DNA from: Candidatus Margulisiibacteriota bacterium
GTDB taxonomy: Bacteria > Margulisbacteria > WOR-1 > CAVSGV01 > JBHPDX01
DNA: 51,976 nucleotides
Direction of reading: 5' to 3'
Assembly: GCA_042577445.1 (NCBI GenBank)
Contig: JBHPDX010000002.1
Location: 1-51,976, forward strand
Shown: piece by piece, positions 1 through 51,976 of the stretch
Layout of the letters: each line of letters starts with the position of its first letter
Numbering within the stretch: position 1 is the stretch's first letter
The notes under the pieces: model-generated
Told to the model about the DNA's origin: nothing
The model's input: the letters and a program-made list of their open reading frames with translations, nothing else
Databases searched by the model: none
Translations under genes and position numbers: made by a program

Positions 1-108
1 CGGAGTAAGGAGATCCAGTATCTCGATATCACAGTTATTGCATGCGGAAGCGCCTGCGTGGAACACGGCAGGAGACTTCTTTAAACCCCATTTAAACAAC
101 TTTTTCAT
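1..108 (-). CDS. Group 4 [NiFe]-hydrogenase small-subunit-like protein (NuoB/HycG/MbhJ family); first 36 codons only, gene runs off the window start
   Basis: Absent from the ORF track because it is truncated. Reverse-strand ATG at 108-106 lies 2 nt after the stop of the NuoH-like gene, with GGGAG 7 nt upstream. Translation MKKLFKWGLKKSPAVFHAGASACNNCDIEILDLLTP carries the H.G..CN.CDIEIL..LTP signature of NuoB-type subunits. Confidence 0.6.
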   Translation of the reverse strand, partial: MKKLFKWGLKKSPAVFHAGASACNNCDIEILDLLTP

Positions 109-110
109 TA

Positions 111-1052
111 CTAAACTCCCAAGAACGCGAGCACTAAACTTATCAACGCAACTATTGTCAACGGCCCCCAAAAGAACCTCATGGCCTGGTCGATCCGAAG
201 CCTCGGGTTGGTATTTTTTATCAGGATTATGCCGGTAAGGACCAATACATATTTTAGCACGAACCATCCGATCCCCGGCCATGTCATAACATTAATACCA
301 CCCAAAAACAACATAATCAAGAACACGGGCAGAACGAACAGCATCATTGCCCTTGTCAGCTTGAATACGGCAAGTGCCGGACCTGAATATTCAATGTACG
401 GACCACCCATGATCTCCTGTTCAGCTTCAGGTATATCGAACGGGACGAACGTTAGTTTTGCCTGGATACAGAGCAGTGCGACCAAAAAAGCTATGGTGCA
501 GGATATATTTGAAGCTATTGCGCCGTTAATAGCTTGATATTCGGTTATTTTACTTAGCAGTATAGAACCAGATTTTATGATAACAGTGAATATTGCGATC
601 AAGAACGGCAGTTCATACGATAATATAAGCTTCATTTCCCTTGAAGCCCCGATAGCTGCAAGAGGATTCCTTGATGCGGACCCTCCAAGTATCACAGCAA
701 GTGAAGGTATCGTCAGCAAATAAATAACAACGATCAGATCACCCATGAATGACAAACCCCATATATTGATCACCCATATAATAGTAGAAACAAGGGTTAC
801 GGCGGCAAGCCCGAAAAGAGGCGGCATAAGGAAACCCATAACTGAAACCCCTGATGGAACGATCAGTTCCTTACCTAAAAGCTTAAAGATATCCGCGAAC
901 GGCTGGAACCATGGCGGCCCAACCCTCCACTGCACCTTGGCCGTGACTTTTCTGTCCACCCAGGTGGACAGAAGCCCTACCACAGCCGTGAATAAAAATC
1001 CCGGAAAAACTATATAATAAAAAATACTTATCAGTAACTCACGCATCAACAT
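111..1052 (-). CDS. Membrane subunit of the NADH dehydrogenase subunit 1 family (NuoH/HycD/HyfC/MbhM/EchB-like)
   Basis: 313-aa polytopic membrane protein. N-terminal WVDRKVTAKVQWRVGPPWFQPFADIFKLLGKE matches the NuoH/HycD family signature. Tightly coupled to the NuoB-like gene downstream. Confidence 0.8.
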   Translation of the reverse strand: MLMRELLISIFYYIVFPGFLFTAVVGLLSTWVDRKVTAKVQWRVGPPWFQPFADIFKLLGKELIVPSGVSVMGFLMPPLFGLAAVTLVSTIIWVINIWGLSFMGDLIVVIYLLTIPSLAVILGGSASRNPLAAIGASREMKLILSYELPFLIAIFTVIIKSGSILLSKITEYQAINGAIASNISCTIAFLVALLCIQAKLTFVPFDIPEAEQEIMGGPYIEYSGPALAVFKLTRAMMLFVLPVFLIMLFLGGINVMTWPGIGWFVLKYVLVLTGIILIKNTNPRLRIDQAMRFFWGPLTIVALISLVLAFLGV

Positions 1053-1061
1053 TCTCCATTT

Positions 1062-1817
1062 TTAAAAGAACTTGGCTTTTACTTCTTCCAGCATCTCCAA
1101 GTTCTTTTTCGATCTTTGATCTTCGGGATCAAGCTTTACTGCATCAGTAAAGTGCTCGATAGCCTTTTCTATGTCGCCGTTATTATAGTAAGCAACACCA
1201 ATATGATGATGAGCAGCAGCGCTCCTTGGGCTTACTTTTAAGAACTTCTCAAATGAGCTTATGGCTTTCTTGGTATCGCCCTTCCTTGTATAAGCAACCC
1301 CAAGATGATACAGGGCTATAGTGATCTTAACTTCTTTGGCAATTACATCTTCGAAAGCATCAATGCCCTCATCCATTTTACCGCTGTAATAATATGAAAG
1401 CCCCAACCAGTACTTTGAAATATAAAATCTCGGGTTGATCTCCAGCGCTTTCTTAAATGACTTTATTGCGCCTTCGAAATCACCCTGCCTGTATAAAGAG
1501 ATGCCCAATTCATAATGAGCGCCGGCATACTTCGGGTTCGCCGCAATAGCTTTTCTGTATTCAGAGATGGCATCATCCAGCATTACCTGCCTGTAATATA
1601 TGCTGCCAAGGCTTCTGTGCGCTATCGCATTTTTAGGGTCGAGGCTGATAGCTTTTTTGTAATCATCTATAGCCTGTGTCAGTTTTCCATCCCGAAGCGC
1701 GGAACAGGCATGATCCATGTAAGTGGGAGCCTTGCCGGTTTCCTTGATCCTGTTGCCGCATTCAATACAATACTTAGCCGCCTTTGGATTCGCTTTTTCG
1801 CATCTCTTACATTTCAT
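1062..1817 (-). CDS. Zinc-ribbon plus TPR-repeat protein
   Basis: N-terminal CKRC-x10-CIECG zinc ribbon followed by about six 34-aa TPR-like repeats (A..Y.KAI.L.P....A...LG..Y). Embedded in the redox operon with 3-10 nt spacers on both sides. Confidence 0.75.
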   Translation of the reverse strand: MKCKRCEKANPKAAKYCIECGNRIKETGKAPTYMDHACSALRDGKLTQAIDDYKKAISLDPKNAIAHRSLGSIYYRQVMLDDAISEYRKAIAANPKYAGAHYELGISLYRQGDFEGAIKSFKKALEINPRFYISKYWLGLSYYYSGKMDEGIDAFEDVIAKEVKITIALYHLGVAYTRKGDTKKAISSFEKFLKVSPRSAAAHHHIGVAYYNNGDIEKAIEHFTDAVKLDPEDQRSKKNLEMLEEVKAKFF

Positions 1818-1819
1818 TG

Positions 1820-2308
1820 TTACCGCCTCCTTATGGCAGGATGATTGGAAGCAAGCCTGTCGCTTATCAGGACCTTGCTTTTGTCTTCCACTGCTTCATC
1901 AACTTCTTCATGGGTCAGGGCCTTTGCCGTACATGTCGATACACATCTCGGCGCCTTACCTTCTTTATGCCAGTCTGAACAAAGGTCGCATTTGGCAACT
2001 ATATGCCTGTTCAATTCACTATCTATAACGCCAAAAGGACAGGCGACTGCGCAGGACCCGCATCCAACACAAGCAAAAATATTCCTTCGAACAACTTTAT
2101 CTTCTTCACTCTTCTTCATGGCGCCATTGGGACAGGCAGACACGCAGGTCGGCTGCTCGCAATGCTTGCAATGAAGAGGAAGCCAGGACTGTCCCTTTAC
2201 ATCGCTATGAAGCAGATATGTCTGGTCCAGATGGCCATAACTGCAGGCCGCGGCGCATGATCCGCAACCGCAACATCTGTCCATATTTAAAAATACTCTT
2301 TTTTCCAT
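1820..2308 (-). CDS. 4Fe-4S cluster electron-transfer subunit (HycB/FdhB/DmsB-like)
   Basis: 162 aa with four Cys groups: CCGCGSCAAAC, CKHCEQPTCVSACP, CVGCGSCAVACP, CDLC...C..C. Confidence 0.8.
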   Translation of the reverse strand: MEKRVFLNMDRCCGCGSCAAACSYGHLDQTYLLHSDVKGQSWLPLHCKHCEQPTCVSACPNGAMKKSEEDKVVRRNIFACVGCGSCAVACPFGVIDSELNRHIVAKCDLCSDWHKEGKAPRCVSTCTAKALTHEEVDEAVEDKSKVLISDRLASNHPAIRRR

Positions 2309-2312
2309 ATAT

Positions 2313-4136
2313 CTAGCTCACCTTTTCAATGGACACATTTATCGGTTCAAACAATATTCTCCCGGTTCCATCCGAGATGTTCCTGCCGAACAGGTTCCGC
2401 ACATCAAGGAAATGCGCCGGAACAAAAGCGAAACCATTGGGTATGGTATCGGTGATCCTTACATCGATCAAAAGCTCACCGCTCTTGGACTTTACCATCA
2501 CTTCGTCGCCTTCTTTAACGCCTATGTCTTCGGCAGCCGATCTGCTTATATCCAAGAGCGGGTCTCCGCATACCCTGTCAGGCCAATAAAATTTCTTGGT
2601 ATATGAGCCATCCGCAAAATGCGTTATATCCTCATCCGCTACCAGCATGTAAGACTTGTCTTTCCGCGCCTTCAGGGCGGATAAATTCTTTGCTATGCTT
2701 CTACCGAACTTCTCCATGCTTCCTGCCCTTGAAGTATTCTTCTTCGCAAGTTTTATGTCTTTATTGAACTTATCAGCGCCGATCTCTTTCTTTCCAATGA
2801 TCAAGATCAGCCTATGAATGATATCCATTTCGCTCTTTGAGCCACCAAGAGGAAGTATAGCTTCTTCCAGATTGACAACGCTGTCGTCCCCGAGAGCAAG
2901 GCTGCCTACTTTTTCAGAAACAGACGGCGCCGGCAGGATCACATCCGCAACTTCCGTGGTCCTCGACGGAAAAATATCAGATACAGCGAGCAGGTCAAGC
3001 TTTAACGGCTTATTATAGATATTTCCCCATTTAGCGCGGCTGACCACGTCAACCCCAAAAGAAATAATGGCTTTAATGCGGCCCGAGACCGCGTTCTCCA
3101 CCATCTCAGGCATTGTCATCGCCTTTTTACCGCCCATGACCACCCTGCGGATGTAATTGGCGCCGTTGGAGTTCATATATGTATAGAAAGGTAGTATCCC
3201 TTTTTTGCCTTTTGAAATAGAGGCGAGCAGTTTACATAATGTCCCCGTAAGCGGGTGGATCCTGTCAAATCCGCTGGAGATCACAATGGTTCCCTTCTTT
3301 GATGAAGCGAACTCTTTTGCCGAATTCAGGATAACGGCAGGAGGAACATTGGTAAGTTTTGATATCTCTTCGATGGTTATTTTATTTAAATATCTTTTCA
3401 ATGTCCGCTCTTTGCCGGAAATGGCCTTCTTAGTCTCCAGCGCGGCCTTTATCATCCCAAGCAGGACCACCCACTCCGTGCCGGGCTTCATCTGAATATG
3501 GGTCGTAGAGAACCATGCAGTATGGGATGCTTTAGGCTCGAGCACTATCACTTTTGTGCCTTTTTTTGTATATTTTGCGTTCATTATGTTCTTCGAAGAA
3601 CATGGGGCTTTAGAAAGTTGATCGCCGACAATAAGTATGCACTCCGAACTGTCGATATCGGTAACTGTGGAGGTCGGGACTTTCTGTATATAGTCTTCTT
3701 CCATTGCAGAGACCAGATTATCGTCATCAGAAGAGAATGCTACATCAAAATTGGATGTCTTTATGATATCTCTTGCCAGAACTCCCGCCAGATATATCTC
3801 CTCATTGGTCAAGGTGGGTGAAATGACCACGCCGATAGACTTCGCTCCGTGTTTTTTCTTTATATCCTGTATCTTCTGCGCCACATAACCCAAGGCCTCG
3901 TCCCAGCCGGCTTCCATTGTGGCCCCGTCCATCTTGATGCTTGGTTTTTCTATTCTATTCACGTTCTTAACGAGTTCTATTGAAGAGTTGCCTCTCGGGC
4001 AAAGAGAGCCTTTGTTTATAGGATTATCAAGATCATATTCAATGTGAGAAGGAACGCCGTTCTTGCTTGCAAGGACGAACCCGCAGCCCATAGAACAGAA
4101 CATACATATTGATCTTTTCTTTTCCATTCCCACCAT
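2313..4136 (-). CDS. Cytoplasmic molybdopterin (Mo/W-bisPGD) oxidoreductase catalytic subunit, FdhF-like fold but without a Sec/Cys active-site residue
   Basis: N-terminal C-x2-C-x3-C-x27-C (CMFCSMGC...SLCPRG) Fe4S4 motif, TNEE.Y motif, and a C-terminal molydopterin-binding barrel (GVKEGDEVMVKSKSGELLIDVRITDTIPNGFAFVPAHF). No twin-arginine signal. See the finding on residues 137-139. Confidence 0.85.
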   Translation of the reverse strand: MVGMEKKRSICMFCSMGCGFVLASKNGVPSHIEYDLDNPINKGSLCPRGNSSIELVKNVNRIEKPSIKMDGATMEAGWDEALGYVAQKIQDIKKKHGAKSIGVVISPTLTNEEIYLAGVLARDIIKTSNFDVAFSSDDDNLVSAMEEDYIQKVPTSTVTDIDSSECILIVGDQLSKAPCSSKNIMNAKYTKKGTKVIVLEPKASHTAWFSTTHIQMKPGTEWVVLLGMIKAALETKKAISGKERTLKRYLNKITIEEISKLTNVPPAVILNSAKEFASSKKGTIVISSGFDRIHPLTGTLCKLLASISKGKKGILPFYTYMNSNGANYIRRVVMGGKKAMTMPEMVENAVSGRIKAIISFGVDVVSRAKWGNIYNKPLKLDLLAVSDIFPSRTTEVADVILPAPSVSEKVGSLALGDDSVVNLEEAILPLGGSKSEMDIIHRLILIIGKKEIGADKFNKDIKLAKKNTSRAGSMEKFGRSIAKNLSALKARKDKSYMLVADEDITHFADGSYTKKFYWPDRVCGDPLLDISRSAAEDIGVKEGDEVMVKSKSGELLIDVRITDTIPNGFAFVPAHFLDVRNLFGRNISDGTGRILFEPINVSIEKVS

Positions 4137-4144
4137 TACTGCCC

Positions 4145-4960
4145 CTAGAACGGATCCGGTATGTCTTTTACCTGCTCCCAGGTAAGCACCGGACCGTCAG
4201 TACAAACGTACATTTTCCCGACCTTGCATCTATTGCATTTACCTATACCGCACGACATATTCCTTTCCATGGAAAGATATATGTTCTCCGGAGCATAGCC
4301 AAGGTCCACCAATTTCAGGGTGGAGAACTTCATCATTATCGGAGGTCCGCAAACGACCGCCACGTTATTGTTCATATCAATGCCCATCTTATTATTGAGT
4401 ATCGTAGTTATAAGCCCCACGTGCCCCTTCCATTCCTTATCCCCGTTATCAACAGTTAAATGAACTTCAGTTTTTTCGTGTTTCGCCCATTTGTCAACCT
4501 GTTCTTTATATATGATATCCTTTTGTGTTCTTGCGCCGTATCGCAGGTTTATCTTATTTACGTCGCTGATATTGTGGAATAAGGCCAGTAAAAGCGATCT
4601 GAGAGGAGCAAGCCCCACGCCTCCCCCAACAATAAGGATATCTTTTCCTTTGAACTGATCTATCGGATATTCTTTTCCGAAAGGCCCCCTGAGCCCAACG
4701 GTATCGCCTTTCTTAAGATCATGGGTAGCGGAAGTAACCGCGCCGGCTTTCATGATAGTGACTTCCATTCGGTCTTTAACATAAGGTGATGAGGATGGGG
4801 TGAACGGCGCCTCCCCAAGTCCGGGGACAGTAAGCTCAATGAATTGCCCGGCTTTGAATTCTATCTGCTCCTTAGGCTTAAGCACCACAGTCTTAATGGT
4901 TGAAGACTCTGTGATCACATCTTCAACGATCGTTTCTATAGGTCTATAAGGATTTACCAT
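4145..4960 (-). CDS. FAD/NAD(P)H-binding oxidoreductase subunit with C-terminal 2Fe-2S (AsrB / sulfhydrogenase gamma HydG / PyrK-like)
   Basis: 271 aa. Ferredoxin-reductase-type motifs (GQFIEL, GGGVGLAPL) and C-terminal CGIGKCNRCKVGKMYVCTDGPV. Confidence 0.8.
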   Translation of the reverse strand: MVNPYRPIETIVEDVITESSTIKTVVLKPKEQIEFKAGQFIELTVPGLGEAPFTPSSSPYVKDRMEVTIMKAGAVTSATHDLKKGDTVGLRGPFGKEYPIDQFKGKDILIVGGGVGLAPLRSLLLALFHNISDVNKINLRYGARTQKDIIYKEQVDKWAKHEKTEVHLTVDNGDKEWKGHVGLITTILNNKMGIDMNNNVAVVCGPPIMMKFSTLKLVDLGYAPENIYLSMERNMSCGIGKCNRCKVGKMYVCTDGPVLTWEQVKDIPDPF

Positions 4961-4971
4961 TTTTTATCCTT

Positions 4972-6018
4972 TTAATCCAGTTTAACGCCGAGAGCGGCCT
5001 GTTTTTCCAGCTCAAGGAACACATCTCTCAGATCGATCTTTGCCATACAAGCTTCAGTGCACCTTCCGCATCCGGAGCAGGCATACATATTATACTTGTC
5101 GAACATATAATCAAATTTGCACTGCCAGCGGTTCTGGGTCCTTCTGTAAAGCTGAGACCTGGCATTGGCTCCGCCGGCGACCCGCGCGTATCCTGCTTTC
5201 ATGCAGGAATCCCACTGCTTGCCCCTAACATAACCGCCCTCCGCTTTTTCATCATAAAGAAGAAAACAGGTGCATGTCGGGCAAGCCATGTTGCAGGCGC
5301 CGCATTCCGTGCACGCTTTTGCGATCTTCCTCCAGCCTTCACTTTCAAGGTCTTTTTTGACCGATTCCTCCAGCCGTGCACGATACCCATATTTCTCATT
5401 GATGCCCGTAACTTTATTCAAGACATCTTCCCTATTCCCTCTCTGTTTTTCCCTCTGGCTTGGTGTTGCGGCGATAAAGAACGCCCTGCTGCCGTCAATA
5501 AGTTCCTGTCCCTTGTCAGAGCCAACATCCACCATGTAGCCATCATCGATCTTTGATATATTAAGATCGAAACCCTTTTCAGGATATGGCTTAACATCCA
5601 CAAGAGTGCAATGACATGTAGAAATAGCATCTCCGCAATCAGAACCGATAATAATGGTATTATCGCGGACCCCCGTATAGAAGGGATCGTTTATTTCATC
5701 CGAAAAGAACTTATCCTCGAACACTAAAGCGGCGATGTCGCACGACTTACAGAAAACCACTTTTTTCCCGGCAGGAATGTCGGCATCTTTCGCGTCACCG
5801 AAATAATTCGACACATTCTCCCTGGCTTTCAGGAATAAAGATTTTATAGGTTCTGATGTACGATAACTGTTCAAGTCGATGGAGGAAATGTTAGAGGGGT
5901 CGATCTTTCGAAGTCGCGGCCTATCTTCAACGATAACCGGAGCATAAACGACAGCATTGGAAATTAATCTATTAACAAATTGTTCAAAGTTAGAAGAACT
6001 GATGAAATACCCTGCCAC
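4972..6018 (-). CDS. 4Fe-4S dicluster subunit (AsrA / sulfhydrogenase beta HydB-like)
   Basis: 348 aa with CTECGACNMACPTC and CSGCGRCTEACM ferredoxin motifs. GTG start with a purine-rich SD. Size and pairing with the AsrB-like gene match AsrAB/HydBG modules. Confidence 0.75.
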   Translation of the reverse strand: MAGYFISSSNFEQFVNRLISNAVVYAPVIVEDRPRLRKIDPSNISSIDLNSYRTSEPIKSLFLKARENVSNYFGDAKDADIPAGKKVVFCKSCDIAALVFEDKFFSDEINDPFYTGVRDNTIIIGSDCGDAISTCHCTLVDVKPYPEKGFDLNISKIDDGYMVDVGSDKGQELIDGSRAFFIAATPSQREKQRGNREDVLNKVTGINEKYGYRARLEESVKKDLESEGWRKIAKACTECGACNMACPTCTCFLLYDEKAEGGYVRGKQWDSCMKAGYARVAGGANARSQLYRRTQNRWQCKFDYMFDKYNMYACSGCGRCTEACMAKIDLRDVFLELEKQAALGVKLD

Positions 6019-6068
6019 GCCGTAACTCTCTTTCTAATGTCTTAATAAAAACAAATCAGTGAGCTCTT

Positions 6069-6097
6069 ATTATAGGGAAATTTGGAAAGATAGTCAA
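6069..6097 (-). promoter_or_regulatory. Consensus sigma-70 promoter for the redox operon
   Basis: Reverse strand reads TTGACT (6097-6092), a 17-nt spacer, then TATAAT (6074-6069), about 50 nt upstream of the GTG at 6018. Confidence 0.6.
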
Positions 6098-6128
6098 AGG
6101 TTAGTTTTAGCTGTGGGGACGCAAAAAA

Positions 6129-7463
6129 CTAGGATCCCGCGAGCCTTTTGGACTTCTTAACGTGAAGCGCATCAAGATTGCGCCTTAGTTCATCCAACAC
6201 CTTGCCATGAAGCGGATACATTATCATTATTCCGAGAGCAATAATAAAAGCAATGGCGGGGAATATCGCCATCAGTATCTTGATCCCGGTCAAGAAAGAT
6301 CTTGTCTGTGTAAAAATATAAGGATTATATCCGGTTAAATTAAAAACCACGCCGATACTCAACGCTTCAAGGGCAATAGCGAACCTTGTTACAAAAGCAT
6401 TGACGCCAAAATACATCCCCTCTCTCCTTGTATTGGTCTTAAGTTCATCCGCATCGATAACATCAGAAATGATCACATCGGAAATAAGGATAATGCCGGC
6501 GAGTCCCACACCAAGGGATCCGCAGATCATGATATTTACCGCATAATTCTTAAAAAAGATGAAAGGCAAGAGAGAAACGGCAAAATACAGTATTGCGATC
6601 AGATAAGAATTCCTTGCACCGAACCGGTTAGCAACGGCTCTCCAAATGAACATCATGAAAAAGGCCACTACAAAGGTTGCCATCAGCATTAATGTCATCT
6701 CGATGGAGCGTATCTTCAATACATACTTGGCATAGAACGGTATCATGGCAAGCACCATGGTAAAGGCGTACTGAATGAACAGATTTGATATAACAAAAGT
6801 TAGGAATGATCTGTTCTTGAAGGTGTTCAGGATGGCATCCTTCAATCCGAGCGCTTTATCCTGCATGAATTCTCTTTTTTCTTTACTCCCAAGTAAGGAC
6901 ACTAAGTAGGCAACGGCGATCAATATCCCAAAAATAAGCCCCATGGTCTTCCAGCCGAAAGTTCCATAGATCATGGGCGGAAGAGCGATCCCGATCATAA
7001 GGCCGATCATCCCAAAAGCCTGCCGGTAAGAATTAACTTCGGTCCTTTCCTCCAATTTCGGGAACATCTCAGGATAAAGGGCCGCCCAGTTAAGTACCAC
7101 AATAGAATAAAGTCCGTCAAAAAGACAGATGAACACAAGGAAATAAATAAAAAGTGATATCTGCTGCATCCCAGAAGGGGTCGCCCATAAGAAAAAGTAG
7201 ATGATCCCGAAGGGTATGGCAAAGAACATGATATACGGTATTCTTCTGCCGAATTTGGTCCTTGTCCTGTCCGAAATGAACCCTGCTATCGGATCATTGA
7301 TCGCGTTCCAGAAGGCGTAGATCAACATGGCTACGGCCGCCAAACTTGCGGTCAGCCTTTGTACATCAACATAGAAGAATATTATATATGTAGAGAAAGC
7401 TTGGTATGAAAGTGCGGTAGCGATCGCCCCAAAGCTATAAGCTATCTTTTGCGGCTTTGTCAA
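6129..7463 (-). CDS. MFS transporter, glycoside-pentoside-hexuronide:cation symporter (MelB/YihO-like) family
   Basis: 444 aa, about 12 TM. The motif NDPIAGFISDRTRTKFGRRIPYIMF is typical of GPH-family loop 2-3. Confidence 0.8.
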   Translation of the reverse strand: MTKPQKIAYSFGAIATALSYQAFSTYIIFFYVDVQRLTASLAAVAMLIYAFWNAINDPIAGFISDRTRTKFGRRIPYIMFFAIPFGIIYFFLWATPSGMQQISLFIYFLVFICLFDGLYSIVVLNWAALYPEMFPKLEERTEVNSYRQAFGMIGLMIGIALPPMIYGTFGWKTMGLIFGILIAVAYLVSLLGSKEKREFMQDKALGLKDAILNTFKNRSFLTFVISNLFIQYAFTMVLAMIPFYAKYVLKIRSIEMTLMLMATFVVAFFMMFIWRAVANRFGARNSYLIAILYFAVSLLPFIFFKNYAVNIMICGSLGVGLAGIILISDVIISDVIDADELKTNTRREGMYFGVNAFVTRFAIALEALSIGVVFNLTGYNPYIFTQTRSFLTGIKILMAIFPAIAFIIALGIMIMYPLHGKVLDELRRNLDALHVKKSKRLAGS

Positions 7464-7498
7464 AACTCGATCCCCTTATATAAATAAACCTTGGCGGT

Positions 7499-7735
7499 TT
7501 ATTTCAGATTTAGGGCCTTTTTTATTGCGGGCATGTCGGCGCCAACAATTAGGGTCCCATCAATATCCAGCACGGGAACCCCCATCTGACCGGACTTATT
7601 GACCATTTCTTCAGCCGCAGCCTTGTCTGCAGACACGTCAATATTATCGAACTTGATATTATTCTGCGTCAAGAACTCTTTTGCCTTCTTACAATACGGA
7701 CATGTCGGCGTGGAATAAACTTTTACGTTAGCCAT
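7499..7735 (-). CDS. Glutaredoxin-like protein (YruB/NrdH-type)
   Basis: 78 aa with a CPYC redox motif and a thioredoxin-fold pattern (VPVLDIDG...G). Confidence 0.85.
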   Translation of the reverse strand: MANVKVYSTPTCPYCKKAKEFLTQNNIKFDNIDVSADKAAAEEMVNKSGQMGVPVLDIDGTLIVGADMPAIKKALNLK

Positions 7736-7746
7736 ATTTTCTCCCC

Positions 7747-7938
7747 CTATTCAGCTTTTTTCAGGTCTTCGATCAATTTTTTAACATCGACACCGTGGGT
7801 CGCGGCTGCCTGGCCAACTGTCTCACCGGCAGCAATAGCGCAGCCAACGCAGTGCATTCCGTGGGACATAAAAGTTTTTGCGGCAGCAGGCTTCACTTTC
7901 AAGACTTCCGCTATGGTCATATTTTCATTTATCTCCAT
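7747..7938 (-). CDS. DUF1858-type small redox-disulfide protein (hybrid-cluster-protein-associated family)
   Basis: 63 aa. MTIAEVLK..P.....F...GMHCVGCAIA..ETV.QAA..HGVD...L matches the family as I recall it. Confidence 0.65.
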   Translation of the reverse strand: MEINENMTIAEVLKVKPAAAKTFMSHGMHCVGCAIAAGETVGQAAATHGVDVKKLIEDLKKAE

Positions 7939-7950
7939 TACTTCCTCCTC

Positions 7951-9057
7951 CTACTTTTTTATATATCCCTCGATCAAAATATCCTCGCCGATCTTTTTTA
8001 CATCATACCTGGAAAACTTAACGGCTCCCGCTACTCTTTTTACCCCTTTCCCCTCCACAATGGTCTTGGCTTTTTCTCCGCCAAATATCTTCGGGGAAAT
8101 AATCACATATATCTTATCAACTATCTTTGAGGAAAGCGCTGAGGCATTAACGCTGCCCCCGCCTTCGATCATGATGCTTGTGAAATCCCTTTTACCAAGC
8201 TCACTTATAAGATTCCTGAGGTCAACATAACCGCCCTTGGCCTTAACCTTCAGGATAGAGACATTTTTCTGTCTCAGAGCTTCAATTTTACGCTTTGGGG
8301 CTTTATTTGTCACGACGATAATAGTATTTTCTGGATCGGTTTTTATCACATTTGAATTAAGGGGTGTTCTTGCCAGGCTGTCCAATATGATCCGCTTTGG
8401 ATCTCTTTTTACTATTTTTCGGGTCCCCACATCTCTAACGGTCAATTTTGGGTCATCCTTTTTAACGGTGCCGAGCCCAACGATGACCGCATCAACATTA
8501 TTTCTCAAGTAGTGGGCAAGCTGTCTTGAAGGTTTACTGGAGATCCACTTGCTATCACCGATGGAGGTGGCTATTTTACCATCAAGGGTCATGGCGCTTT
8601 TTAAAATAACGAATGGAAGGCCGGTGGTAACATGTTTTGTAAAAGATTCGTTCAACTCTTTTGCTTCTTCTTTAAGGATGCCGATATCAACTTTAATATC
8701 AGCTTCGCGAAGTTCCTTGAACCCTTTTCCGGATACCAAAGGGTTAGGGTCCTGCATGGCGGCCACGATACGCTTTACACCCGCATTTATTATTTTCTGC
8801 GTGCAGGGAGGGTTATTGCCGAAATGGCAGCAGGGTTCCAGGTTAACATAAAGGGTGGAACCGTGAGCTTTTTTGCCTGCTTTTTTTATGGCGAAATCTT
8901 CAGCGTGTGGGGTTGAAAATTCAGCGTGGTATCCCTTGCTTATTATCTTCCCGTTTTTGACCAGTACTGCTCCAACTAATGGGTCCGGGCTTGTCACTCC
9001 TACCTGGCTCCTAGCAAGCTCGATCGCCAGTTTCATGAACTTAACATCTTCATTCAT
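7951..9057 (-). CDS. ribD: Bifunctional riboflavin biosynthesis deaminase/reductase
   Basis: 368 aa. CMP/dCMP deaminase zinc motifs HAE ... PCCHFGNNPPC, followed by a RibD C-terminal reductase domain. Confidence 0.9.
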   Translation of the reverse strand: MNEDVKFMKLAIELARSQVGVTSPDPLVGAVLVKNGKIISKGYHAEFSTPHAEDFAIKKAGKKAHGSTLYVNLEPCCHFGNNPPCTQKIINAGVKRIVAAMQDPNPLVSGKGFKELREADIKVDIGILKEEAKELNESFTKHVTTGLPFVILKSAMTLDGKIATSIGDSKWISSKPSRQLAHYLRNNVDAVIVGLGTVKKDDPKLTVRDVGTRKIVKRDPKRIILDSLARTPLNSNVIKTDPENTIIVVTNKAPKRKIEALRQKNVSILKVKAKGGYVDLRNLISELGKRDFTSIMIEGGGSVNASALSSKIVDKIYVIISPKIFGGEKAKTIVEGKGVKRVAGAVKFSRYDVKKIGEDILIEGYIKK

Positions 9058-9713
9058 TTTCTACCCAATTTTTTGAAACCTGATATTACATCTTTGTAGT
9101 TCTTCGATCCGAAGATGGCTGAAGCGGCGGCCAGGACATTCGCTCCAGCATCCACCACCTGCTTAGCATTGCCCGGATTGATCCCCCCATCCACTGCAAT
9201 ATCCAGCTTTAATTTTTTGCTGTCCACGATCCTGCGCAGCTCCGTTATCTTTGGAAGGACCTCCGGCATGAACTGCTGGCCTGCAAAACCGGGATTAACG
9301 GACATGATCAAGATCATATCAACCTTATCCAGTAATTTTTCGACGACTTTGATCGGCGTAGCAGGGTTAAGAGCGATCCCGGGTTTAACTGAATAGCTTC
9401 TTATCAGCTCAATATCCCTCTTTAAGTTCTTTGAGGCCTCTGCATGGATATTTATGATACCCGCCCCGGCTTTAGCAAAGTTCTCAATGTATCTATCGGG
9501 ATTCTCTATCATCAAGTGGGCCTCTATCGGGAGCTTGGTAATCTTGGAAATTGCACTTACAATAACAGGCCCCAAAGTGATATTCGGAACAAAATGCCCG
9601 TCCATAACATCAACGTGGATCATATCAGCCCCGCTATCCTCAATATTTATTATTTCTTCTCCTAATTTTGAAAAATCAGCAGAAAGAACAGATGGTGCAA
9701 CTTTTACTTCCAT
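9054..9713 (-). CDS. rpe: Ribulose-phosphate 3-epimerase
   Basis: 219 aa. PSVLSADF...HVDVMDGHFVPN...GVNPGFAGQ.F family pattern. Overlaps ribD by 4 nt. Confidence 0.9.
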   Translation of the reverse strand: MEVKVAPSVLSADFSKLGEEIINIEDSGADMIHVDVMDGHFVPNITLGPVIVSAISKITKLPIEAHLMIENPDRYIENFAKAGAGIINIHAEASKNLKRDIELIRSYSVKPGIALNPATPIKVVEKLLDKVDMILIMSVNPGFAGQQFMPEVLPKITELRRIVDSKKLKLDIAVDGGINPGNAKQVVDAGANVLAAASAIFGSKNYKDVISGFKKLGRK

Positions 9714-9724
9714 AACTGCCTCCT

Positions 9725-10522
9725 TTAAGGACTTTTAGAAACAGTAAGTACGACCGATGAGCCCACGCTTACTTCCTCATCCCACATCGGCTCCTGCCGC
9801 ATTACGATCCCTTCTTCTATAATATCCGTTTCCTGATAAGCGATCTTTGCAACATTGATCCTCATGTCATTTAAGATATCTTCCGCTTTCTCGAGCTTCT
9901 TGCCGATAAGATACGGCATCTTGATCAGGCCGAATTTTGGGTTTTTTGCAATGAACAGGTCAATATGAGATCCCGCTTCTACTTCCGTTTCCGCTGAAGG
10001 GAGCTGTCCCAGTATTATACCGGTTTGATATTTATCTGATGTCACTTCAACCGTAGCCCCCACTTTAAATCCCAACTCGGAAAGAAGCTGGCTTACCTGT
10101 GAATGCGGCCTTCCGATCATAGAAGGGACCGGCACCATTCTCTGCCCGGAAGATATCGTAAGATTGATTATTCTTCCCACTTTTACCCTTTTTTTAGGCC
10201 TGGGGTCCTGCAATATCACGCGGCCTTCAGGAATATACTTATCAAAATTTCTGCCGGCGATCCTTGGTTTCAGGCCGAATTCCTTGAGTACTGATATAGC
10301 CTCTGTAGAGCTCTGCCAGGTTATATCGGGGATGGTGACCTCCGGCACCGGTATAACATAAAAAACTAGGAGATACCCAACCACTATCGGCGATATGATG
10401 ACCATGAATATTGAGAGAATGACGAACTTGGGGGAAGGTATCTTCAATATATAGACCAGATACCCCGCCACTATCAATACCAGCATAACAAAGCTTAAAT
10501 ATAAAGTTAATATCTTGATCAT
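9725..10522 (-). CDS. Membrane-anchored protein with three PASTA repeats
   Basis: Two N-terminal TM helices, then three repeats of about 65 aa of the PASTA pattern (VP...G.....A...L...G......V.S......G.V..Q.P..G..V..GS.V.L..S). Own SD (AAGGTGA) 7 nt upstream. Confidence 0.75.
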   Translation of the reverse strand: MIKILTLYLSFVMLVLIVAGYLVYILKIPSPKFVILSIFMVIISPIVVGYLLVFYVIPVPEVTIPDITWQSSTEAISVLKEFGLKPRIAGRNFDKYIPEGRVILQDPRPKKRVKVGRIINLTISSGQRMVPVPSMIGRPHSQVSQLLSELGFKVGATVEVTSDKYQTGIILGQLPSAETEVEAGSHIDLFIAKNPKFGLIKMPYLIGKKLEKAEDILNDMRINVAKIAYQETDIIEEGIVMRQEPMWDEEVSVGSSVVLTVSKSP

Positions 10523-10527
10523 TTAGT

Positions 10528-11562
10528 TCACCTTGTACTTATCAGGCCCTGGATAAATGAATACCACAAACCCGAGGCTATGGCAATAAGTATAAAGAAC
10601 AGTATCCACATGAAAACATTCGGCTTTCTCCTAGCCGGCTTTTTAGCTTTTTTCTGAGGCTCTTCCGCCTGGCTAATACCCGGATCAATAGCCTCCATAT
10701 CATCATATATAAGATTGGAAAGGTCAACTTCCGCGCCCTTAAATATCAGGGCTTTTTCTTTTAGGCTTTCCTCTATCTCACCGATCCTTTTGAACCTCAT
10801 TACCGGGTCTTTTTCCAAGCATTTAAGAACTATCTCATCTAAATATTCCGGAACATTGGGGTTAAGTGTGGAAGGAGCCTGTGGTCTTTCCGTTAAATGC
10901 TTGATAGCAATTTCCAGATTGTTATCTCCGTTGAAAGGAAGCGTCCCGGTCAAAAGCTGATATAAGACCACCCCGAACGAATATATATCGGAAAGCTCTG
11001 ACACTTCCTCCCCTTTTATCTGCTCCGGGGAAAGATATCTTGAATCAAAAGATGTCTGGTGCGCGAGGAGGTCGATATTACTCCTCACCTTGCCCTCGAG
11101 TATAAAGTCTACAAGCTTTAGTTCCTTTTTCCTGGTAATAAATATGTTATTTGCACTAAGTGCGCCATGTATAACATCGTTGTCATGAGCGAAATGAAGC
11201 GCTTCCGCCACGCGTTTCGCTATATTTACCGAGGTATCAACATCAAAAGCCTCTGTGCTTAGTAACTCTCCCAAGTCATCTCCATCGATAAATTCCCTTA
11301 CAAAATAGTACCCCTGCCAGCCATAATCCCCGTCAAGTATTTTGGCAATAAGAGGGTGATCAATGCCGATCATCCTCATTACTTTGGGTCTAAGTTTATT
11401 GATCAATGGGCTGTTGAGCGCTGCCCGCTTGTAGACCTTTATTATAACGGGCACCTGGGTTCCTATAAGGAATCCCTCGTACGTAAAAGAAAAAGGACCT
11501 TCTCCTATTTTTTTTCCTATCTTATAGCGGCTTTTTAAAAAACGATCCATATTTTGCTCCAA
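10528..11562 (-). CDS. Hanks-type Ser/Thr protein kinase homologue, predicted pseudokinase, with C-terminal TM helix
   Basis: Kinase fold is recognisable (IGEGPFSFTY, VIIKVY, SPE, DIYSFGVVLYQLLTG.LPF). The catalytic loop is IHGALSANN instead of HRDLKP.N, and DFG is DFI. C-terminal TM is VFMWILFFILIAIASGLWYSFI. Confidence 0.8.
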   Translation of the reverse strand: MEQNMDRFLKSRYKIGKKIGEGPFSFTYEGFLIGTQVPVIIKVYKRAALNSPLINKLRPKVMRMIGIDHPLIAKILDGDYGWQGYYFVREFIDGDDLGELLSTEAFDVDTSVNIAKRVAEALHFAHDNDVIHGALSANNIFITRKKELKLVDFILEGKVRSNIDLLAHQTSFDSRYLSPEQIKGEEVSELSDIYSFGVVLYQLLTGTLPFNGDNNLEIAIKHLTERPQAPSTLNPNVPEYLDEIVLKCLEKDPVMRFKRIGEIEESLKEKALIFKGAEVDLSNLIYDDMEAIDPGISQAEEPQKKAKKPARRKPNVFMWILFFILIAIASGLWYSFIQGLISTR

Positions 11563-11590
11563 AAACGAAAAATATTATATCACACAAAGC

Positions 11591-11618
11591 ATTATAAAGA
11601 CGGGGCAGTTTAAGTCAA
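11591..11618 (-). promoter_or_regulatory. Putative sigma-70 promoter of the kinase-PASTA-rpe-ribD operon
   Basis: Reverse strand: TTGACT (11618-11613), a 16-nt spacer, then TATAAT (11596-11591). Confidence 0.5.
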
Positions 11619-11627
11619 ATAAGAGGT

Positions 11628-11855
11628 TTATTTATTCTCTTCAAAGGCGTCGGCGATCCACTTAAGCGCTTCCTCCGACCTCTGGATGCCGCTGGTAACG
11701 CGAAGCACGGGCCTCTTATCCCCGAAAGTCTTCACAAAAGCCGTCTTGCCGAGTTTGCTCTTTATATCCTTGTAACGTTCGTCTTTGATCTGCTCTTCGG
11801 GATGTACCGGCTTGGGAGCCTCTGGCTTAACTTTTCTTATCTCAAAATCGAACAT
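11628..11855 (-). CDS. Hypothetical 75-aa protein
   Basis: ORF only. Its start overlaps the stop of the upstream 110-aa ORF by 1 nt (TAATG), which suggests translational coupling. Confidence 0.5.
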   Translation of the reverse strand: MFDFEIRKVKPEAPKPVHPEEQIKDERYKDIKSKLGKTAFVKTFGDKRPVLRVTSGIQRSEEALKWIADAFEENK

Positions 11856-12187
11856 TACCCTCTCCTTTTAACCTCTATGGTCACCACGTCGCTTACATCC
11901 GCATGTGAGAAAAAATAATCAAGGATACCGGAAAGGATCTTATATTCTTTATCAGTTCCCTGCACCTTATCGACCAGCAGCATATGGTTATCGGCATTAT
12001 ACTCAAACATAACAAAGGGCGCGGAAGGTGTTCTCTGGTAAAGAATTACCCATCTTTCCGAATCTATGCCGATCGCGACTTTGGAACCGTCAGGAAGCGT
12101 CAGCTTCTCGTTCCGAAAAGCGATCGTCCCCGCGAATTTCTTGTCATGCTCTTTAACAACTGTTAAATGCTGCTGAATTGTAGGCAT
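11855..12187 (-). CDS. Hypothetical 110-aa protein
   Basis: ORF preceded by a near-consensus promoter placed so that the ATG is at or next to the transcription start. I recognise no family. Confidence 0.55.
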   Translation of the reverse strand: MPTIQQHLTVVKEHDKKFAGTIAFRNEKLTLPDGSKVAIGIDSERWVILYQRTPSAPFVMFEYNADNHMLLVDKVQGTDKEYKILSGILDYFFSHADVSDVVTIEVKRRG

Positions 12188-12193
12188 GTGAAA

Positions 12194-12222
12194 ATAATAG
12201 CCTTCTCAGCGTAAATTGTCAA
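12194..12222 (-). promoter_or_regulatory. Near-consensus sigma-70 promoter giving a leaderless mRNA
   Basis: Reverse strand: TTGACA (12222-12217), a 17-nt spacer, TATTAT (12199-12194), then only 6 nt before the ATG at 12187. No SD. Confidence 0.55.
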
Positions 12223-12317
12223 TAAACACGGGGAAAACTGGCAATAAAAAAGTGAAATTTTAACCAAAATACAGCGATATATAAACGGGTCATTTCTATG
12301 AAAGGGGATTTCGAAAC

Positions 12318-14798
12318 ATGGTTCCAAAAATTACAGGTCAAGTTCAAAGTGTCAAACATATCATCCTGAGGAATGGATCAGCAAAGCACAGATTTGTATG
12401 TGATCCTGCTACCGGCGATTTTCACGATACTATTAATCCGACCATCGTGGGACGTATAACGAATAGACAGTTCGGCATATATAGCGGTGGAATGCCCTTG
12501 CCTGAAGGATATGAACATCTAAATGAAGCGAGTAAGGTCAAGGCCACAAGATTCTTCAACAGCAGAACAGCTACCCAGCCTCATTTAAAATGGATGGAGC
12601 AAAGATTTTTACGAATGCTGGAAATGGTCGCCACAAACGCTATGACCAATGAAGTAGCATCTGATTCAATTGAAGTTGTAGATCCTTCAGATAAACAATA
12701 CTTCAGTAAGTACGAGAATTTTGGAAGAAATGAGGAGCGCCTAAGAGAATTAGGAGCAGATATCTTAGGAAAGGGGAAACTCCTAGTTATTGACTTAGTA
12801 GCAGGTATGGCAACAGGTTTTGGTGGAACGGCAAAAGGAGCCGTACAGGCACACCTGGACGCACGATATGAGAATGAAAGAGGCATCACTTATTTGGATA
12901 TAAAAAGGGGCAATTATCTGCGCTTACAGAGAGAATCAAAGAGCCACCTTATAGCCGCAGTCATGGTCAGTGATCCGACAGAAAAAGATATTATCGCAAG
13001 CCTGGAAACCTTTGCAAAGAACAACAGCGTCAACCTGGTACTGATCAGAGACGGGGCAAGTAGGAGTGATGTCGAAAAGATCTGGAAAGAACATAAGGAT
13101 GATTGGGAAAATACAATAATCGTCCCTATCATAAGGCAGCCTACCACTTTGTATGTCAGCAAAGACGGCAAAGAAGCCGGGGAAGAATACATGAAAGGAC
13201 ACGGTGATTTTTATGATGTGGTGAAATCACAACTTAAGGATATATTTGCTGTTATGGGAATTGAATATGTCTTTACTTCAAATATTGATAACACGGGTTC
13301 AATGGTATCAAGAGCGATCCTTGGTCATCTTGTAGAGCAAATGCAGCAGGAGCAGATCGATGCGATATTGGAAGTTGCTGAAAAATTCGAAGGGGATAAA
13401 GGCGGGACCCCTGCCCTGGTAAACGGGAAATTTACAATACTAGAAGGGGCTTTTGTACCTGCCGAATGGAAAGACCGCTATAACGGACGCGAGATCTTCC
13501 CTTATTTCAATACTAATACTTTCTGGTTCTCGGCCAAGGCCCTTTTAAACAACGAATTCAAACTGCCGATGATGACATCCAAGGTCATAGATGATAAATG
13601 GCTGAAAGTAGAGTCGATCATGGGACATGGACTGGAATCAATAAAATGGAAAGCCCTTGTAGTGGACCGCGGTTTGCGATTTTTGCCGGCAAAATTCTTG
13701 ACCGACCTTTGGACAGGGAGATCGGACTGGATGAGATGGGTACGCGGCAGACTCATGCCTGTTATGCGTGACGGTGAATATGTGCAGAAGCCGCTCACAG
13801 AAATATCAAAAGCAACATTAAGTGCCGTAAGCGATCTCAACGCCAGGATCTTTATGAATGGACAATACGATTCAATGAAGGAATTGAAAACACTTGTCAT
13901 AGGTGGGGAAGGGAAACATTTCCATAAGCTCGGTGACTTTACAACAAAATGCGGAGTCTGCTATAAGGGTGACGTCGCAATAATATTCGAGCATAAGGAA
14001 GGGAAAACACCCGGGATATTGATCATACAAGGCGCATCAGAGGCTGATGAAATAACACTGGAGGACAGCGTGATATTTGTTCCGGCCGGACAATCTGTCA
14101 TCATAAATAAATCAAATAAGGGAAAAATAGATCCTGATATAAAACGAAAGGATCTTGAGGCCTTTTTGGTAAATGCCAGTCGCTGGACGGATAAGCAGAG
14201 AAAACGTGTCTTAGAGAAATTTTTTCCTTCCGAGGATATACTTCCAACCCTCAATGAATATTTTAGTCATGAATATCTTCAAAGCCTCACGGATACTGCC
14301 CGAGAACATGCAGAAGCCCTGCTGAAGGTTTTCAATGTAAGCGGTTTGATCCATTACGAGGTCATGGATACCAAAGGCGATAAGGTCACCATAGAAGCAA
14401 AAAAGATAATCGGAAGCGCAAAAACGTATAGATCCAAGGCTGAAGGAAGAAAGGTGGAGGCCTCAAGTTCAAAGTCCGCTCTTGTAATTGAGGGAGACAG
14501 AATTGACGTAAATTCAGCAGCGGGTGCCGCACTCGTCACTTTCCCGATCATAAAGGACGGCATAACAGTCACACTAATAACACTGCACGGCAAATACAAT
14601 GAACAATATCCGTCGGCTGAAAAGATCAATCTTCTTAAGGGAAAATCGAAACAGGTAATAGAACTATTATCAAACAAGGGTATTACTGATAATGACCAAA
14701 TATCAAAGGAATTCTCTAATATAGCATGGGGCTTTTTATTGGAGAATACACCTAACGAGATAGCCACACAGATCCAAAAAAGGATAATAAACAGCTAA
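12318..14798 (+). CDS. Large UDPGP-family (UTP-hexose-1-phosphate uridylyltransferase, eukaryotic-type) nucleotidyltransferase with N- and C-terminal extensions
   Basis: 826 aa. The core carries LVAGMATGFGG (cf. LNGGLGT.MG), KGHGDFY (cf. P.GHGD.Y), SNIDNTG (cf. N.DNLG), GDKGG and FNTNTFWF (cf. FNTNN.W). About 150 aa N-terminal and about 250 aa C-terminal are unassigned. SD AAAGGGGA. Confidence 0.7.
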   Translation: MVPKITGQVQSVKHIILRNGSAKHRFVCDPATGDFHDTINPTIVGRITNRQFGIYSGGMPLPEGYEHLNEASKVKATRFFNSRTATQPHLKWMEQRFLRMLEMVATNAMTNEVASDSIEVVDPSDKQYFSKYENFGRNEERLRELGADILGKGKLLVIDLVAGMATGFGGTAKGAVQAHLDARYENERGITYLDIKRGNYLRLQRESKSHLIAAVMVSDPTEKDIIASLETFAKNNSVNLVLIRDGASRSDVEKIWKEHKDDWENTIIVPIIRQPTTLYVSKDGKEAGEEYMKGHGDFYDVVKSQLKDIFAVMGIEYVFTSNIDNTGSMVSRAILGHLVEQMQQEQIDAILEVAEKFEGDKGGTPALVNGKFTILEGAFVPAEWKDRYNGREIFPYFNTNTFWFSAKALLNNEFKLPMMTSKVIDDKWLKVESIMGHGLESIKWKALVVDRGLRFLPAKFLTDLWTGRSDWMRWVRGRLMPVMRDGEYVQKPLTEISKATLSAVSDLNARIFMNGQYDSMKELKTLVIGGEGKHFHKLGDFTTKCGVCYKGDVAIIFEHKEGKTPGILIIQGASEADEITLEDSVIFVPAGQSVIINKSNKGKIDPDIKRKDLEAFLVNASRWTDKQRKRVLEKFFPSEDILPTLNEYFSHEYLQSLTDTAREHAEALLKVFNVSGLIHYEVMDTKGDKVTIEAKKIIGSAKTYRSKAEGRKVEASSSKSALVIEGDRIDVNSAAGAALVTFPIIKDGITVTLITLHGKYNEQYPSAEKINLLKGKSKQVIELLSNKGITDNDQISKEFSNIAWGFLLENTPNEIATQIQKRIINS

Positions 14799-14823
14799 AT
14801 AACGGTCCAGCCCCTGATTATAA

Positions 14824-14861
14824 GGCTGATTTCGCTGAAAAGTGAAATCAGCCCCTCTTTT
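14824..14861 (+). terminator. Rho-independent terminator after the UDPGP-family gene
   Basis: Perfect 10-bp stem GGCTGATTTC / GAAATCAGCC, a 10-nt loop, then CCTCTTTT. Confidence 0.6.
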
Positions 14862-14895
14862 AGCCGATATATATATAGAGGGAAGTGAGGCTAAA

Positions 14896-15069
14896 ATGGG
14901 CAACAAGAAGAACAAAATATGGGAAGTAATAATCGTTAACGGCATCAAGTACGTCAAGGATGCCATAAACTCCAAGCTGATCGCATCGCAAATGGCGCTT
15001 AAAGGGAAAACAGTGAACACGGTATCATTTAAGACCTTAATGAAAACAAGTACAGGATTCATTATTTAA
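14896..15069 (+). CDS. Hypothetical small protein (57 aa from the internal ATG)
   Basis: ORF track start 14842 lies inside the terminator hairpin. The ATG at 14896 has GAGG 8 nt upstream. No family recognised, and coding status is uncertain. Confidence 0.35.
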   Translation: MGNKKNKIWEVIIVNGIKYVKDAINSKLIASQMALKGKTVNTVSFKTLMKTSTGFII

Positions 15070-15081
15070 GCGGTGGTTTTT

Positions 15082-15300
15082 ATGAAGAATTTGAACGATA
15101 AAAAAATGCTGGCAACAATAAATAAACTGATCATAGGTCAATACACTAAGAGCGTCAAAGAAGTTAAGTCCGAAAGCATAACTCTCTTTAAGTGCTTTCC
15201 TCTGACAGGGACCCCGAATATATCAGAGTCAGTGACCATAACCATGTTCGAAAATCTGGAAACAATACTCTCTGAAAAGCACAACCTCAGCAAGAACTAA
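15082..15300 (+). CDS. Hypothetical small protein (72 aa from the ATG)
   Basis: ORF only. Ends 1 nt before the convergent recN stop. Confidence 0.35.
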   Translation: MKNLNDKKMLATINKLIIGQYTKSVKEVKSESITLFKCFPLTGTPNISESVTITMFENLETILSEKHNLSKN

Positions 15301-15301
15301 A

Positions 15302-16996
15302 TTACTTTTTGTGAAGCATTTCCTCTGCCGTCTTTAATGAAGAATCCGTTACTTTTCCGCTTACCATCCTTGCAAGCTCTTTTATCTTGTCATTCTTACC
15401 CAGTTCTTTGACCTCAACGGATGTTCTGCCGGCCTTGACCGTTTTATCAACGAACAAATGGCTGCTGGCAAAAGAAGCGATCTGCGGCAAATGAGTAATG
15501 CAGATGACCTGATGGGCTTTTGAAAGCTTGGAGAGCTTATCGCCTACTGATGTTGCGGTATTCCCGCCTATGCCGACATCTATTTCATCAAATATCATCG
15601 TAGGGATAAGGTCGGTTTTCATGAGTATTGTTTTCAATGCGAGCATGATGCGGGAGATCTCACCGCCGGAAGCGATCTTGGCCAGAGGCTTTAGAGGCTC
15701 TCCGGGATTAGGTGATATAAGGAATTCGATATCATCAATGCCGACTTCATTATATTGAAAGTCTTTGCCGTCAACTTTGATCGAATTTTCTGACGCGCAT
15801 TTCCGGAAATCCACTTTGAACTTGACCTTTTTCATGTTCAGCTCTTCCAGTTCATCGATCGCTTTCTTTTCGATGTCTTTGGCAACTGTCTTTCTTAAGT
15901 TTGACAGCTTGACCGCCTTGTCGACCATTTCTTTAGATAGTTTCTTGACCTCTGATCCAAGCTTACCTATCTCTTCATCGCTGTGGACCAGTGTGGTCAA
16001 CTCTTTCTTCTTGTCTTCCTTGAATTTATGGATATCCTTTATCGTCTGGCCGTATTTCTTCTTTAATTGTTTGAGCAGATGAATTCTATCTTCAACTTCT
16101 TCCAGGCGTTTTGGGTTGAACGTAAGTTTTTCCTTGTAGTTTTCAAGTTCACGCGAAATATCTTCGATCTGATAGGTAGCTTCGCTGTAATTATTGAATA
16201 TACCGGAGACTGACTTATCCACTTCCGCAATATCTTTGAACTCGGACAGTATTTCCTTTAATTTATCAACAACGCTTAAACCTTCGCCTTTCAGTGAGCC
16301 CGATATCATACTTAATTTCTCGCTTATCTTTTCTGCATTTGCAAGCAATGATCTTTCCTGCTCAAGCTCCTTTTCCTCGCCTTCTTTCAGGCCGGCCTCT
16401 TCGATCTCCTTGATCTGGAATTTCGCGAAATCGATCTGTTTTTCTCGCTCTTCGGCTGACTTCTTTAAATTATTCAGCTTGTCTTTTGACTGCTGAAGCT
16501 GGTTGAATGCTTTGGAAACCTCACCGCGCAAACTCAATAATTCCCTTCCGCCAAGGGAATCAAGGAGGTATATGTGATTTTCTATCTGAAGGAGCGATTG
16601 ATGCTCGTGCTGGCCGTGGATGTCGATCAAATTCCTGCTTATGCTCCGCAAAGCTGACTGAGTGATCGCCCTTCCGTTCACTTTGGCCTGGGTTTTTCCG
16701 GCAGCGGCCTCTCTGGAGATTATTACCTGCGAATCGCCTTCAAATCCCAGTTCTTTCAGCGCTTTTTTAAGCTTGCTGTTATTTGTAATATCAAAAGAGG
16801 CGTCTACATATGCTTTTTCTTTCCCTGTCCGAACTACCCCCCCGCCTACCCTTTCACCAAGTACCATGCTCAAAGCTCCGACTATTATGGATTTTCCGGC
16901 GCCTGTTTCACCCGTTAAAACGTTGAAGCCGTCTTTAAAGTCCAGGTCAAGCTCATCGATCAAAGCGTAGTTCTTTATTTTTAGAGAATTAAGCAT
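15302..16996 (-). CDS. recN: DNA repair protein RecN
   Basis: 564 aa. Walker A GETGAGKS, a long coiled-coil middle, and C-terminal SGGE signature / FDEIDVGIGG Walker B. Confidence 0.95.
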   Translation of the reverse strand: MLNSLKIKNYALIDELDLDFKDGFNVLTGETGAGKSIIVGALSMVLGERVGGGVVRTGKEKAYVDASFDITNNSKLKKALKELGFEGDSQVIISREAAAGKTQAKVNGRAITQSALRSISRNLIDIHGQHEHQSLLQIENHIYLLDSLGGRELLSLRGEVSKAFNQLQQSKDKLNNLKKSAEEREKQIDFAKFQIKEIEEAGLKEGEEKELEQERSLLANAEKISEKLSMISGSLKGEGLSVVDKLKEILSEFKDIAEVDKSVSGIFNNYSEATYQIEDISRELENYKEKLTFNPKRLEEVEDRIHLLKQLKKKYGQTIKDIHKFKEDKKKELTTLVHSDEEIGKLGSEVKKLSKEMVDKAVKLSNLRKTVAKDIEKKAIDELEELNMKKVKFKVDFRKCASENSIKVDGKDFQYNEVGIDDIEFLISPNPGEPLKPLAKIASGGEISRIMLALKTILMKTDLIPTMIFDEIDVGIGGNTATSVGDKLSKLSKAHQVICITHLPQIASFASSHLFVDKTVKAGRTSVEVKELGKNDKIKELARMVSGKVTDSSLKTAEEMLHKK

Positions 16997-16997
16997 T

Positions 16998-17843
16998 TTA
17001 GTCCCATTTTAATTTGGATCTAAGGACCTTAAAGAAGTCGTATTCCTTAAGTCTTATGAATTTTGTCCGCATAGGCGCTTCCGTGAAAACTATTTTATCT
17101 TTTTCCTTAAGTTTGATCACCTGTTGGCCGTCAGCTGTAAGAAGCACGGCTCCGAGCTTTCCCGGGGATTTGTCTATATTGACGGTCACTCTCACAAGCT
17201 CCTGGTCTCTTCTTGCCGAAAGCACTATCGGCCTGTCGGACATGGAATGCGGGCATATCGGCGATATTATGAACGTGGGCGTCGTCGGATAAACTATCGG
17301 GCCTCCCACGGAAATATTGTAAGCCGTGGAGCCTGTAGGAGTTGAGATTATGATCCCGTCAGCGTTATGTGTGCGCACCAGCATATCGTCCACGTATACA
17401 TTGAACCTTATAAGCCTTGCGATCCCGGCCTTGGTTATGACCACATCATTTAAGGCGAATGTCTGTCCGATCTTCCTGGAACCGCGGAACACCGTGGCCT
17501 GGATCATCATTCTTTCGTCAAGCTTATAGTTCCCGCAAAGGACCTTTGGCAGGACTTTTAAGGCGGCATCCGGTTTTACTTCGCTTAAAAAACCGAACCG
17601 TCCCATATTGACGCCAAAAACAGGGATATCATGCTGGGAGGCAACTCTTGCCGCCCGGAGCATCGTTCCGTCGCCGCCGACAGAGATCAAAAGGTCAACG
17701 CCTTTTAAACTCTTGTTCTTGACGGCTACTCTATCTTTTGTAAGTTTAACGGTGTAGCCTTTGCGTTTCAGGAAATTATAGATCTTTTTAGCGGCTGCGG
17801 TTATTTTCCCTTCCGGTTTATAAAAAACAAGTAAGTTCTTCAT
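16998..17843 (-). CDS. nadK: NAD kinase
   Basis: 281 aa. GGDGTMLRAA motif and the NAD kinase C-terminal pattern (ADG.I.STPTGSTAY..S.GGP). Confidence 0.9.
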   Translation of the reverse strand: MKNLLVFYKPEGKITAAAKKIYNFLKRKGYTVKLTKDRVAVKNKSLKGVDLLISVGGDGTMLRAARVASQHDIPVFGVNMGRFGFLSEVKPDAALKVLPKVLCGNYKLDERMMIQATVFRGSRKIGQTFALNDVVITKAGIARLIRFNVYVDDMLVRTHNADGIIISTPTGSTAYNISVGGPIVYPTTPTFIISPICPHSMSDRPIVLSARRDQELVRVTVNIDKSPGKLGAVLLTADGQQVIKLKEKDKIVFTEAPMRTKFIRLKEYDFFKVLRSKLKWD

Positions 17844-17868
17844 GCACTCCTCCTTTTAACATATGCTA

Positions 17869-18390
17869 TTATAATATTTTTATTGAAACGAACAACCATA
17901 ACAGGCCAAGCAATACGCCTACTACCATTACAGCTATAATGATCTTAATGAACTTATCTTCTCCTTTTTCCGGCAGATAAAAGTCTATTAGATGGAGTCT
18001 CCTCTCTATCATATCCACAAGGATCAACCCGTCAGGCTGATAGGCGAACTTATATTCGAGAAGCTGGCGCCTTGTTGCGGGATCACGCGGGCTGGCAACG
18101 GATTCCCCCGCTTTCACTTCCGCAACATAATACTTTCCGCGTTTTTCAACGATGTAGTCTGCCTGGACAAAGGAAAGGTTGGGCTTCCCGTCAACAAAAG
18201 TAATAATGTCAGCCCTTCTTTGCTTGTCAACGATCTTAAAATTATGCTTCTTCAGAAGATCCTCTGCTTCCTCCTGGGCGATAAGCGCGCCGCCGGCCCT
18301 GCGGGAAAGCCTGAAGCGTTGAATAATGCGGTTTATATAATAAAAGATATAAGCCCCGATAAGCAGACCGCTTAAACTTGAGACCGCCAC
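17869..18390 (-). CDS. Membrane-anchored protein with a PD-(D/E)XK-nuclease-like core
   Basis: 173 aa with TM helices at both termini. The central ADYIVEKRGKYYVAEVK fits the D...(D/E)-x-K restriction-endonuclease-like motif. Confidence 0.45.
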   Translation of the reverse strand: MAVSSLSGLLIGAYIFYYINRIIQRFRLSRRAGGALIAQEEAEDLLKKHNFKIVDKQRRADIITFVDGKPNLSFVQADYIVEKRGKYYVAEVKAGESVASPRDPATRRQLLEYKFAYQPDGLILVDMIERRLHLIDFYLPEKGEDKFIKIIIAVMVVGVLLGLLWLFVSIKIL

Positions 18391-18412
18391 TATAATAATG
18401 TATTGTTTGATC

Positions 18413-19213
18413 TTAAGCCCCTCCCGCTATATTGGATATTTCTTCACTGATATTTATCTCTTCGGCTTTCTTGCCCTTTTTAAGGTAAATAAAAAATTCC
18501 TGATTGCCATCCGCACCTTTGATCGGTGTCTTGGTAAAACCGCAAACCTTAAATCCCGTTCCATGAGCTTCTCCGGAAACTTTTTCCAAAACCTGCTTAT
18601 GGACCGCCGTGTTCTTGACTATTCCGCCTTTTTCGACCTGATCCCTTCCTGCCTCGAATTGAGGCTTCACAAGCGCAAGGACCTCTGCGTTATCCGCAAG
18701 CAGATCAAGTAACGCAGGAAAGATCTTGCCAAGTGAAATGAAGGACACATCGATCACAGCCAGGTCCGCAGGATCATCTTTTTCTTTGTAAAGATCTTCT
18801 TTCTTCAGGTTCCTGGCATTCATCCTTTCAAGCACTGCAACCCTATCATCCTGCCTTAACTTCCACGCGATCTGGCCGTACCCTACATCAACGGCATAAA
18901 CCTTTTTTGCGCCATGTTGAAGCATGCAATCAGTGAATCCTCCGGTGGAAGCGCCCACATCAATAGAGATCCGGCCCTCTGTTTTGATGTTGAACTGCTT
19001 CAAAGCATGTTCCAGTTTTACTCCGCCGCGGCTCACGAACCTATGAAGCTCTCCAAGTATCCTGATATTTGAGCCTGCATCTACTTTAGTCCCGGACTTC
19101 TCGATCTTTTTTTCATTTGCAAGCACCAGGCCGGCCATTACAGCTGCCTGTGCTCTTGAGCGGGATTCAAAGAACTTTTTCTCGACCAGTAATTCGTCTA
19201 TCCTTTGTTTCAT
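18413..19213 (-). CDS. tlyA: TlyA-family rRNA 2'-O-methyltransferase
   Basis: 266 aa. N-terminal S4 domain (RIDELLV...F.SR..A) plus an FtsJ-type SAM motif DVGASTGGFTDCML. Confidence 0.9.
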   Translation of the reverse strand: MKQRIDELLVEKKFFESRSRAQAAVMAGLVLANEKKIEKSGTKVDAGSNIRILGELHRFVSRGGVKLEHALKQFNIKTEGRISIDVGASTGGFTDCMLQHGAKKVYAVDVGYGQIAWKLRQDDRVAVLERMNARNLKKEDLYKEKDDPADLAVIDVSFISLGKIFPALLDLLADNAEVLALVKPQFEAGRDQVEKGGIVKNTAVHKQVLEKVSGEAHGTGFKVCGFTKTPIKGADGNQEFFIYLKKGKKAEEINISEEISNIAGGA

Positions 19214-19214
19214 T

Positions 19215-20228
19215 CTAAACTTTAATATCTCTTAAGAATTTAGCGGCATTCTCGGGGATAACGGTATTGATGTATATGCCGGAACCCATTTCAAATCCCG
19301 CAACGCGGGCAACACGCGGAACTATCTGTATGTGCCAGTGATAATATTCAACATTCCTTTCATGGCACGGAGAGGACATTACAACAAAGTTGTAAGCGGG
19401 GTCTTTGAGGCCGTTATGCATCTTTGACAAGGTTTTCCGCATAACATAACCCAGCTCTTTCGTCATTACGGCCGTGATCTCTTCAAAGGATGAGCTGTGC
19501 TTCTTCGGGAGGACCCATGTTTCGAACGGCGAAGTCGCCGCAAATGGGATAAATGCAATAAAATTATCAGTTTCATGGACCAGTCTTTCGTTAGCCTGCA
19601 ATTCTTTTTTTATCATCATACAGTAAACACATTCGCCGTTGTCATCAAAATATCTCATTGCCTCTTCGATCCTGTGCCTTATATGCATTGGAGTAACGGG
19701 AGTAGCGACCATTTGAGAATGCGGATGTATAAGCGATGTCCCTGCCTCCCGCTTATGGTTCTTAAAAAGGATTATCAGCTCAAACCTCTTATCTTCAGCA
19801 AGTTTTCTGTAGCGCTCTCTATAAGCGAAGAATATCTCTTCTATCTGCTTCTGGTCCATGGTGGCTAATGTTTTTGTGTGGTCAGGCGTTTCAATGATTA
19901 TTTCATGCTCACCTACTCCGTCCATATGCCTGAAAAATTCATCTATCTTGATACGGTGGATATCCCCCTCGGGTACCAGGGCAGGGAATTTATTTGGGGT
20001 GATCCTTACCCACCATCCAGCGGTATCAGGTTTCGTGCCATAGGTCCTGAAAGAAAATATCTCTCCGGGCGTCATACTCTCATTACCCGGGCAAAAAGGG
20101 CATTTCTTTATGTCATCTTCTGTTTCGACGATCTCTTTAAGGGCCCTGAATTCTTCGGGCCTCGTGGCTCTTTCTGTCGCGATAATTACCCATTCTTTTG
20201 TCGCAGGATTTTGTCGAAGTTCCGGCAC
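19215..20228 (-). CDS. galT: Galactose-1-phosphate uridylyltransferase (HIT superfamily, GalT type)
   Basis: 337 aa. Zinc motif CPFCPGNE and active-site HPHSQ. GTG start with a GGAGGTG SD. Confidence 0.85.
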   Translation of the reverse strand: MPELRQNPATKEWVIIATERATRPEEFRALKEIVETEDDIKKCPFCPGNESMTPGEIFSFRTYGTKPDTAGWWVRITPNKFPALVPEGDIHRIKIDEFFRHMDGVGEHEIIIETPDHTKTLATMDQKQIEEIFFAYRERYRKLAEDKRFELIILFKNHKREAGTSLIHPHSQMVATPVTPMHIRHRIEEAMRYFDDNGECVYCMMIKKELQANERLVHETDNFIAFIPFAATSPFETWVLPKKHSSSFEEITAVMTKELGYVMRKTLSKMHNGLKDPAYNFVVMSSPCHERNVEYYHWHIQIVPRVARVAGFEMGSGIYINTVIPENAAKFLRDIKV

Positions 20229-20339
20229 GATAACACCTCCAAACTGGCAAACATTTTAACATAGTTTGCTTTCTGGAACTAGTTAGCAGATTATATTTCA
20301 TGTTTCCCTTATCTATCAAGGGATTCCAAGGTCGGTTTA

Positions 20340-20348
20340 TGATATAAT
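20340..20348 (+). promoter_or_regulatory. Extended -10 promoter of pcrA (leaderless or near-leaderless)
   Basis: TGaTATAAT at 20340-20348. The ATG at 20358 is 9 nt after the -10 box, with no SD. Confidence 0.45.
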
Positions 20349-20357
20349 TTAAAGATC

Positions 20358-22517
20358 ATGTCGGTCCTAAAAAGCCTAAATCCCACACAGCAGGAAGCCG
20401 TTAAGCATTTTGACGGCCCGCTTCTTATTATAGCCGGCGCAGGCTCCGGAAAAACAAGGGTCTTGACCCACAGGATAGCCTATTTAATAAAGGAGAAACA
20501 CATCCCCGCAAGAGATATCCTTGCTGTCACCTTCACGAACAAAGCAGCGAACGAGATGAAGCACAGGTTGAAAAGGCTTATCGGAATACTTTCACGGAAC
20601 ATGTGGGTTGGAACGTTCCATGCGATCTGCGGACGTATTCTTCGCCGCGATATCGACAAGATCGGCATGGAAAAGAACTTTGTCATATTCGATACGGATG
20701 ACCAGTTATCATTGATGAGATCCGTCATAAAGGAATTGAAACTGGATGAAGAAAAAAAATACAGGCCCCTGGTGATACTTCAAGCTGTAGGCCGGGCAAA
20801 GAACGAACTCATAGGGCCGAAAGACCTGGAAGAAAGGTCTATGGAGCAGTTCGAAGAGAACGTCGCGAAAGCATATGTCTTATATCAGAAAAAATTAGTC
20901 GAGAACAATGCACTCGATTTTGACGATATGCTCTGCCACACGGTTAAGTTATTCAAGGAATCCCCGAAAACACTGGAGTCGTATCAGGAAAGGCTGAAAT
21001 ACATAAGCATCGACGAATATCAGGACACGAACCATGTCCAGTATACCTTAACGAAACTCCTGGCCGGGAAATACAAGAATATCTGCGTTGTCGGGGATAA
21101 TGACCAATCAATATACGGGTGGCGCGGCGCTAACTTCAAGAACATATTGAATTTTGAAAGGGATTATAAGAACGTAAAAGTGGTTGTATTGGAACAGAAC
21201 TACAGGTCCACTCAGAACATATTGAACGCGGCAAACCGCGTAATAATGAACAATACGGTAAGAAAAGAAAAAAATCTTTGGACAAAGAACCCGGAAGGTG
21301 ATCTCCCGACGCATTTCACGGCGATTAACGGACGGAGCGAGGCGATGTTCATTGCGGAAGAGATCAAAAAATTGACCTGCCTGCCGGCAGGCAGGTCCGA
21401 CAAGTTCAAGTACAGTGATTTTGCCGTGCTCTACAGGACGAACGCGCAGTCGCGGCTTCTTGAAGAGGTTTTTCTGCAGGAAGGACTGCCCTATCGGATC
21501 ATAAGCGGCGTCCGCTTTTACGAAAGAAGGGAAATAAAGGACATTATCGCCTACCTGAGAATTATAGTGAACTCAAAGGATAATATCAGCGCAATAAGGA
21601 TAATGAACAATGCGCTGGACGGTATCGGGAAAGGGACCCTTGCTAAATTAGAAGCACGGGGATCAAAAGAAGGAAGATCCATAATAGAACTGCTCCAGAA
21701 TATCGATACGCTCGATCTGAGCGAAAAGATCAAGAAAGCATTGGGAAAGTTCATTGATATGATAAACGGCTTTAAGTTCGATATGTCCGGTCTTTCCGCG
21801 TCACAGATGATAGAAAAAGTGATATATGAGTCGGGCTATAAAAGAAAATTAGAGGAAGAACATGAAGCAGGAAAAGAAGAAACATTGTCAAGGGTCGAGA
21901 ACATAAAAGAACTTATGTCTGTCGCGAAAGAATACGAGAAGAACAGCGATGATAATTCTCTGCCTGCATTTTTAGCGCATGTATCTCTAATGACGGACCT
22001 GGATAATCTTGATGAGAAAGCGCCGGCTATAACGCTCATGACGCTGCACAGCGCAAAAGGACTGGAATTCCCAGCGATATTCATGGCAGGCATGGAAGAA
22101 GGTATCTTCCCGCATTACAGGTCCATTTACGATCCGGCGGAACTTGAAGAAGAAAGGCGGCTTTGCTATGTGGGCATGACGCGCGCAAAACAAAAATTAT
22201 ATCTGGTTTCCGCTCAGGAAAGGCTGCTTTTCGGCGATACTTGGCAGAACGGGCCTTCACGGTTCATTGAAGAAATACCGGAAAGCCTCCTTAATTCAAT
22301 ATCGCCCGATGAATCGCCGGTTGAAGCCGGAACAGTAACGGTCAATGAGGACTTTGAGAATGTTTATCAGGTGGGACAGACAGTAAATCATCCGAAATGG
22401 GGCCCCGGTGAAATAATGGGGATATCAGGAACCGGATCAGAAGTGATAATAAAGATATCTTTTGAGAATGGAAGAGAAAAAGAACTGATGGCCAAGTACG
22501 CTCCGCTTTCAAAGTGA
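20358..22517 (+). CDS. pcrA: ATP-dependent DNA helicase PcrA/UvrD
   Basis: 719 aa. [24 protein letters not shown] and other SF1 motifs. Confidence 0.95.
   Translation: [719 protein letters not shown]
21374..21397. repeat. Perfect 24-nt palindrome inside pcrA
   Basis: GACCTGCCTGCC|GGCAGGCAGGTC, in frame, encoding part of [10 protein letters not shown]. Confidence 0.9.
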
Positions 22518-22520
22518 TCG

Positions 22521-23000
22521 TCAGTCGTTAGCAACCATCTTATACAATACTCTCAGATAACTTTCCACGGAACTTTTTGAACGCTTGCTGCCGACCATGT
22601 CCATTACTTCAAGGACTCTAAGGTCGTAAGGGCGCATAAGAAATAGGTCCCCGATAAAGCTTTTCATGCTGTTCAATGCGCACAGATATTCCACACTTTT
22701 AGGCAAGAGCACTCTGCTTTCAATTACACTGTCAGGGCTGACAAGGCCGCCAACCCAGAGGTTTTTATCACTAAGATGATAAATATAAAGGTTGATCTCC
22801 ATGGCAATAGAAGCTTTGCCGCCTTTATGGTCCCCTACCCAGATGGAGATGAACTCGTCGGTCATTTCAAGATTAATGGTCTTTCTTCCCTTAGAGTTGA
22901 TGCGCTCCCCCTTAATGGTCAGAACATCTTCAGCTCCGCCCTCATAATTCCCCTCGCGTATCAATTTGTAGACCTTGGAACCTGCTTTTTTCGTTTTCAT
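22521..23000 (-). CDS. Hypothetical 159-aa protein
   Basis: ORF with an AGGAGA SD. No family recognised. Its stop lies 3 nt from the convergent pcrA stop. Confidence 0.5.
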   Translation of the reverse strand: MKTKKAGSKVYKLIREGNYEGGAEDVLTIKGERINSKGRKTINLEMTDEFISIWVGDHKGGKASIAMEINLYIYHLSDKNLWVGGLVSPDSVIESRVLLPKSVEYLCALNSMKSFIGDLFLMRPYDLRVLEVMDMVGSKRSKSSVESYLRVLYKMVAND

Positions 23001-23139
23001 TATATTCTCCTAACGTTCATGAAATTTTACATTACTATATCGACGATTAGTCTGACAAATTTCACGTGATTTTTCAAGGGGCACGCTAATTTATGCAGCA
23101 ACTTTCATTGTTCAGTACTATATGCTAAAATTTTACAGA

Positions 23140-25473
23140 ATGAAAAAACTTCTCTGCCTGATATTTATTTTGACCCTGCTGGCAACAGCAGTATATGCAC
23201 AGGATTTTTCCTCGCAGTTCGAGCGCTCCCACACCCTCTTCAAATGGGGATATTACGACGATGCCATAATCCAGCTGAACAAGATAATAAACACAAGGAA
23301 AGAGCCCGCTGTTGCCAGGGCAAAATTCCTGAAAGCCATATGCTACCTGAAAAAGAAAGAAACAATAAAAGCCACCAATATTTTCCAGAAATTAGTGGAT
23401 TCGAAATATATACTCACAGATTACACCATCTACTTTATGGGGAATTACTACATGGATGAAGGAAATTTTGACACCGCAAAAGACCATTTCGCTCTTTTAA
23501 GTAAGAGCTTCCCGAACAGCGCACTCGCAAGAACAGCAAAACTCAAGGAAGCCGAGTGCTTATATAAGTTGAAAGATTTCAAGGGAGCATCACGGATCTA
23601 TGAAGGATACATGCACTCCTACCCTGCAGATGAGAAGATGGACGAGGCGATATTTAATCTGGGGAAATGCCGCGAAAAGATCGGCAATATGAAGGGGGCA
23701 TTCCATGCCTACGATAGGATAAAACACCATTACCCTTTAAGTAAATACCTCAAAAAGGCTAACCAGAGGATAAGATATCTATCAAAACATTATAAATTCC
23801 GCTCAAAGAGAGAAACAGCTCAAACACGTTTCGATAAAGCAATGGCATTTTACAATAAGAAGGATTACAAGGCAGCATCTTACTATTTATGGCAAGTGGT
23901 CAAATACAACAGAAAATCAAAGCTCTTTGATGAAGCACTGTTCAAACTGGCATTCTGCGATTATCGCCTAAGGAGATTCAAGACAGCCACCACCAGGTTC
24001 AGGATATGTGTTAACAGAGGGGGCAAGTTCGCCGATGACGCGCAATTCTATATGGCTTTTTGCTACGGAAAGCGGGGATACTTTTACAAGGCACTCAATT
24101 CCCTTAAAAATGTGATAAGCAAATACAAGGACTCTCCTTATAAAGATGACGCCGTATACTATCTTGGATACTACTACGATGTTAATAATTTCAAGGATTC
24201 CGCCGTAAAAAGATTTGAGGAGCTGGCCATAAAATTCCCGGAGAGCATATACATTGATGATGCACTGTGGCGTGCGGGACAGATACATTACTTCAAAGGA
24301 AGGCTTGATAAGGCGCTCAGCGCCTTTGACCGCGTTGCGACCGAGCATCCGGCAAGTACAATGGCGGATGAATGCGCTTACTGGAAAGCGCTGACACTGG
24401 AAAAAATGGGCAAACGAGTGGAATCCGTCATTGCATATAAATATGTAATAGAGAGATTTGACCACACATACTACAGCCACAGGGCAAGAAAGAAACTGAA
24501 TGCCCTCGGCGTGAATATAAGCGAATTAGAGGATGATAAAATAAAAATAGCCGATCTCGCTTTCGGCAAGGAATTCTTTGAAGCTCCCCCGCACCGTGTC
24601 GACCTGTCAGGCAAGATCGAACCCTACCCTATGGAAGAACCATTCGAGGAAAACCAGGCGGAAACCGCAAAAACAGATCCAAAACATTTCGCCGTAATAG
24701 ACCTGAAAAAGCATTTTAAAAAATACACAGAACTTATGTCCATGAATTTATTTAACGAGGCCGAAATGGAGGCAAGATGGGTCCTTGAAGGTTCTCCAAG
24801 AGACAAAAAAGGATCGGCAAAACTTGCCATCAGCGCAGCGCTTCTCGGAGCCGGGAAATACAGGCAGTCGATAATGTTCGCGGAAGGCATGTGCAATGAA
24901 GCCGTGGCCAACGGCAGATCTCGCGAGATCCCGACGATATCCTGGCGTCTTTCTTATCCTAAAGGATATTATAAACATGTAAAAAAATATTCCGAAAAAT
25001 ACGGGCTGGACCCATACCTGGTGCTTGCGGTCATAAGAGAAGAGAGCAGGTTCAATCCCGTGACGCTTTCCTGGGCAAGAGCCCACGGCCTTATGCAGAT
25101 AATACCGCCGACCGGTCGTGATATAGCAAGGTCTCTCCGAATCCGGCCTTTTTACTATAGAAGGATGTATGAGCCGGAATTGAACATAAAAATGGGTTGC
25201 TGGTACCTGTCGCGTTTAATAAAAAAGTTCAACGGCAATACCATGATGGCGCTGGCAGGATACAACGGCGGCCCGAGGAACGTGAGCAGATGGATGAGCC
25301 GATGGAAAAGAAAATACGGCTCTGACATAAACACGGATGAGTTCGCTGAAAGCATCCCTTTAAAGGAAACCAGGCGCTATGTACAAAAAGTATTAAAAAG
25401 TTATAATGAATACAAAAGGATCTACAAGGAAAGATCGATCAGCCTGACCGACTTCATTTATCACCATGACTAA
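23140..25473 (+). CDS. slt: Soluble lytic murein transglycosylase (Slt70-like) with N-terminal TPR/superhelical region
   Basis: C-terminal SLT domain [11 protein letters not shown]...AHGLMQIIP...AGYNGGP. The start is moved to the ATG at 23140, which gives a signal peptide [21 protein letters not shown]. The ORF track start 23122 adds 6 residues. Confidence 0.85.
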
Positions 25474-26491
25474 AGATAACGAAGAAAAGATAATAACAGT
25501 GGATAGACGCCCAGAGGATACGGCTTTCAGCGGTCTTCGCCCGACTAATTTGACCAAATTCATCGGACAGGACAAGCTGAAGGAAAATCTGAAGATCCAC
25601 ATGGGTGCCGCCAAAAAAAGGAAGGAAGCCCTCGAGCATATACTGCTTTACGGCCCTCCTGGATTGGGAAAGACAACTTTAGCGAACATCGTCGCGAATG
25701 AAATGGGCGTTAATATCAAAGTAACTTCCGGTCCCGCGATCGAGCGTCCCGGAGATCTGGCGGCGATACTTACTAACTTGAAAGACCTTGACCTGCTTTT
25801 TATCGATGAGATACACCGGCTGAACAGGACAGTGGAAGAAGTGCTATACCCAGCAATGGAGGATTTTGGACTTGATATAGTGATAGGAAAAGGGCCTAGC
25901 GCCAGATCAATTAGATTGGATCTGCCGAAGTTCACTTTGATAGGTGCGACGACCAGGGCCGGGCAGATGACATCGCCGCTGCGCGACAGGTTCGGGATGA
26001 TCGCACGGCTGGAATTCTATTCGGTAAAGGACCTGGAAACGATAATAAAGCACGCTTCCGAGGTCCTTGGAATAAAGATAGACGGCGAAGGCGCCCATGA
26101 AATAGCCAAAAGATCGCGCGGAACCCCAAGAATAGCGAACAGACTGCTCCGACGCGTAAGGGATTACAGCCAGGTAAAATCACACGGCAATATCGACAAG
26201 GCGACAGCAGTTACGGCATTGAATAATCTGGATATTGATGAACTGGGCCTTGATAAGGTGGACAGGAAGCTTTTAAAGACTATCATAGAGAAATTCAAGG
26301 GCGGACCTGTAGGAATAGAGACCATAGCCGCGTCCGTTTCGGAAGAGGCAGAGACAGTTGAAGATGTATATGAACCGTATCTTATGCAGATCGGGTATAT
26401 TGAACGCACACAGCGCGGCAGAATGGCGACCGAAGCCGCATATAAACATCTTGGGCTGAAGGTAAATGAAAAGCAGAACAAGCTGTTTTAA
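25466..26491 (+). CDS. ruvB: Holliday junction branch-migration helicase RuvB
   Basis: 341 aa. [16 protein letters not shown], and the RuvB C-terminal winged helix. Overlaps slt by 8 nt. Confidence 0.95.
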
Positions 26492-26550
26492 TTTGTAAAA
26501 ACACCCCAGAAATACTATAATACCCTGAAACTTAAGAGAGGTGAGTATAA

Positions 26551-26820
26551 ATGGTAAGAAATTGGATGCAGACCGCGGTGTTGTCTTTGATCTTTGCAGC
26601 ATTCCTTACGGCATTTGCCCTATCAAACTCACAGAACACGAAGGTTTCTCTAGTGTTCTGGCAGGGAGAGATGTCGCTGGCACTGGTAATACTTGTATCT
26701 ATACTGACAGGAGTGATATGCACCGGTATCGTCGCCGTTATTGAAGAGACAAAAATGCTGCGGCATATCAAAAAGCTGGAAGAAAAGGTAAAAGAACAAG
26801 AAGGCCAGTCCACGCTGTAA
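26551..26820 (+). CDS. LapA-domain (DUF1049) small inner-membrane protein
   Basis: 89 aa, two TM helices followed by a charged coiled tail. Pattern recalled from LapA/YciS-like proteins. Confidence 0.6.
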   Translation: MVRNWMQTAVLSLIFAAFLTAFALSNSQNTKVSLVFWQGEMSLALVILVSILTGVICTGIVAVIEETKMLRHIKKLEEKVKEQEGQSTL

Positions 26821-26821
26821 C

Positions 26822-27415
26822 ATGAAAAGAAAAGCGGAAGTAAAAAGGAAGACAAAAGAGACCGACATTAACCTTTCCTTGATCATAGATGGTTCAGGAA
26901 AAAGCAATATTAAGACCGGTATCCCCTTCTTTGACCACATGCTCACTCTTTTCGCCAAACACGGCATATTCGACCTCAAATTGACGGCAAAGGGAGACAT
27001 CGAAGTTGACTATCACCACACAGTTGAAGATGTAGGTATATGCCTCGGACAGGCCGTTAAAAAAGCTCTCGGCAAAAAGGCAGGGATCGAGCGTTTCGGT
27101 GAAGGAAAAGCAAGGGTGCCAATGGATGAATCCCTGGCAGAGGTTAGTATCGACATCAGCGGCAGGCCGCATCTCACATATAATGTAAAGCCACCTGCAA
27201 GCGAGACAGACAAGTTCTCAATAGAATTGGTTGAGGAATTCTTCAATGCTTTCATGCTTAATGCCGGCGTTACCGTTCATGTTGATCTGATAAGGGGAAA
27301 GAACTCACATCATATGAAGGAAGCCATATTTAAAGCATTTGCTGTAGCGCTGTCGCGCGCCTGCCAGATAAGCCCACGTAAAAAGGGAGTTCCTTCTACT
27401 AAAGGCACTCTTTAA
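26822..27415 (+). CDS. hisB: Imidazoleglycerol-phosphate dehydratase
   Basis: 197 aa. DYHHTVEDVG and NSHHMKEAIFKAF motifs. Confidence 0.95.
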   Translation: MKRKAEVKRKTKETDINLSLIIDGSGKSNIKTGIPFFDHMLTLFAKHGIFDLKLTAKGDIEVDYHHTVEDVGICLGQAVKKALGKKAGIERFGEGKARVPMDESLAEVSIDISGRPHLTYNVKPPASETDKFSIELVEEFFNAFMLNAGVTVHVDLIRGKNSHHMKEAIFKAFAVALSRACQISPRKKGVPSTKGTL

Positions 27416-27518
27416 ATCCGAATGTCCTAAATCCGAAAACCCGAACGAAGTGTGCTTCGCTTAGCACTTATATAATATTTACATTGTTCGGACATTAGGA
27501 AATTCGGATTTCGGATTT
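27414..27518. repeat. 105-nt palindromic, heptamer-rich intergenic element
   Basis: AAATCCGAA at 27414-27422 and again at 27429-27437. Inverted TTCGGATTTCGGATTT at 27503-27518 and GTTCGGAC at 27486-27493. Central imperfect hairpin AAGTG(T)GCT-TCGCTT-AGCACTT. Confidence 0.55.
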
Positions 27519-27610
27519 ATCTTCCGTACTTAGGTCTTTTGATAAAGTGAATGCCGCCTGATCCCTTTCATTTTAGACAAACCTTCCCCTTTATTGTATA
27601 ATTTCTTAAT

Positions 27611-28333
27611 ATGAAAGAAGAACACAAATACAGAAAGCTTATATCCGCAAAGGGCCTGGTACGCTCTGTTATAGTGGAAAAAGAAACTGATATCCTGCTT
27701 CTTGCGGACCGATCCCTCACTCAGCTGGCGCATAAAGCCCTTAAAAAGACCAGGACGCAGCTTGAAGATTACATCAAGAAAGACGCAAAGTTCGAATCTT
27801 CGTTCGCTCCGCATATGGTCTCACCGTTCTCCCCGAGAATAATCAAAAAGATGGCCAAGGCGGCAAAAAAAACGAATGTAGGCCCTATGGCGGCGGTCGC
27901 GGGCGCCGTTGCGGAAGAAGTAGGGCTGGATCTCATGAAATATTCCGGCGAGGTCATAGTCGAGAACGGCGGGGACATATTCATAAAACTGAAAAAGCCG
28001 AGAAGAATAGGCATTTATGCCGGGAAATCGCCATTCTCGGAAAAAATAGCTATCGAAATAAAGCCGGAGGATACCCCTCTCGGTGTATGCACATCATCAG
28101 GCACAGTAGGGCATTCAACTTCCTTCGGGTCGGCAGATGCCGTTGTGGTGACCTCTAAATCAACAGCGCTTGCCGATGCTGCTGCCACCGCGATCGCCAA
28201 TGTTGTAAAAGATATTAAGACCATCGAGGACGGCCTCGACCTTGCAAAAAAAATAAAAGGGCTTCACGGAGTACTGATCATAAAAGGTAATCATATCGGG
28301 GCATTCGGGAATCTGGAGATCGTTCCGATCTAA
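27611..28333 (+). CDS. UPF0280 / ApbE-superfamily-like protein
   Basis: 240 aa. GPMAAVAGAVAE...ENGGDIF...SSGT.GHS.S.G.ADAV.V......ADA.ATA..N pattern as recalled for UPF0280 proteins. The -10-like TGTATAAT ends 8 nt before the ATG. Confidence 0.65.
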   Translation: MKEEHKYRKLISAKGLVRSVIVEKETDILLLADRSLTQLAHKALKKTRTQLEDYIKKDAKFESSFAPHMVSPFSPRIIKKMAKAAKKTNVGPMAAVAGAVAEEVGLDLMKYSGEVIVENGGDIFIKLKKPRRIGIYAGKSPFSEKIAIEIKPEDTPLGVCTSSGTVGHSTSFGSADAVVVTSKSTALADAAATAIANVVKDIKTIEDGLDLAKKIKGLHGVLIIKGNHIGAFGNLEIVPI

Positions 28334-28783
28334 CTAAGAGCCTGAGGCTGAACGCCTCGGCTCCATTTTATTCTCATCAATAAACCTTTTATCTACACCC
28401 GGGACATTTATTTGGTTTTTAATGTAATCTTGTATTATTTTCAAGTCAGAAGCGCTTACTTCTCTACAGCAGTAGGATCTTGCCCATAATTTACGATAAA
28501 CTGCCCGATCCATATTGGGATATTCACGAAATAATTTGTAAGATGTATACCCCTTCATGCATTTCATAATGTAGGCAGGAGAATCATTATATTTCTGCTC
28601 TATTAACACATGAACATGGTCGCCTAATACGGCCAATGAAATAATATCTATTTTTTTACTTTTTGCAACATCATAAAACTTTTCTCTGAGATATTTTCTA
28701 ACAGCGCTTTCGAAAATATATCTTTTTTTATATGTTACAAACATATAATGATAGTATTTTCTTTCTTTCATAAATTGACCCAT
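28334..28783 (-). CDS. tnpA: IS200/IS605-family Y1 (HUH) transposase, possibly a REP-associated tyrosine transposase (RAYT)
   Basis: 149 aa. HUH motif in GDHVHVLIEQ and a catalytic-Tyr region LWARSYCCREVS...IQDYIKNQ (cf. IS200 TnpA W..SYF...G......I..YI..Q). Confidence 0.8.
   Translation of the reverse strand: MGQFMKERKYYHYMFVTYKKRYIFESAVRKYLREKFYDVAKSKKIDIISLAVLGDHVHVLIEQKYNDSPAYIMKCMKGYTSYKLFREYPNMDRAVYRKLWARSYCCREVSASDLKIIQDYIKNQINVPGVDKRFIDENKMEPRRSASGS
28338..28363 (+). repeat. Bulged-T hairpin (REP-like), copy 1
   Basis: GAGCC-T-GAGGC TGAAC GCCTC GGCTC on the + strand, 5 nt after the UPF0280 stop and inside the last codons of tnpA. Followed by CATTTTATT, so it may also act as a terminator. 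Confidence 0.6.
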
Positions 28784-28820
28784 TCGGTGTTAATATAAAC
28801 TAGAAAGCAATATCTAGTTG

Positions 28821-28846
28821 GAACCGCGACGTTTAGTCGCAGGTTC
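28821..28846 (-). repeat. Bulged-T hairpin (REP-like), copy 2, inverted relative to copy 1
   Basis: The reverse strand reads GAACC-T-GCGAC TAAAC GTCGC GGTTC. The architecture is the same as copy 1, with three compensatory base-pair changes. Confidence 0.6.
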
Positions 28847-28862
28847 TTAATTATCTTATTCG

Positions 28863-28920
28863 CCTGCCTGCCCATGCCTACCCATGCCTACCGGCAGGGA
28901 TGGATTTCGGACCTTCGGAT
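28863..28920. repeat. Composite repeat: palindrome arms, a tandem 10-mer and TTCGGA heptamers
   Basis: CCTGCCTGCC, then (CCCATGCCTA)x2, then CCGGCAGG, then GGATTTCGGACCTTCGGAT. The arms match the pcrA palindrome and the heptamers match the element at 27414-27518. Confidence 0.55.
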
Positions 28921-29922
28921 CTAATCAACTATTCTCGGAGTTATAAAGAACACTACCTCTGTCTTGGCTTCTTCGTTTATCTTTCTTTGGAAAACCCCGC
29001 CAAAGAACGGCACATCACAGAAAAAAGGTATCTTTGAAATATTCTCCCTTTCAGTCTTGCTTATAAGTCCGCCGATAGCCAGTGTTTTCCCGTCCTTCAT
29101 CTTTACTGTAACATCGGCGTTCCTTGTGGATATCACCGGGAATTCGCCCGCGGATGTACTCCTCCACTCGGATACGGAGCTGACCTCCGGTCTTATGGTG
29201 GAAATAATGTCCCCCTCGGACCTTATGCGTGAAGTTATCTTGAGGCTTACGCCGGCGTCAATATATCTGACCGTCCACTGCGTTGAAGTGCCCGAGGAAT
29301 TCGCGGGAACCGCATAAGGGATCCGGCTGCCGATATTGATCTCGGCCTGTTTGCCGTCAAGAGTGGTTATTTTAGGCTGCGCCAATAAGCTCGCCTCCCC
29401 TCTTGCAACAAGCGCATTAACCGTGATCAGAAAATCATCGGAAGTCCCGACTTTGCCGCTGTCACTGTCCACCGAGAACTTAAAACTCCCCTGTTCTTTT
29501 CCCCAGTTTATCCCGATGTTTTTCATGGCGCTTTCCGATATTTCGATGACCTTACATTCTATTAGGACCTGTGAAGCCTTTTTATCTATTGACCGAACTA
29601 ACTTCAAAGCTTCTCTGATATTTGAATTTTTCCCGCGGAGCACCAGCAAATCCACACCTTTATCAACTACAATAAGATCAGGGGAAACACGGCTGACAAT
29701 ATTCAAAGCATCCTTAGCGGAAATATGCTTCAGCTTCACCACTCTGTTGATCACTTTTTCGATCTTTTGTGGAGAAACTTTATCCTTATATGTATAGACC
29801 GCCCCGCGCTCAGATGAGGCAACTTTGGTTCCGTTTTCAGCGGCATGAACGGCTATTGCCCCGCAAAAACCATGTGCGATCAATAAGATAATGATAATTG
29901 AGAACAAAAACCCCATCTTCAT
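28921..29922 (-). CDS. Short secretin-family outer-membrane protein (one N domain plus secretin domain)
   Basis: Signal peptide, then a secretin-N-like module (HISAKDALNIV...LLVLRGKNSNIREALKLVRSID), then a C-terminal secretin signature GGLISKTERENISKIPFFCDVPFFGGVFQRK...EVVFFITPRIV. The start is ambiguous (TTG 29940, ATG 29922 or 29916). Confidence 0.8.
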   Translation of the reverse strand: MKMGFLFSIIIILLIAHGFCGAIAVHAAENGTKVASSERGAVYTYKDKVSPQKIEKVINRVVKLKHISAKDALNIVSRVSPDLIVVDKGVDLLVLRGKNSNIREALKLVRSIDKKASQVLIECKVIEISESAMKNIGINWGKEQGSFKFSVDSDSGKVGTSDDFLITVNALVARGEASLLAQPKITTLDGKQAEINIGSRIPYAVPANSSGTSTQWTVRYIDAGVSLKITSRIRSEGDIISTIRPEVSSVSEWRSTSAGEFPVISTRNADVTVKMKDGKTLAIGGLISKTERENISKIPFFCDVPFFGGVFQRKINEEAKTEVVFFITPRIVD

Positions 29923-30027
29923 ACCATATTGATAAAGCAATTTATATGCCAGATATCAACGGCAAGATACGGATCAGCTCTGCAGAATATATCGACGAAC
30001 GAAGTAAGGCTCGACAGTTACAGGATG

Positions 30028-31638
30028 TTATTTGTAGTTGGAAAGAAGGACCAGGTCGCCTGCCTTGTGTATTATATAAAAAGATGTCTGAAAGCGCTTT
30101 ATGGTATTGTAATAATCCTCACGGTAGGCGATCAGGAAAACTCTCCTGTTAGTATCCAATGCGTTTACCAGTTGACCTTTGGTTTCAACGAATATTATCG
30201 GCTTATCGATATAGAACACGAAACTGTTCTTATGCCCGGCTGTTCGATAGCGGATTATCTTGTCGCCGCTTTCATATTTTGAAATGATCTTCCTGGAAAT
30301 GGCCCTCATGGGCTTGAATTCGTCAAGATGGATCATTGTGTAATTTGCGGTATAAAAAGTGAAAAAGATCATCGTTACCACAAGAGCTATCACCGAATTA
30401 TAGATATTCTTATCCTTGATAAATAATACAAAAGAAGCGATCCCGCCTATACCAAGGATAATGATCATCATGCCCACATCCTGAAACATCAGCTTGAGAC
30501 TAGGCTGCGCCTCCACCGACCGGAGTATCACCCCTGTGATCAAGAGTATCATTGAAAGGATGAAGCTGCTCTTATAGGCCCAGTCGATCTTCTTATCAAG
30601 ACCTGAATTCTCCCCTGCGGCAAAGTCCGACAATAGCTTCGCGACAGATATCGACATTATCGGATAAAGAGAAAGGATATATCCAGGGAGTTTGGTAGCA
30701 GCCATTGAAAAGAAAATAAAAACGATGGTGAACCACATAATAACGAACAGATTATTATCATCCCCGGTGCGTTTTGCCTGATAAGTAAGTGAGAAAGGCA
30801 GGAATAAGGCCCACGGCATGAATCCGATCAATATCACAGGGAAATAATAGAACCAGGGACCGGAATGTGTCCCAAGCACCATCGTATAGCGCTTGACCAG
30901 ATAAAGGGCGATGACCTGGTCAAAGAACACTCCTCCATGGAGAATGATCTCTATAAGGTACCATGTGCCTCCGATAACAAAACAGAGCGGCGCGCCAATA
31001 AATATATGTCTATTGAATAAAGATAACAGATCCTTCACAAGAAATAAGTATGGGAGTATAACAAGCATCGGAAGCAGTATGCCTATAGGACCTTTTATAA
31101 GGGTCGCCAGGCCCATTGCGGCAAAGAACCAATAATAATATTTTTTATCCCTGTCCCTGTGCCAGCAGAAGAAAAAGTAAACCGAAAGTATAGTGAAAAA
31201 GGCAAGAGGCACGTCAAAGATGGCAAGCCTCGACTGGATTATGAACTGAAAGCTGGTCGCAAGTATGAATCCGGCAAGTATGCCGACTCCATTCTTGAAC
31301 ATCTTTTTGCCCAATAAATAGGTCACGAATACAAGGGCCATGCCGAACAAAGCGCACCAGAGGCGGGAATTGAACTCACTTTCTCCGAAAATAAATGAAC
31401 TTAGCGTGACAAGCCACATGAACAGCGGAGGATGGACGAACCAGTTTTCGGAATGAAAATGAAGCGTGATAAAATCTCCGGTAAGGCGGATCTCTCTTGC
31501 AAGCTGCGAATATATCACTTCATCGGTCTCGAAGAAACTGGGGGCCCCGATCCGGAAAAAGAAAAGCAGAAAAGAAATGACCAGTAGTATTATTACCAGG
31601 TTTTTCTCTTCTCTTAAAGTGTTGAGATTGAACTTCAT
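30028..31638 (-). CDS. ArnT/PMT-like (GT39/GT83-type) membrane glycosyltransferase
   Basis: 536 aa, more than 10 TM. N-terminal loop motif ETDEVIYSQLAREIRLTGDF...HPPLFMWL is typical of the family. Confidence 0.8.
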   Translation of the reverse strand: MKFNLNTLREEKNLVIILLVISFLLFFFRIGAPSFFETDEVIYSQLAREIRLTGDFITLHFHSENWFVHPPLFMWLVTLSSFIFGESEFNSRLWCALFGMALVFVTYLLGKKMFKNGVGILAGFILATSFQFIIQSRLAIFDVPLAFFTILSVYFFFCWHRDRDKKYYYWFFAAMGLATLIKGPIGILLPMLVILPYLFLVKDLLSLFNRHIFIGAPLCFVIGGTWYLIEIILHGGVFFDQVIALYLVKRYTMVLGTHSGPWFYYFPVILIGFMPWALFLPFSLTYQAKRTGDDNNLFVIMWFTIVFIFFSMAATKLPGYILSLYPIMSISVAKLLSDFAAGENSGLDKKIDWAYKSSFILSMILLITGVILRSVEAQPSLKLMFQDVGMMIIILGIGGIASFVLFIKDKNIYNSVIALVVTMIFFTFYTANYTMIHLDEFKPMRAISRKIISKYESGDKIIRYRTAGHKNSFVFYIDKPIIFVETKGQLVNALDTNRRVFLIAYREDYYNTIKRFQTSFYIIHKAGDLVLLSNYK

Positions 31639-31697
31639 TTATTCCCTCCGCAAAAACGAAATCGTATGATAACAAATAACAGAATTCCGTTCAACAA

Positions 31698-32030
31698 CTA
31701 TTCCGCCAGGTCCTCTTTTATCCGGTTGATCGTCCTTTTTCCGAAGAATCCGAGATCGGACCTTTTCCTTAGATGCTCAAGGATGACCCTTAATACTTCT
31801 TTCGCTTCTTTTGCCTTTGATCTTCTCCAATTGTCCACTTCCGCCGCAAATTTACCTTCCGCATCTTCTTCCATCTGGTCCCCGTGACGGAGTTTAGGGT
31901 CTTTTTCGATGCTCGGGATAAGCTGGCGCCACGCATTTCGCTTTAACTCCCTGGACCAGCCCAGTTCGCTGATATACTGCTTAACTATGCGCATGCCTTC
32001 TGTTTGGGGATTTATCTCTTCTTCAGCCAT
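31698..32030 (-). CDS. Hypothetical 110-aa charged protein
   Basis: ORF only, in an operon between pyrC and the GT gene. Confidence 0.5.
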   Translation of the reverse strand: MAEEEINPQTEGMRIVKQYISELGWSRELKRNAWRQLIPSIEKDPKLRHGDQMEEDAEGKFAAEVDNWRRSKAKEAKEVLRVILEHLRKRSDLGFFGKRTINRIKEDLAE

Positions 32031-32038
32031 GGTCAGCT

Positions 32039-33400
32039 CTATCTCTTGTTGATATTCAAGAACTTTGGGGGCTCGCCGCCGGGGGATCTTTTTTCTAAGA
32101 CCTTGCCGTCCTTCATCACTATTTCGCCGCCAACGACCGTCATTATCGGAGTGCCTTTCAGCTTCCAGCCGCCAAACGGGGAATTCTTGCCTTTAGAATA
32201 GAATTTTGATATATCCACAGCCCATGATCTGTTCAGGTCAACAATGGTTATATCCGCGGCACTTCCTTGTGCGAGAGTTCCGCGCGGAATACCCAGGATC
32301 TTTGCCGGAATTGATGTCATCTTAGCGATCGCTTTTGATAAAGTAAGCGCCTCTGTATCGACCAGCTCGGTCAGTACCAGTGAAAGGGCCGTCTCGAACC
32401 CTACCATTCCGTTGGAAGCATGATTGAACTCAAGATTCTTTTCTTCGACAAGGTGAGGCGCATGATCAGTGGCTATCACATCGATGGTCCCGTCTTTAAG
32501 CCCTTTTATCACTTCTTTAACATCGTTCTCGGTGCGGAGCGGCGGGTTAACTTTGGCAAGAGTGTTATATCCTTCAACTTCCGTTTCTGTCAGGGTAAAG
32601 TAATGCGGGCATGTTTCGCAGGTTATATTTAACCCTTCAGCCTTGGCTTCTCTTATTAATTTGACCGAAGAAGCTGTGGATACATGAGCAATATGAAGAC
32701 TTCCTTTGCCGCCAAATTCCCTAAATATTCTTATATCTCTTTCCACCATCACCGACTCGGCAGCGGCAGGTATACCTTTCAATCCCATAGAGGTCGATGT
32801 ATACCCTTCATTCATCTGGCCGCCTTCGCTCAAGGTCCTGTCTTCACAATGGGATATCATGGTCTTGTTGAATTGTTTAAGGTATTCCATCGCCTTTCTC
32901 AGGATCAAAGCTTCCATTACCGGATTCCCGTCATCAGAGAAAGCAACCGCGCCGACATCCACCAGCATCCCCATCTCCGTCAGCTCTTCTCCGGAAAGGC
33001 CGCGTGTAACAGCGGCAATAGGGAACACGTTCACGACGCCCTCGTTCTTTGCTTTTGAAATAATATAATCTATTACCGAAGGCTCATCGGCTACAGGATC
33101 GGTATTGGCCATACAGGCAACGGAAGTAAAGCCTCCGGCTGCCGCCGACCTCGTACCGGAGTAAATGGTCTCTTCATCGGGATTGCCTGGATCGCGAAGG
33201 TGGCAGTGCATATCGACAAGGCCGGGGATGACGAGTTTTCCTTTGGCATTAATAACTTCGATGGTTCCGCCTGCATGGGAAGAAAGACTCTTTGAAACTT
33301 TGGATATTTTTCCGTTCTCAACTAGGATATCAAGTTCTTCGTCTGTTTTCCTGGAAGGGTCAAGTACTCTCCCTCCCTTGATCAACAATGATTTTCTCAT
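32039..33400 (-). CDS. pyrC: Dihydroorotase (long, allantoinase-like type)
   Basis: 453 aa. DMHCHLRDPG, HIAHVS and ATDHAPH motifs. Confidence 0.9.
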   Translation of the reverse strand: MRKSLLIKGGRVLDPSRKTDEELDILVENGKISKVSKSLSSHAGGTIEVINAKGKLVIPGLVDMHCHLRDPGNPDEETIYSGTRSAAAGGFTSVACMANTDPVADEPSVIDYIISKAKNEGVVNVFPIAAVTRGLSGEELTEMGMLVDVGAVAFSDDGNPVMEALILRKAMEYLKQFNKTMISHCEDRTLSEGGQMNEGYTSTSMGLKGIPAAAESVMVERDIRIFREFGGKGSLHIAHVSTASSVKLIREAKAEGLNITCETCPHYFTLTETEVEGYNTLAKVNPPLRTENDVKEVIKGLKDGTIDVIATDHAPHLVEEKNLEFNHASNGMVGFETALSLVLTELVDTEALTLSKAIAKMTSIPAKILGIPRGTLAQGSAADITIVDLNRSWAVDISKFYSKGKNSPFGGWKLKGTPIMTVVGGEIVMKDGKVLEKRSPGGEPPKFLNINKR

Positions 33401-34180
33401 CTACTGCGGTTTTCTCCTCTTAAAATTGATGCCTCGTTTTACGGCGGAAATTAATTTATGAGTTGTGCTATTCTTATTTTTCTGCACTTTAGAAAGCGCT
33501 ATCTTGGCGGCCGCCTGCTCTGATTCCTTTTTGCTCGGGCCTTTCCCGACCCCCATTGATTTCCCCTTGATTACGACCTCCATCAAAAAGATGCGCCGAT
33601 GCCTAGGGCCCGCTTCATTAACGACCCGATATAGAGGGAGGCCCCATCCTTTTTTCTGCACGAATTCCTGGAGAGCGGATTTGAAATCCCTTATATACCC
33701 TTCTTTGCTCACTTTGTCGATCTCACCTGTCAGGAACCTTAGGACCATTTCCCTTGACTTTCCGATGCCGCCGTCAAGGTAAACCGCTCCCAGCAAAGCT
33801 TCAAAGGAATTTGCGAGGTTGGATTTTCTATCTGCCCCGCCCGTGCGCTTTTCATTCGCCCCCAAGAGGATAAAACTCCCTATCCCCATCCGCTGAGCCA
33901 CAGAGGCAAGCGTCACGTCAGAGATCACGGATGCCCGTATCTTGGTAAGGTCGCCTTCCTGGCGTTCCGGAAATTTATGGAAAAGATATTCACTGACAAC
34001 AAGTTTAAGGACCGCGTCGCCTAAAAATTCCAGTCTTTCATTGTCCGATATCTTTTCGCGGGATTCGTAAGCATAGGAGCTGTGGGTAAGTGACTGGTTG
34101 AGCAATGCTTTGGAAAGAAAAGTGACTCCTATTTTTTTCTCGAGGTCCAAAAGTTGTTTTTCACGACGCGGTGATATCAT
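33401..34180 (-). CDS. rnc: Ribonuclease III
   Basis: ERLEFLGDAVL signature and a C-terminal dsRBD. The start is set to the ATG at 34180 (GGGAGG SD 5 nt upstream). The ORF track start 34282 adds 34 implausible residues. Confidence 0.9.
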   Translation of the reverse strand: MISPRREKQLLDLEKKIGVTFLSKALLNQSLTHSSYAYESREKISDNERLEFLGDAVLKLVVSEYLFHKFPERQEGDLTKIRASVISDVTLASVAQRMGIGSFILLGANEKRTGGADRKSNLANSFEALLGAVYLDGGIGKSREMVLRFLTGEIDKVSKEGYIRDFKSALQEFVQKKGWGLPLYRVVNEAGPRHRRIFLMEVVIKGKSMGVGKGPSKKESEQAAAKIALSKVQKNKNSTTHKLISAVKRGINFKRRKPQ

Positions 34181-34303
34181 TTTATCCTCCCTTGCAAATT
34201 GCAAATCGCTCTCCACGTAGTGATCAGCAATGCGCAGGTTTATTTGACAACACATTCTACAGTATGTAGAATAATTTAGCAAGACAGCTAAAGGAGCCGT
34301 TTA

Positions 34304-35224
34304 GTGGGTATATTATCTCCAATAATGAGTTACATCGTAGGCAAGGAAGCCGATTTTCCTTCCCCTTCGACCAAAATAAAGCTGAACAAGGTAATAGGAA
34401 GATATAAGCTTATCTTGAGGACTTTCGCTTACAGGTATGACATAGGAGAGATAAAGTTCGGCCTCGCGGACCTTTATATCGGCAGGAACGAGCCGGGTGA
34501 TTATAAGGAAGCTATGAAGCTGTATAATGACATAATCCAAAAACCGACATCCCCTTTCCTTCTTGCAAGAGCGCTTTCCGGAAAAGCGGAACTGTTCATT
34601 TCGGAGAATGATAAGAAAAAGATCGAGGAAGGGATAGAGCTTTCAAGGAGAGCAAAAAAGATATTAGAGGAAGAGGTCGGCAAAGAAGATTTCTTCTACC
34701 AGAAAAGCGTGATCGTTGAAGCGGAGCTTTTGACCAAGAAGGGCAAAAAAGAGGACGTGAAGATCGCTGCCAAGCTTTATGAAAGCCTGATAAAGAGCGA
34801 TCAGACAAATTATTACTTCAGGGCAAGAGCAATGATAGGGATATCCGAACTGAACACTTACACGGCAAAACCAAAAACTCTCAAAAAATACGCCGATCAC
34901 TGTGATTCTGCCATAGAATTGCTTAGATTCAGACCGCAGGATTATTTTTCCATAAAAGCCAAGATGATCCTGGTAGAAGTCCTTACACAGATAGATTCAA
35001 AGAAGAACGTTAACAGGATAATACAGCTTTGCAATCAGGTATTGCTGAACAAATACGCGGACAAAGAAACGATCGCGCGGACAAGGCTGGACAAAGCTGA
35101 CGTGTCAAAAAAGAATAACGCGGAAAAACTGATCGCAGAAGTAAAGAAGACCGAAGGCCTTCCGGATTACATATACAAAAAAGCTAAATTGATCGAAGCT
35201 GACCTGAAGAAAAGGAAGAAGTAA
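34304..35224 (+). CDS. Hypothetical helical-repeat (TPR-like) protein
   Basis: 306 aa, GTG start with an AAAGGAG SD. Lys/Glu-rich helical repeats, no specific family recognised. Confidence 0.5.
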   Translation: MGILSPIMSYIVGKEADFPSPSTKIKLNKVIGRYKLILRTFAYRYDIGEIKFGLADLYIGRNEPGDYKEAMKLYNDIIQKPTSPFLLARALSGKAELFISENDKKKIEEGIELSRRAKKILEEEVGKEDFFYQKSVIVEAELLTKKGKKEDVKIAAKLYESLIKSDQTNYYFRARAMIGISELNTYTAKPKTLKKYADHCDSAIELLRFRPQDYFSIKAKMILVEVLTQIDSKKNVNRIIQLCNQVLLNKYADKETIARTRLDKADVSKKNNAEKLIAEVKKTEGLPDYIYKKAKLIEADLKKRKK

Positions 35225-35230
35225 GCCGCT

Positions 35231-36484
35231 GTGGGAAAAACTATCGCCGAGAAGATCCTTTCAAACCACTCCAAAACAGACGCGCATGCGGGAGATATTG
35301 TTGTTGCCAATATTGATTTTTGCCTTGGCCAGGATGGCACCTCCGGTGTGGCTATTGATGTTTTTAACAAGATGGACGTCAAGAAAGTTTTCAACCCATC
35401 AAAGATCGCGATAATACTTGATCACAGTTCCCCCTCCCCCAACATCGGGGTATCAACTATCCATAAAAAGATAAGGGGATTTGCAGAAGCGCAAAAGATC
35501 AAATTATATGATATCGGCTGCGGCGTTTGCCACCAGCTGGTCCCTGAACAGGGGCATGTTGTTCCGGGAGACCTTGTTATCGGAGCGGATTCACACACCT
35601 GCACATACGGCGCGATCAATGCTTTTTCGACCGGGGTCGGATCGACAGATTTCGCGGCGGTAATGGCTTCAGGAAAATTATGGTTCAAAGTGCCTGAATC
35701 GATAAAGTTCATCATTAACGGGAAACTGCCAAAGGGTGTTTATTCAAAAGATCTTATACTATATATGATAAAACAACTTAGCGCCGGCGGAGCGACATAT
35801 CTTTCCACAGAATTCGAAGGAGAAGCGATAGACGCGCTTTCAGTCGATGCAAGGTTCACGATATCAAATATGGCTATCGAATTCGGCGCCAAAGCAGGGC
35901 TTATGAAGGCTGATAAAAAGGTAATAGAGTGGGTCAAGAAGCGTTCAAAGAGGATCCCGAAGCCGGTCAAGGCGGACGAGGATGCAAAATATTCTGACGT
36001 AAAAGTGTTCGATGCCGCAAAGATAGGTCCGCAGATAGCAAAACCTCACACTGTCGACAATGTTTCTCCGATCGAGGAAGTTGAGGGAACGCCGATACAG
36101 CAAGGATTTATCGGGACATGCACGAACGGAAGATTTGAGGACTTTAAGATAGCGGCAAAGATACTTAAAGGGAAGAAGATCCACAGGGATGCAAGGCTTA
36201 TACTTGCTCCTGCATCAAGGCAGATACTGAAAGAGCTTATCAGAACAGGCATTTATACGACATTATTGGATGCAAATGCGATCTTTGTAGTCCCCGGCTG
36301 CGGACCATGTGTCGGTACTCATAACGGCGTGCCGTCTGATGGAGAAAATGTGATATCAACAGCTAACAGGAACTTTAAGGGAAGAATGGGTAATCCTAAT
36401 GCGTTTATCTATTTAGGCTCTCCCGCTACAGTAGCCGCTTCGGTATTGAATGGGAAGATAACGGATCCAAGGAAATATCTGTAA
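35231..36484 (+). CDS. leuC: Aconitase-family dehydratase large subunit (3-isopropylmalate dehydratase / homoaconitase, archaeal type)
   Basis: 417 aa. Cluster ligand contexts DSHTCTYGA, GTCTNGRFEDF and PGCGPCVG. Confidence 0.9.
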   Translation: MGKTIAEKILSNHSKTDAHAGDIVVANIDFCLGQDGTSGVAIDVFNKMDVKKVFNPSKIAIILDHSSPSPNIGVSTIHKKIRGFAEAQKIKLYDIGCGVCHQLVPEQGHVVPGDLVIGADSHTCTYGAINAFSTGVGSTDFAAVMASGKLWFKVPESIKFIINGKLPKGVYSKDLILYMIKQLSAGGATYLSTEFEGEAIDALSVDARFTISNMAIEFGAKAGLMKADKKVIEWVKKRSKRIPKPVKADEDAKYSDVKVFDAAKIGPQIAKPHTVDNVSPIEEVEGTPIQQGFIGTCTNGRFEDFKIAAKILKGKKIHRDARLILAPASRQILKELIRTGIYTTLLDANAIFVVPGCGPCVGTHNGVPSDGENVISTANRNFKGRMGNPNAFIYLGSPATVAASVLNGKITDPRKYL

Positions 36485-37823
36485 TAGTTTTTATTTCCGC
36501 CGTTCCATAAGCTATCTTCCCATACGGTATTTCTAAAATAATTCTTCCTTTATTATCAGCCACCGTCGAAGGCCCACTGTTGCCGACATGAACAGCATAC
36601 CTGTTATTTTCTACCGCCCGCAGCGCTATAAGCTTGCTGTGTAAATACGGGATGCTTGAGTTGCCAAAAGATGTGTCTGACGAGATTAAACAGAGAATGT
36701 TCGCGCCTTCACTGACAAGCTTTCTTGCTACTTCCGGATAAAGCGATTCCAAACAGATCATCACCCCTACCCTGCCCAAACCGGACCTGCTGGAAAGAGT
36801 TAAAGTTTTTTTGCCGGATGAATAATCTTCCGTTTCAGAAAACGGGAATATTTTCTGCTTCCTGTATTTCTCCGTTGCATCGCCGTTCTCTTTAAGAATA
36901 AAGGCTATATTAAAAATGTTCCCGCCATGTGAATAATCAATATAAGAAGTCCCCAAAAGAAGCTCTGCTCCTTTCGAAGTTATTTTTCCATGTAAATATG
37001 ATAAGTAAGCATCGTCCTGTAGAATATAATTGCCTGATAATTCCGGCCAAATAACAAGTTTTACATTCTTTTTAAGGGCTTCTTTCGATTGATATATAAG
37101 CCTTTGATCGAAGTATTTCTTGAAAAATATCCCTCGTTCCATTAATAAGCGTTCTTTTGGGGATATATTCGGCTGAATAATAGCGATCTTGACTTTAGGG
37201 CCATGGTTTTCTTTCCTGTTGAGAGAAATATATCCATAACCAACATTTACTGCGTGAATAATGATCAATGGGATCAGTAAAAATAAGAGCCTATTTCTTC
37301 TTAGATAAATTTCAGCAAACACGGCGTTGGTATAGATGATCAGAAAGCCGAGGAAAAATGAACTTAAAATACCCGCGGATTGGATCATTATAGGAAAAGG
37401 GACAAGCGCGGTTTCAAGGGGGAACGGGAAGAGAAAAGGCAGCTTTGAAAGTAACTGCTGAGCTGCCACCCAACCTGCCCCGAATAAGAACGGCCTGAAC
37501 AGATAAGAACACTTTTTTGATAAGTACGCGGAGAACGTGAAGAATAATGCATAAATAATTGCGATCAACATAAACACCAGCACAAGAAAGAAAACCTGCC
37601 GGGCATCAAAAATCAATCTTTTAGCGTCTAAAGGTATTAATACGGCAAGTGCAACAGCTTCTGAAAACAGAAGATTCAATAAAAATATTTTTATTCTGGA
37701 GAACTTACTGTTAAAAATGAAAAGAGGAATAAAGGAAATGAATATTCCTATGGGAAAGAACACTAGAGGGTTCGGCAGGGAGATCACCGTGCCGATGATC
37801 CCCAGCAGAAATAAAAAAGACAT
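36426..37823 (-). CDS. lnt: Apolipoprotein N-acyltransferase
   Basis: 465 aa. N-terminal multi-TM region plus a C-terminal CN-hydrolase domain (VIWPEL ... KQKIFPF.E ... GVMICLES). The 3' end overlaps leuC by 59 nt (convergent). Confidence 0.8.
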   Translation of the reverse strand: MSFLFLLGIIGTVISLPNPLVFFPIGIFISFIPLFIFNSKFSRIKIFLLNLLFSEAVALAVLIPLDAKRLIFDARQVFFLVLVFMLIAIIYALFFTFSAYLSKKCSYLFRPFLFGAGWVAAQQLLSKLPFLFPFPLETALVPFPIMIQSAGILSSFFLGFLIIYTNAVFAEIYLRRNRLLFLLIPLIIIHAVNVGYGYISLNRKENHGPKVKIAIIQPNISPKERLLMERGIFFKKYFDQRLIYQSKEALKKNVKLVIWPELSGNYILQDDAYLSYLHGKITSKGAELLLGTSYIDYSHGGNIFNIAFILKENGDATEKYRKQKIFPFSETEDYSSGKKTLTLSSRSGLGRVGVMICLESLYPEVARKLVSEGANILCLISSDTSFGNSSIPYLHSKLIALRAVENNRYAVHVGNSGPSTVADNKGRIILEIPYGKIAYGTAEIKTITDISLDPLSSHSIPKRLL

Positions 37824-37825
37824 CT

Positions 37826-38959
37826 TTAGTATTTCGGATTTACCGAAATCCCCTGATAACCACCTTCGAACTGCTTTATGAACTTGTCTGTCTTTGTATC
37901 CAGTACCAGAAGCCTTGGTTTAGTTGTCGTCCTTCTTAAGAATGCCGGCCCGACTGTCATATACATCTTTCCCGGGCCAACGACAGAGAACATAAGCTGA
38001 GAGCGTAAATACAGTTTCCCAATTATCTTATCGGTCTTTACATCGATTATTTCAATAGTGTTCCGGTGTTCCTTGTCGTTCGTATGCAATACATAGATCT
38101 TGCCGACCGACTTATCATAGACCAGACTGCGGGCATGAGGAGTTATCTTGATCTTCTTGATAAGCTTGCCTGTAGAAAAAGAATAGACTAATAGTTCGTC
38201 ATTCGGCTGTAAAATCCCTGCTTTAGTTCGCTTACCCTTAGTAGCTGCAGCAATATATATTTTATCATCGACATTACAGATACCGTCCAGATCCTTATAT
38301 TTTTTATCCACATCAATGATCTTAACAAGCTTTTTCGTTTTTACATCTATCACATATATGTCGCCTGTATCGGATTTTTCATACAATTCTTCAATTGTAT
38401 TCACCTTAAATTGATAAAAAGATGCCAGAAAAAGGTACTTTTCCCCGTCGAAGAACATGTTGTTGATATTTGCCTGGATAAGTTCTGGATTATCTTCCTG
38501 AAGGAAAATCTTGCCTGTTTTTCTCCCGGTTTCCCGGTCAATAAAAACAACACCGCTTTTCGACCTTGTTCGGTCATTGCCTTTCACCTGCACGATCAGT
38601 TCTTTATCCGTCAAGACCATCCGGCTTGGGCCAAATATTTTACCGAGGCGGGCAAAACGTTTTATTTTATCTTTGACCGGATCATAATAATAGATGCCGC
38701 GGCCGTACATTTTACCCGAGCGGAGATCCGCAATATAGCATCCGCCTTTTTCATCAACAATGAAGTTATTGAATCCTTTACCCCGCGGCTTGGGGATCTC
38801 TCTTACTATCTCATCTTTATTAACGTCGAACTGCACAAAACACGCGGGCTCTCCGGGATTGTACCTCAACACATAAGCATGGTTTACTGTTAAAGCAAGA
38901 GAGCCCATATCAAATATAAAAATCAGTTCAATTAATAATATAATTATCTTTCTTATCAT
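37826..38959 (-). CDS. Secreted or anchored beta-propeller repeat protein (YVTN/YncE-like)
   Basis: 377 aa. N-terminal hydrophobic anchor, then repeated segments of about 45 aa of the type G.IYV.D......I..ID..T.K.I..I. Confidence 0.5.
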   Translation of the reverse strand: MIRKIIILLIELIFIFDMGSLALTVNHAYVLRYNPGEPACFVQFDVNKDEIVREIPKPRGKGFNNFIVDEKGGCYIADLRSGKMYGRGIYYYDPVKDKIKRFARLGKIFGPSRMVLTDKELIVQVKGNDRTRSKSGVVFIDRETGRKTGKIFLQEDNPELIQANINNMFFDGEKYLFLASFYQFKVNTIEELYEKSDTGDIYVIDVKTKKLVKIIDVDKKYKDLDGICNVDDKIYIAAATKGKRTKAGILQPNDELLVYSFSTGKLIKKIKITPHARSLVYDKSVGKIYVLHTNDKEHRNTIEIIDVKTDKIIGKLYLRSQLMFSVVGPGKMYMTVGPAFLRRTTTKPRLLVLDTKTDKFIKQFEGGYQGISVNPKY

Positions 38960-39900
38960 TATAGCGTGCTCACATTTGGAGAATAGCAGAAATCTGGCCC
39001 CAGAGCGTCCGAATAATATATATCGTCGGGAGAAACACCTATCCAGGCGAACATCGGCGCTCCAAGCGCTTTCTCCTGCAGGTTACTATTAAACGTGCTT
39101 GTATTATTAGAATCAAGGGAAATATACGGCTTAAAAGCATGATAAACCAGCTTGGAACAATACATGGAACTCATATCATCCTTATCGCACCACCGGTATA
39201 AAAAGTAGGCGCGCTCAAGCATTGTTGAAACAGTAGGGAAATATGGTTTGCCTTTATATACCATTTCTGCGGAATCAAGGGCGTTCATAACTTGGCTATA
39301 TGTAAGGGTAACAATCTTTTTACATGTATAATAAGTAACATCGCCCCATGTTTCATTTGTTTTGTTCACATCAACTCCGCCAGATGGCGTCGACTCGAAC
39401 ACCTTTTGCTCCGATATACTATCAACTATCGCAACATGATTCCAATTGGAGAACATTTTCACCAGATTATTTGCCGTGCTGTTGCCTCGCGTGAAAATAA
39501 GATCGCCCCTGTTCCCGCTTTCTGTCTGAAACCTCTGCCAAGCTGCAACATCGAAGGGGATCTCTACGCTATCATCCCATCCGCCCATAATATAAGCGGT
39601 GTCAACTCTATATTTGGATGGATCCAACAAAATAGTAGATGAAACAACCGTGAAATCCGATCCGCATGCTGTAAAAGGAGGGAAGAATCCCAGATTTACC
39701 AATGCGTTCAGTGGTTTATTGATATTCGCAAAATAAAAATATTCTACTCGCAAAGCTTCCCTCAGATCCTCAAAAGAATAATACAGCGGCCTTGAATCCA
39801 GGCTCCCACCCTTGCCCCCGCCCCCTCCTGCAAATGACGCACATGAGAAAAGCATTAGTAGCATAACAACAATAAAAGTAACATTGAGCCTTTTAAACAT
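38959..39900 (-). CDS. Lipoprotein with a permuted-papain (YaeF/YiiX, C92-like) amidase-like core
   Basis: Lipobox LFSC followed by a Gly-rich linker. GDLIFTRG......SNWNHVAIV and ...MYCSKLVYHAF resemble the YiiX-type Gly-Asp ... His ... Cys arrangement. Confidence 0.45.
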   Translation of the reverse strand: MFKRLNVTFIVVMLLMLFSCASFAGGGGGKGGSLDSRPLYYSFEDLREALRVEYFYFANINKPLNALVNLGFFPPFTACGSDFTVVSSTILLDPSKYRVDTAYIMGGWDDSVEIPFDVAAWQRFQTESGNRGDLIFTRGNSTANNLVKMFSNWNHVAIVDSISEQKVFESTPSGGVDVNKTNETWGDVTYYTCKKIVTLTYSQVMNALDSAEMVYKGKPYFPTVSTMLERAYFLYRWCDKDDMSSMYCSKLVYHAFKPYISLDSNNTSTFNSNLQEKALGAPMFAWIGVSPDDIYYSDALGPDFCYSPNVSTL

Positions 39901-39912
39901 CTTTCTCCCCTC

Positions 39913-40566
39913 CTAGTTTGAAATTGTTTCAGCAAAAACATTCATTTTATCAACCGGTATCTCTATTGAACCTTCCGCGGCAGTGCCGTCGTCGCCAGAA
40001 ACCACTGTATAAGCAAGTACCAGCGCCTCCAGCGGCGTCATCCCGTCATTACCATCCGAATTCATATTTGGCATCGATTCTTCGATCACGTTCTTCACGA
40101 TCATCACGATCTCATCGTCTACCCACACACCTTCAGTGCTTCCCAATATATTTATATTGTCCGTAACAGCTCCTATATCAATTGGAATATTCGGTGCACT
40201 GATATCTGATAGCACTGACATTCCACCGCTTGTTCTCGCAGCCAATTCCTTATCCGCTATCGTTTTGACGGTATCAGGACTCACAATGGAAACTAAAGAT
40301 TGTATCGATGCTATAGAGGAGGATTGGTCGACCCTTGAATCAACATAATCAACAAAAGTATTGACCGCTCTTTCCGCGCTCGCCTCGTCGCTTATCTCTC
40401 CAAGCTGGCCGTCAAATTCATTGATCATAGGATTATCCGCTATTGACGGGATCGTCTTGGAAGTAGCGACATCTCCCTTTGTGCCGACCCATTCACCGCA
40501 GCCGCAAAGAGAAACCATGAACATTAGAATACAAAATAACACTAAAAACTTTCTCATATATTTCAC
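39913..40566 (-). CDS. Hypothetical lipoprotein
   Basis: Signal peptide with lipobox (SLCGC). Acidic, Ser/Asp-rich mature part. Strong SD AAGGAGGTGA. Confidence 0.5.
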   Translation of the reverse strand: MKYMRKFLVLFCILMFMVSLCGCGEWVGTKGDVATSKTIPSIADNPMINEFDGQLGEISDEASAERAVNTFVDYVDSRVDQSSSIASIQSLVSIVSPDTVKTIADKELAARTSGGMSVLSDISAPNIPIDIGAVTDNINILGSTEGVWVDDEIVMIVKNVIEESMPNMNSDGNDGMTPLEALVLAYTVVSGDDGTAAEGSIEIPVDKMNVFAETISN

Positions 40567-40735
40567 CTCCTTTACCCTTTACTTAGCAATTTCAATGCCA
40601 GTCAAATTTATACATAAAAAAGACAAGGGAAGGTCGATCTAAGCTACGATCGCAGGAATATCCGACTTCTATGGGGATTTACATACAAAATATTTCGTGT
40701 TAGCATTAAAGCTCCGTGAAAGGGGTAAAAATAGA

Positions 40736-41425
40736 GTGAAGAAAAGCTTAGTATTGATCGTTCTTATAGTCCTTGCACTATCAATTCCGGCATATTCCTA
40801 TAGGCCTTTAACTACTGATGATACCGCTACGGTAAGTAAGGATAAATGGAGCCTGGAAACTGGCCTTGAATCCGATACGGACAGGGCATCCAACACAACG
40901 AACTCCCTGAATATCGATCTAACATACGGTTATAGTGAGAACATGGACTTAAAGGTTTCTTCATCAATTCAATCCGCAGCCGGATCAAGCGGCGTAGGGT
41001 CAACAGCTTTTCAGGCAAAATACAGGTTCACTGAAGAAGATGGGAACATGCCAAGCTTGGGGCTCGAAGGATCCATTGCATTCCCGGCATATACCGGGGG
41101 TAATTCCACGATATCCACAACAGGATTGTATACAAAAACACTGGATACGTATGTTTATCACCTGAACTTAGGTTTAAGCGGCAACGGAGACTATACTTCC
41201 GTAAATTACGGCGGCGCTTTTGATGTTGTTTTCCATCCGGAAGCAGGCATCAATATCACGATGGAACTTGTAGGCGGAAGCACTAATTCAGGGGCAACAC
41301 TGGCGGGACATTTGGGCACAAAATGGACGGTAAATGAAGATCTTACGGTCGATGGCGGTATGTCGGTAGGGCTTAACGACAACACATCGAGTGATATAAA
41401 GGCCGGATTAACGACTACATTCTAA
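40736..41425 (+). CDS. Small outer-membrane beta-barrel, paralogue 1 (MetA-pathway/transporter-type OMP family, by recollection)
   Basis: The GTG at 40736 (AAAGGGG SD) gives MKKSLVLIVLIVLALSIPAYS|YRPLTTDDTATV. Contains the KYRFTEEDGNMPSLG motif, alternating-hydrophobic strands and a terminal Phe. Confidence 0.65.
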   Translation: MKKSLVLIVLIVLALSIPAYSYRPLTTDDTATVSKDKWSLETGLESDTDRASNTTNSLNIDLTYGYSENMDLKVSSSIQSAAGSSGVGSTAFQAKYRFTEEDGNMPSLGLEGSIAFPAYTGGNSTISTTGLYTKTLDTYVYHLNLGLSGNGDYTSVNYGGAFDVVFHPEAGINITMELVGGSTNSGATLAGHLGTKWTVNEDLTVDGGMSVGLNDNTSSDIKAGLTTTF

Positions 41426-41437
41426 AAGGAGGGTAAA

Positions 41438-42106
41438 ATGAGAAAGAGTTTGATATTGACCATACTGTTCCTCTTCGCGCTCTCGACAGCTTCGTACGCG
41501 CTTCGTCCCCTATCCACAGATAACACAGGAACGACTTACCAGGGGGGATGGAAAGTAGAGACTTGGCTGGATTCTGAAACGCTCAATTCCACCAGCACAA
41601 GCAGATTGGGTGTGAAAGGAAAATATGGTCTTACCACGAATTTTGAATTTCAGGGAGCTGTTTCCTATCAGTCTGTAGGTGGTACAAGCGGAAGAGGCCC
41701 GATCGATCTGCTCTTAAAATACAGGTTCAATGAAGAATCGGGAACAACTCCGAGTTTCGGTGTCAGGGGCGGCATATCACTTCCTGAAACAGGAGATTCA
41801 ACTATCACTGTAAGAGCGCTTTTGACCGATACTAAAAAGGACTTTACTTATCATACTAATTTGGGTCTTGCTACCAGCGGCAGCAGGAATGGAATATTCT
41901 ACGGCGGCGCCCTGGTTTTTCAGCTGAATAATGACCTGAAGGCTATGGGAGAATTATTCGGAAGCGGGTTAACCGAACAGCTGTTCACAAGGATCGGCGG
42001 AACATTGAGGATAAAAAGGAATATACATCTTGACGGCGCGATCAAATTGGGGTTAAGTACGAATACGCCAAGCGGTTTCACTATCGGAGTATCTGTTCTA
42101 ATATAA
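41438..42106 (+). CDS. Small outer-membrane beta-barrel, paralogue 2
   Basis: Signal peptide ...ASYA|LRPLSTDNTGTT and the KYRFNEESGTTPSFG motif. AGGAGGG SD. Confidence 0.65.
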   Translation: MRKSLILTILFLFALSTASYALRPLSTDNTGTTYQGGWKVETWLDSETLNSTSTSRLGVKGKYGLTTNFEFQGAVSYQSVGGTSGRGPIDLLLKYRFNEESGTTPSFGVRGGISLPETGDSTITVRALLTDTKKDFTYHTNLGLATSGSRNGIFYGGALVFQLNNDLKAMGELFGSGLTEQLFTRIGGTLRIKRNIHLDGAIKLGLSTNTPSGFTIGVSVLI

Positions 42107-42129
42107 TAACCATCCTATTCAGAAATACA

Positions 42130-42167
42130 AAGGCCGTATAGTATAAGAATTATACGGCCTTATTTTT
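42130..42167 (+). terminator. Rho-independent terminator after paralogue 2
   Basis: Perfect 11-bp stem AAGGCCGTATA / TATACGGCCTT, a 10-nt loop, then ATTTTT. Confidence 0.75.
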
Positions 42168-42217
42168 GACCGGATATCCGTAATTTCCTGTATGACAAAT
42201 TTCACTCTAACAAATGC

Positions 42218-42255
42218 TTGACTCCTCGTGTTACTTATTATAATATTCGTGCTAC
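42218..42255 (+). promoter_or_regulatory. nikR operon promoter with GTGYTAC repeats bracketing the -10 box
   Basis: TTGACT at 42218-42223 and TATAAT at 42239-42244 (15-nt spacer; the alternative TAATAT gives 17 nt). GTGTTAC at 42228-42234 and GTGCTAC at 42249-42255. Confidence 0.5.
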
Positions 42256-42256
42256 C

Positions 42257-42682
42257 GTGAATACATCACAACTTGAAAGGTTCGGCGTATCGATGGAATC
42301 GGAGCTCATTGAAAGCTTCGATAAGCTCATAAGTAAAAAAGGATATCCAAACAGGTCCGAAGCGATAAGGGATCTTGTCAGGAACCTGATGGTAGAAGAA
42401 GAGACAAAGCTTGGGACAAAAGAGGTGATCGGCACGATCACGATCGTATACAGCCATCATATCCATGACCTGACCGACACACTGAACCATATTCAACATG
42501 ACTTCCATGACCAGGTGATCTCAACCGTTCACGTACATTTGGATGAACACAATTGCCTGGAAGTTTTAATAGTCAAAGGGAAAGGTAAGGAAATAAAAAA
42601 GATCGCCGATAAACTGATCAGCACAAAAGGAGTGAAGCACGGTAAATTAACGATCACAACAACAGGAAAGGATTTAAGATAA
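42257..42682 (+). CDS. nikR: Nickel-responsive transcriptional regulator NikR
   Basis: RHH N-terminus [32 protein letters not shown] and a C-terminal metal site HVHLDEHNC (H-x-H-x5-C). The start is moved to the GTG at 42257, because the ORF-track TTG at 42218 is the -35 box. The start remains uncertain. Confidence 0.85.
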
Positions 42683-42683
42683 A

Positions 42684-43367
42684 ATGAGAAATAATTTAAT
42701 TCTGGGCCTCTTATTTGTTTTCATATTGTCAACGGTCTCATACGCGGCAAGGCCGCTTGCTACCGAAGATTCAGGAACTGTAAGTGTCGGGGAATGGGAA
42801 GTTGAGACAGGTCTTGAATCAGAAATAGACAACACTTCAAGTGTAACAAATACGCTGGGCATTGCATTTAAAACCGGTATTAACGACTCTCTTGATCTTG
42901 GGGCCGAGATATCTTCTCCATCCGTTGACGGTGAAGGCGGGCCCGGCACTACAGCGCTAAAAATAAAATACAGGTTTAACGACGAAACTGATACATTGCC
43001 AAGTTTCGCCGTCGGAGCAACAGTTGCCGGTCAACCTAATAACCAAGACAGCGTAACAACTATAACGGCTATCGCAACGAAGAATTTAAATGATTTGGCC
43101 CTGCATATTAATCTTGGCTCAACTTCCACAGGTAATACAAGTGAAACAGGTTATAGTGGCGCGATAGAATACCCCGTAAACGATATAATAACAGTGGTCG
43201 GGGAAATAGTGGGCGCGTCTGCTTCAGGAACATCCCAACTTGATGCCCTTATCGGAGGCAGAATAAGTATTACTGAGAACATGACCATTGATGGCGGATT
43301 TAATATTAATATGAGCGACAACAGCCCGGCAAGCAAATATACGATCGGGCTAACAACAATATTATAA
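42684..43367 (+). CDS. Small outer-membrane beta-barrel, paralogue 3, inside the nikR-nikMN operon
   Basis: Signal peptide ...VSYA|ARPLATEDSGTV and the KYRFNDETDTLPSFA motif. Starts 1 nt after the nikR stop. Confidence 0.65.
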   Translation: MRNNLILGLLFVFILSTVSYAARPLATEDSGTVSVGEWEVETGLESEIDNTSSVTNTLGIAFKTGINDSLDLGAEISSPSVDGEGGPGTTALKIKYRFNDETDTLPSFAVGATVAGQPNNQDSVTTITAIATKNLNDLALHINLGSTSTGNTSETGYSGAIEYPVNDIITVVGEIVGASASGTSQLDALIGGRISITENMTIDGGFNINMSDNSPASKYTIGLTTIL

Positions 43368-43382
43368 GAAGGAGATAAATAA

Positions 43383-44093
43383 ATGCACATACCGAACGGA
43401 TTATTGGATCCTAAAATTGCAACAGGAAGCGCATTCGCGGCTGCCGCAGTACTTGGTTACTGCATAGCAAAGGTTAAGCAGGCGCTGGTGGCAGCTGTTC
43501 CCGAAGCTGTCCTTGCCGGGATCGGGAATGTTACCGCGACCGTAAAAGGCGGGATCGGAAAGGCTGCTGAAAATCATTTTGTAAAGATGGGAGCTATAGG
43601 CGCTCTAATATTTGCCGGACAAATGTTCAACTTTCCTGTTGCTGAAGGAACTTCAGGACATTTACTCGGAGGCATAATTGCCGCAGTAGCGCTGGGACCG
43701 TTTTCCGGAGCAATAGTGATAGCCGCCGTCCTTTTCGTCCAGTCCATATTCTTTGCCGACGGCGGAATAATGGTCCTTGGCGCGAACATTTTGAACATGG
43801 CAATTATCGGTTCTTTTGCATGTTATTACATATATTATAATATCTACAATGCGATGAAGAATAAATATGGGTTTTATTTAAGCGTTGGATTGGCCGCATT
43901 CTCATCAGTGCTTATCGCCTCAATAGCCTGCTCGCTTGAGATCGCATGGTCTGGGACTGTCAACCTTGGCATTGTCCTTCCTGCCATGGCTTCTGTTCAT
44001 GCTGTTATCGGCATATCGGAAGCTTTGATAACCATAATGGCTCTGGAGATATTAAGGTCTTTGAAGTTCGATCTTGAAGGTGAAATAAAGTGA
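43383..44093 (+). CDS. nikM: ECF-type nickel/cobalt transporter substrate-capture subunit NikM/CbiM
   Basis: 236 aa, multi-TM, with the N-terminus MHIPNG (cf. MHIPEG / MHIMEG metal-binding N-terminus). AAGGAG SD. Confidence 0.85.
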   Translation: MHIPNGLLDPKIATGSAFAAAAVLGYCIAKVKQALVAAVPEAVLAGIGNVTATVKGGIGKAAENHFVKMGAIGALIFAGQMFNFPVAEGTSGHLLGGIIAAVALGPFSGAIVIAAVLFVQSIFFADGGIMVLGANILNMAIIGSFACYYIYYNIYNAMKNKYGFYLSVGLAAFSSVLIASIACSLEIAWSGTVNLGIVLPAMASVHAVIGISEALITIMALEILRSLKFDLEGEIK

Positions 44094-44341
44094 ATAAAAA
44101 GACGGTCTGGTACGTGATCTTGATCTCAATAATTGTGGCAATCCTAGCATCATATTTTGCTTCTGCATCGCCTGACGGACTTGAAAAAGTAGCTGAAACA
44201 TTTGGCTTTATTGAAGATGCAAACGGTACTTTTGGATTTTTTAGTGACTATACCCTGTTCACAGGGATAATCGGGCTTTTAATAATATTCGCTACATTCA
44301 AAGGAATAGGTCTTTTAATAACCAAAGCATCGCAAAAATAA
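44090..44341 (+). CDS. PDGLE-domain small membrane protein (NikN/NikL-like accessory subunit)
   Basis: 83 aa, two TM helices, and the literal SPDGLEKV motif. Overlaps nikM by 4 nt. Confidence 0.7.
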   Translation: MNKKTVWYVILISIIVAILASYFASASPDGLEKVAETFGFIEDANGTFGFFSDYTLFTGIIGLLIIFATFKGIGLLITKASQK

Positions 44342-44378
44342 TCCGGCACACAAACCAAATAGAAATTCCCGACCAAAA

Positions 44379-44387
44379 TGTTATAAT
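44379..44387 (+). promoter_or_regulatory. Extended -10 promoter giving a leaderless transcript
   Basis: TGtTATAAT at 44379-44387. The ATG at 44394 is 6 nt downstream, with no SD. Confidence 0.45.
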
Positions 44388-44393
44388 ACTCAC

Positions 44394-44666
44394 ATGTACC
44401 GCAATAAAAAAGGTTATATCTTTGTTTATCTTGCCATCATTTCATCATTTTTAGCGACAATGATAACTTACAGCCCTTCCAACAGCATCAACAACTTTGC
44501 CAGGAATCTTCTGCCGGCAAGGGTCGCCAAACGGTTGAGTTTTATCTTAAGCGAAAATCCAATAGATTTTTCAAGTGTGACGATCGGTCTTATGGGAGTC
44601 CTGATAACCTTCGGCCTTTTCGCCGGGATCAGCCTTATATTCATCAGGAGGAATGATGATACTTAA
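44394..44666 (+). CDS. Hypothetical two-TM small membrane protein
   Basis: 90 aa with N- and C-terminal TM helices. Overlaps the leuD start by 14 nt. No family recognised. Confidence 0.45.
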   Translation: MYRNKKGYIFVYLAIISSFLATMITYSPSNSINNFARNLLPARVAKRLSFILSENPIDFSSVTIGLMGVLITFGLFAGISLIFIRRNDDT

Positions 44667-45162
44667 GGGTAAGTCAAGAAAGCTTCCCCAGAACGACGAC
44701 ATAAACACCGATTACATTATATCAGGGCGGTATAAGTTCAAGATACAAGACCCAAATGAACTCGCCAAGCATGTAATGGAAGATCTTGACCCGAATTTCT
44801 ACTCAAAAGTATCAAAAGGCGACTTTATCGTCGTTGGGAATAACTTCGGATGCGGCTCATCAAGGGAACAGGCCCCGATGGCTATCAAATATGCAGGAAT
44901 ATCCGCGGTACTGGCTAAATCATTCGCCAGGATATTCTACCGCAACTGCTTTAACCTCGGCCTTCCGGCAATCGAATGCGATACAGACGATATATCTGAA
45001 AATGACGAGCTGGAAGTTGATCTGGACAAGGGAGAGGTAAGAAATAAGACCAAGAATAAGACCATAAAGATAAAACCGCTTCCAAAAGTAATGCAGACCC
45101 TCCTTTCCGACGGCGGCCTCGTGGAGCACTTCAAAAAACACGGCGGGTTCAAGCTGTCCTGA
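44653..45162 (+). CDS. leuD: Aconitase-family dehydratase small subunit (3-isopropylmalate dehydratase / homoaconitase, archaeal type)
   Basis: 169 aa. NFGCGSSREQAP and the swivel-domain pattern. Confidence 0.9.
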   Translation: MMILKGKSRKLPQNDDINTDYIISGRYKFKIQDPNELAKHVMEDLDPNFYSKVSKGDFIVVGNNFGCGSSREQAPMAIKYAGISAVLAKSFARIFYRNCFNLGLPAIECDTDDISENDELEVDLDKGEVRNKTKNKTIKIKPLPKVMQTLLSDGGLVEHFKKHGGFKLS

Positions 45163-45222
45163 TCATATATTTAGCTTTTTAAAGGTAAAAACCTCACAAA
45201 ATACCGCAATTTAGCCCAAAAA

Positions 45223-46281
45223 ATGACGATATATATAGTAGAGGGGAATCCTGCGGCATTTTGGCCTGCAGATAAACTTATTATGGCAAACATCAATACA
45301 GATACGCCCGTCAAGCAGCGCTATGCTTATGAAAGCATGGATGCGAATTATGAGCGGCTCATACTTACCCGTGCAAAGAGAGATCTTGCAAAAGTCGGCT
45401 ATCACGGAAGAGATAAATTAATAGAAATGGACGAAAACGGCCGGATATCGGACAAGGAAAGGATATTAAACTACATAGATAAAATACCTAAAGATAGATT
45501 GACCAGATCGATCATGGAGTTCAGAAAATATCTGCTGCCAACCCCGCCAATGCCAAAGCCTGATAAGACAATGTCTGTGGATGACCCAAAGAACTCGCAT
45601 AAATATATAAAACAGATACATCAGGAAGAATACGTAGCGACAATAAAGATAGTATTTCCTGACGGCAATTATTATATGGTCACTCCTTTAGATTCTGATA
45701 CTGTTGATTACCCGTTGCAGATGCTTGAAAGCTCCGTCTGTCCGCAAATTCCTGAGAAATTCTGCTGCATGGACGCTGATAAGTTCTTAAGTATGCACCA
45801 AGAATTGAAAAAGACCGGTGAATTTTCTATGCTCCATCGAAAGAAATATGGAAAGCCAAAAAAAGTGTCAGCTGAGAAATTCACGGCATTTTTAAAGGCT
45901 TATTCGGCAAAGATACTTCAATACCACCGCGATCAGTACAATGAAATAGGCGCCTGCGTAGCAATATCGTATGGCGTTAAAAAGTTAATGAAGAAAGAGG
46001 GTATCAGCTGCGGCATATATCAAGATGTGGTCAGCCCCGCCGGATTCGTGCATTTATATAATATAGTCAACGTTGACGGGATATATTACCGCATGGATTT
46101 TACGACAGGGCAGTTCGAAAAAAAGTTCCAGTGGGGAACACAACTTGACCTCGTGATCATGCCGGTCCAGGTAAAGGGTTTTTATGAACAGGAAGCAGCC
46201 GTATTTGGATTAACTCATTACACGCCGCTGGAAGCCGGTATAAAATCAGAGGCAAGATTCATGCATGCCATGGAACAATAA
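45223..46281 (+). CDS. Hypothetical protein with a C-terminal transglutaminase-like Cys-His-Asp core
   Basis: 352 aa. GACVAISYGVKKLMKKEGISCGIY ... GFVHLYNIV..DGIYYRMDFT resembles G.C..FA.....LR..GIP.R ... HAW.EV...G.W...D. The start is uncertain. Confidence 0.45.
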   Translation: MTIYIVEGNPAAFWPADKLIMANINTDTPVKQRYAYESMDANYERLILTRAKRDLAKVGYHGRDKLIEMDENGRISDKERILNYIDKIPKDRLTRSIMEFRKYLLPTPPMPKPDKTMSVDDPKNSHKYIKQIHQEEYVATIKIVFPDGNYYMVTPLDSDTVDYPLQMLESSVCPQIPEKFCCMDADKFLSMHQELKKTGEFSMLHRKKYGKPKKVSAEKFTAFLKAYSAKILQYHRDQYNEIGACVAISYGVKKLMKKEGISCGIYQDVVSPAGFVHLYNIVNVDGIYYRMDFTTGQFEKKFQWGTQLDLVIMPVQVKGFYEQEAAVFGLTHYTPLEAGIKSEARFMHAMEQ

Positions 46282-46353
46282 GCCATCTTCTTGATTGAAA
46301 ACCCTCCCCTTTTCCTATAAAATACGTCTGTTTAATTCTAAAGGAGAATAACT

Positions 46354-47439
46354 TTGACCTACAACATCACTTTGATCCCGGGAGACGGCACAGGGCCGGA
46401 GATAATGGAAGCAACGCGGCGCTGCATTGAAGCCACAGGCGTGAAAATTAAGTGGGACGTTGTCGAAGCCGGCGCTGACATTATGGATAAATACGGCACT
46501 CCCCTGCCAAAAGAAGTCCTCGATTCGATCCGAAAGAATAAGGTAGCAATAAAAGGCCCCATAACAACCCCAATTGGAACAGGATTCCGAAGCATTAATG
46601 TGGCTATCAGAAAAGAACTCGACCTATATGTGTGTCTCCGCCCCTGTAAATCTTATAAGGGAGTGCGTTCAAGATATAAGGATATCAACTTAGTAGTTGT
46701 TAGAGAGAATACTGAAGACCTGTACGCAGGCATAGAATTCGAGGAAGGCAAAAAAGAGACAAAAGATATAATATCCGCGATCGAAAAAGGATCAAAAAAG
46801 AAGATACGGCCTGATTCCGGGATAAGCATAAAGCCTATTTCCAGGTTCGGAAGTGAACGCATAGTTAAATTCGCTTTTGATTATGCTGTCAAACACAAAC
46901 GCAAGAAGGTCACGGCAGTGACAAAAGCCAATATCCTGAAATACTCTGACGGCCTCTTTTATGAAGTAGCACGGGAAGTAGCAAAGAAATATGAAGGTAA
47001 GGTTGAGTATGAGGAAAGGCTGATCGACAATATGTGCATGCAGCTTGTGCAGAAGCCGGAATTATATGATGTTCTTGTCCTGCCTAATCTGTACGGTGAC
47101 ATAATATCTGACCTGTGTGCCGGCCTTGTCGGAGGACTTGGAGTGGCCCCCGGAGCGAACATAGGGAAGGATATCGCCGTTTTCGAAGCCACTCACGGAA
47201 GCGCGCCAAAATACAAAGGTCAGAACAAGGTAAATCCTACCGCAGTGATACTTTCCGGAGTGCTCATGCTTGATTATCTGGGTGAGAAAAAGGCCGCGGA
47301 AAAGCTCGAAAGCGCAGTTGCGGCGGTTATAGCAGAAGGTAAAAACGTCACTTACGACATGAAGCCTCATCGTGACGATCCGACAGCGGTCGGAACATCG
47401 CAGATGGCTGACGCCATCATAGCAAAAATCAAGTCTTAA
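46354..47439 (+). CDS. Isocitrate / homoisocitrate / isopropylmalate dehydrogenase family enzyme (closest in look to NAD-dependent IDH type)
   Basis: 361 aa, TTG start with an [50 protein letters not shown] and NLYGDIISD motifs. Confidence 0.85.
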
Positions 47440-47443
47440 CCTC

Positions 47444-47893
47444 ATGAGAGCGGTCATTCAAAGAGTAAATTCAGCCTCGGTAGAAGTCGAAGGCAAAGAA
47501 ATATCAAGAATAGGTAACGGCCTTCTTGTCTTTTTGGGAGTAAAAGAAGGCGACGGCGACAGTGACCTGGATTATATGGCCGAAAAGACTGTTAACTTGA
47601 GGATATTCGAGGACCAACAGGGAAAGATGAACTTATCCCCGTTGGATCAAAAAAGTGAGGTGCTTGTCGTTTCACAGTTCACACTTTACGGAGATGTGAG
47701 GCGCGGGCGAAGGCCGGACTTTACACATGCGGCAAAACCCGAAAAAGCGAACGCTCTTTATGAAAAGTTCGTTCAGAAATTGAAAGGCTGCGGCCTTAAG
47801 GTCGAGGCCGGGCAATTTCAGGCAATGATGAACGTAAAATTGGAGAACGACGGCCCCGTAACGGTAATGCTGGACAGCGAAAAGGTATTTTAA
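47444..47893 (+). CDS. dtd: D-aminoacyl-tRNA deacylase
   Basis: 149 aa. [11 protein letters not shown] ... SQFTLYGD ... GRRP.F family pattern. Confidence 0.9.
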
Positions 47894-48309
47894 TGAAAAG
47901 ATACGGCATCATAGATCATCCGTCAGATATAGGAATAACCGCAGAGGGAAAAACCATGAAGGAAGCTTTCGCGAATGCTGCCTTCGGCATGTTCAATATC
48001 ATGTACAACCTATCAAGCGTGAAAAAGAAGGAAAGAGTAAGCGTTAAGGTCAAAGGTGAGGATCCGGAATTCCTTCTGGTGAATTGGCTGAATGAGCTTC
48101 TTTATCTTAATGACGCCAGGAATATAGTGTTTTCTGAATTCAAAATCAGGGAAATTAATGATAAAATGCTTAAAGCTGAGGCTTACGGTGAAAAGTTCAA
48201 TACAGCAAAACATACCGTAAAAACAGGGATAAAAGCGGCAACTTACAATCAACTGGAAGTATCGCAGAATAAAAAGGTCTGCAAAATAAGAGTGATTTTT
48301 GACGTATAG
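47893..48309 (+). CDS. Archease
   Basis: 138 aa. The N-terminus Y..IDHPSDIGI.A.G.T..EAF..AA.GM is characteristic of archease. Confidence 0.8.
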   Translation: MKRYGIIDHPSDIGITAEGKTMKEAFANAAFGMFNIMYNLSSVKKKERVSVKVKGEDPEFLLVNWLNELLYLNDARNIVFSEFKIREINDKMLKAEAYGEKFNTAKHTVKTGIKAATYNQLEVSQNKKVCKIRVIFDV

Positions 48310-48321
48310 GAGGAATATGGC

Positions 48322-48744
48322 ATGGAATACGAAATGATGGTCCGGTTATTGCTTGCGGTGATATTCGGCGGTGCAATAGGATATGTAAGGGAAATTGAGG
48401 GGAAAGCGGCCGGGTTCAGGACCCACATGCTTGTCTGCGTAGGCGCCGCGCTTTTCACCATAACTTCTATACTTTTGGCACATTCATATAACGGCGTTGA
48501 TCCAAGCAGGATAGCTTCATCGGTCGTTATCGGAATAGGTTTTATCGGTGCCGGGACGATATTCAAAGGCGGAGAGGAAGTAAAAGGGCTTACCACTGCC
48601 GCATCCATATGGATAGCTTCAGCTATCGGCCTTGCGGTAGGAAGCGGCCTGTACGTGATATCGGCTTTCACGACAATGCTGGCGCTTCTTATCATAAAGG
48701 GATTGAACATATTCGAGCAGAAATACATGAAAAAGGGCAGATAG
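48322..48744 (+). CDS. MgtC/SapB-family membrane protein
   Basis: 140 aa. LLLAVIFGGAIGY.REIEGKAAGFRTH.LVCVGAAL matches the MgtC N-terminal domain. Confidence 0.8.
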   Translation: MEYEMMVRLLLAVIFGGAIGYVREIEGKAAGFRTHMLVCVGAALFTITSILLAHSYNGVDPSRIASSVVIGIGFIGAGTIFKGGEEVKGLTTAASIWIASAIGLAVGSGLYVISAFTTMLALLIIKGLNIFEQKYMKKGR

Positions 48745-48752
48745 GGAGATAA

Positions 48753-49340
48753 ATGCCGCCATTAGCAACACTGTTCCTTATAATAATAAGCGCAAGCCTG
48801 ACAAATAACTTCGTACTTATCAGGTTCCTGGGATTATGCCCGTTTGTCGGAGTATCTAATCAGATCGACTCATCCATAGGAATGGGCGGTGCGGTCATAT
48901 TCGTTATGACGATCGCGTCTTCGATAACCTGGCTCATACAGCACTTCATATTGGTCCCTTTCAAGATCGAATTCCTGCAGACGATCGCATTTATCCTGGT
49001 CATCGCGTCCCTTGTACAGTTCCTTGAAATGCTGATAAAAAAGATAAGTCCTACGCTTAAACAGTCTTTGGGCATTTATCTTCCGCTTATCACCACGAAT
49101 TGCGCGGTTCTTGGTGTTGCCATCTTGAACATAAGAGGAGGCTACACATTTATTGAAAGCGCTGTCTCAGGGTTCGGCGCAGGGCTGGGATTCACACTTG
49201 TTCTGGTAGTTATGGCCGGAATAAGGGAGCGGCTTGACCTGGCACCTCTCCCCGCTTCTCTAAAGGGCGCACCGATAACATTTGTTGTCGCAAGCATTCT
49301 TTCTATGGCATTCCTCGGGTTCGTGGGATTAATAACATAA
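48753..49340 (+). CDS. rnfA: Rnf/Rsx electron-transport complex subunit A
   Basis: 195 aa. NNFVLIRFLGLCPFVGVS ... LGIYLPLITTNCAVLGV. Confidence 0.85.
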   Translation: MPPLATLFLIIISASLTNNFVLIRFLGLCPFVGVSNQIDSSIGMGGAVIFVMTIASSITWLIQHFILVPFKIEFLQTIAFILVIASLVQFLEMLIKKISPTLKQSLGIYLPLITTNCAVLGVAILNIRGGYTFIESAVSGFGAGLGFTLVLVVMAGIRERLDLAPLPASLKGAPITFVVASILSMAFLGFVGLIT

Positions 49341-50158
49341 TGGAAAATCTCAGCATATTCATATCATCAGTGATAAGCCTTGCTGTGATCGGAGCTATCG
49401 CCGGAACGGTCCTCGCATACGCCTCCCAAAAATTCAAGGTAGAGGTAGATCCCAGGGTAGAAGAGGTATATGAAGTATTACCAAAGACCAATTGCGGCGC
49501 GTGCGGCTATCCGGGATGTCATCCCTTAGCTGAAGCCATGGTAAAAGGACAGGCTGAACCTTCATCCTGCCTCGTTGGTGGAGAAAAAGTGACCGGTGAA
49601 GTATGCAAGATACTTGGGACAGGAAGTGTTGCTGTGGCGGAAAAACTTATAGCAAGGCTTTTCTGCGGCGGAGGACACGATAAATGCGGTAAGAAATTCG
49701 AATATCACGGCGTAAATAACTGTTCAGCGGCAATATTGGTCGGGGATGGCGACAAACTCTGTAACTATGGATGTTTGGGATACGGCGACTGCGTAAAGGT
49801 ATGCAAGTTCGATGCGATGGAAATGGGGGAAGACGGCCTGCCCATTATCGATCCAATAAAATGCACCTCATGCGGGCTTTGCATCAAAGAATGCCCGAGA
49901 GCTTTGATACAGCTTGTTCCCAAAAAGGCAAAGATCCTTATTAACTGCTCTTCTACTGAAAAGGGGGCAAAGGTAAGGAAAATATGCAAAGTCGGCTGCA
50001 TCAAGTGCAAACTTTGTGAGAAAAAATGTCCGGTCAAAGTCATCTCCTTTCCGGAAGGACCGCTTGGTCAGGTTCTCCCTGTTGTTGACAACAATAAGTG
50101 CGAGGGCATGAAAGAATGTGTAAAGGTCTGTCCCACAAAGACTATAATTGAATTATGA
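49340..50158 (+). CDS. rnfB: Rnf/Rsx electron-transport complex subunit B (polyferredoxin)
   Basis: 272 aa. N-terminal TM, NCGACGYPGC, then several CxxCxxCxxxCP ferredoxin motifs. Confidence 0.85.
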   Translation: MENLSIFISSVISLAVIGAIAGTVLAYASQKFKVEVDPRVEEVYEVLPKTNCGACGYPGCHPLAEAMVKGQAEPSSCLVGGEKVTGEVCKILGTGSVAVAEKLIARLFCGGGHDKCGKKFEYHGVNNCSAAILVGDGDKLCNYGCLGYGDCVKVCKFDAMEMGEDGLPIIDPIKCTSCGLCIKECPRALIQLVPKKAKILINCSSTEKGAKVRKICKVGCIKCKLCEKKCPVKVISFPEGPLGQVLPVVDNNKCEGMKECVKVCPTKTIIEL

Positions 50159-50874
50159 AAAGATCCGCTGCCCTTATCGTTATCTTAATGATCCTTTCGG
50201 CTCCCGCGCTTTCACAATTCAAAGCAAGTGAAAGATCGATCTACACCGTCATCTCAAGCACAGCTTACACCGCAGAGAAAAAGGGACTCTATTTCGGATC
50301 GGAAGGCATCGCATTCGGTCTTTCAGATCACACACAAACGACTATCTGGGGATTCCTGGGCTATGGATCCGAACAGAACGTGTCGATAGGCGTCGGGCTT
50401 GGATTTAAACAAAGCCTCGTCCAGGAAAAGGATGGGATACCAGCCATATCTTTTGATGTTAACTACCGCACAATAGTGAGCCCGGACCAAAACCCTACCC
50501 TTCCTGACCTGCTTCAACCTTATAATGTCGGCACATTTAATAACGCTTATTCTTTCGGATTGAGCTTAAGCAAACAGCTGACAGATAAAGTATTTTTTCA
50601 TTCTGCCGTTAAATTGTATGATTACAATATACCGCCAAACATCAAATTTGACAGCCATTTGATATCTTTTTCCATAGAAAACAGGATGAATGACTGGGTC
50701 AGGGATTACGCTGAAGTTAATTACGATATGGTCAACGAAGTCTTAAATATGGGTATTAAGTTTGCTGTTGCACCAACGGATACATTAAGGTTCAGTCTGG
50801 GATATATGACGGGTGCCTCCAATAGCGGGCTGACAGCTTCACAGTTCATCTTTGGGGCGGCCATTCAGTTTTAA
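50155..50874 (+). CDS. Hypothetical outer-membrane beta-barrel protein
   Basis: Signal peptide ...SAPALSQ, alternating-hydrophobic strands, and a C-terminal ...FGAAIQF with terminal Phe. Confidence 0.5.
   Translation: MKRSAALIVILMILSAPALSQFKASERSIYTVISSTAYTAEKKGLYFGSEGIAFGLSDHTQTTIWGFLGYGSEQNVSIGVGLGFKQSLVQEKDGIPAISFDVNYRTIVSPDQNPTLPDLLQPYNVGTFNNAYSFGLSLSKQLTDKVFFHSAVKLYDYNIPPNIKFDSHLISFSIENRMNDWVRDYAEVNYDMVNEVLNMGIKFAVAPTDTLRFSLGYMTGASNSGLTASQFIFGAAIQF
50609..50660. repeat. Left copy of a perfect 52-nt inverted repeat
   Basis: TTAAATTGTATGATTACAATATACCGCCAAACATCAAATTTGACAGCCATTT is the exact reverse complement of 51925-51976. Confidence 0.9.
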
Positions 50875-50876
50875 AA

Positions 50877-51791
50877 ATGGGAAAATTAAATAATATAATC
50901 ATTATCTTCGGCCCCACGGCGGTCGGTAAGACGGACGTCTCGATCAAACTTGCCAAAAAGCTGAACGGCGAGATAATATCGGCTGATTCAATGCAGGTAT
51001 ACAAAGGAATGGATATCGGCACCGCAAAGCCTGCGAAAGATGAAATGAAGGGTATCCCGCATCATCTGATAGATATCAGGGATCCCAATGAGGCCTGGAG
51101 CGTATCGGATTTTATATCAGGATGTAAGAAGCTTACCCAGGAGATCATTGAACGCGGGAAGCTTCCTATAATTGTCGGAGGGACAGGCTTTTATCTTAAC
51201 GCGCTCATAGAAGGATTTTCTTTCCCTGAACTCAAAGCCAATAAAGAAATAAGAGAACGGTTAAGCGATGAAGCAAAAGATCAGGGGAGCCTGCATCTAC
51301 ATGAAAAGCTGAAAAAGATAGACCCTAAAACAGCGGAGAGGCTCCATCATAATGACACCAAACGCATGATTAGGGCGCTTGAGATATATGAGCTGACCGG
51401 GAAGCCGATGTCAGAGCTTGAATCAAAGGGAGATACCCTGCCCTATGAAGTAACCCTTATCGGTCTGAATATGGACAGAAAGGAGCTGTACAAAAAGATA
51501 GAAGATCGTGTTGATAAGATGCTAGAAGCAGGACTCATTGAAGAAGTAAAAGGACTACTGGATAAAGGTTATGACAAGCATCTTACATCCATGGAAGCTC
51601 TCGGGTACAAGGAAACTATCGATCATATCAGAGGAAAGTACGATCAGAAAGCATATGTTGAGCTCCTGAAGAAGAATACCCGTAATTTCGCGAAAAGGCA
51701 GCTTACTTGGTTCAGAAGATTTAAGAACGCGGCATGGTTTGATGTGAATAAGGACTTTTCGATAGATAAAATACTGAAGTCAGTCTCGTAA
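50877..51791 (+). CDS. miaA: tRNA dimethylallyltransferase
   Basis: 304 aa. GPTAVGKT P-loop, SADSMQVYKGMDIGTAKP and IVGGTGFY motifs. Confidence 0.95.
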   Translation: MGKLNNIIIIFGPTAVGKTDVSIKLAKKLNGEIISADSMQVYKGMDIGTAKPAKDEMKGIPHHLIDIRDPNEAWSVSDFISGCKKLTQEIIERGKLPIIVGGTGFYLNALIEGFSFPELKANKEIRERLSDEAKDQGSLHLHEKLKKIDPKTAERLHHNDTKRMIRALEIYELTGKPMSELESKGDTLPYEVTLIGLNMDRKELYKKIEDRVDKMLEAGLIEEVKGLLDKGYDKHLTSMEALGYKETIDHIRGKYDQKAYVELLKKNTRNFAKRQLTWFRRFKNAAWFDVNKDFSIDKILKSVS

Positions 51792-51924
51792 CTCGATCAA
51801 TACCCCGTCAGGATCCTTGGTAAAGTAGACGAGATTTCCATCTCCCCTGTCAGCAACTATAGTTTCCATGCCCAACTTCTTCAACTTTTCAATGAATTCC
51901 TTCCTGTCGCCGACAAAAAGTGCA
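51780..51924 (-). CDS. VOC/glyoxalase-family protein, C-terminal 48 codons only (5' part replaced by the inverted-repeat copy)
   Basis: HFALFVGDRKEFIEKLKKLGMETIVADRGDGNLVYFTKDPDGVLIELRD looks like the last beta-alpha-beta-beta-beta module of a VOC protein. Upstream of 51924 the reading frame continues into a duplicated OMP-gene sequence. Confidence 0.5.
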
Positions 51925-51976
51925 AAATGGCTGTCAAATTTGATGTTTGGCGGTATATTGTAATCATACAATTTAA
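51925..51976. repeat. Right copy of the 52-nt inverted repeat, cut by the window end
   Basis: Exact reverse complement of 50609-50660. Identity stops at 51924 on the inner side and is open-ended at the window edge. Confidence 0.9.

Follow-up and report, generated by a model that had tools for sequence, protein, structure and literature searches.

The locus considered here raises the question of why three genes for small secreted proteins lie within and immediately beside a nikR-nikM-nikN gene set, and whether their products could form the outer-membrane part of a nickel/cobalt uptake system. The window, i.e. the whole stretch of 51,976 nucleotides that was analysed (contig JBHPDX010000002.1 of a Candidatus Margulisiibacteriota bacterium), had previously been interpreted from its letters and open reading frames alone; this sequence-only reading proposed that the three proteins are outer-membrane barrels acting as nickel-regulated entry channels for NikMN. 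All of its ORFs were recovered at the positions it gave, and the parts of the locus between 40678 and 44666 lie on the forward strand. Barrel paralogues 1 (40736-41425, 229 aa) and 2 (41438-42106, 222 aa) follow a promoter-like site found by consensus scan only (40678-40706, TTTACA-17-TAGCAT with TG), and their unit appears to be closed by the intrinsic-terminator-like element already recognized in the first reading (42130-42167), a hairpin at 42130-42161 with a 13-bp stem and five G-C pairs, then the T-run ATTTTTGACC. A second promoter-like site (42218-42246, TTGACT-17-TAATAT) precedes nikR, barrel paralogue 3 (42684-43367, 227 aa), nikM/cbiM (43383-44093) and a nikN-type gene (44090-44341, 83 aa) whose start overlaps the nikM stop. 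Barrel gene 3 is indeed packed between nikR and nikM-nikN, with gaps of 1 nt (nikR stop at 42682, barrel start at 42684) and 15 nt (43367 to 43383). The start of nikR had to be revised: the gene most likely begins at GTG 42257 (42257-42682, 141 aa), which aligns with the ATG of its closest relative, L057.

The three secreted proteins are true paralogues, as had been suggested (34-39% BLASTP identity, E 1e-42 to 1e-51), and carry both of the motifs on which that suggestion was based, (Y/L/A)RPL(T/S/A)T(D/E)(D/N) at the mature N-terminus (YRPLTTDD in barrel 1, which scores 303 bits with the barrel HMM) and KYRF..E...PS(L/F)(G/A) in the centre. A signal peptide and an AxA-like cleavage site are present in all three, and the mature chains comprise 201-208 residues (about 205). 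The AlphaFold2 model of barrel 3 has 12 strands (pLDDT 84.6), in agreement with the predicted barrel. Foldseek matched this model best to FapF (E 1.7e-10, TM 0.73-0.77), with further matches to NanC (TM 0.61) and to the COG4313 protein Pput2725 (TM 0.62), and FapF was the sole sequence match in a profile search over solved structures (7e-7). The resemblance to the MetA family was borne out in part: the homologues P0007 and P0008 clear PF13557 (Phenol_MetA_deg) with 68 and 60 bits, but copy 1 is marginal (21.6 bits, the cutoff being 22), and neither copy 2 nor copy 3 gave a PF13557 match. NCBIfam has no model for this barrel family, and its FapF model reaches 17 bits against a cutoff of 700. 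In the literature searched, neither a published description nor a curated family name was found for the group, which agrees with the earlier remark that no role in metal uptake had been characterized for it. On the basis of sequence comparison and structural modelling, the barrels may be placed in a clade, as yet without a name, of the PF13557/COG4313/FapF-like superfamily, as predicted 12-stranded outer-membrane proteins; that this placement is right and that the clade serves NikR-regulated Ni/Co uptake as an accessory component in the outer membrane has, taken jointly, a somewhat better than even chance.

The nikM product (PF01891, 1.7e-45), an ECF S component, begins with MHIPNG and retains Met1-His2 as well as the counterparts of His67, Gln94, Asn109, His190 and Glu198 of TtNikM2 (4m58), whose metal-ligand residues are given in PMC3945884. 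Its partner is a two-TM PDGLE protein (PF13190, 7.3e-10) with weak matches to CbiN models of NCBIfam. The reported lack of T and A genes holds over the 52-kb window, in which purpose-built HMMs found no CbiQ- or CbiO-like ORF; M+N alone has already been documented as a minimal active unit (PMC3945884). The window also contains a secretin gene, which was counted toward a diderm envelope.

The genomic neighbourhoods of barrel homologues were scanned in species-representative genomes. As its seed was the N-terminal motif A[AY]RPL[TSA]T[DE]D, the sample leans toward this barrel clade; neighbours were assigned with HMMs purpose-built from few sequences. The expected enrichment was observed: of the 34 barrels with a score of 90 bits or more, 28 have nikR and/or cbiM/nikM on their own strand at a distance of up to 2.5 kb (NikR neighbour in 15, CbiM neighbour in 23). 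According to their labels, the records come from Omnitrophota, Planctomycetales, Thermodesulfobacteriota/Syntrophaceae, Edwardsbacteria and Stahlbacteria. Gene orders in metagenomes include barrel-CbiM-PDGLE (L001), the same order continued by CbiQ-CbiO (L003, and L004 with CooT upstream), nikR-barrel-CbiM-PDGLE (L058) and nikR-barrel-nikM (L057). Barrel 2 is a 48% identical orthologue of the single barrel that lies directly 5' of nikM in the sister genome L001. Among 11 weaker homologues, mostly from Rubrivivax/Burkholderiales, a nickel neighbour was found only for two incomplete matches, one cut by a contig end (L053) and one a piece of the L040 barrel, which is frameshifted; the distant betaproteobacterial homologues showed no nikR/cbiM linkage. 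None of five NikMN loci retrieved with a NikM query had a barrel nearby, and not every NikMN operon includes one. Because relatives in many uncultured groups adjoin the importer or are fused to its small subunit, this barrel group, which has no name, probably represents a part of nickel/cobalt uptake in the outer membrane that had not been described before.

The identification of NikR was confirmed by its ribbon-helix-helix (PF01402) and NikR_C (PF08753, 3e-32) domains, by NF003381 (3e-64) and by the presence of H-x-H-x5-C. A candidate NikR operator (42228-42255), made up of two direct GTGYTAC half-sites 14 bp apart, overlaps the nikR promoter and ends 1 nt before the start codon, and 42228 is the top-scoring NikR half-site of the entire window in a position-weight-matrix scan. 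The exact tandem pattern, which was picked post hoc, occurs once in the window and in none of 100 shuffles, and L057 keeps the arrangement as GTGCTAC-N14-GTGCTAC. It should be noted that the element is atypical, its half-sites being direct and not inverted; scored as an inverted-repeat NikR box it has three mismatches, which is not significant. From these sites we infer that NikR may repress nikR-barrel3-nikM-nikN in the window organism. The earlier claim that the barrels are nickel-regulated finds support at orthologous operons and barrel genes, where GTGYTAY-N13-GTARCAC boxes matching the published NikR consensus (PMC545781) lie 5' of nikR or directly 5' of a barrel gene at about 18 loci, with perfect GTGCTAC-N13-GTAGCAC palindromes in L035, L036 and L039. 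It is not borne out for copies 1 and 2: pattern and position-weight-matrix scans of 40560-40735 found no full NikR site. The barrel-nikMN unit of L001 has neither nikR nor a NikR box.

The best reading of these data is that the barrel would be a passive cation channel in the outer membrane, acidic in character, that belongs to the NikR regulon and feeds NikMN. When nickel is scarce, NikR would leave its operator and nikR-barrel3-nikM-nikN would be transcribed as a single unit; the barrel would leave the cytoplasm through Sec, lose its signal peptide by cleavage after the AxA-like site and enter the outer membrane, where it would offer hydrated Ni2+/Co2+ a cation-selective passive path into the periplasm. 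NikM, through its high-affinity N-terminal Met1-His2 site, and NikN would then capture the ion and move it across the inner membrane, either at the basal rate of M+N or with the help of an ECF T/A module from another locus. Copies 1 and 2 would be additional paralogues, transcribed separately, whose regulation and selectivity may differ. The outer-membrane location, channel activity and cation/Ni selectivity are predicted features of this scheme. Mature barrel 1 has a net charge of -14, and mature barrel 3 contains 26 acidic vs. 8 basic residues (11 and 6 in the putative lumen-facing set deduced from strand alternation), while barrel 2 is slightly basic (+3). The median net charge is -11.5 in Ni-linked barrels (lowest -34) vs. 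-5 in unlinked homologues. The core of the entry-channel proposal came through every computational check suggested for it (fold, neighbourhood, NikR boxes), but not as regards the regulation of copies 1 and 2; as a whole, the first reading is partly supported. Counting against the channel reading are this lack of a box, the basic barrel 2, the direct orientation of the window element, the situation in L001, the five barrel-free NikM-query loci, the lack of a nickel-specific ligand cluster and the COG4313 precedent for hydrophobic substrates.

As to ligands, the invariant barrel residues (R23, D28, D29, E41, K95, H141, N143, E174 and D203) include no Ni-specific cluster, and they look fold-related because they are also present in unlinked distant homologues. 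The absence of such a signature, like that of a NikR box at copies 1 and 2, would suit a broad divalent-metal starvation porin, i.e. a general cation channel drawn into whichever metal regulon (Ni, Fe2+, Zn) calls for it and devoid of Ni selectivity; the window copies would then be small general porins, one of them co-transcribed with nikMN. The clade does occur in other metal contexts, namely FeoB-barrel-Fur (L025), Fur-DUF2325-barrel (L046) and nikR-x-barrel-ZnuA-DsbD_2 (L035), and Fur-box porins adjoining feoAB were earlier proposed in other porin families (PMC545781). However, the nickel-module linkage of most sampled members (28/34), the NikR boxes directly 5' of barrel genes and a fusion partner that is specifically the NikN/PDGLE subunit make this explanation unlikely.

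The fusions themselves, in which PDGLE and barrel form a single ORF, occur in two divergent lineages (P0008/9/16 with L016, and P0018), barrel identity between them being only about 27%. They could indicate that the barrel docks on the periplasmic PDGLE loop and passes the ion directly to NikM, as an obligatory structural subunit wherever it is 3' of, or fused to, NikN and Q/O are absent. Q/O are in fact missing downstream of all M-N-barrel loci examined (L005, L007, L016, L029, L040), whereas they are present in 17 of the 18 evaluable barrel-M-N genome loci. Such direct transfer is nevertheless improbable, considering that the PDGLE loop is short and that the junctions, which contain no stop codon, have an internal signal-peptide-like helix ending in VFA or AHA immediately before ARPL; this resembles a cleavable signal peptide, so that the two parts would separate. 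In addition, an in-frame TTG with AGGA 9 nt upstream could allow independent translation of the barrel.

Quite improbable is a channel for a nickel chelate or organic ligand (e.g. Ni-histidine or a metallophore) instead of the free ion, along a partly hydrophobic route or through the lateral opening proposed for COG4313 proteins. The superfamily offers a precedent in hydrophobic/amphipathic substrates and in a lumen plug formed by the N-terminus (PMC4493636), and the conserved N-terminal 14-15 residues are kept in the barrels; however, NikM uses its N-terminus to bind the bare ion (PMC3945884), genes for metallophore synthesis did not turn up in the loci examined, and the barrels are strongly acidic and fall short of COG4313 proteins by 60-100 residues. 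It is very improbable that the barrel has no direct transport role and is an outer-membrane protein with a structural or protective task, or a way out for excess metal, merely co-inherited with nik genes: although barrel function itself is only predicted and the closest solved fold, FapF, is a secretion pore, a position under NikR boxes alongside uptake genes fits import and not export, and hitch-hiking is hard to invoke because the co-occurrence spans several phylum-level groups, varied gene orders and fusions.

Two other elements had been connected with the module. The 90-aa two-TM ORF (44394-44666) was rejected as a part of it, because its homologue in L001 (49% identity) again overlaps the leuD start and is separated from nikN by four opposite-strand genes; conserved with leuD and not with nik genes, it probably lies outside the nickel module. 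In hhalign, it matched the PDGLE alignment with a probability of 86% (E 4.6e-6), and it is possibly a degenerate PDGLE-like paralogue. As to the hydrogenase placed at the window start, the window reaches only the edge of a hydrogenase-like cluster: it holds FdhH-like, HycB-like and HycD/NuoH-like genes, followed in this list by a gene resembling a hydrogenase small subunit, of which only the first 36 codons are included. No [NiFe] large subunit is encoded inside the window, and the link of the barrels and NikMN to a hydrogenase is circumstantial.

Among known systems, the COG4313/PF13557 channels (Pput2725, PDB 4RL8; TcpY; SphA) are 12-stranded monomeric barrels, as is predicted for the window proteins, and share with these a conserved N-terminal segment before strand 1. 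However, they have 270-320 mature residues vs. 201-208 in the strongly acidic window barrels, and their genomic context is aromatic/lipid catabolism, that of the barrel clade being NikR/NikMN (or Fur/FeoB); the window barrels stay at or below the PF13557 cutoff, with homologues of the same profile family above it. Characterized COG4313 members are tied to hydrophobic substrates, and Pput2725 is a poor conductor of hydrophilic solutes (PMC4493636). FapF (PDB 5O65/5O67/5O68), the best structural match of barrel 3, has chains of 334 residues vs. 222-229 and exports a polypeptide, whereas the window barrels would import ions and have no fap operon beside them.

The NikMNQO/CbiMNQO importers (TtNikM2, 4M58; Rhodobacter Nik(MN)QO) have in common with the window locus the Met1-His2 and His67-equivalent ligands of NikM, the NikN-type PDGLE partner and the adjacent NikR; they differ in that Q/O are missing from the window and that a barrel gene lies within, or is fused to, the S-unit genes of the clade. 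No outer-membrane component of these importers is mentioned in PMC545781, PMC11247825 or PMC3945884. The TonB-dependent nickel receptors (FrpB4, FecA3, NikH and others) provide a NikR-regulated outer-membrane nickel route (PMC11247825), but with 22 strands, a plug and TonB energization, in contrast to the predicted 12 strands and about 205 residues of the small barrels, which have no TonB box or plug domain. In L013, a small barrel and a TonB-dependent receptor are encoded side by side. The Fur-box 'hypothetical porins' adjoining feoAB in Geobacter and Desulfuromonas, proposed for iron by Rodionov et al. (2004; PMC545781), are members of the OprB and phosphate-selective porin families, without any fusion to a transporter subunit; the idea behind them is the same as here, i.e. 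a porin predicted to serve a metal regulon on the strength of a regulator site and an adjoining inner-membrane metal importer.

The genes of the nik module were all recovered, on the forward strand, where the sequence-only reading had placed them. Barrels 1 (40736-41425) and 2 (41438-42106) are followed by a hairpin at 42130-42161, in agreement with the proposed terminator, and then by nikR (ending at 42682), barrel 3 (42684-43367), nikM (43383-44093), a gene for an 83-aa PDGLE protein (44090-44341), a 90-aa ORF (44394-44666) and a gene for a small subunit of the LeuD type (44653-45162). Paralogy of the three barrels was confirmed (34-39% pairwise identity, E 1e-42 to 1e-51); all carry a signal peptide whose cleavage site is AxA-like, and their mature forms start with xRPLxT(D/E)(D/N). 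The protein cluster of barrel 2 holds one NCBI copy, titled 'hypothetical protein [Candidatus Margulisiibacteriota bacterium]'. The presence of a secretin gene inside the window fits a diderm envelope.

NikR shows the RHH and Ni-binding C-domains expected of its family (NikR_C 3e-32, NF003381 3e-64) and keeps the H-x-H-x5-C motif. NikM matched PF01891 (1.7e-45), and alignment to TtNikM2 showed that its MHIPNG N-terminus retains Met1-His2; the residues aligned to His67, Gln94, Asn109, His190 and Glu198 of TtNikM2 (PMC3945884) are conserved as well (GTSGH, Q, N, H, E). The PDGLE protein (PF13190, 7.3e-10), whose start overlaps the nikM stop, is the small two-TM N subunit. The reported absence of T and A components holds for the window, in that HMMs built from the CbiQ and CbiO of related loci found no match anywhere in its 52 kb, but the genes could sit elsewhere in the genome. 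Since M+N is known to retain basal activity as a minimal unit even when Q/O (CbiQ and CbiO) are lacking (PMC3945884), their absence is unusual, not unprecedented.

The barrels had been likened to the MetA-pathway family, and assignment by HMM proved marginal for the window copies themselves. Copy 1 scored 21.6 bits against PF13557, whose gathering threshold is 22 bits; copy 2 had no PF13557 match, and its sole hit, to the generic OMP_b-brl model, stayed under the cutoff (24.5 against 28.7); copy 3 had no Pfam match, and the NCBIfam search returned no model for any of them. Homologues alignable with the window barrels over their full length exceed the PF13557 cutoff (P0007 with 68 bits, P0008 with 60 and P0005 with 22.7). 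A weak precomputed match of the homologue P0004 to PF27733 (UCP029691), an uncharacterised family, gave no functional hint.

The barrel prediction was borne out by an AlphaFold2 model of copy 3, made from a 10-sequence alignment (mean pLDDT 84.6, pTM 0.76), which has 12 beta-strands after a 15-residue coil; this coil (A22-G36), ahead of strand 1, is conserved, and ARPLxT[DE]D is invariant. When the model was compared with the PDB by Foldseek, FapF was the top match (E 1.7e-10, TM 0.73-0.77), the 12-stranded NanC giving a TM of 0.61 and the COG4313 channel Pput2725 (4RL8) a TMq of 0.62; FapF was also the sole match in a profile search of PDB sequences (7e-7). An exhaustive profile search reached 6,874 cluster representatives at E<=1e-3 and just 107 at E<=1e-30. 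Taken with the marginal Pfam scores and the fold matches, these counts indicate that the window barrels are a small, divergent clade within a large superfamily.

The family is enriched near Ni/Co genes, in line with the suggestion that the barrels serve nickel entry. An initial homologue search gave 18 clusters, several with PDGLE+PF13557 or CbiM+PF13557 domain pairs. In a genome scan seeded on the N-terminal motif (one genome per species, 46 loci, six-frame ORFs scored with home-made HMMs, nearly all carriers being MAGs or single-cell genomes), 28 of the 34 barrels scoring at least 90 bits had NikR and/or CbiM on the same strand within 2.5 kb, with NikR near 15 of the 28 and CbiM near 23. Among 11 weaker matches, mostly from Rubrivivax/Burkholderiales, just two had such a neighbour, and both are incomplete: the barrel of L053, truncated where its contig stops, and part of the L040 barrel, which is frameshifted. 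A reverse scan from NikM in metagenomes found a barrel at 0 of 5 loci, a sample too small for a frequency. The carriers are labelled Omnitrophota, Planctomycetales, Thermodesulfobacteriota/Syntrophaceae/'Deltaproteobacteria', Edwardsbacteria and Stahlbacteria, the others being unclassified MAGs.

Gene order in these loci falls into recurrent types. In type A operons, (nikR)-barrel-M-N-Q-O, Q/O were present at 17 of 18 evaluable genome loci. In metagenomes, the order barrel-CbiM-PDGLE-CbiQ-CbiO was found at L003 and, with CooT upstream, at L004; L058 reads nikR-barrel-CbiM-PDGLE, and L057, whose barrel is the closest relative of copy 3, reads nikR-barrel-nikM. The syntenic sister genome L001 has barrel-CbiM-PDGLE, with a NikM 71% identical to that of the window and a barrel orthologous to barrel 2 (48% identity) lying 13 nt (12 intervening bases) upstream of nikM, so that more than one of the window paralogue types is nik-linked somewhere. 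Q/O were lacking nearby in the window, L001, L013, L061 and L063, and present at most other loci. At L013, a TonB-dependent receptor gene directly follows barrel-nikM-nikN (7947-10016), which places two types of outer-membrane route in one locus.

Type B operons, (nikR)-M-N-barrel, have the barrel either separate, as at L029, where it lies 44 nt downstream of a fused Nik(MN), or in one reading frame with the PDGLE gene as a fusion, as at L005, L007, L010 and L016 and, with a frameshift, at L040; no Q/O were found nearby at any of these loci. In type C, the place of nikM after nikR-barrel is taken by a gene for a conserved protein of about 95 aa with three TM segments, in two loci labelled Omnitrophota (L017 6760-7047, L019 6740-7036) and an unclassified one (L028 6713-7000). 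This protein (MCYxAP...IDHLWNGELFLISEN) has no Pfam or NCBIfam match and is a candidate for a new small nickel permease or accessory protein. Members of the barrel clade also occur in nikR-x-barrel-ZnuA-DsbD_2 (L035 5034-8362), FeoB-barrel-Fur (L025 3959-7624) and Fur-DUF2325-barrel (L046 5025-6693), which suggests recruitment to iron and zinc regulons too.

NikR control, which had been ascribed to the whole module, is plausible for the nikR-barrel3-nikMN unit only. Upstream scans used the deltaproteobacterial NikR consensus GTGTTAC-N13/14-GTAACAC (PMC545781), accepting up to 3 mismatches, and NikR-type sites were found upstream of nikR or the barrel gene in about 18 loci. Perfect GTGCTAC-N13-GTAGCAC palindromes lie immediately upstream of the barrel at L035, L036 and L039, and the L013 barrel has a 1-mismatch box upstream. 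In the window, the only match to the canonical inverted box (42228-42255) has 3 mismatches and is not significant alone. It lies on the nikR promoter TTGACT-17-TAATAT, which carries GTGTTAC-N14-GTGCTAC at 42228-42255 with the half-sites in direct orientation, and position 42228 is the best half-site of the whole window according to weights derived from orthologous loci. This tandem, a pattern chosen post hoc, occurs once in the window and in 0 of 100 shuffles. It is kept in L057 as GTGCTAC-N14-GTGCTAC directly before the nikR ATG, and alignment of the two loci places the window nikR start most probably at GTG 42257. Box and half-site scans found neither a NikR box nor another convincing strong palindrome before barrels 1 and 2, and no comparable NikR site before the L001 barrel.

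In the PDGLE::barrel fusion proteins (P0008, P0009, P0016 and the distant P0018, whose barrel part is 27% identical), no stop codon was found at the junction. The order of elements is TM1, PDGLE loop, TM2, short basic loop, a signal-peptide-like helix ending VFA|ARPL or AHA|ARPL, and the barrel. An AlphaFold2 model of P0008, used for element order only since its helical part is of low confidence (mean pLDDT 64), has helices at 2-29, 33-40, 74-97 and 103-112, then 12 strands. With such a topology, the barrel could be exported in Sec fashion and released by signal peptidase. At L005, an in-frame TTG with AGGA 9 nt upstream could start the barrel separately from the PDGLE part. A NikN::barrel polyprotein also poses a separate question of biogenesis, since a single ORF would have to yield both an inner-membrane protein and a barrel for the outer membrane. 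It should be noted that P0012, P0013, P0014 and an L040 ORF (5906-6291) combine a NikM fragment or a non-homologous N-terminus with the C-terminal helix of PDGLE and a complete barrel; P0014 starts MHIPDGFL, and the L040 barrel is frameshifted. Such ORFs probably arose by deletion, belong to loci in decay or are chimeras of the assembly.

The 90-aa ORF had been counted as part of the nik module, and this view was given up. Its 49%-identical homologue in L001 has four genes of the opposite strand between itself and nikN and, as in the window, overlaps the leuD start; the ORF thus belongs with leuD, and its candidacy as a third S-unit partner in the operon was rejected. With a probability of 86% against the PDGLE profile and an SPxx[IL]xx[FV]A segment resembling the PDGLE motif, this two-TM protein could be a NikN-like paralogue that has degenerated and stays with leuD. 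In the window (35231-45162) as in L001 (2282-12610), some 8 kb separate leuC (aconitase large subunit) from leuD, and this variable insert holds the nik module together with a number of genes for secreted or lipoprotein-like products. Between leuD and leuB, the window has a 352-aa ORF (45223-46281) with no Pfam match and a weak match to a transglutaminase-related lipoprotein.

At the window start, where a [NiFe] hydrogenase had been proposed, no more than the margin of a hydrogenase-like gene group is present. Positions 1-4136 hold a formate-hydrogenlyase-like string on the reverse strand, with genes for an FdhH-like Mo-oxidoreductase, a HycB-like 4Fe-4S protein, a TPR protein and a NuoH/HycD-like membrane subunit; its last gene is cut off after 36 codons, and the encoded part contains CNNCDIEILD (CxxCDIE motif). 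This product we take to resemble the small subunit of group-4 [NiFe] hydrogenases; the catalytic large subunit lies outside the window.

Along the strands of barrel 3, hydrophobic and polar residues take turns in a clean pattern, and the polar, presumed lumen-facing set comprises 11 acidic residues, 6 basic ones and His141. The mature net charge is -14 for copy 1, +3 for copy 2 and -18 for copy 3; judging from sequence, this contrast between a slightly basic barrel 2 and strongly acidic barrels 1 and 3 hints that the paralogues may differ in selectivity. Across the sample, the median net charge was -11.5 (minimum -34) for Ni-linked barrels versus -5 for unlinked ones.

That the barrel clade is functionally tied to metal uptake appears highly probable. 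As to how, the acidic polar strand faces and the negative charge, with no nickel-ligand signature, lead us to propose that the barrel would be a passive, cation-selective channel rather than a binding receptor, and a passive Ni/Co channel is, on these sequence features, the reading we somewhat favour. A bolder possibility is an ECF-type system of metal uptake that spans two membranes, with the barrel as its subunit in the outer one. The barrel would be made in some lineages as a NikN-barrel polyprotein and sent to the outer membrane by the internal signal peptide, and would dock on the PDGLE loop and pass Ni2+/Co2+ directly to NikM; M+N+barrel could then work without the ATPase/T module, which is absent from every M-N-barrel operon examined. 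We consider this unlikely. The search for Ni-specific residues gave no ground to claim a metal site within the barrel, as the invariant charged residues and His141 also occur in unlinked betaproteobacterial homologues and are probably fold or plug determinants, not nickel ligands; D71, D/E45, G86 and E101 are clade-specific.

If the assignment to metal uptake is correct, Ni/Co uptake would gain its first outer-membrane component outside the TonB-dependent class, and ECF transporters their first partner in the outer membrane. A clade that Pfam misleadingly calls 'MetA-pathway of phenol degradation' and NCBI labels as hypothetical would also get a new name. Carriers of NikMN(QO)-linked barrels bear at least six phylum-level names, mostly on metagenome-assembled or single-cell genomes, and the barrel is short and easily expressed, so that a direct test of the Ni/Co question is possible.

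The dedicated outer-membrane nickel routes known so far are TonB-dependent receptors of a few proteobacteria, unspecified porins being assumed otherwise (PMC11247825). These receptors have a plug domain and a 22-strand barrel, whereas the barrel 3 model has 12 strands and a Pfam search found no PF07715 or PF00593 match in the window barrels. Twelve strands are common to the model and to the COG4313 family (PF13557), in which about 14 N-terminal residues are folded into the barrel lumen and whose characterised members are tied to uptake of hydrophobic compounds (PMC4493636). However, the mature window barrels (201-208 residues) are 60-100 residues shorter than COG4313 proteins (270-320), and the neighbours of the window barrels and their relatives are nikR, nikM, nikN or Fur/FeoB/ZnuA. 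The NCBIfam equivalog for FapF, NF058560, requires at least 700 bits, whereas homologues score 17-18 and the window barrels do not match; in the loci inspected, fap genes were not encountered. NCBIfam held no curated name for these barrels, and the literature searched contained no paper linking PF13557/COG4313/FapF-like barrels to Ni/Co, NikR or ECF transporters, which agrees with the sequence-only reading in finding no characterised role of the family in metal uptake. On the inner-membrane side, the window has two features of ECF-type Ni/Co transporters, namely an S component with Met1-His2 and His67-equivalent ligands and an adjacent two-TM N subunit, but, within its 52 kb, no dedicated T (CbiQ) or A (CbiO) component. 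The fold family and the importer are both known, and what is new is their combination, in the embedding of the barrel in the operon, the NikR boxes and the fusion to NikN.
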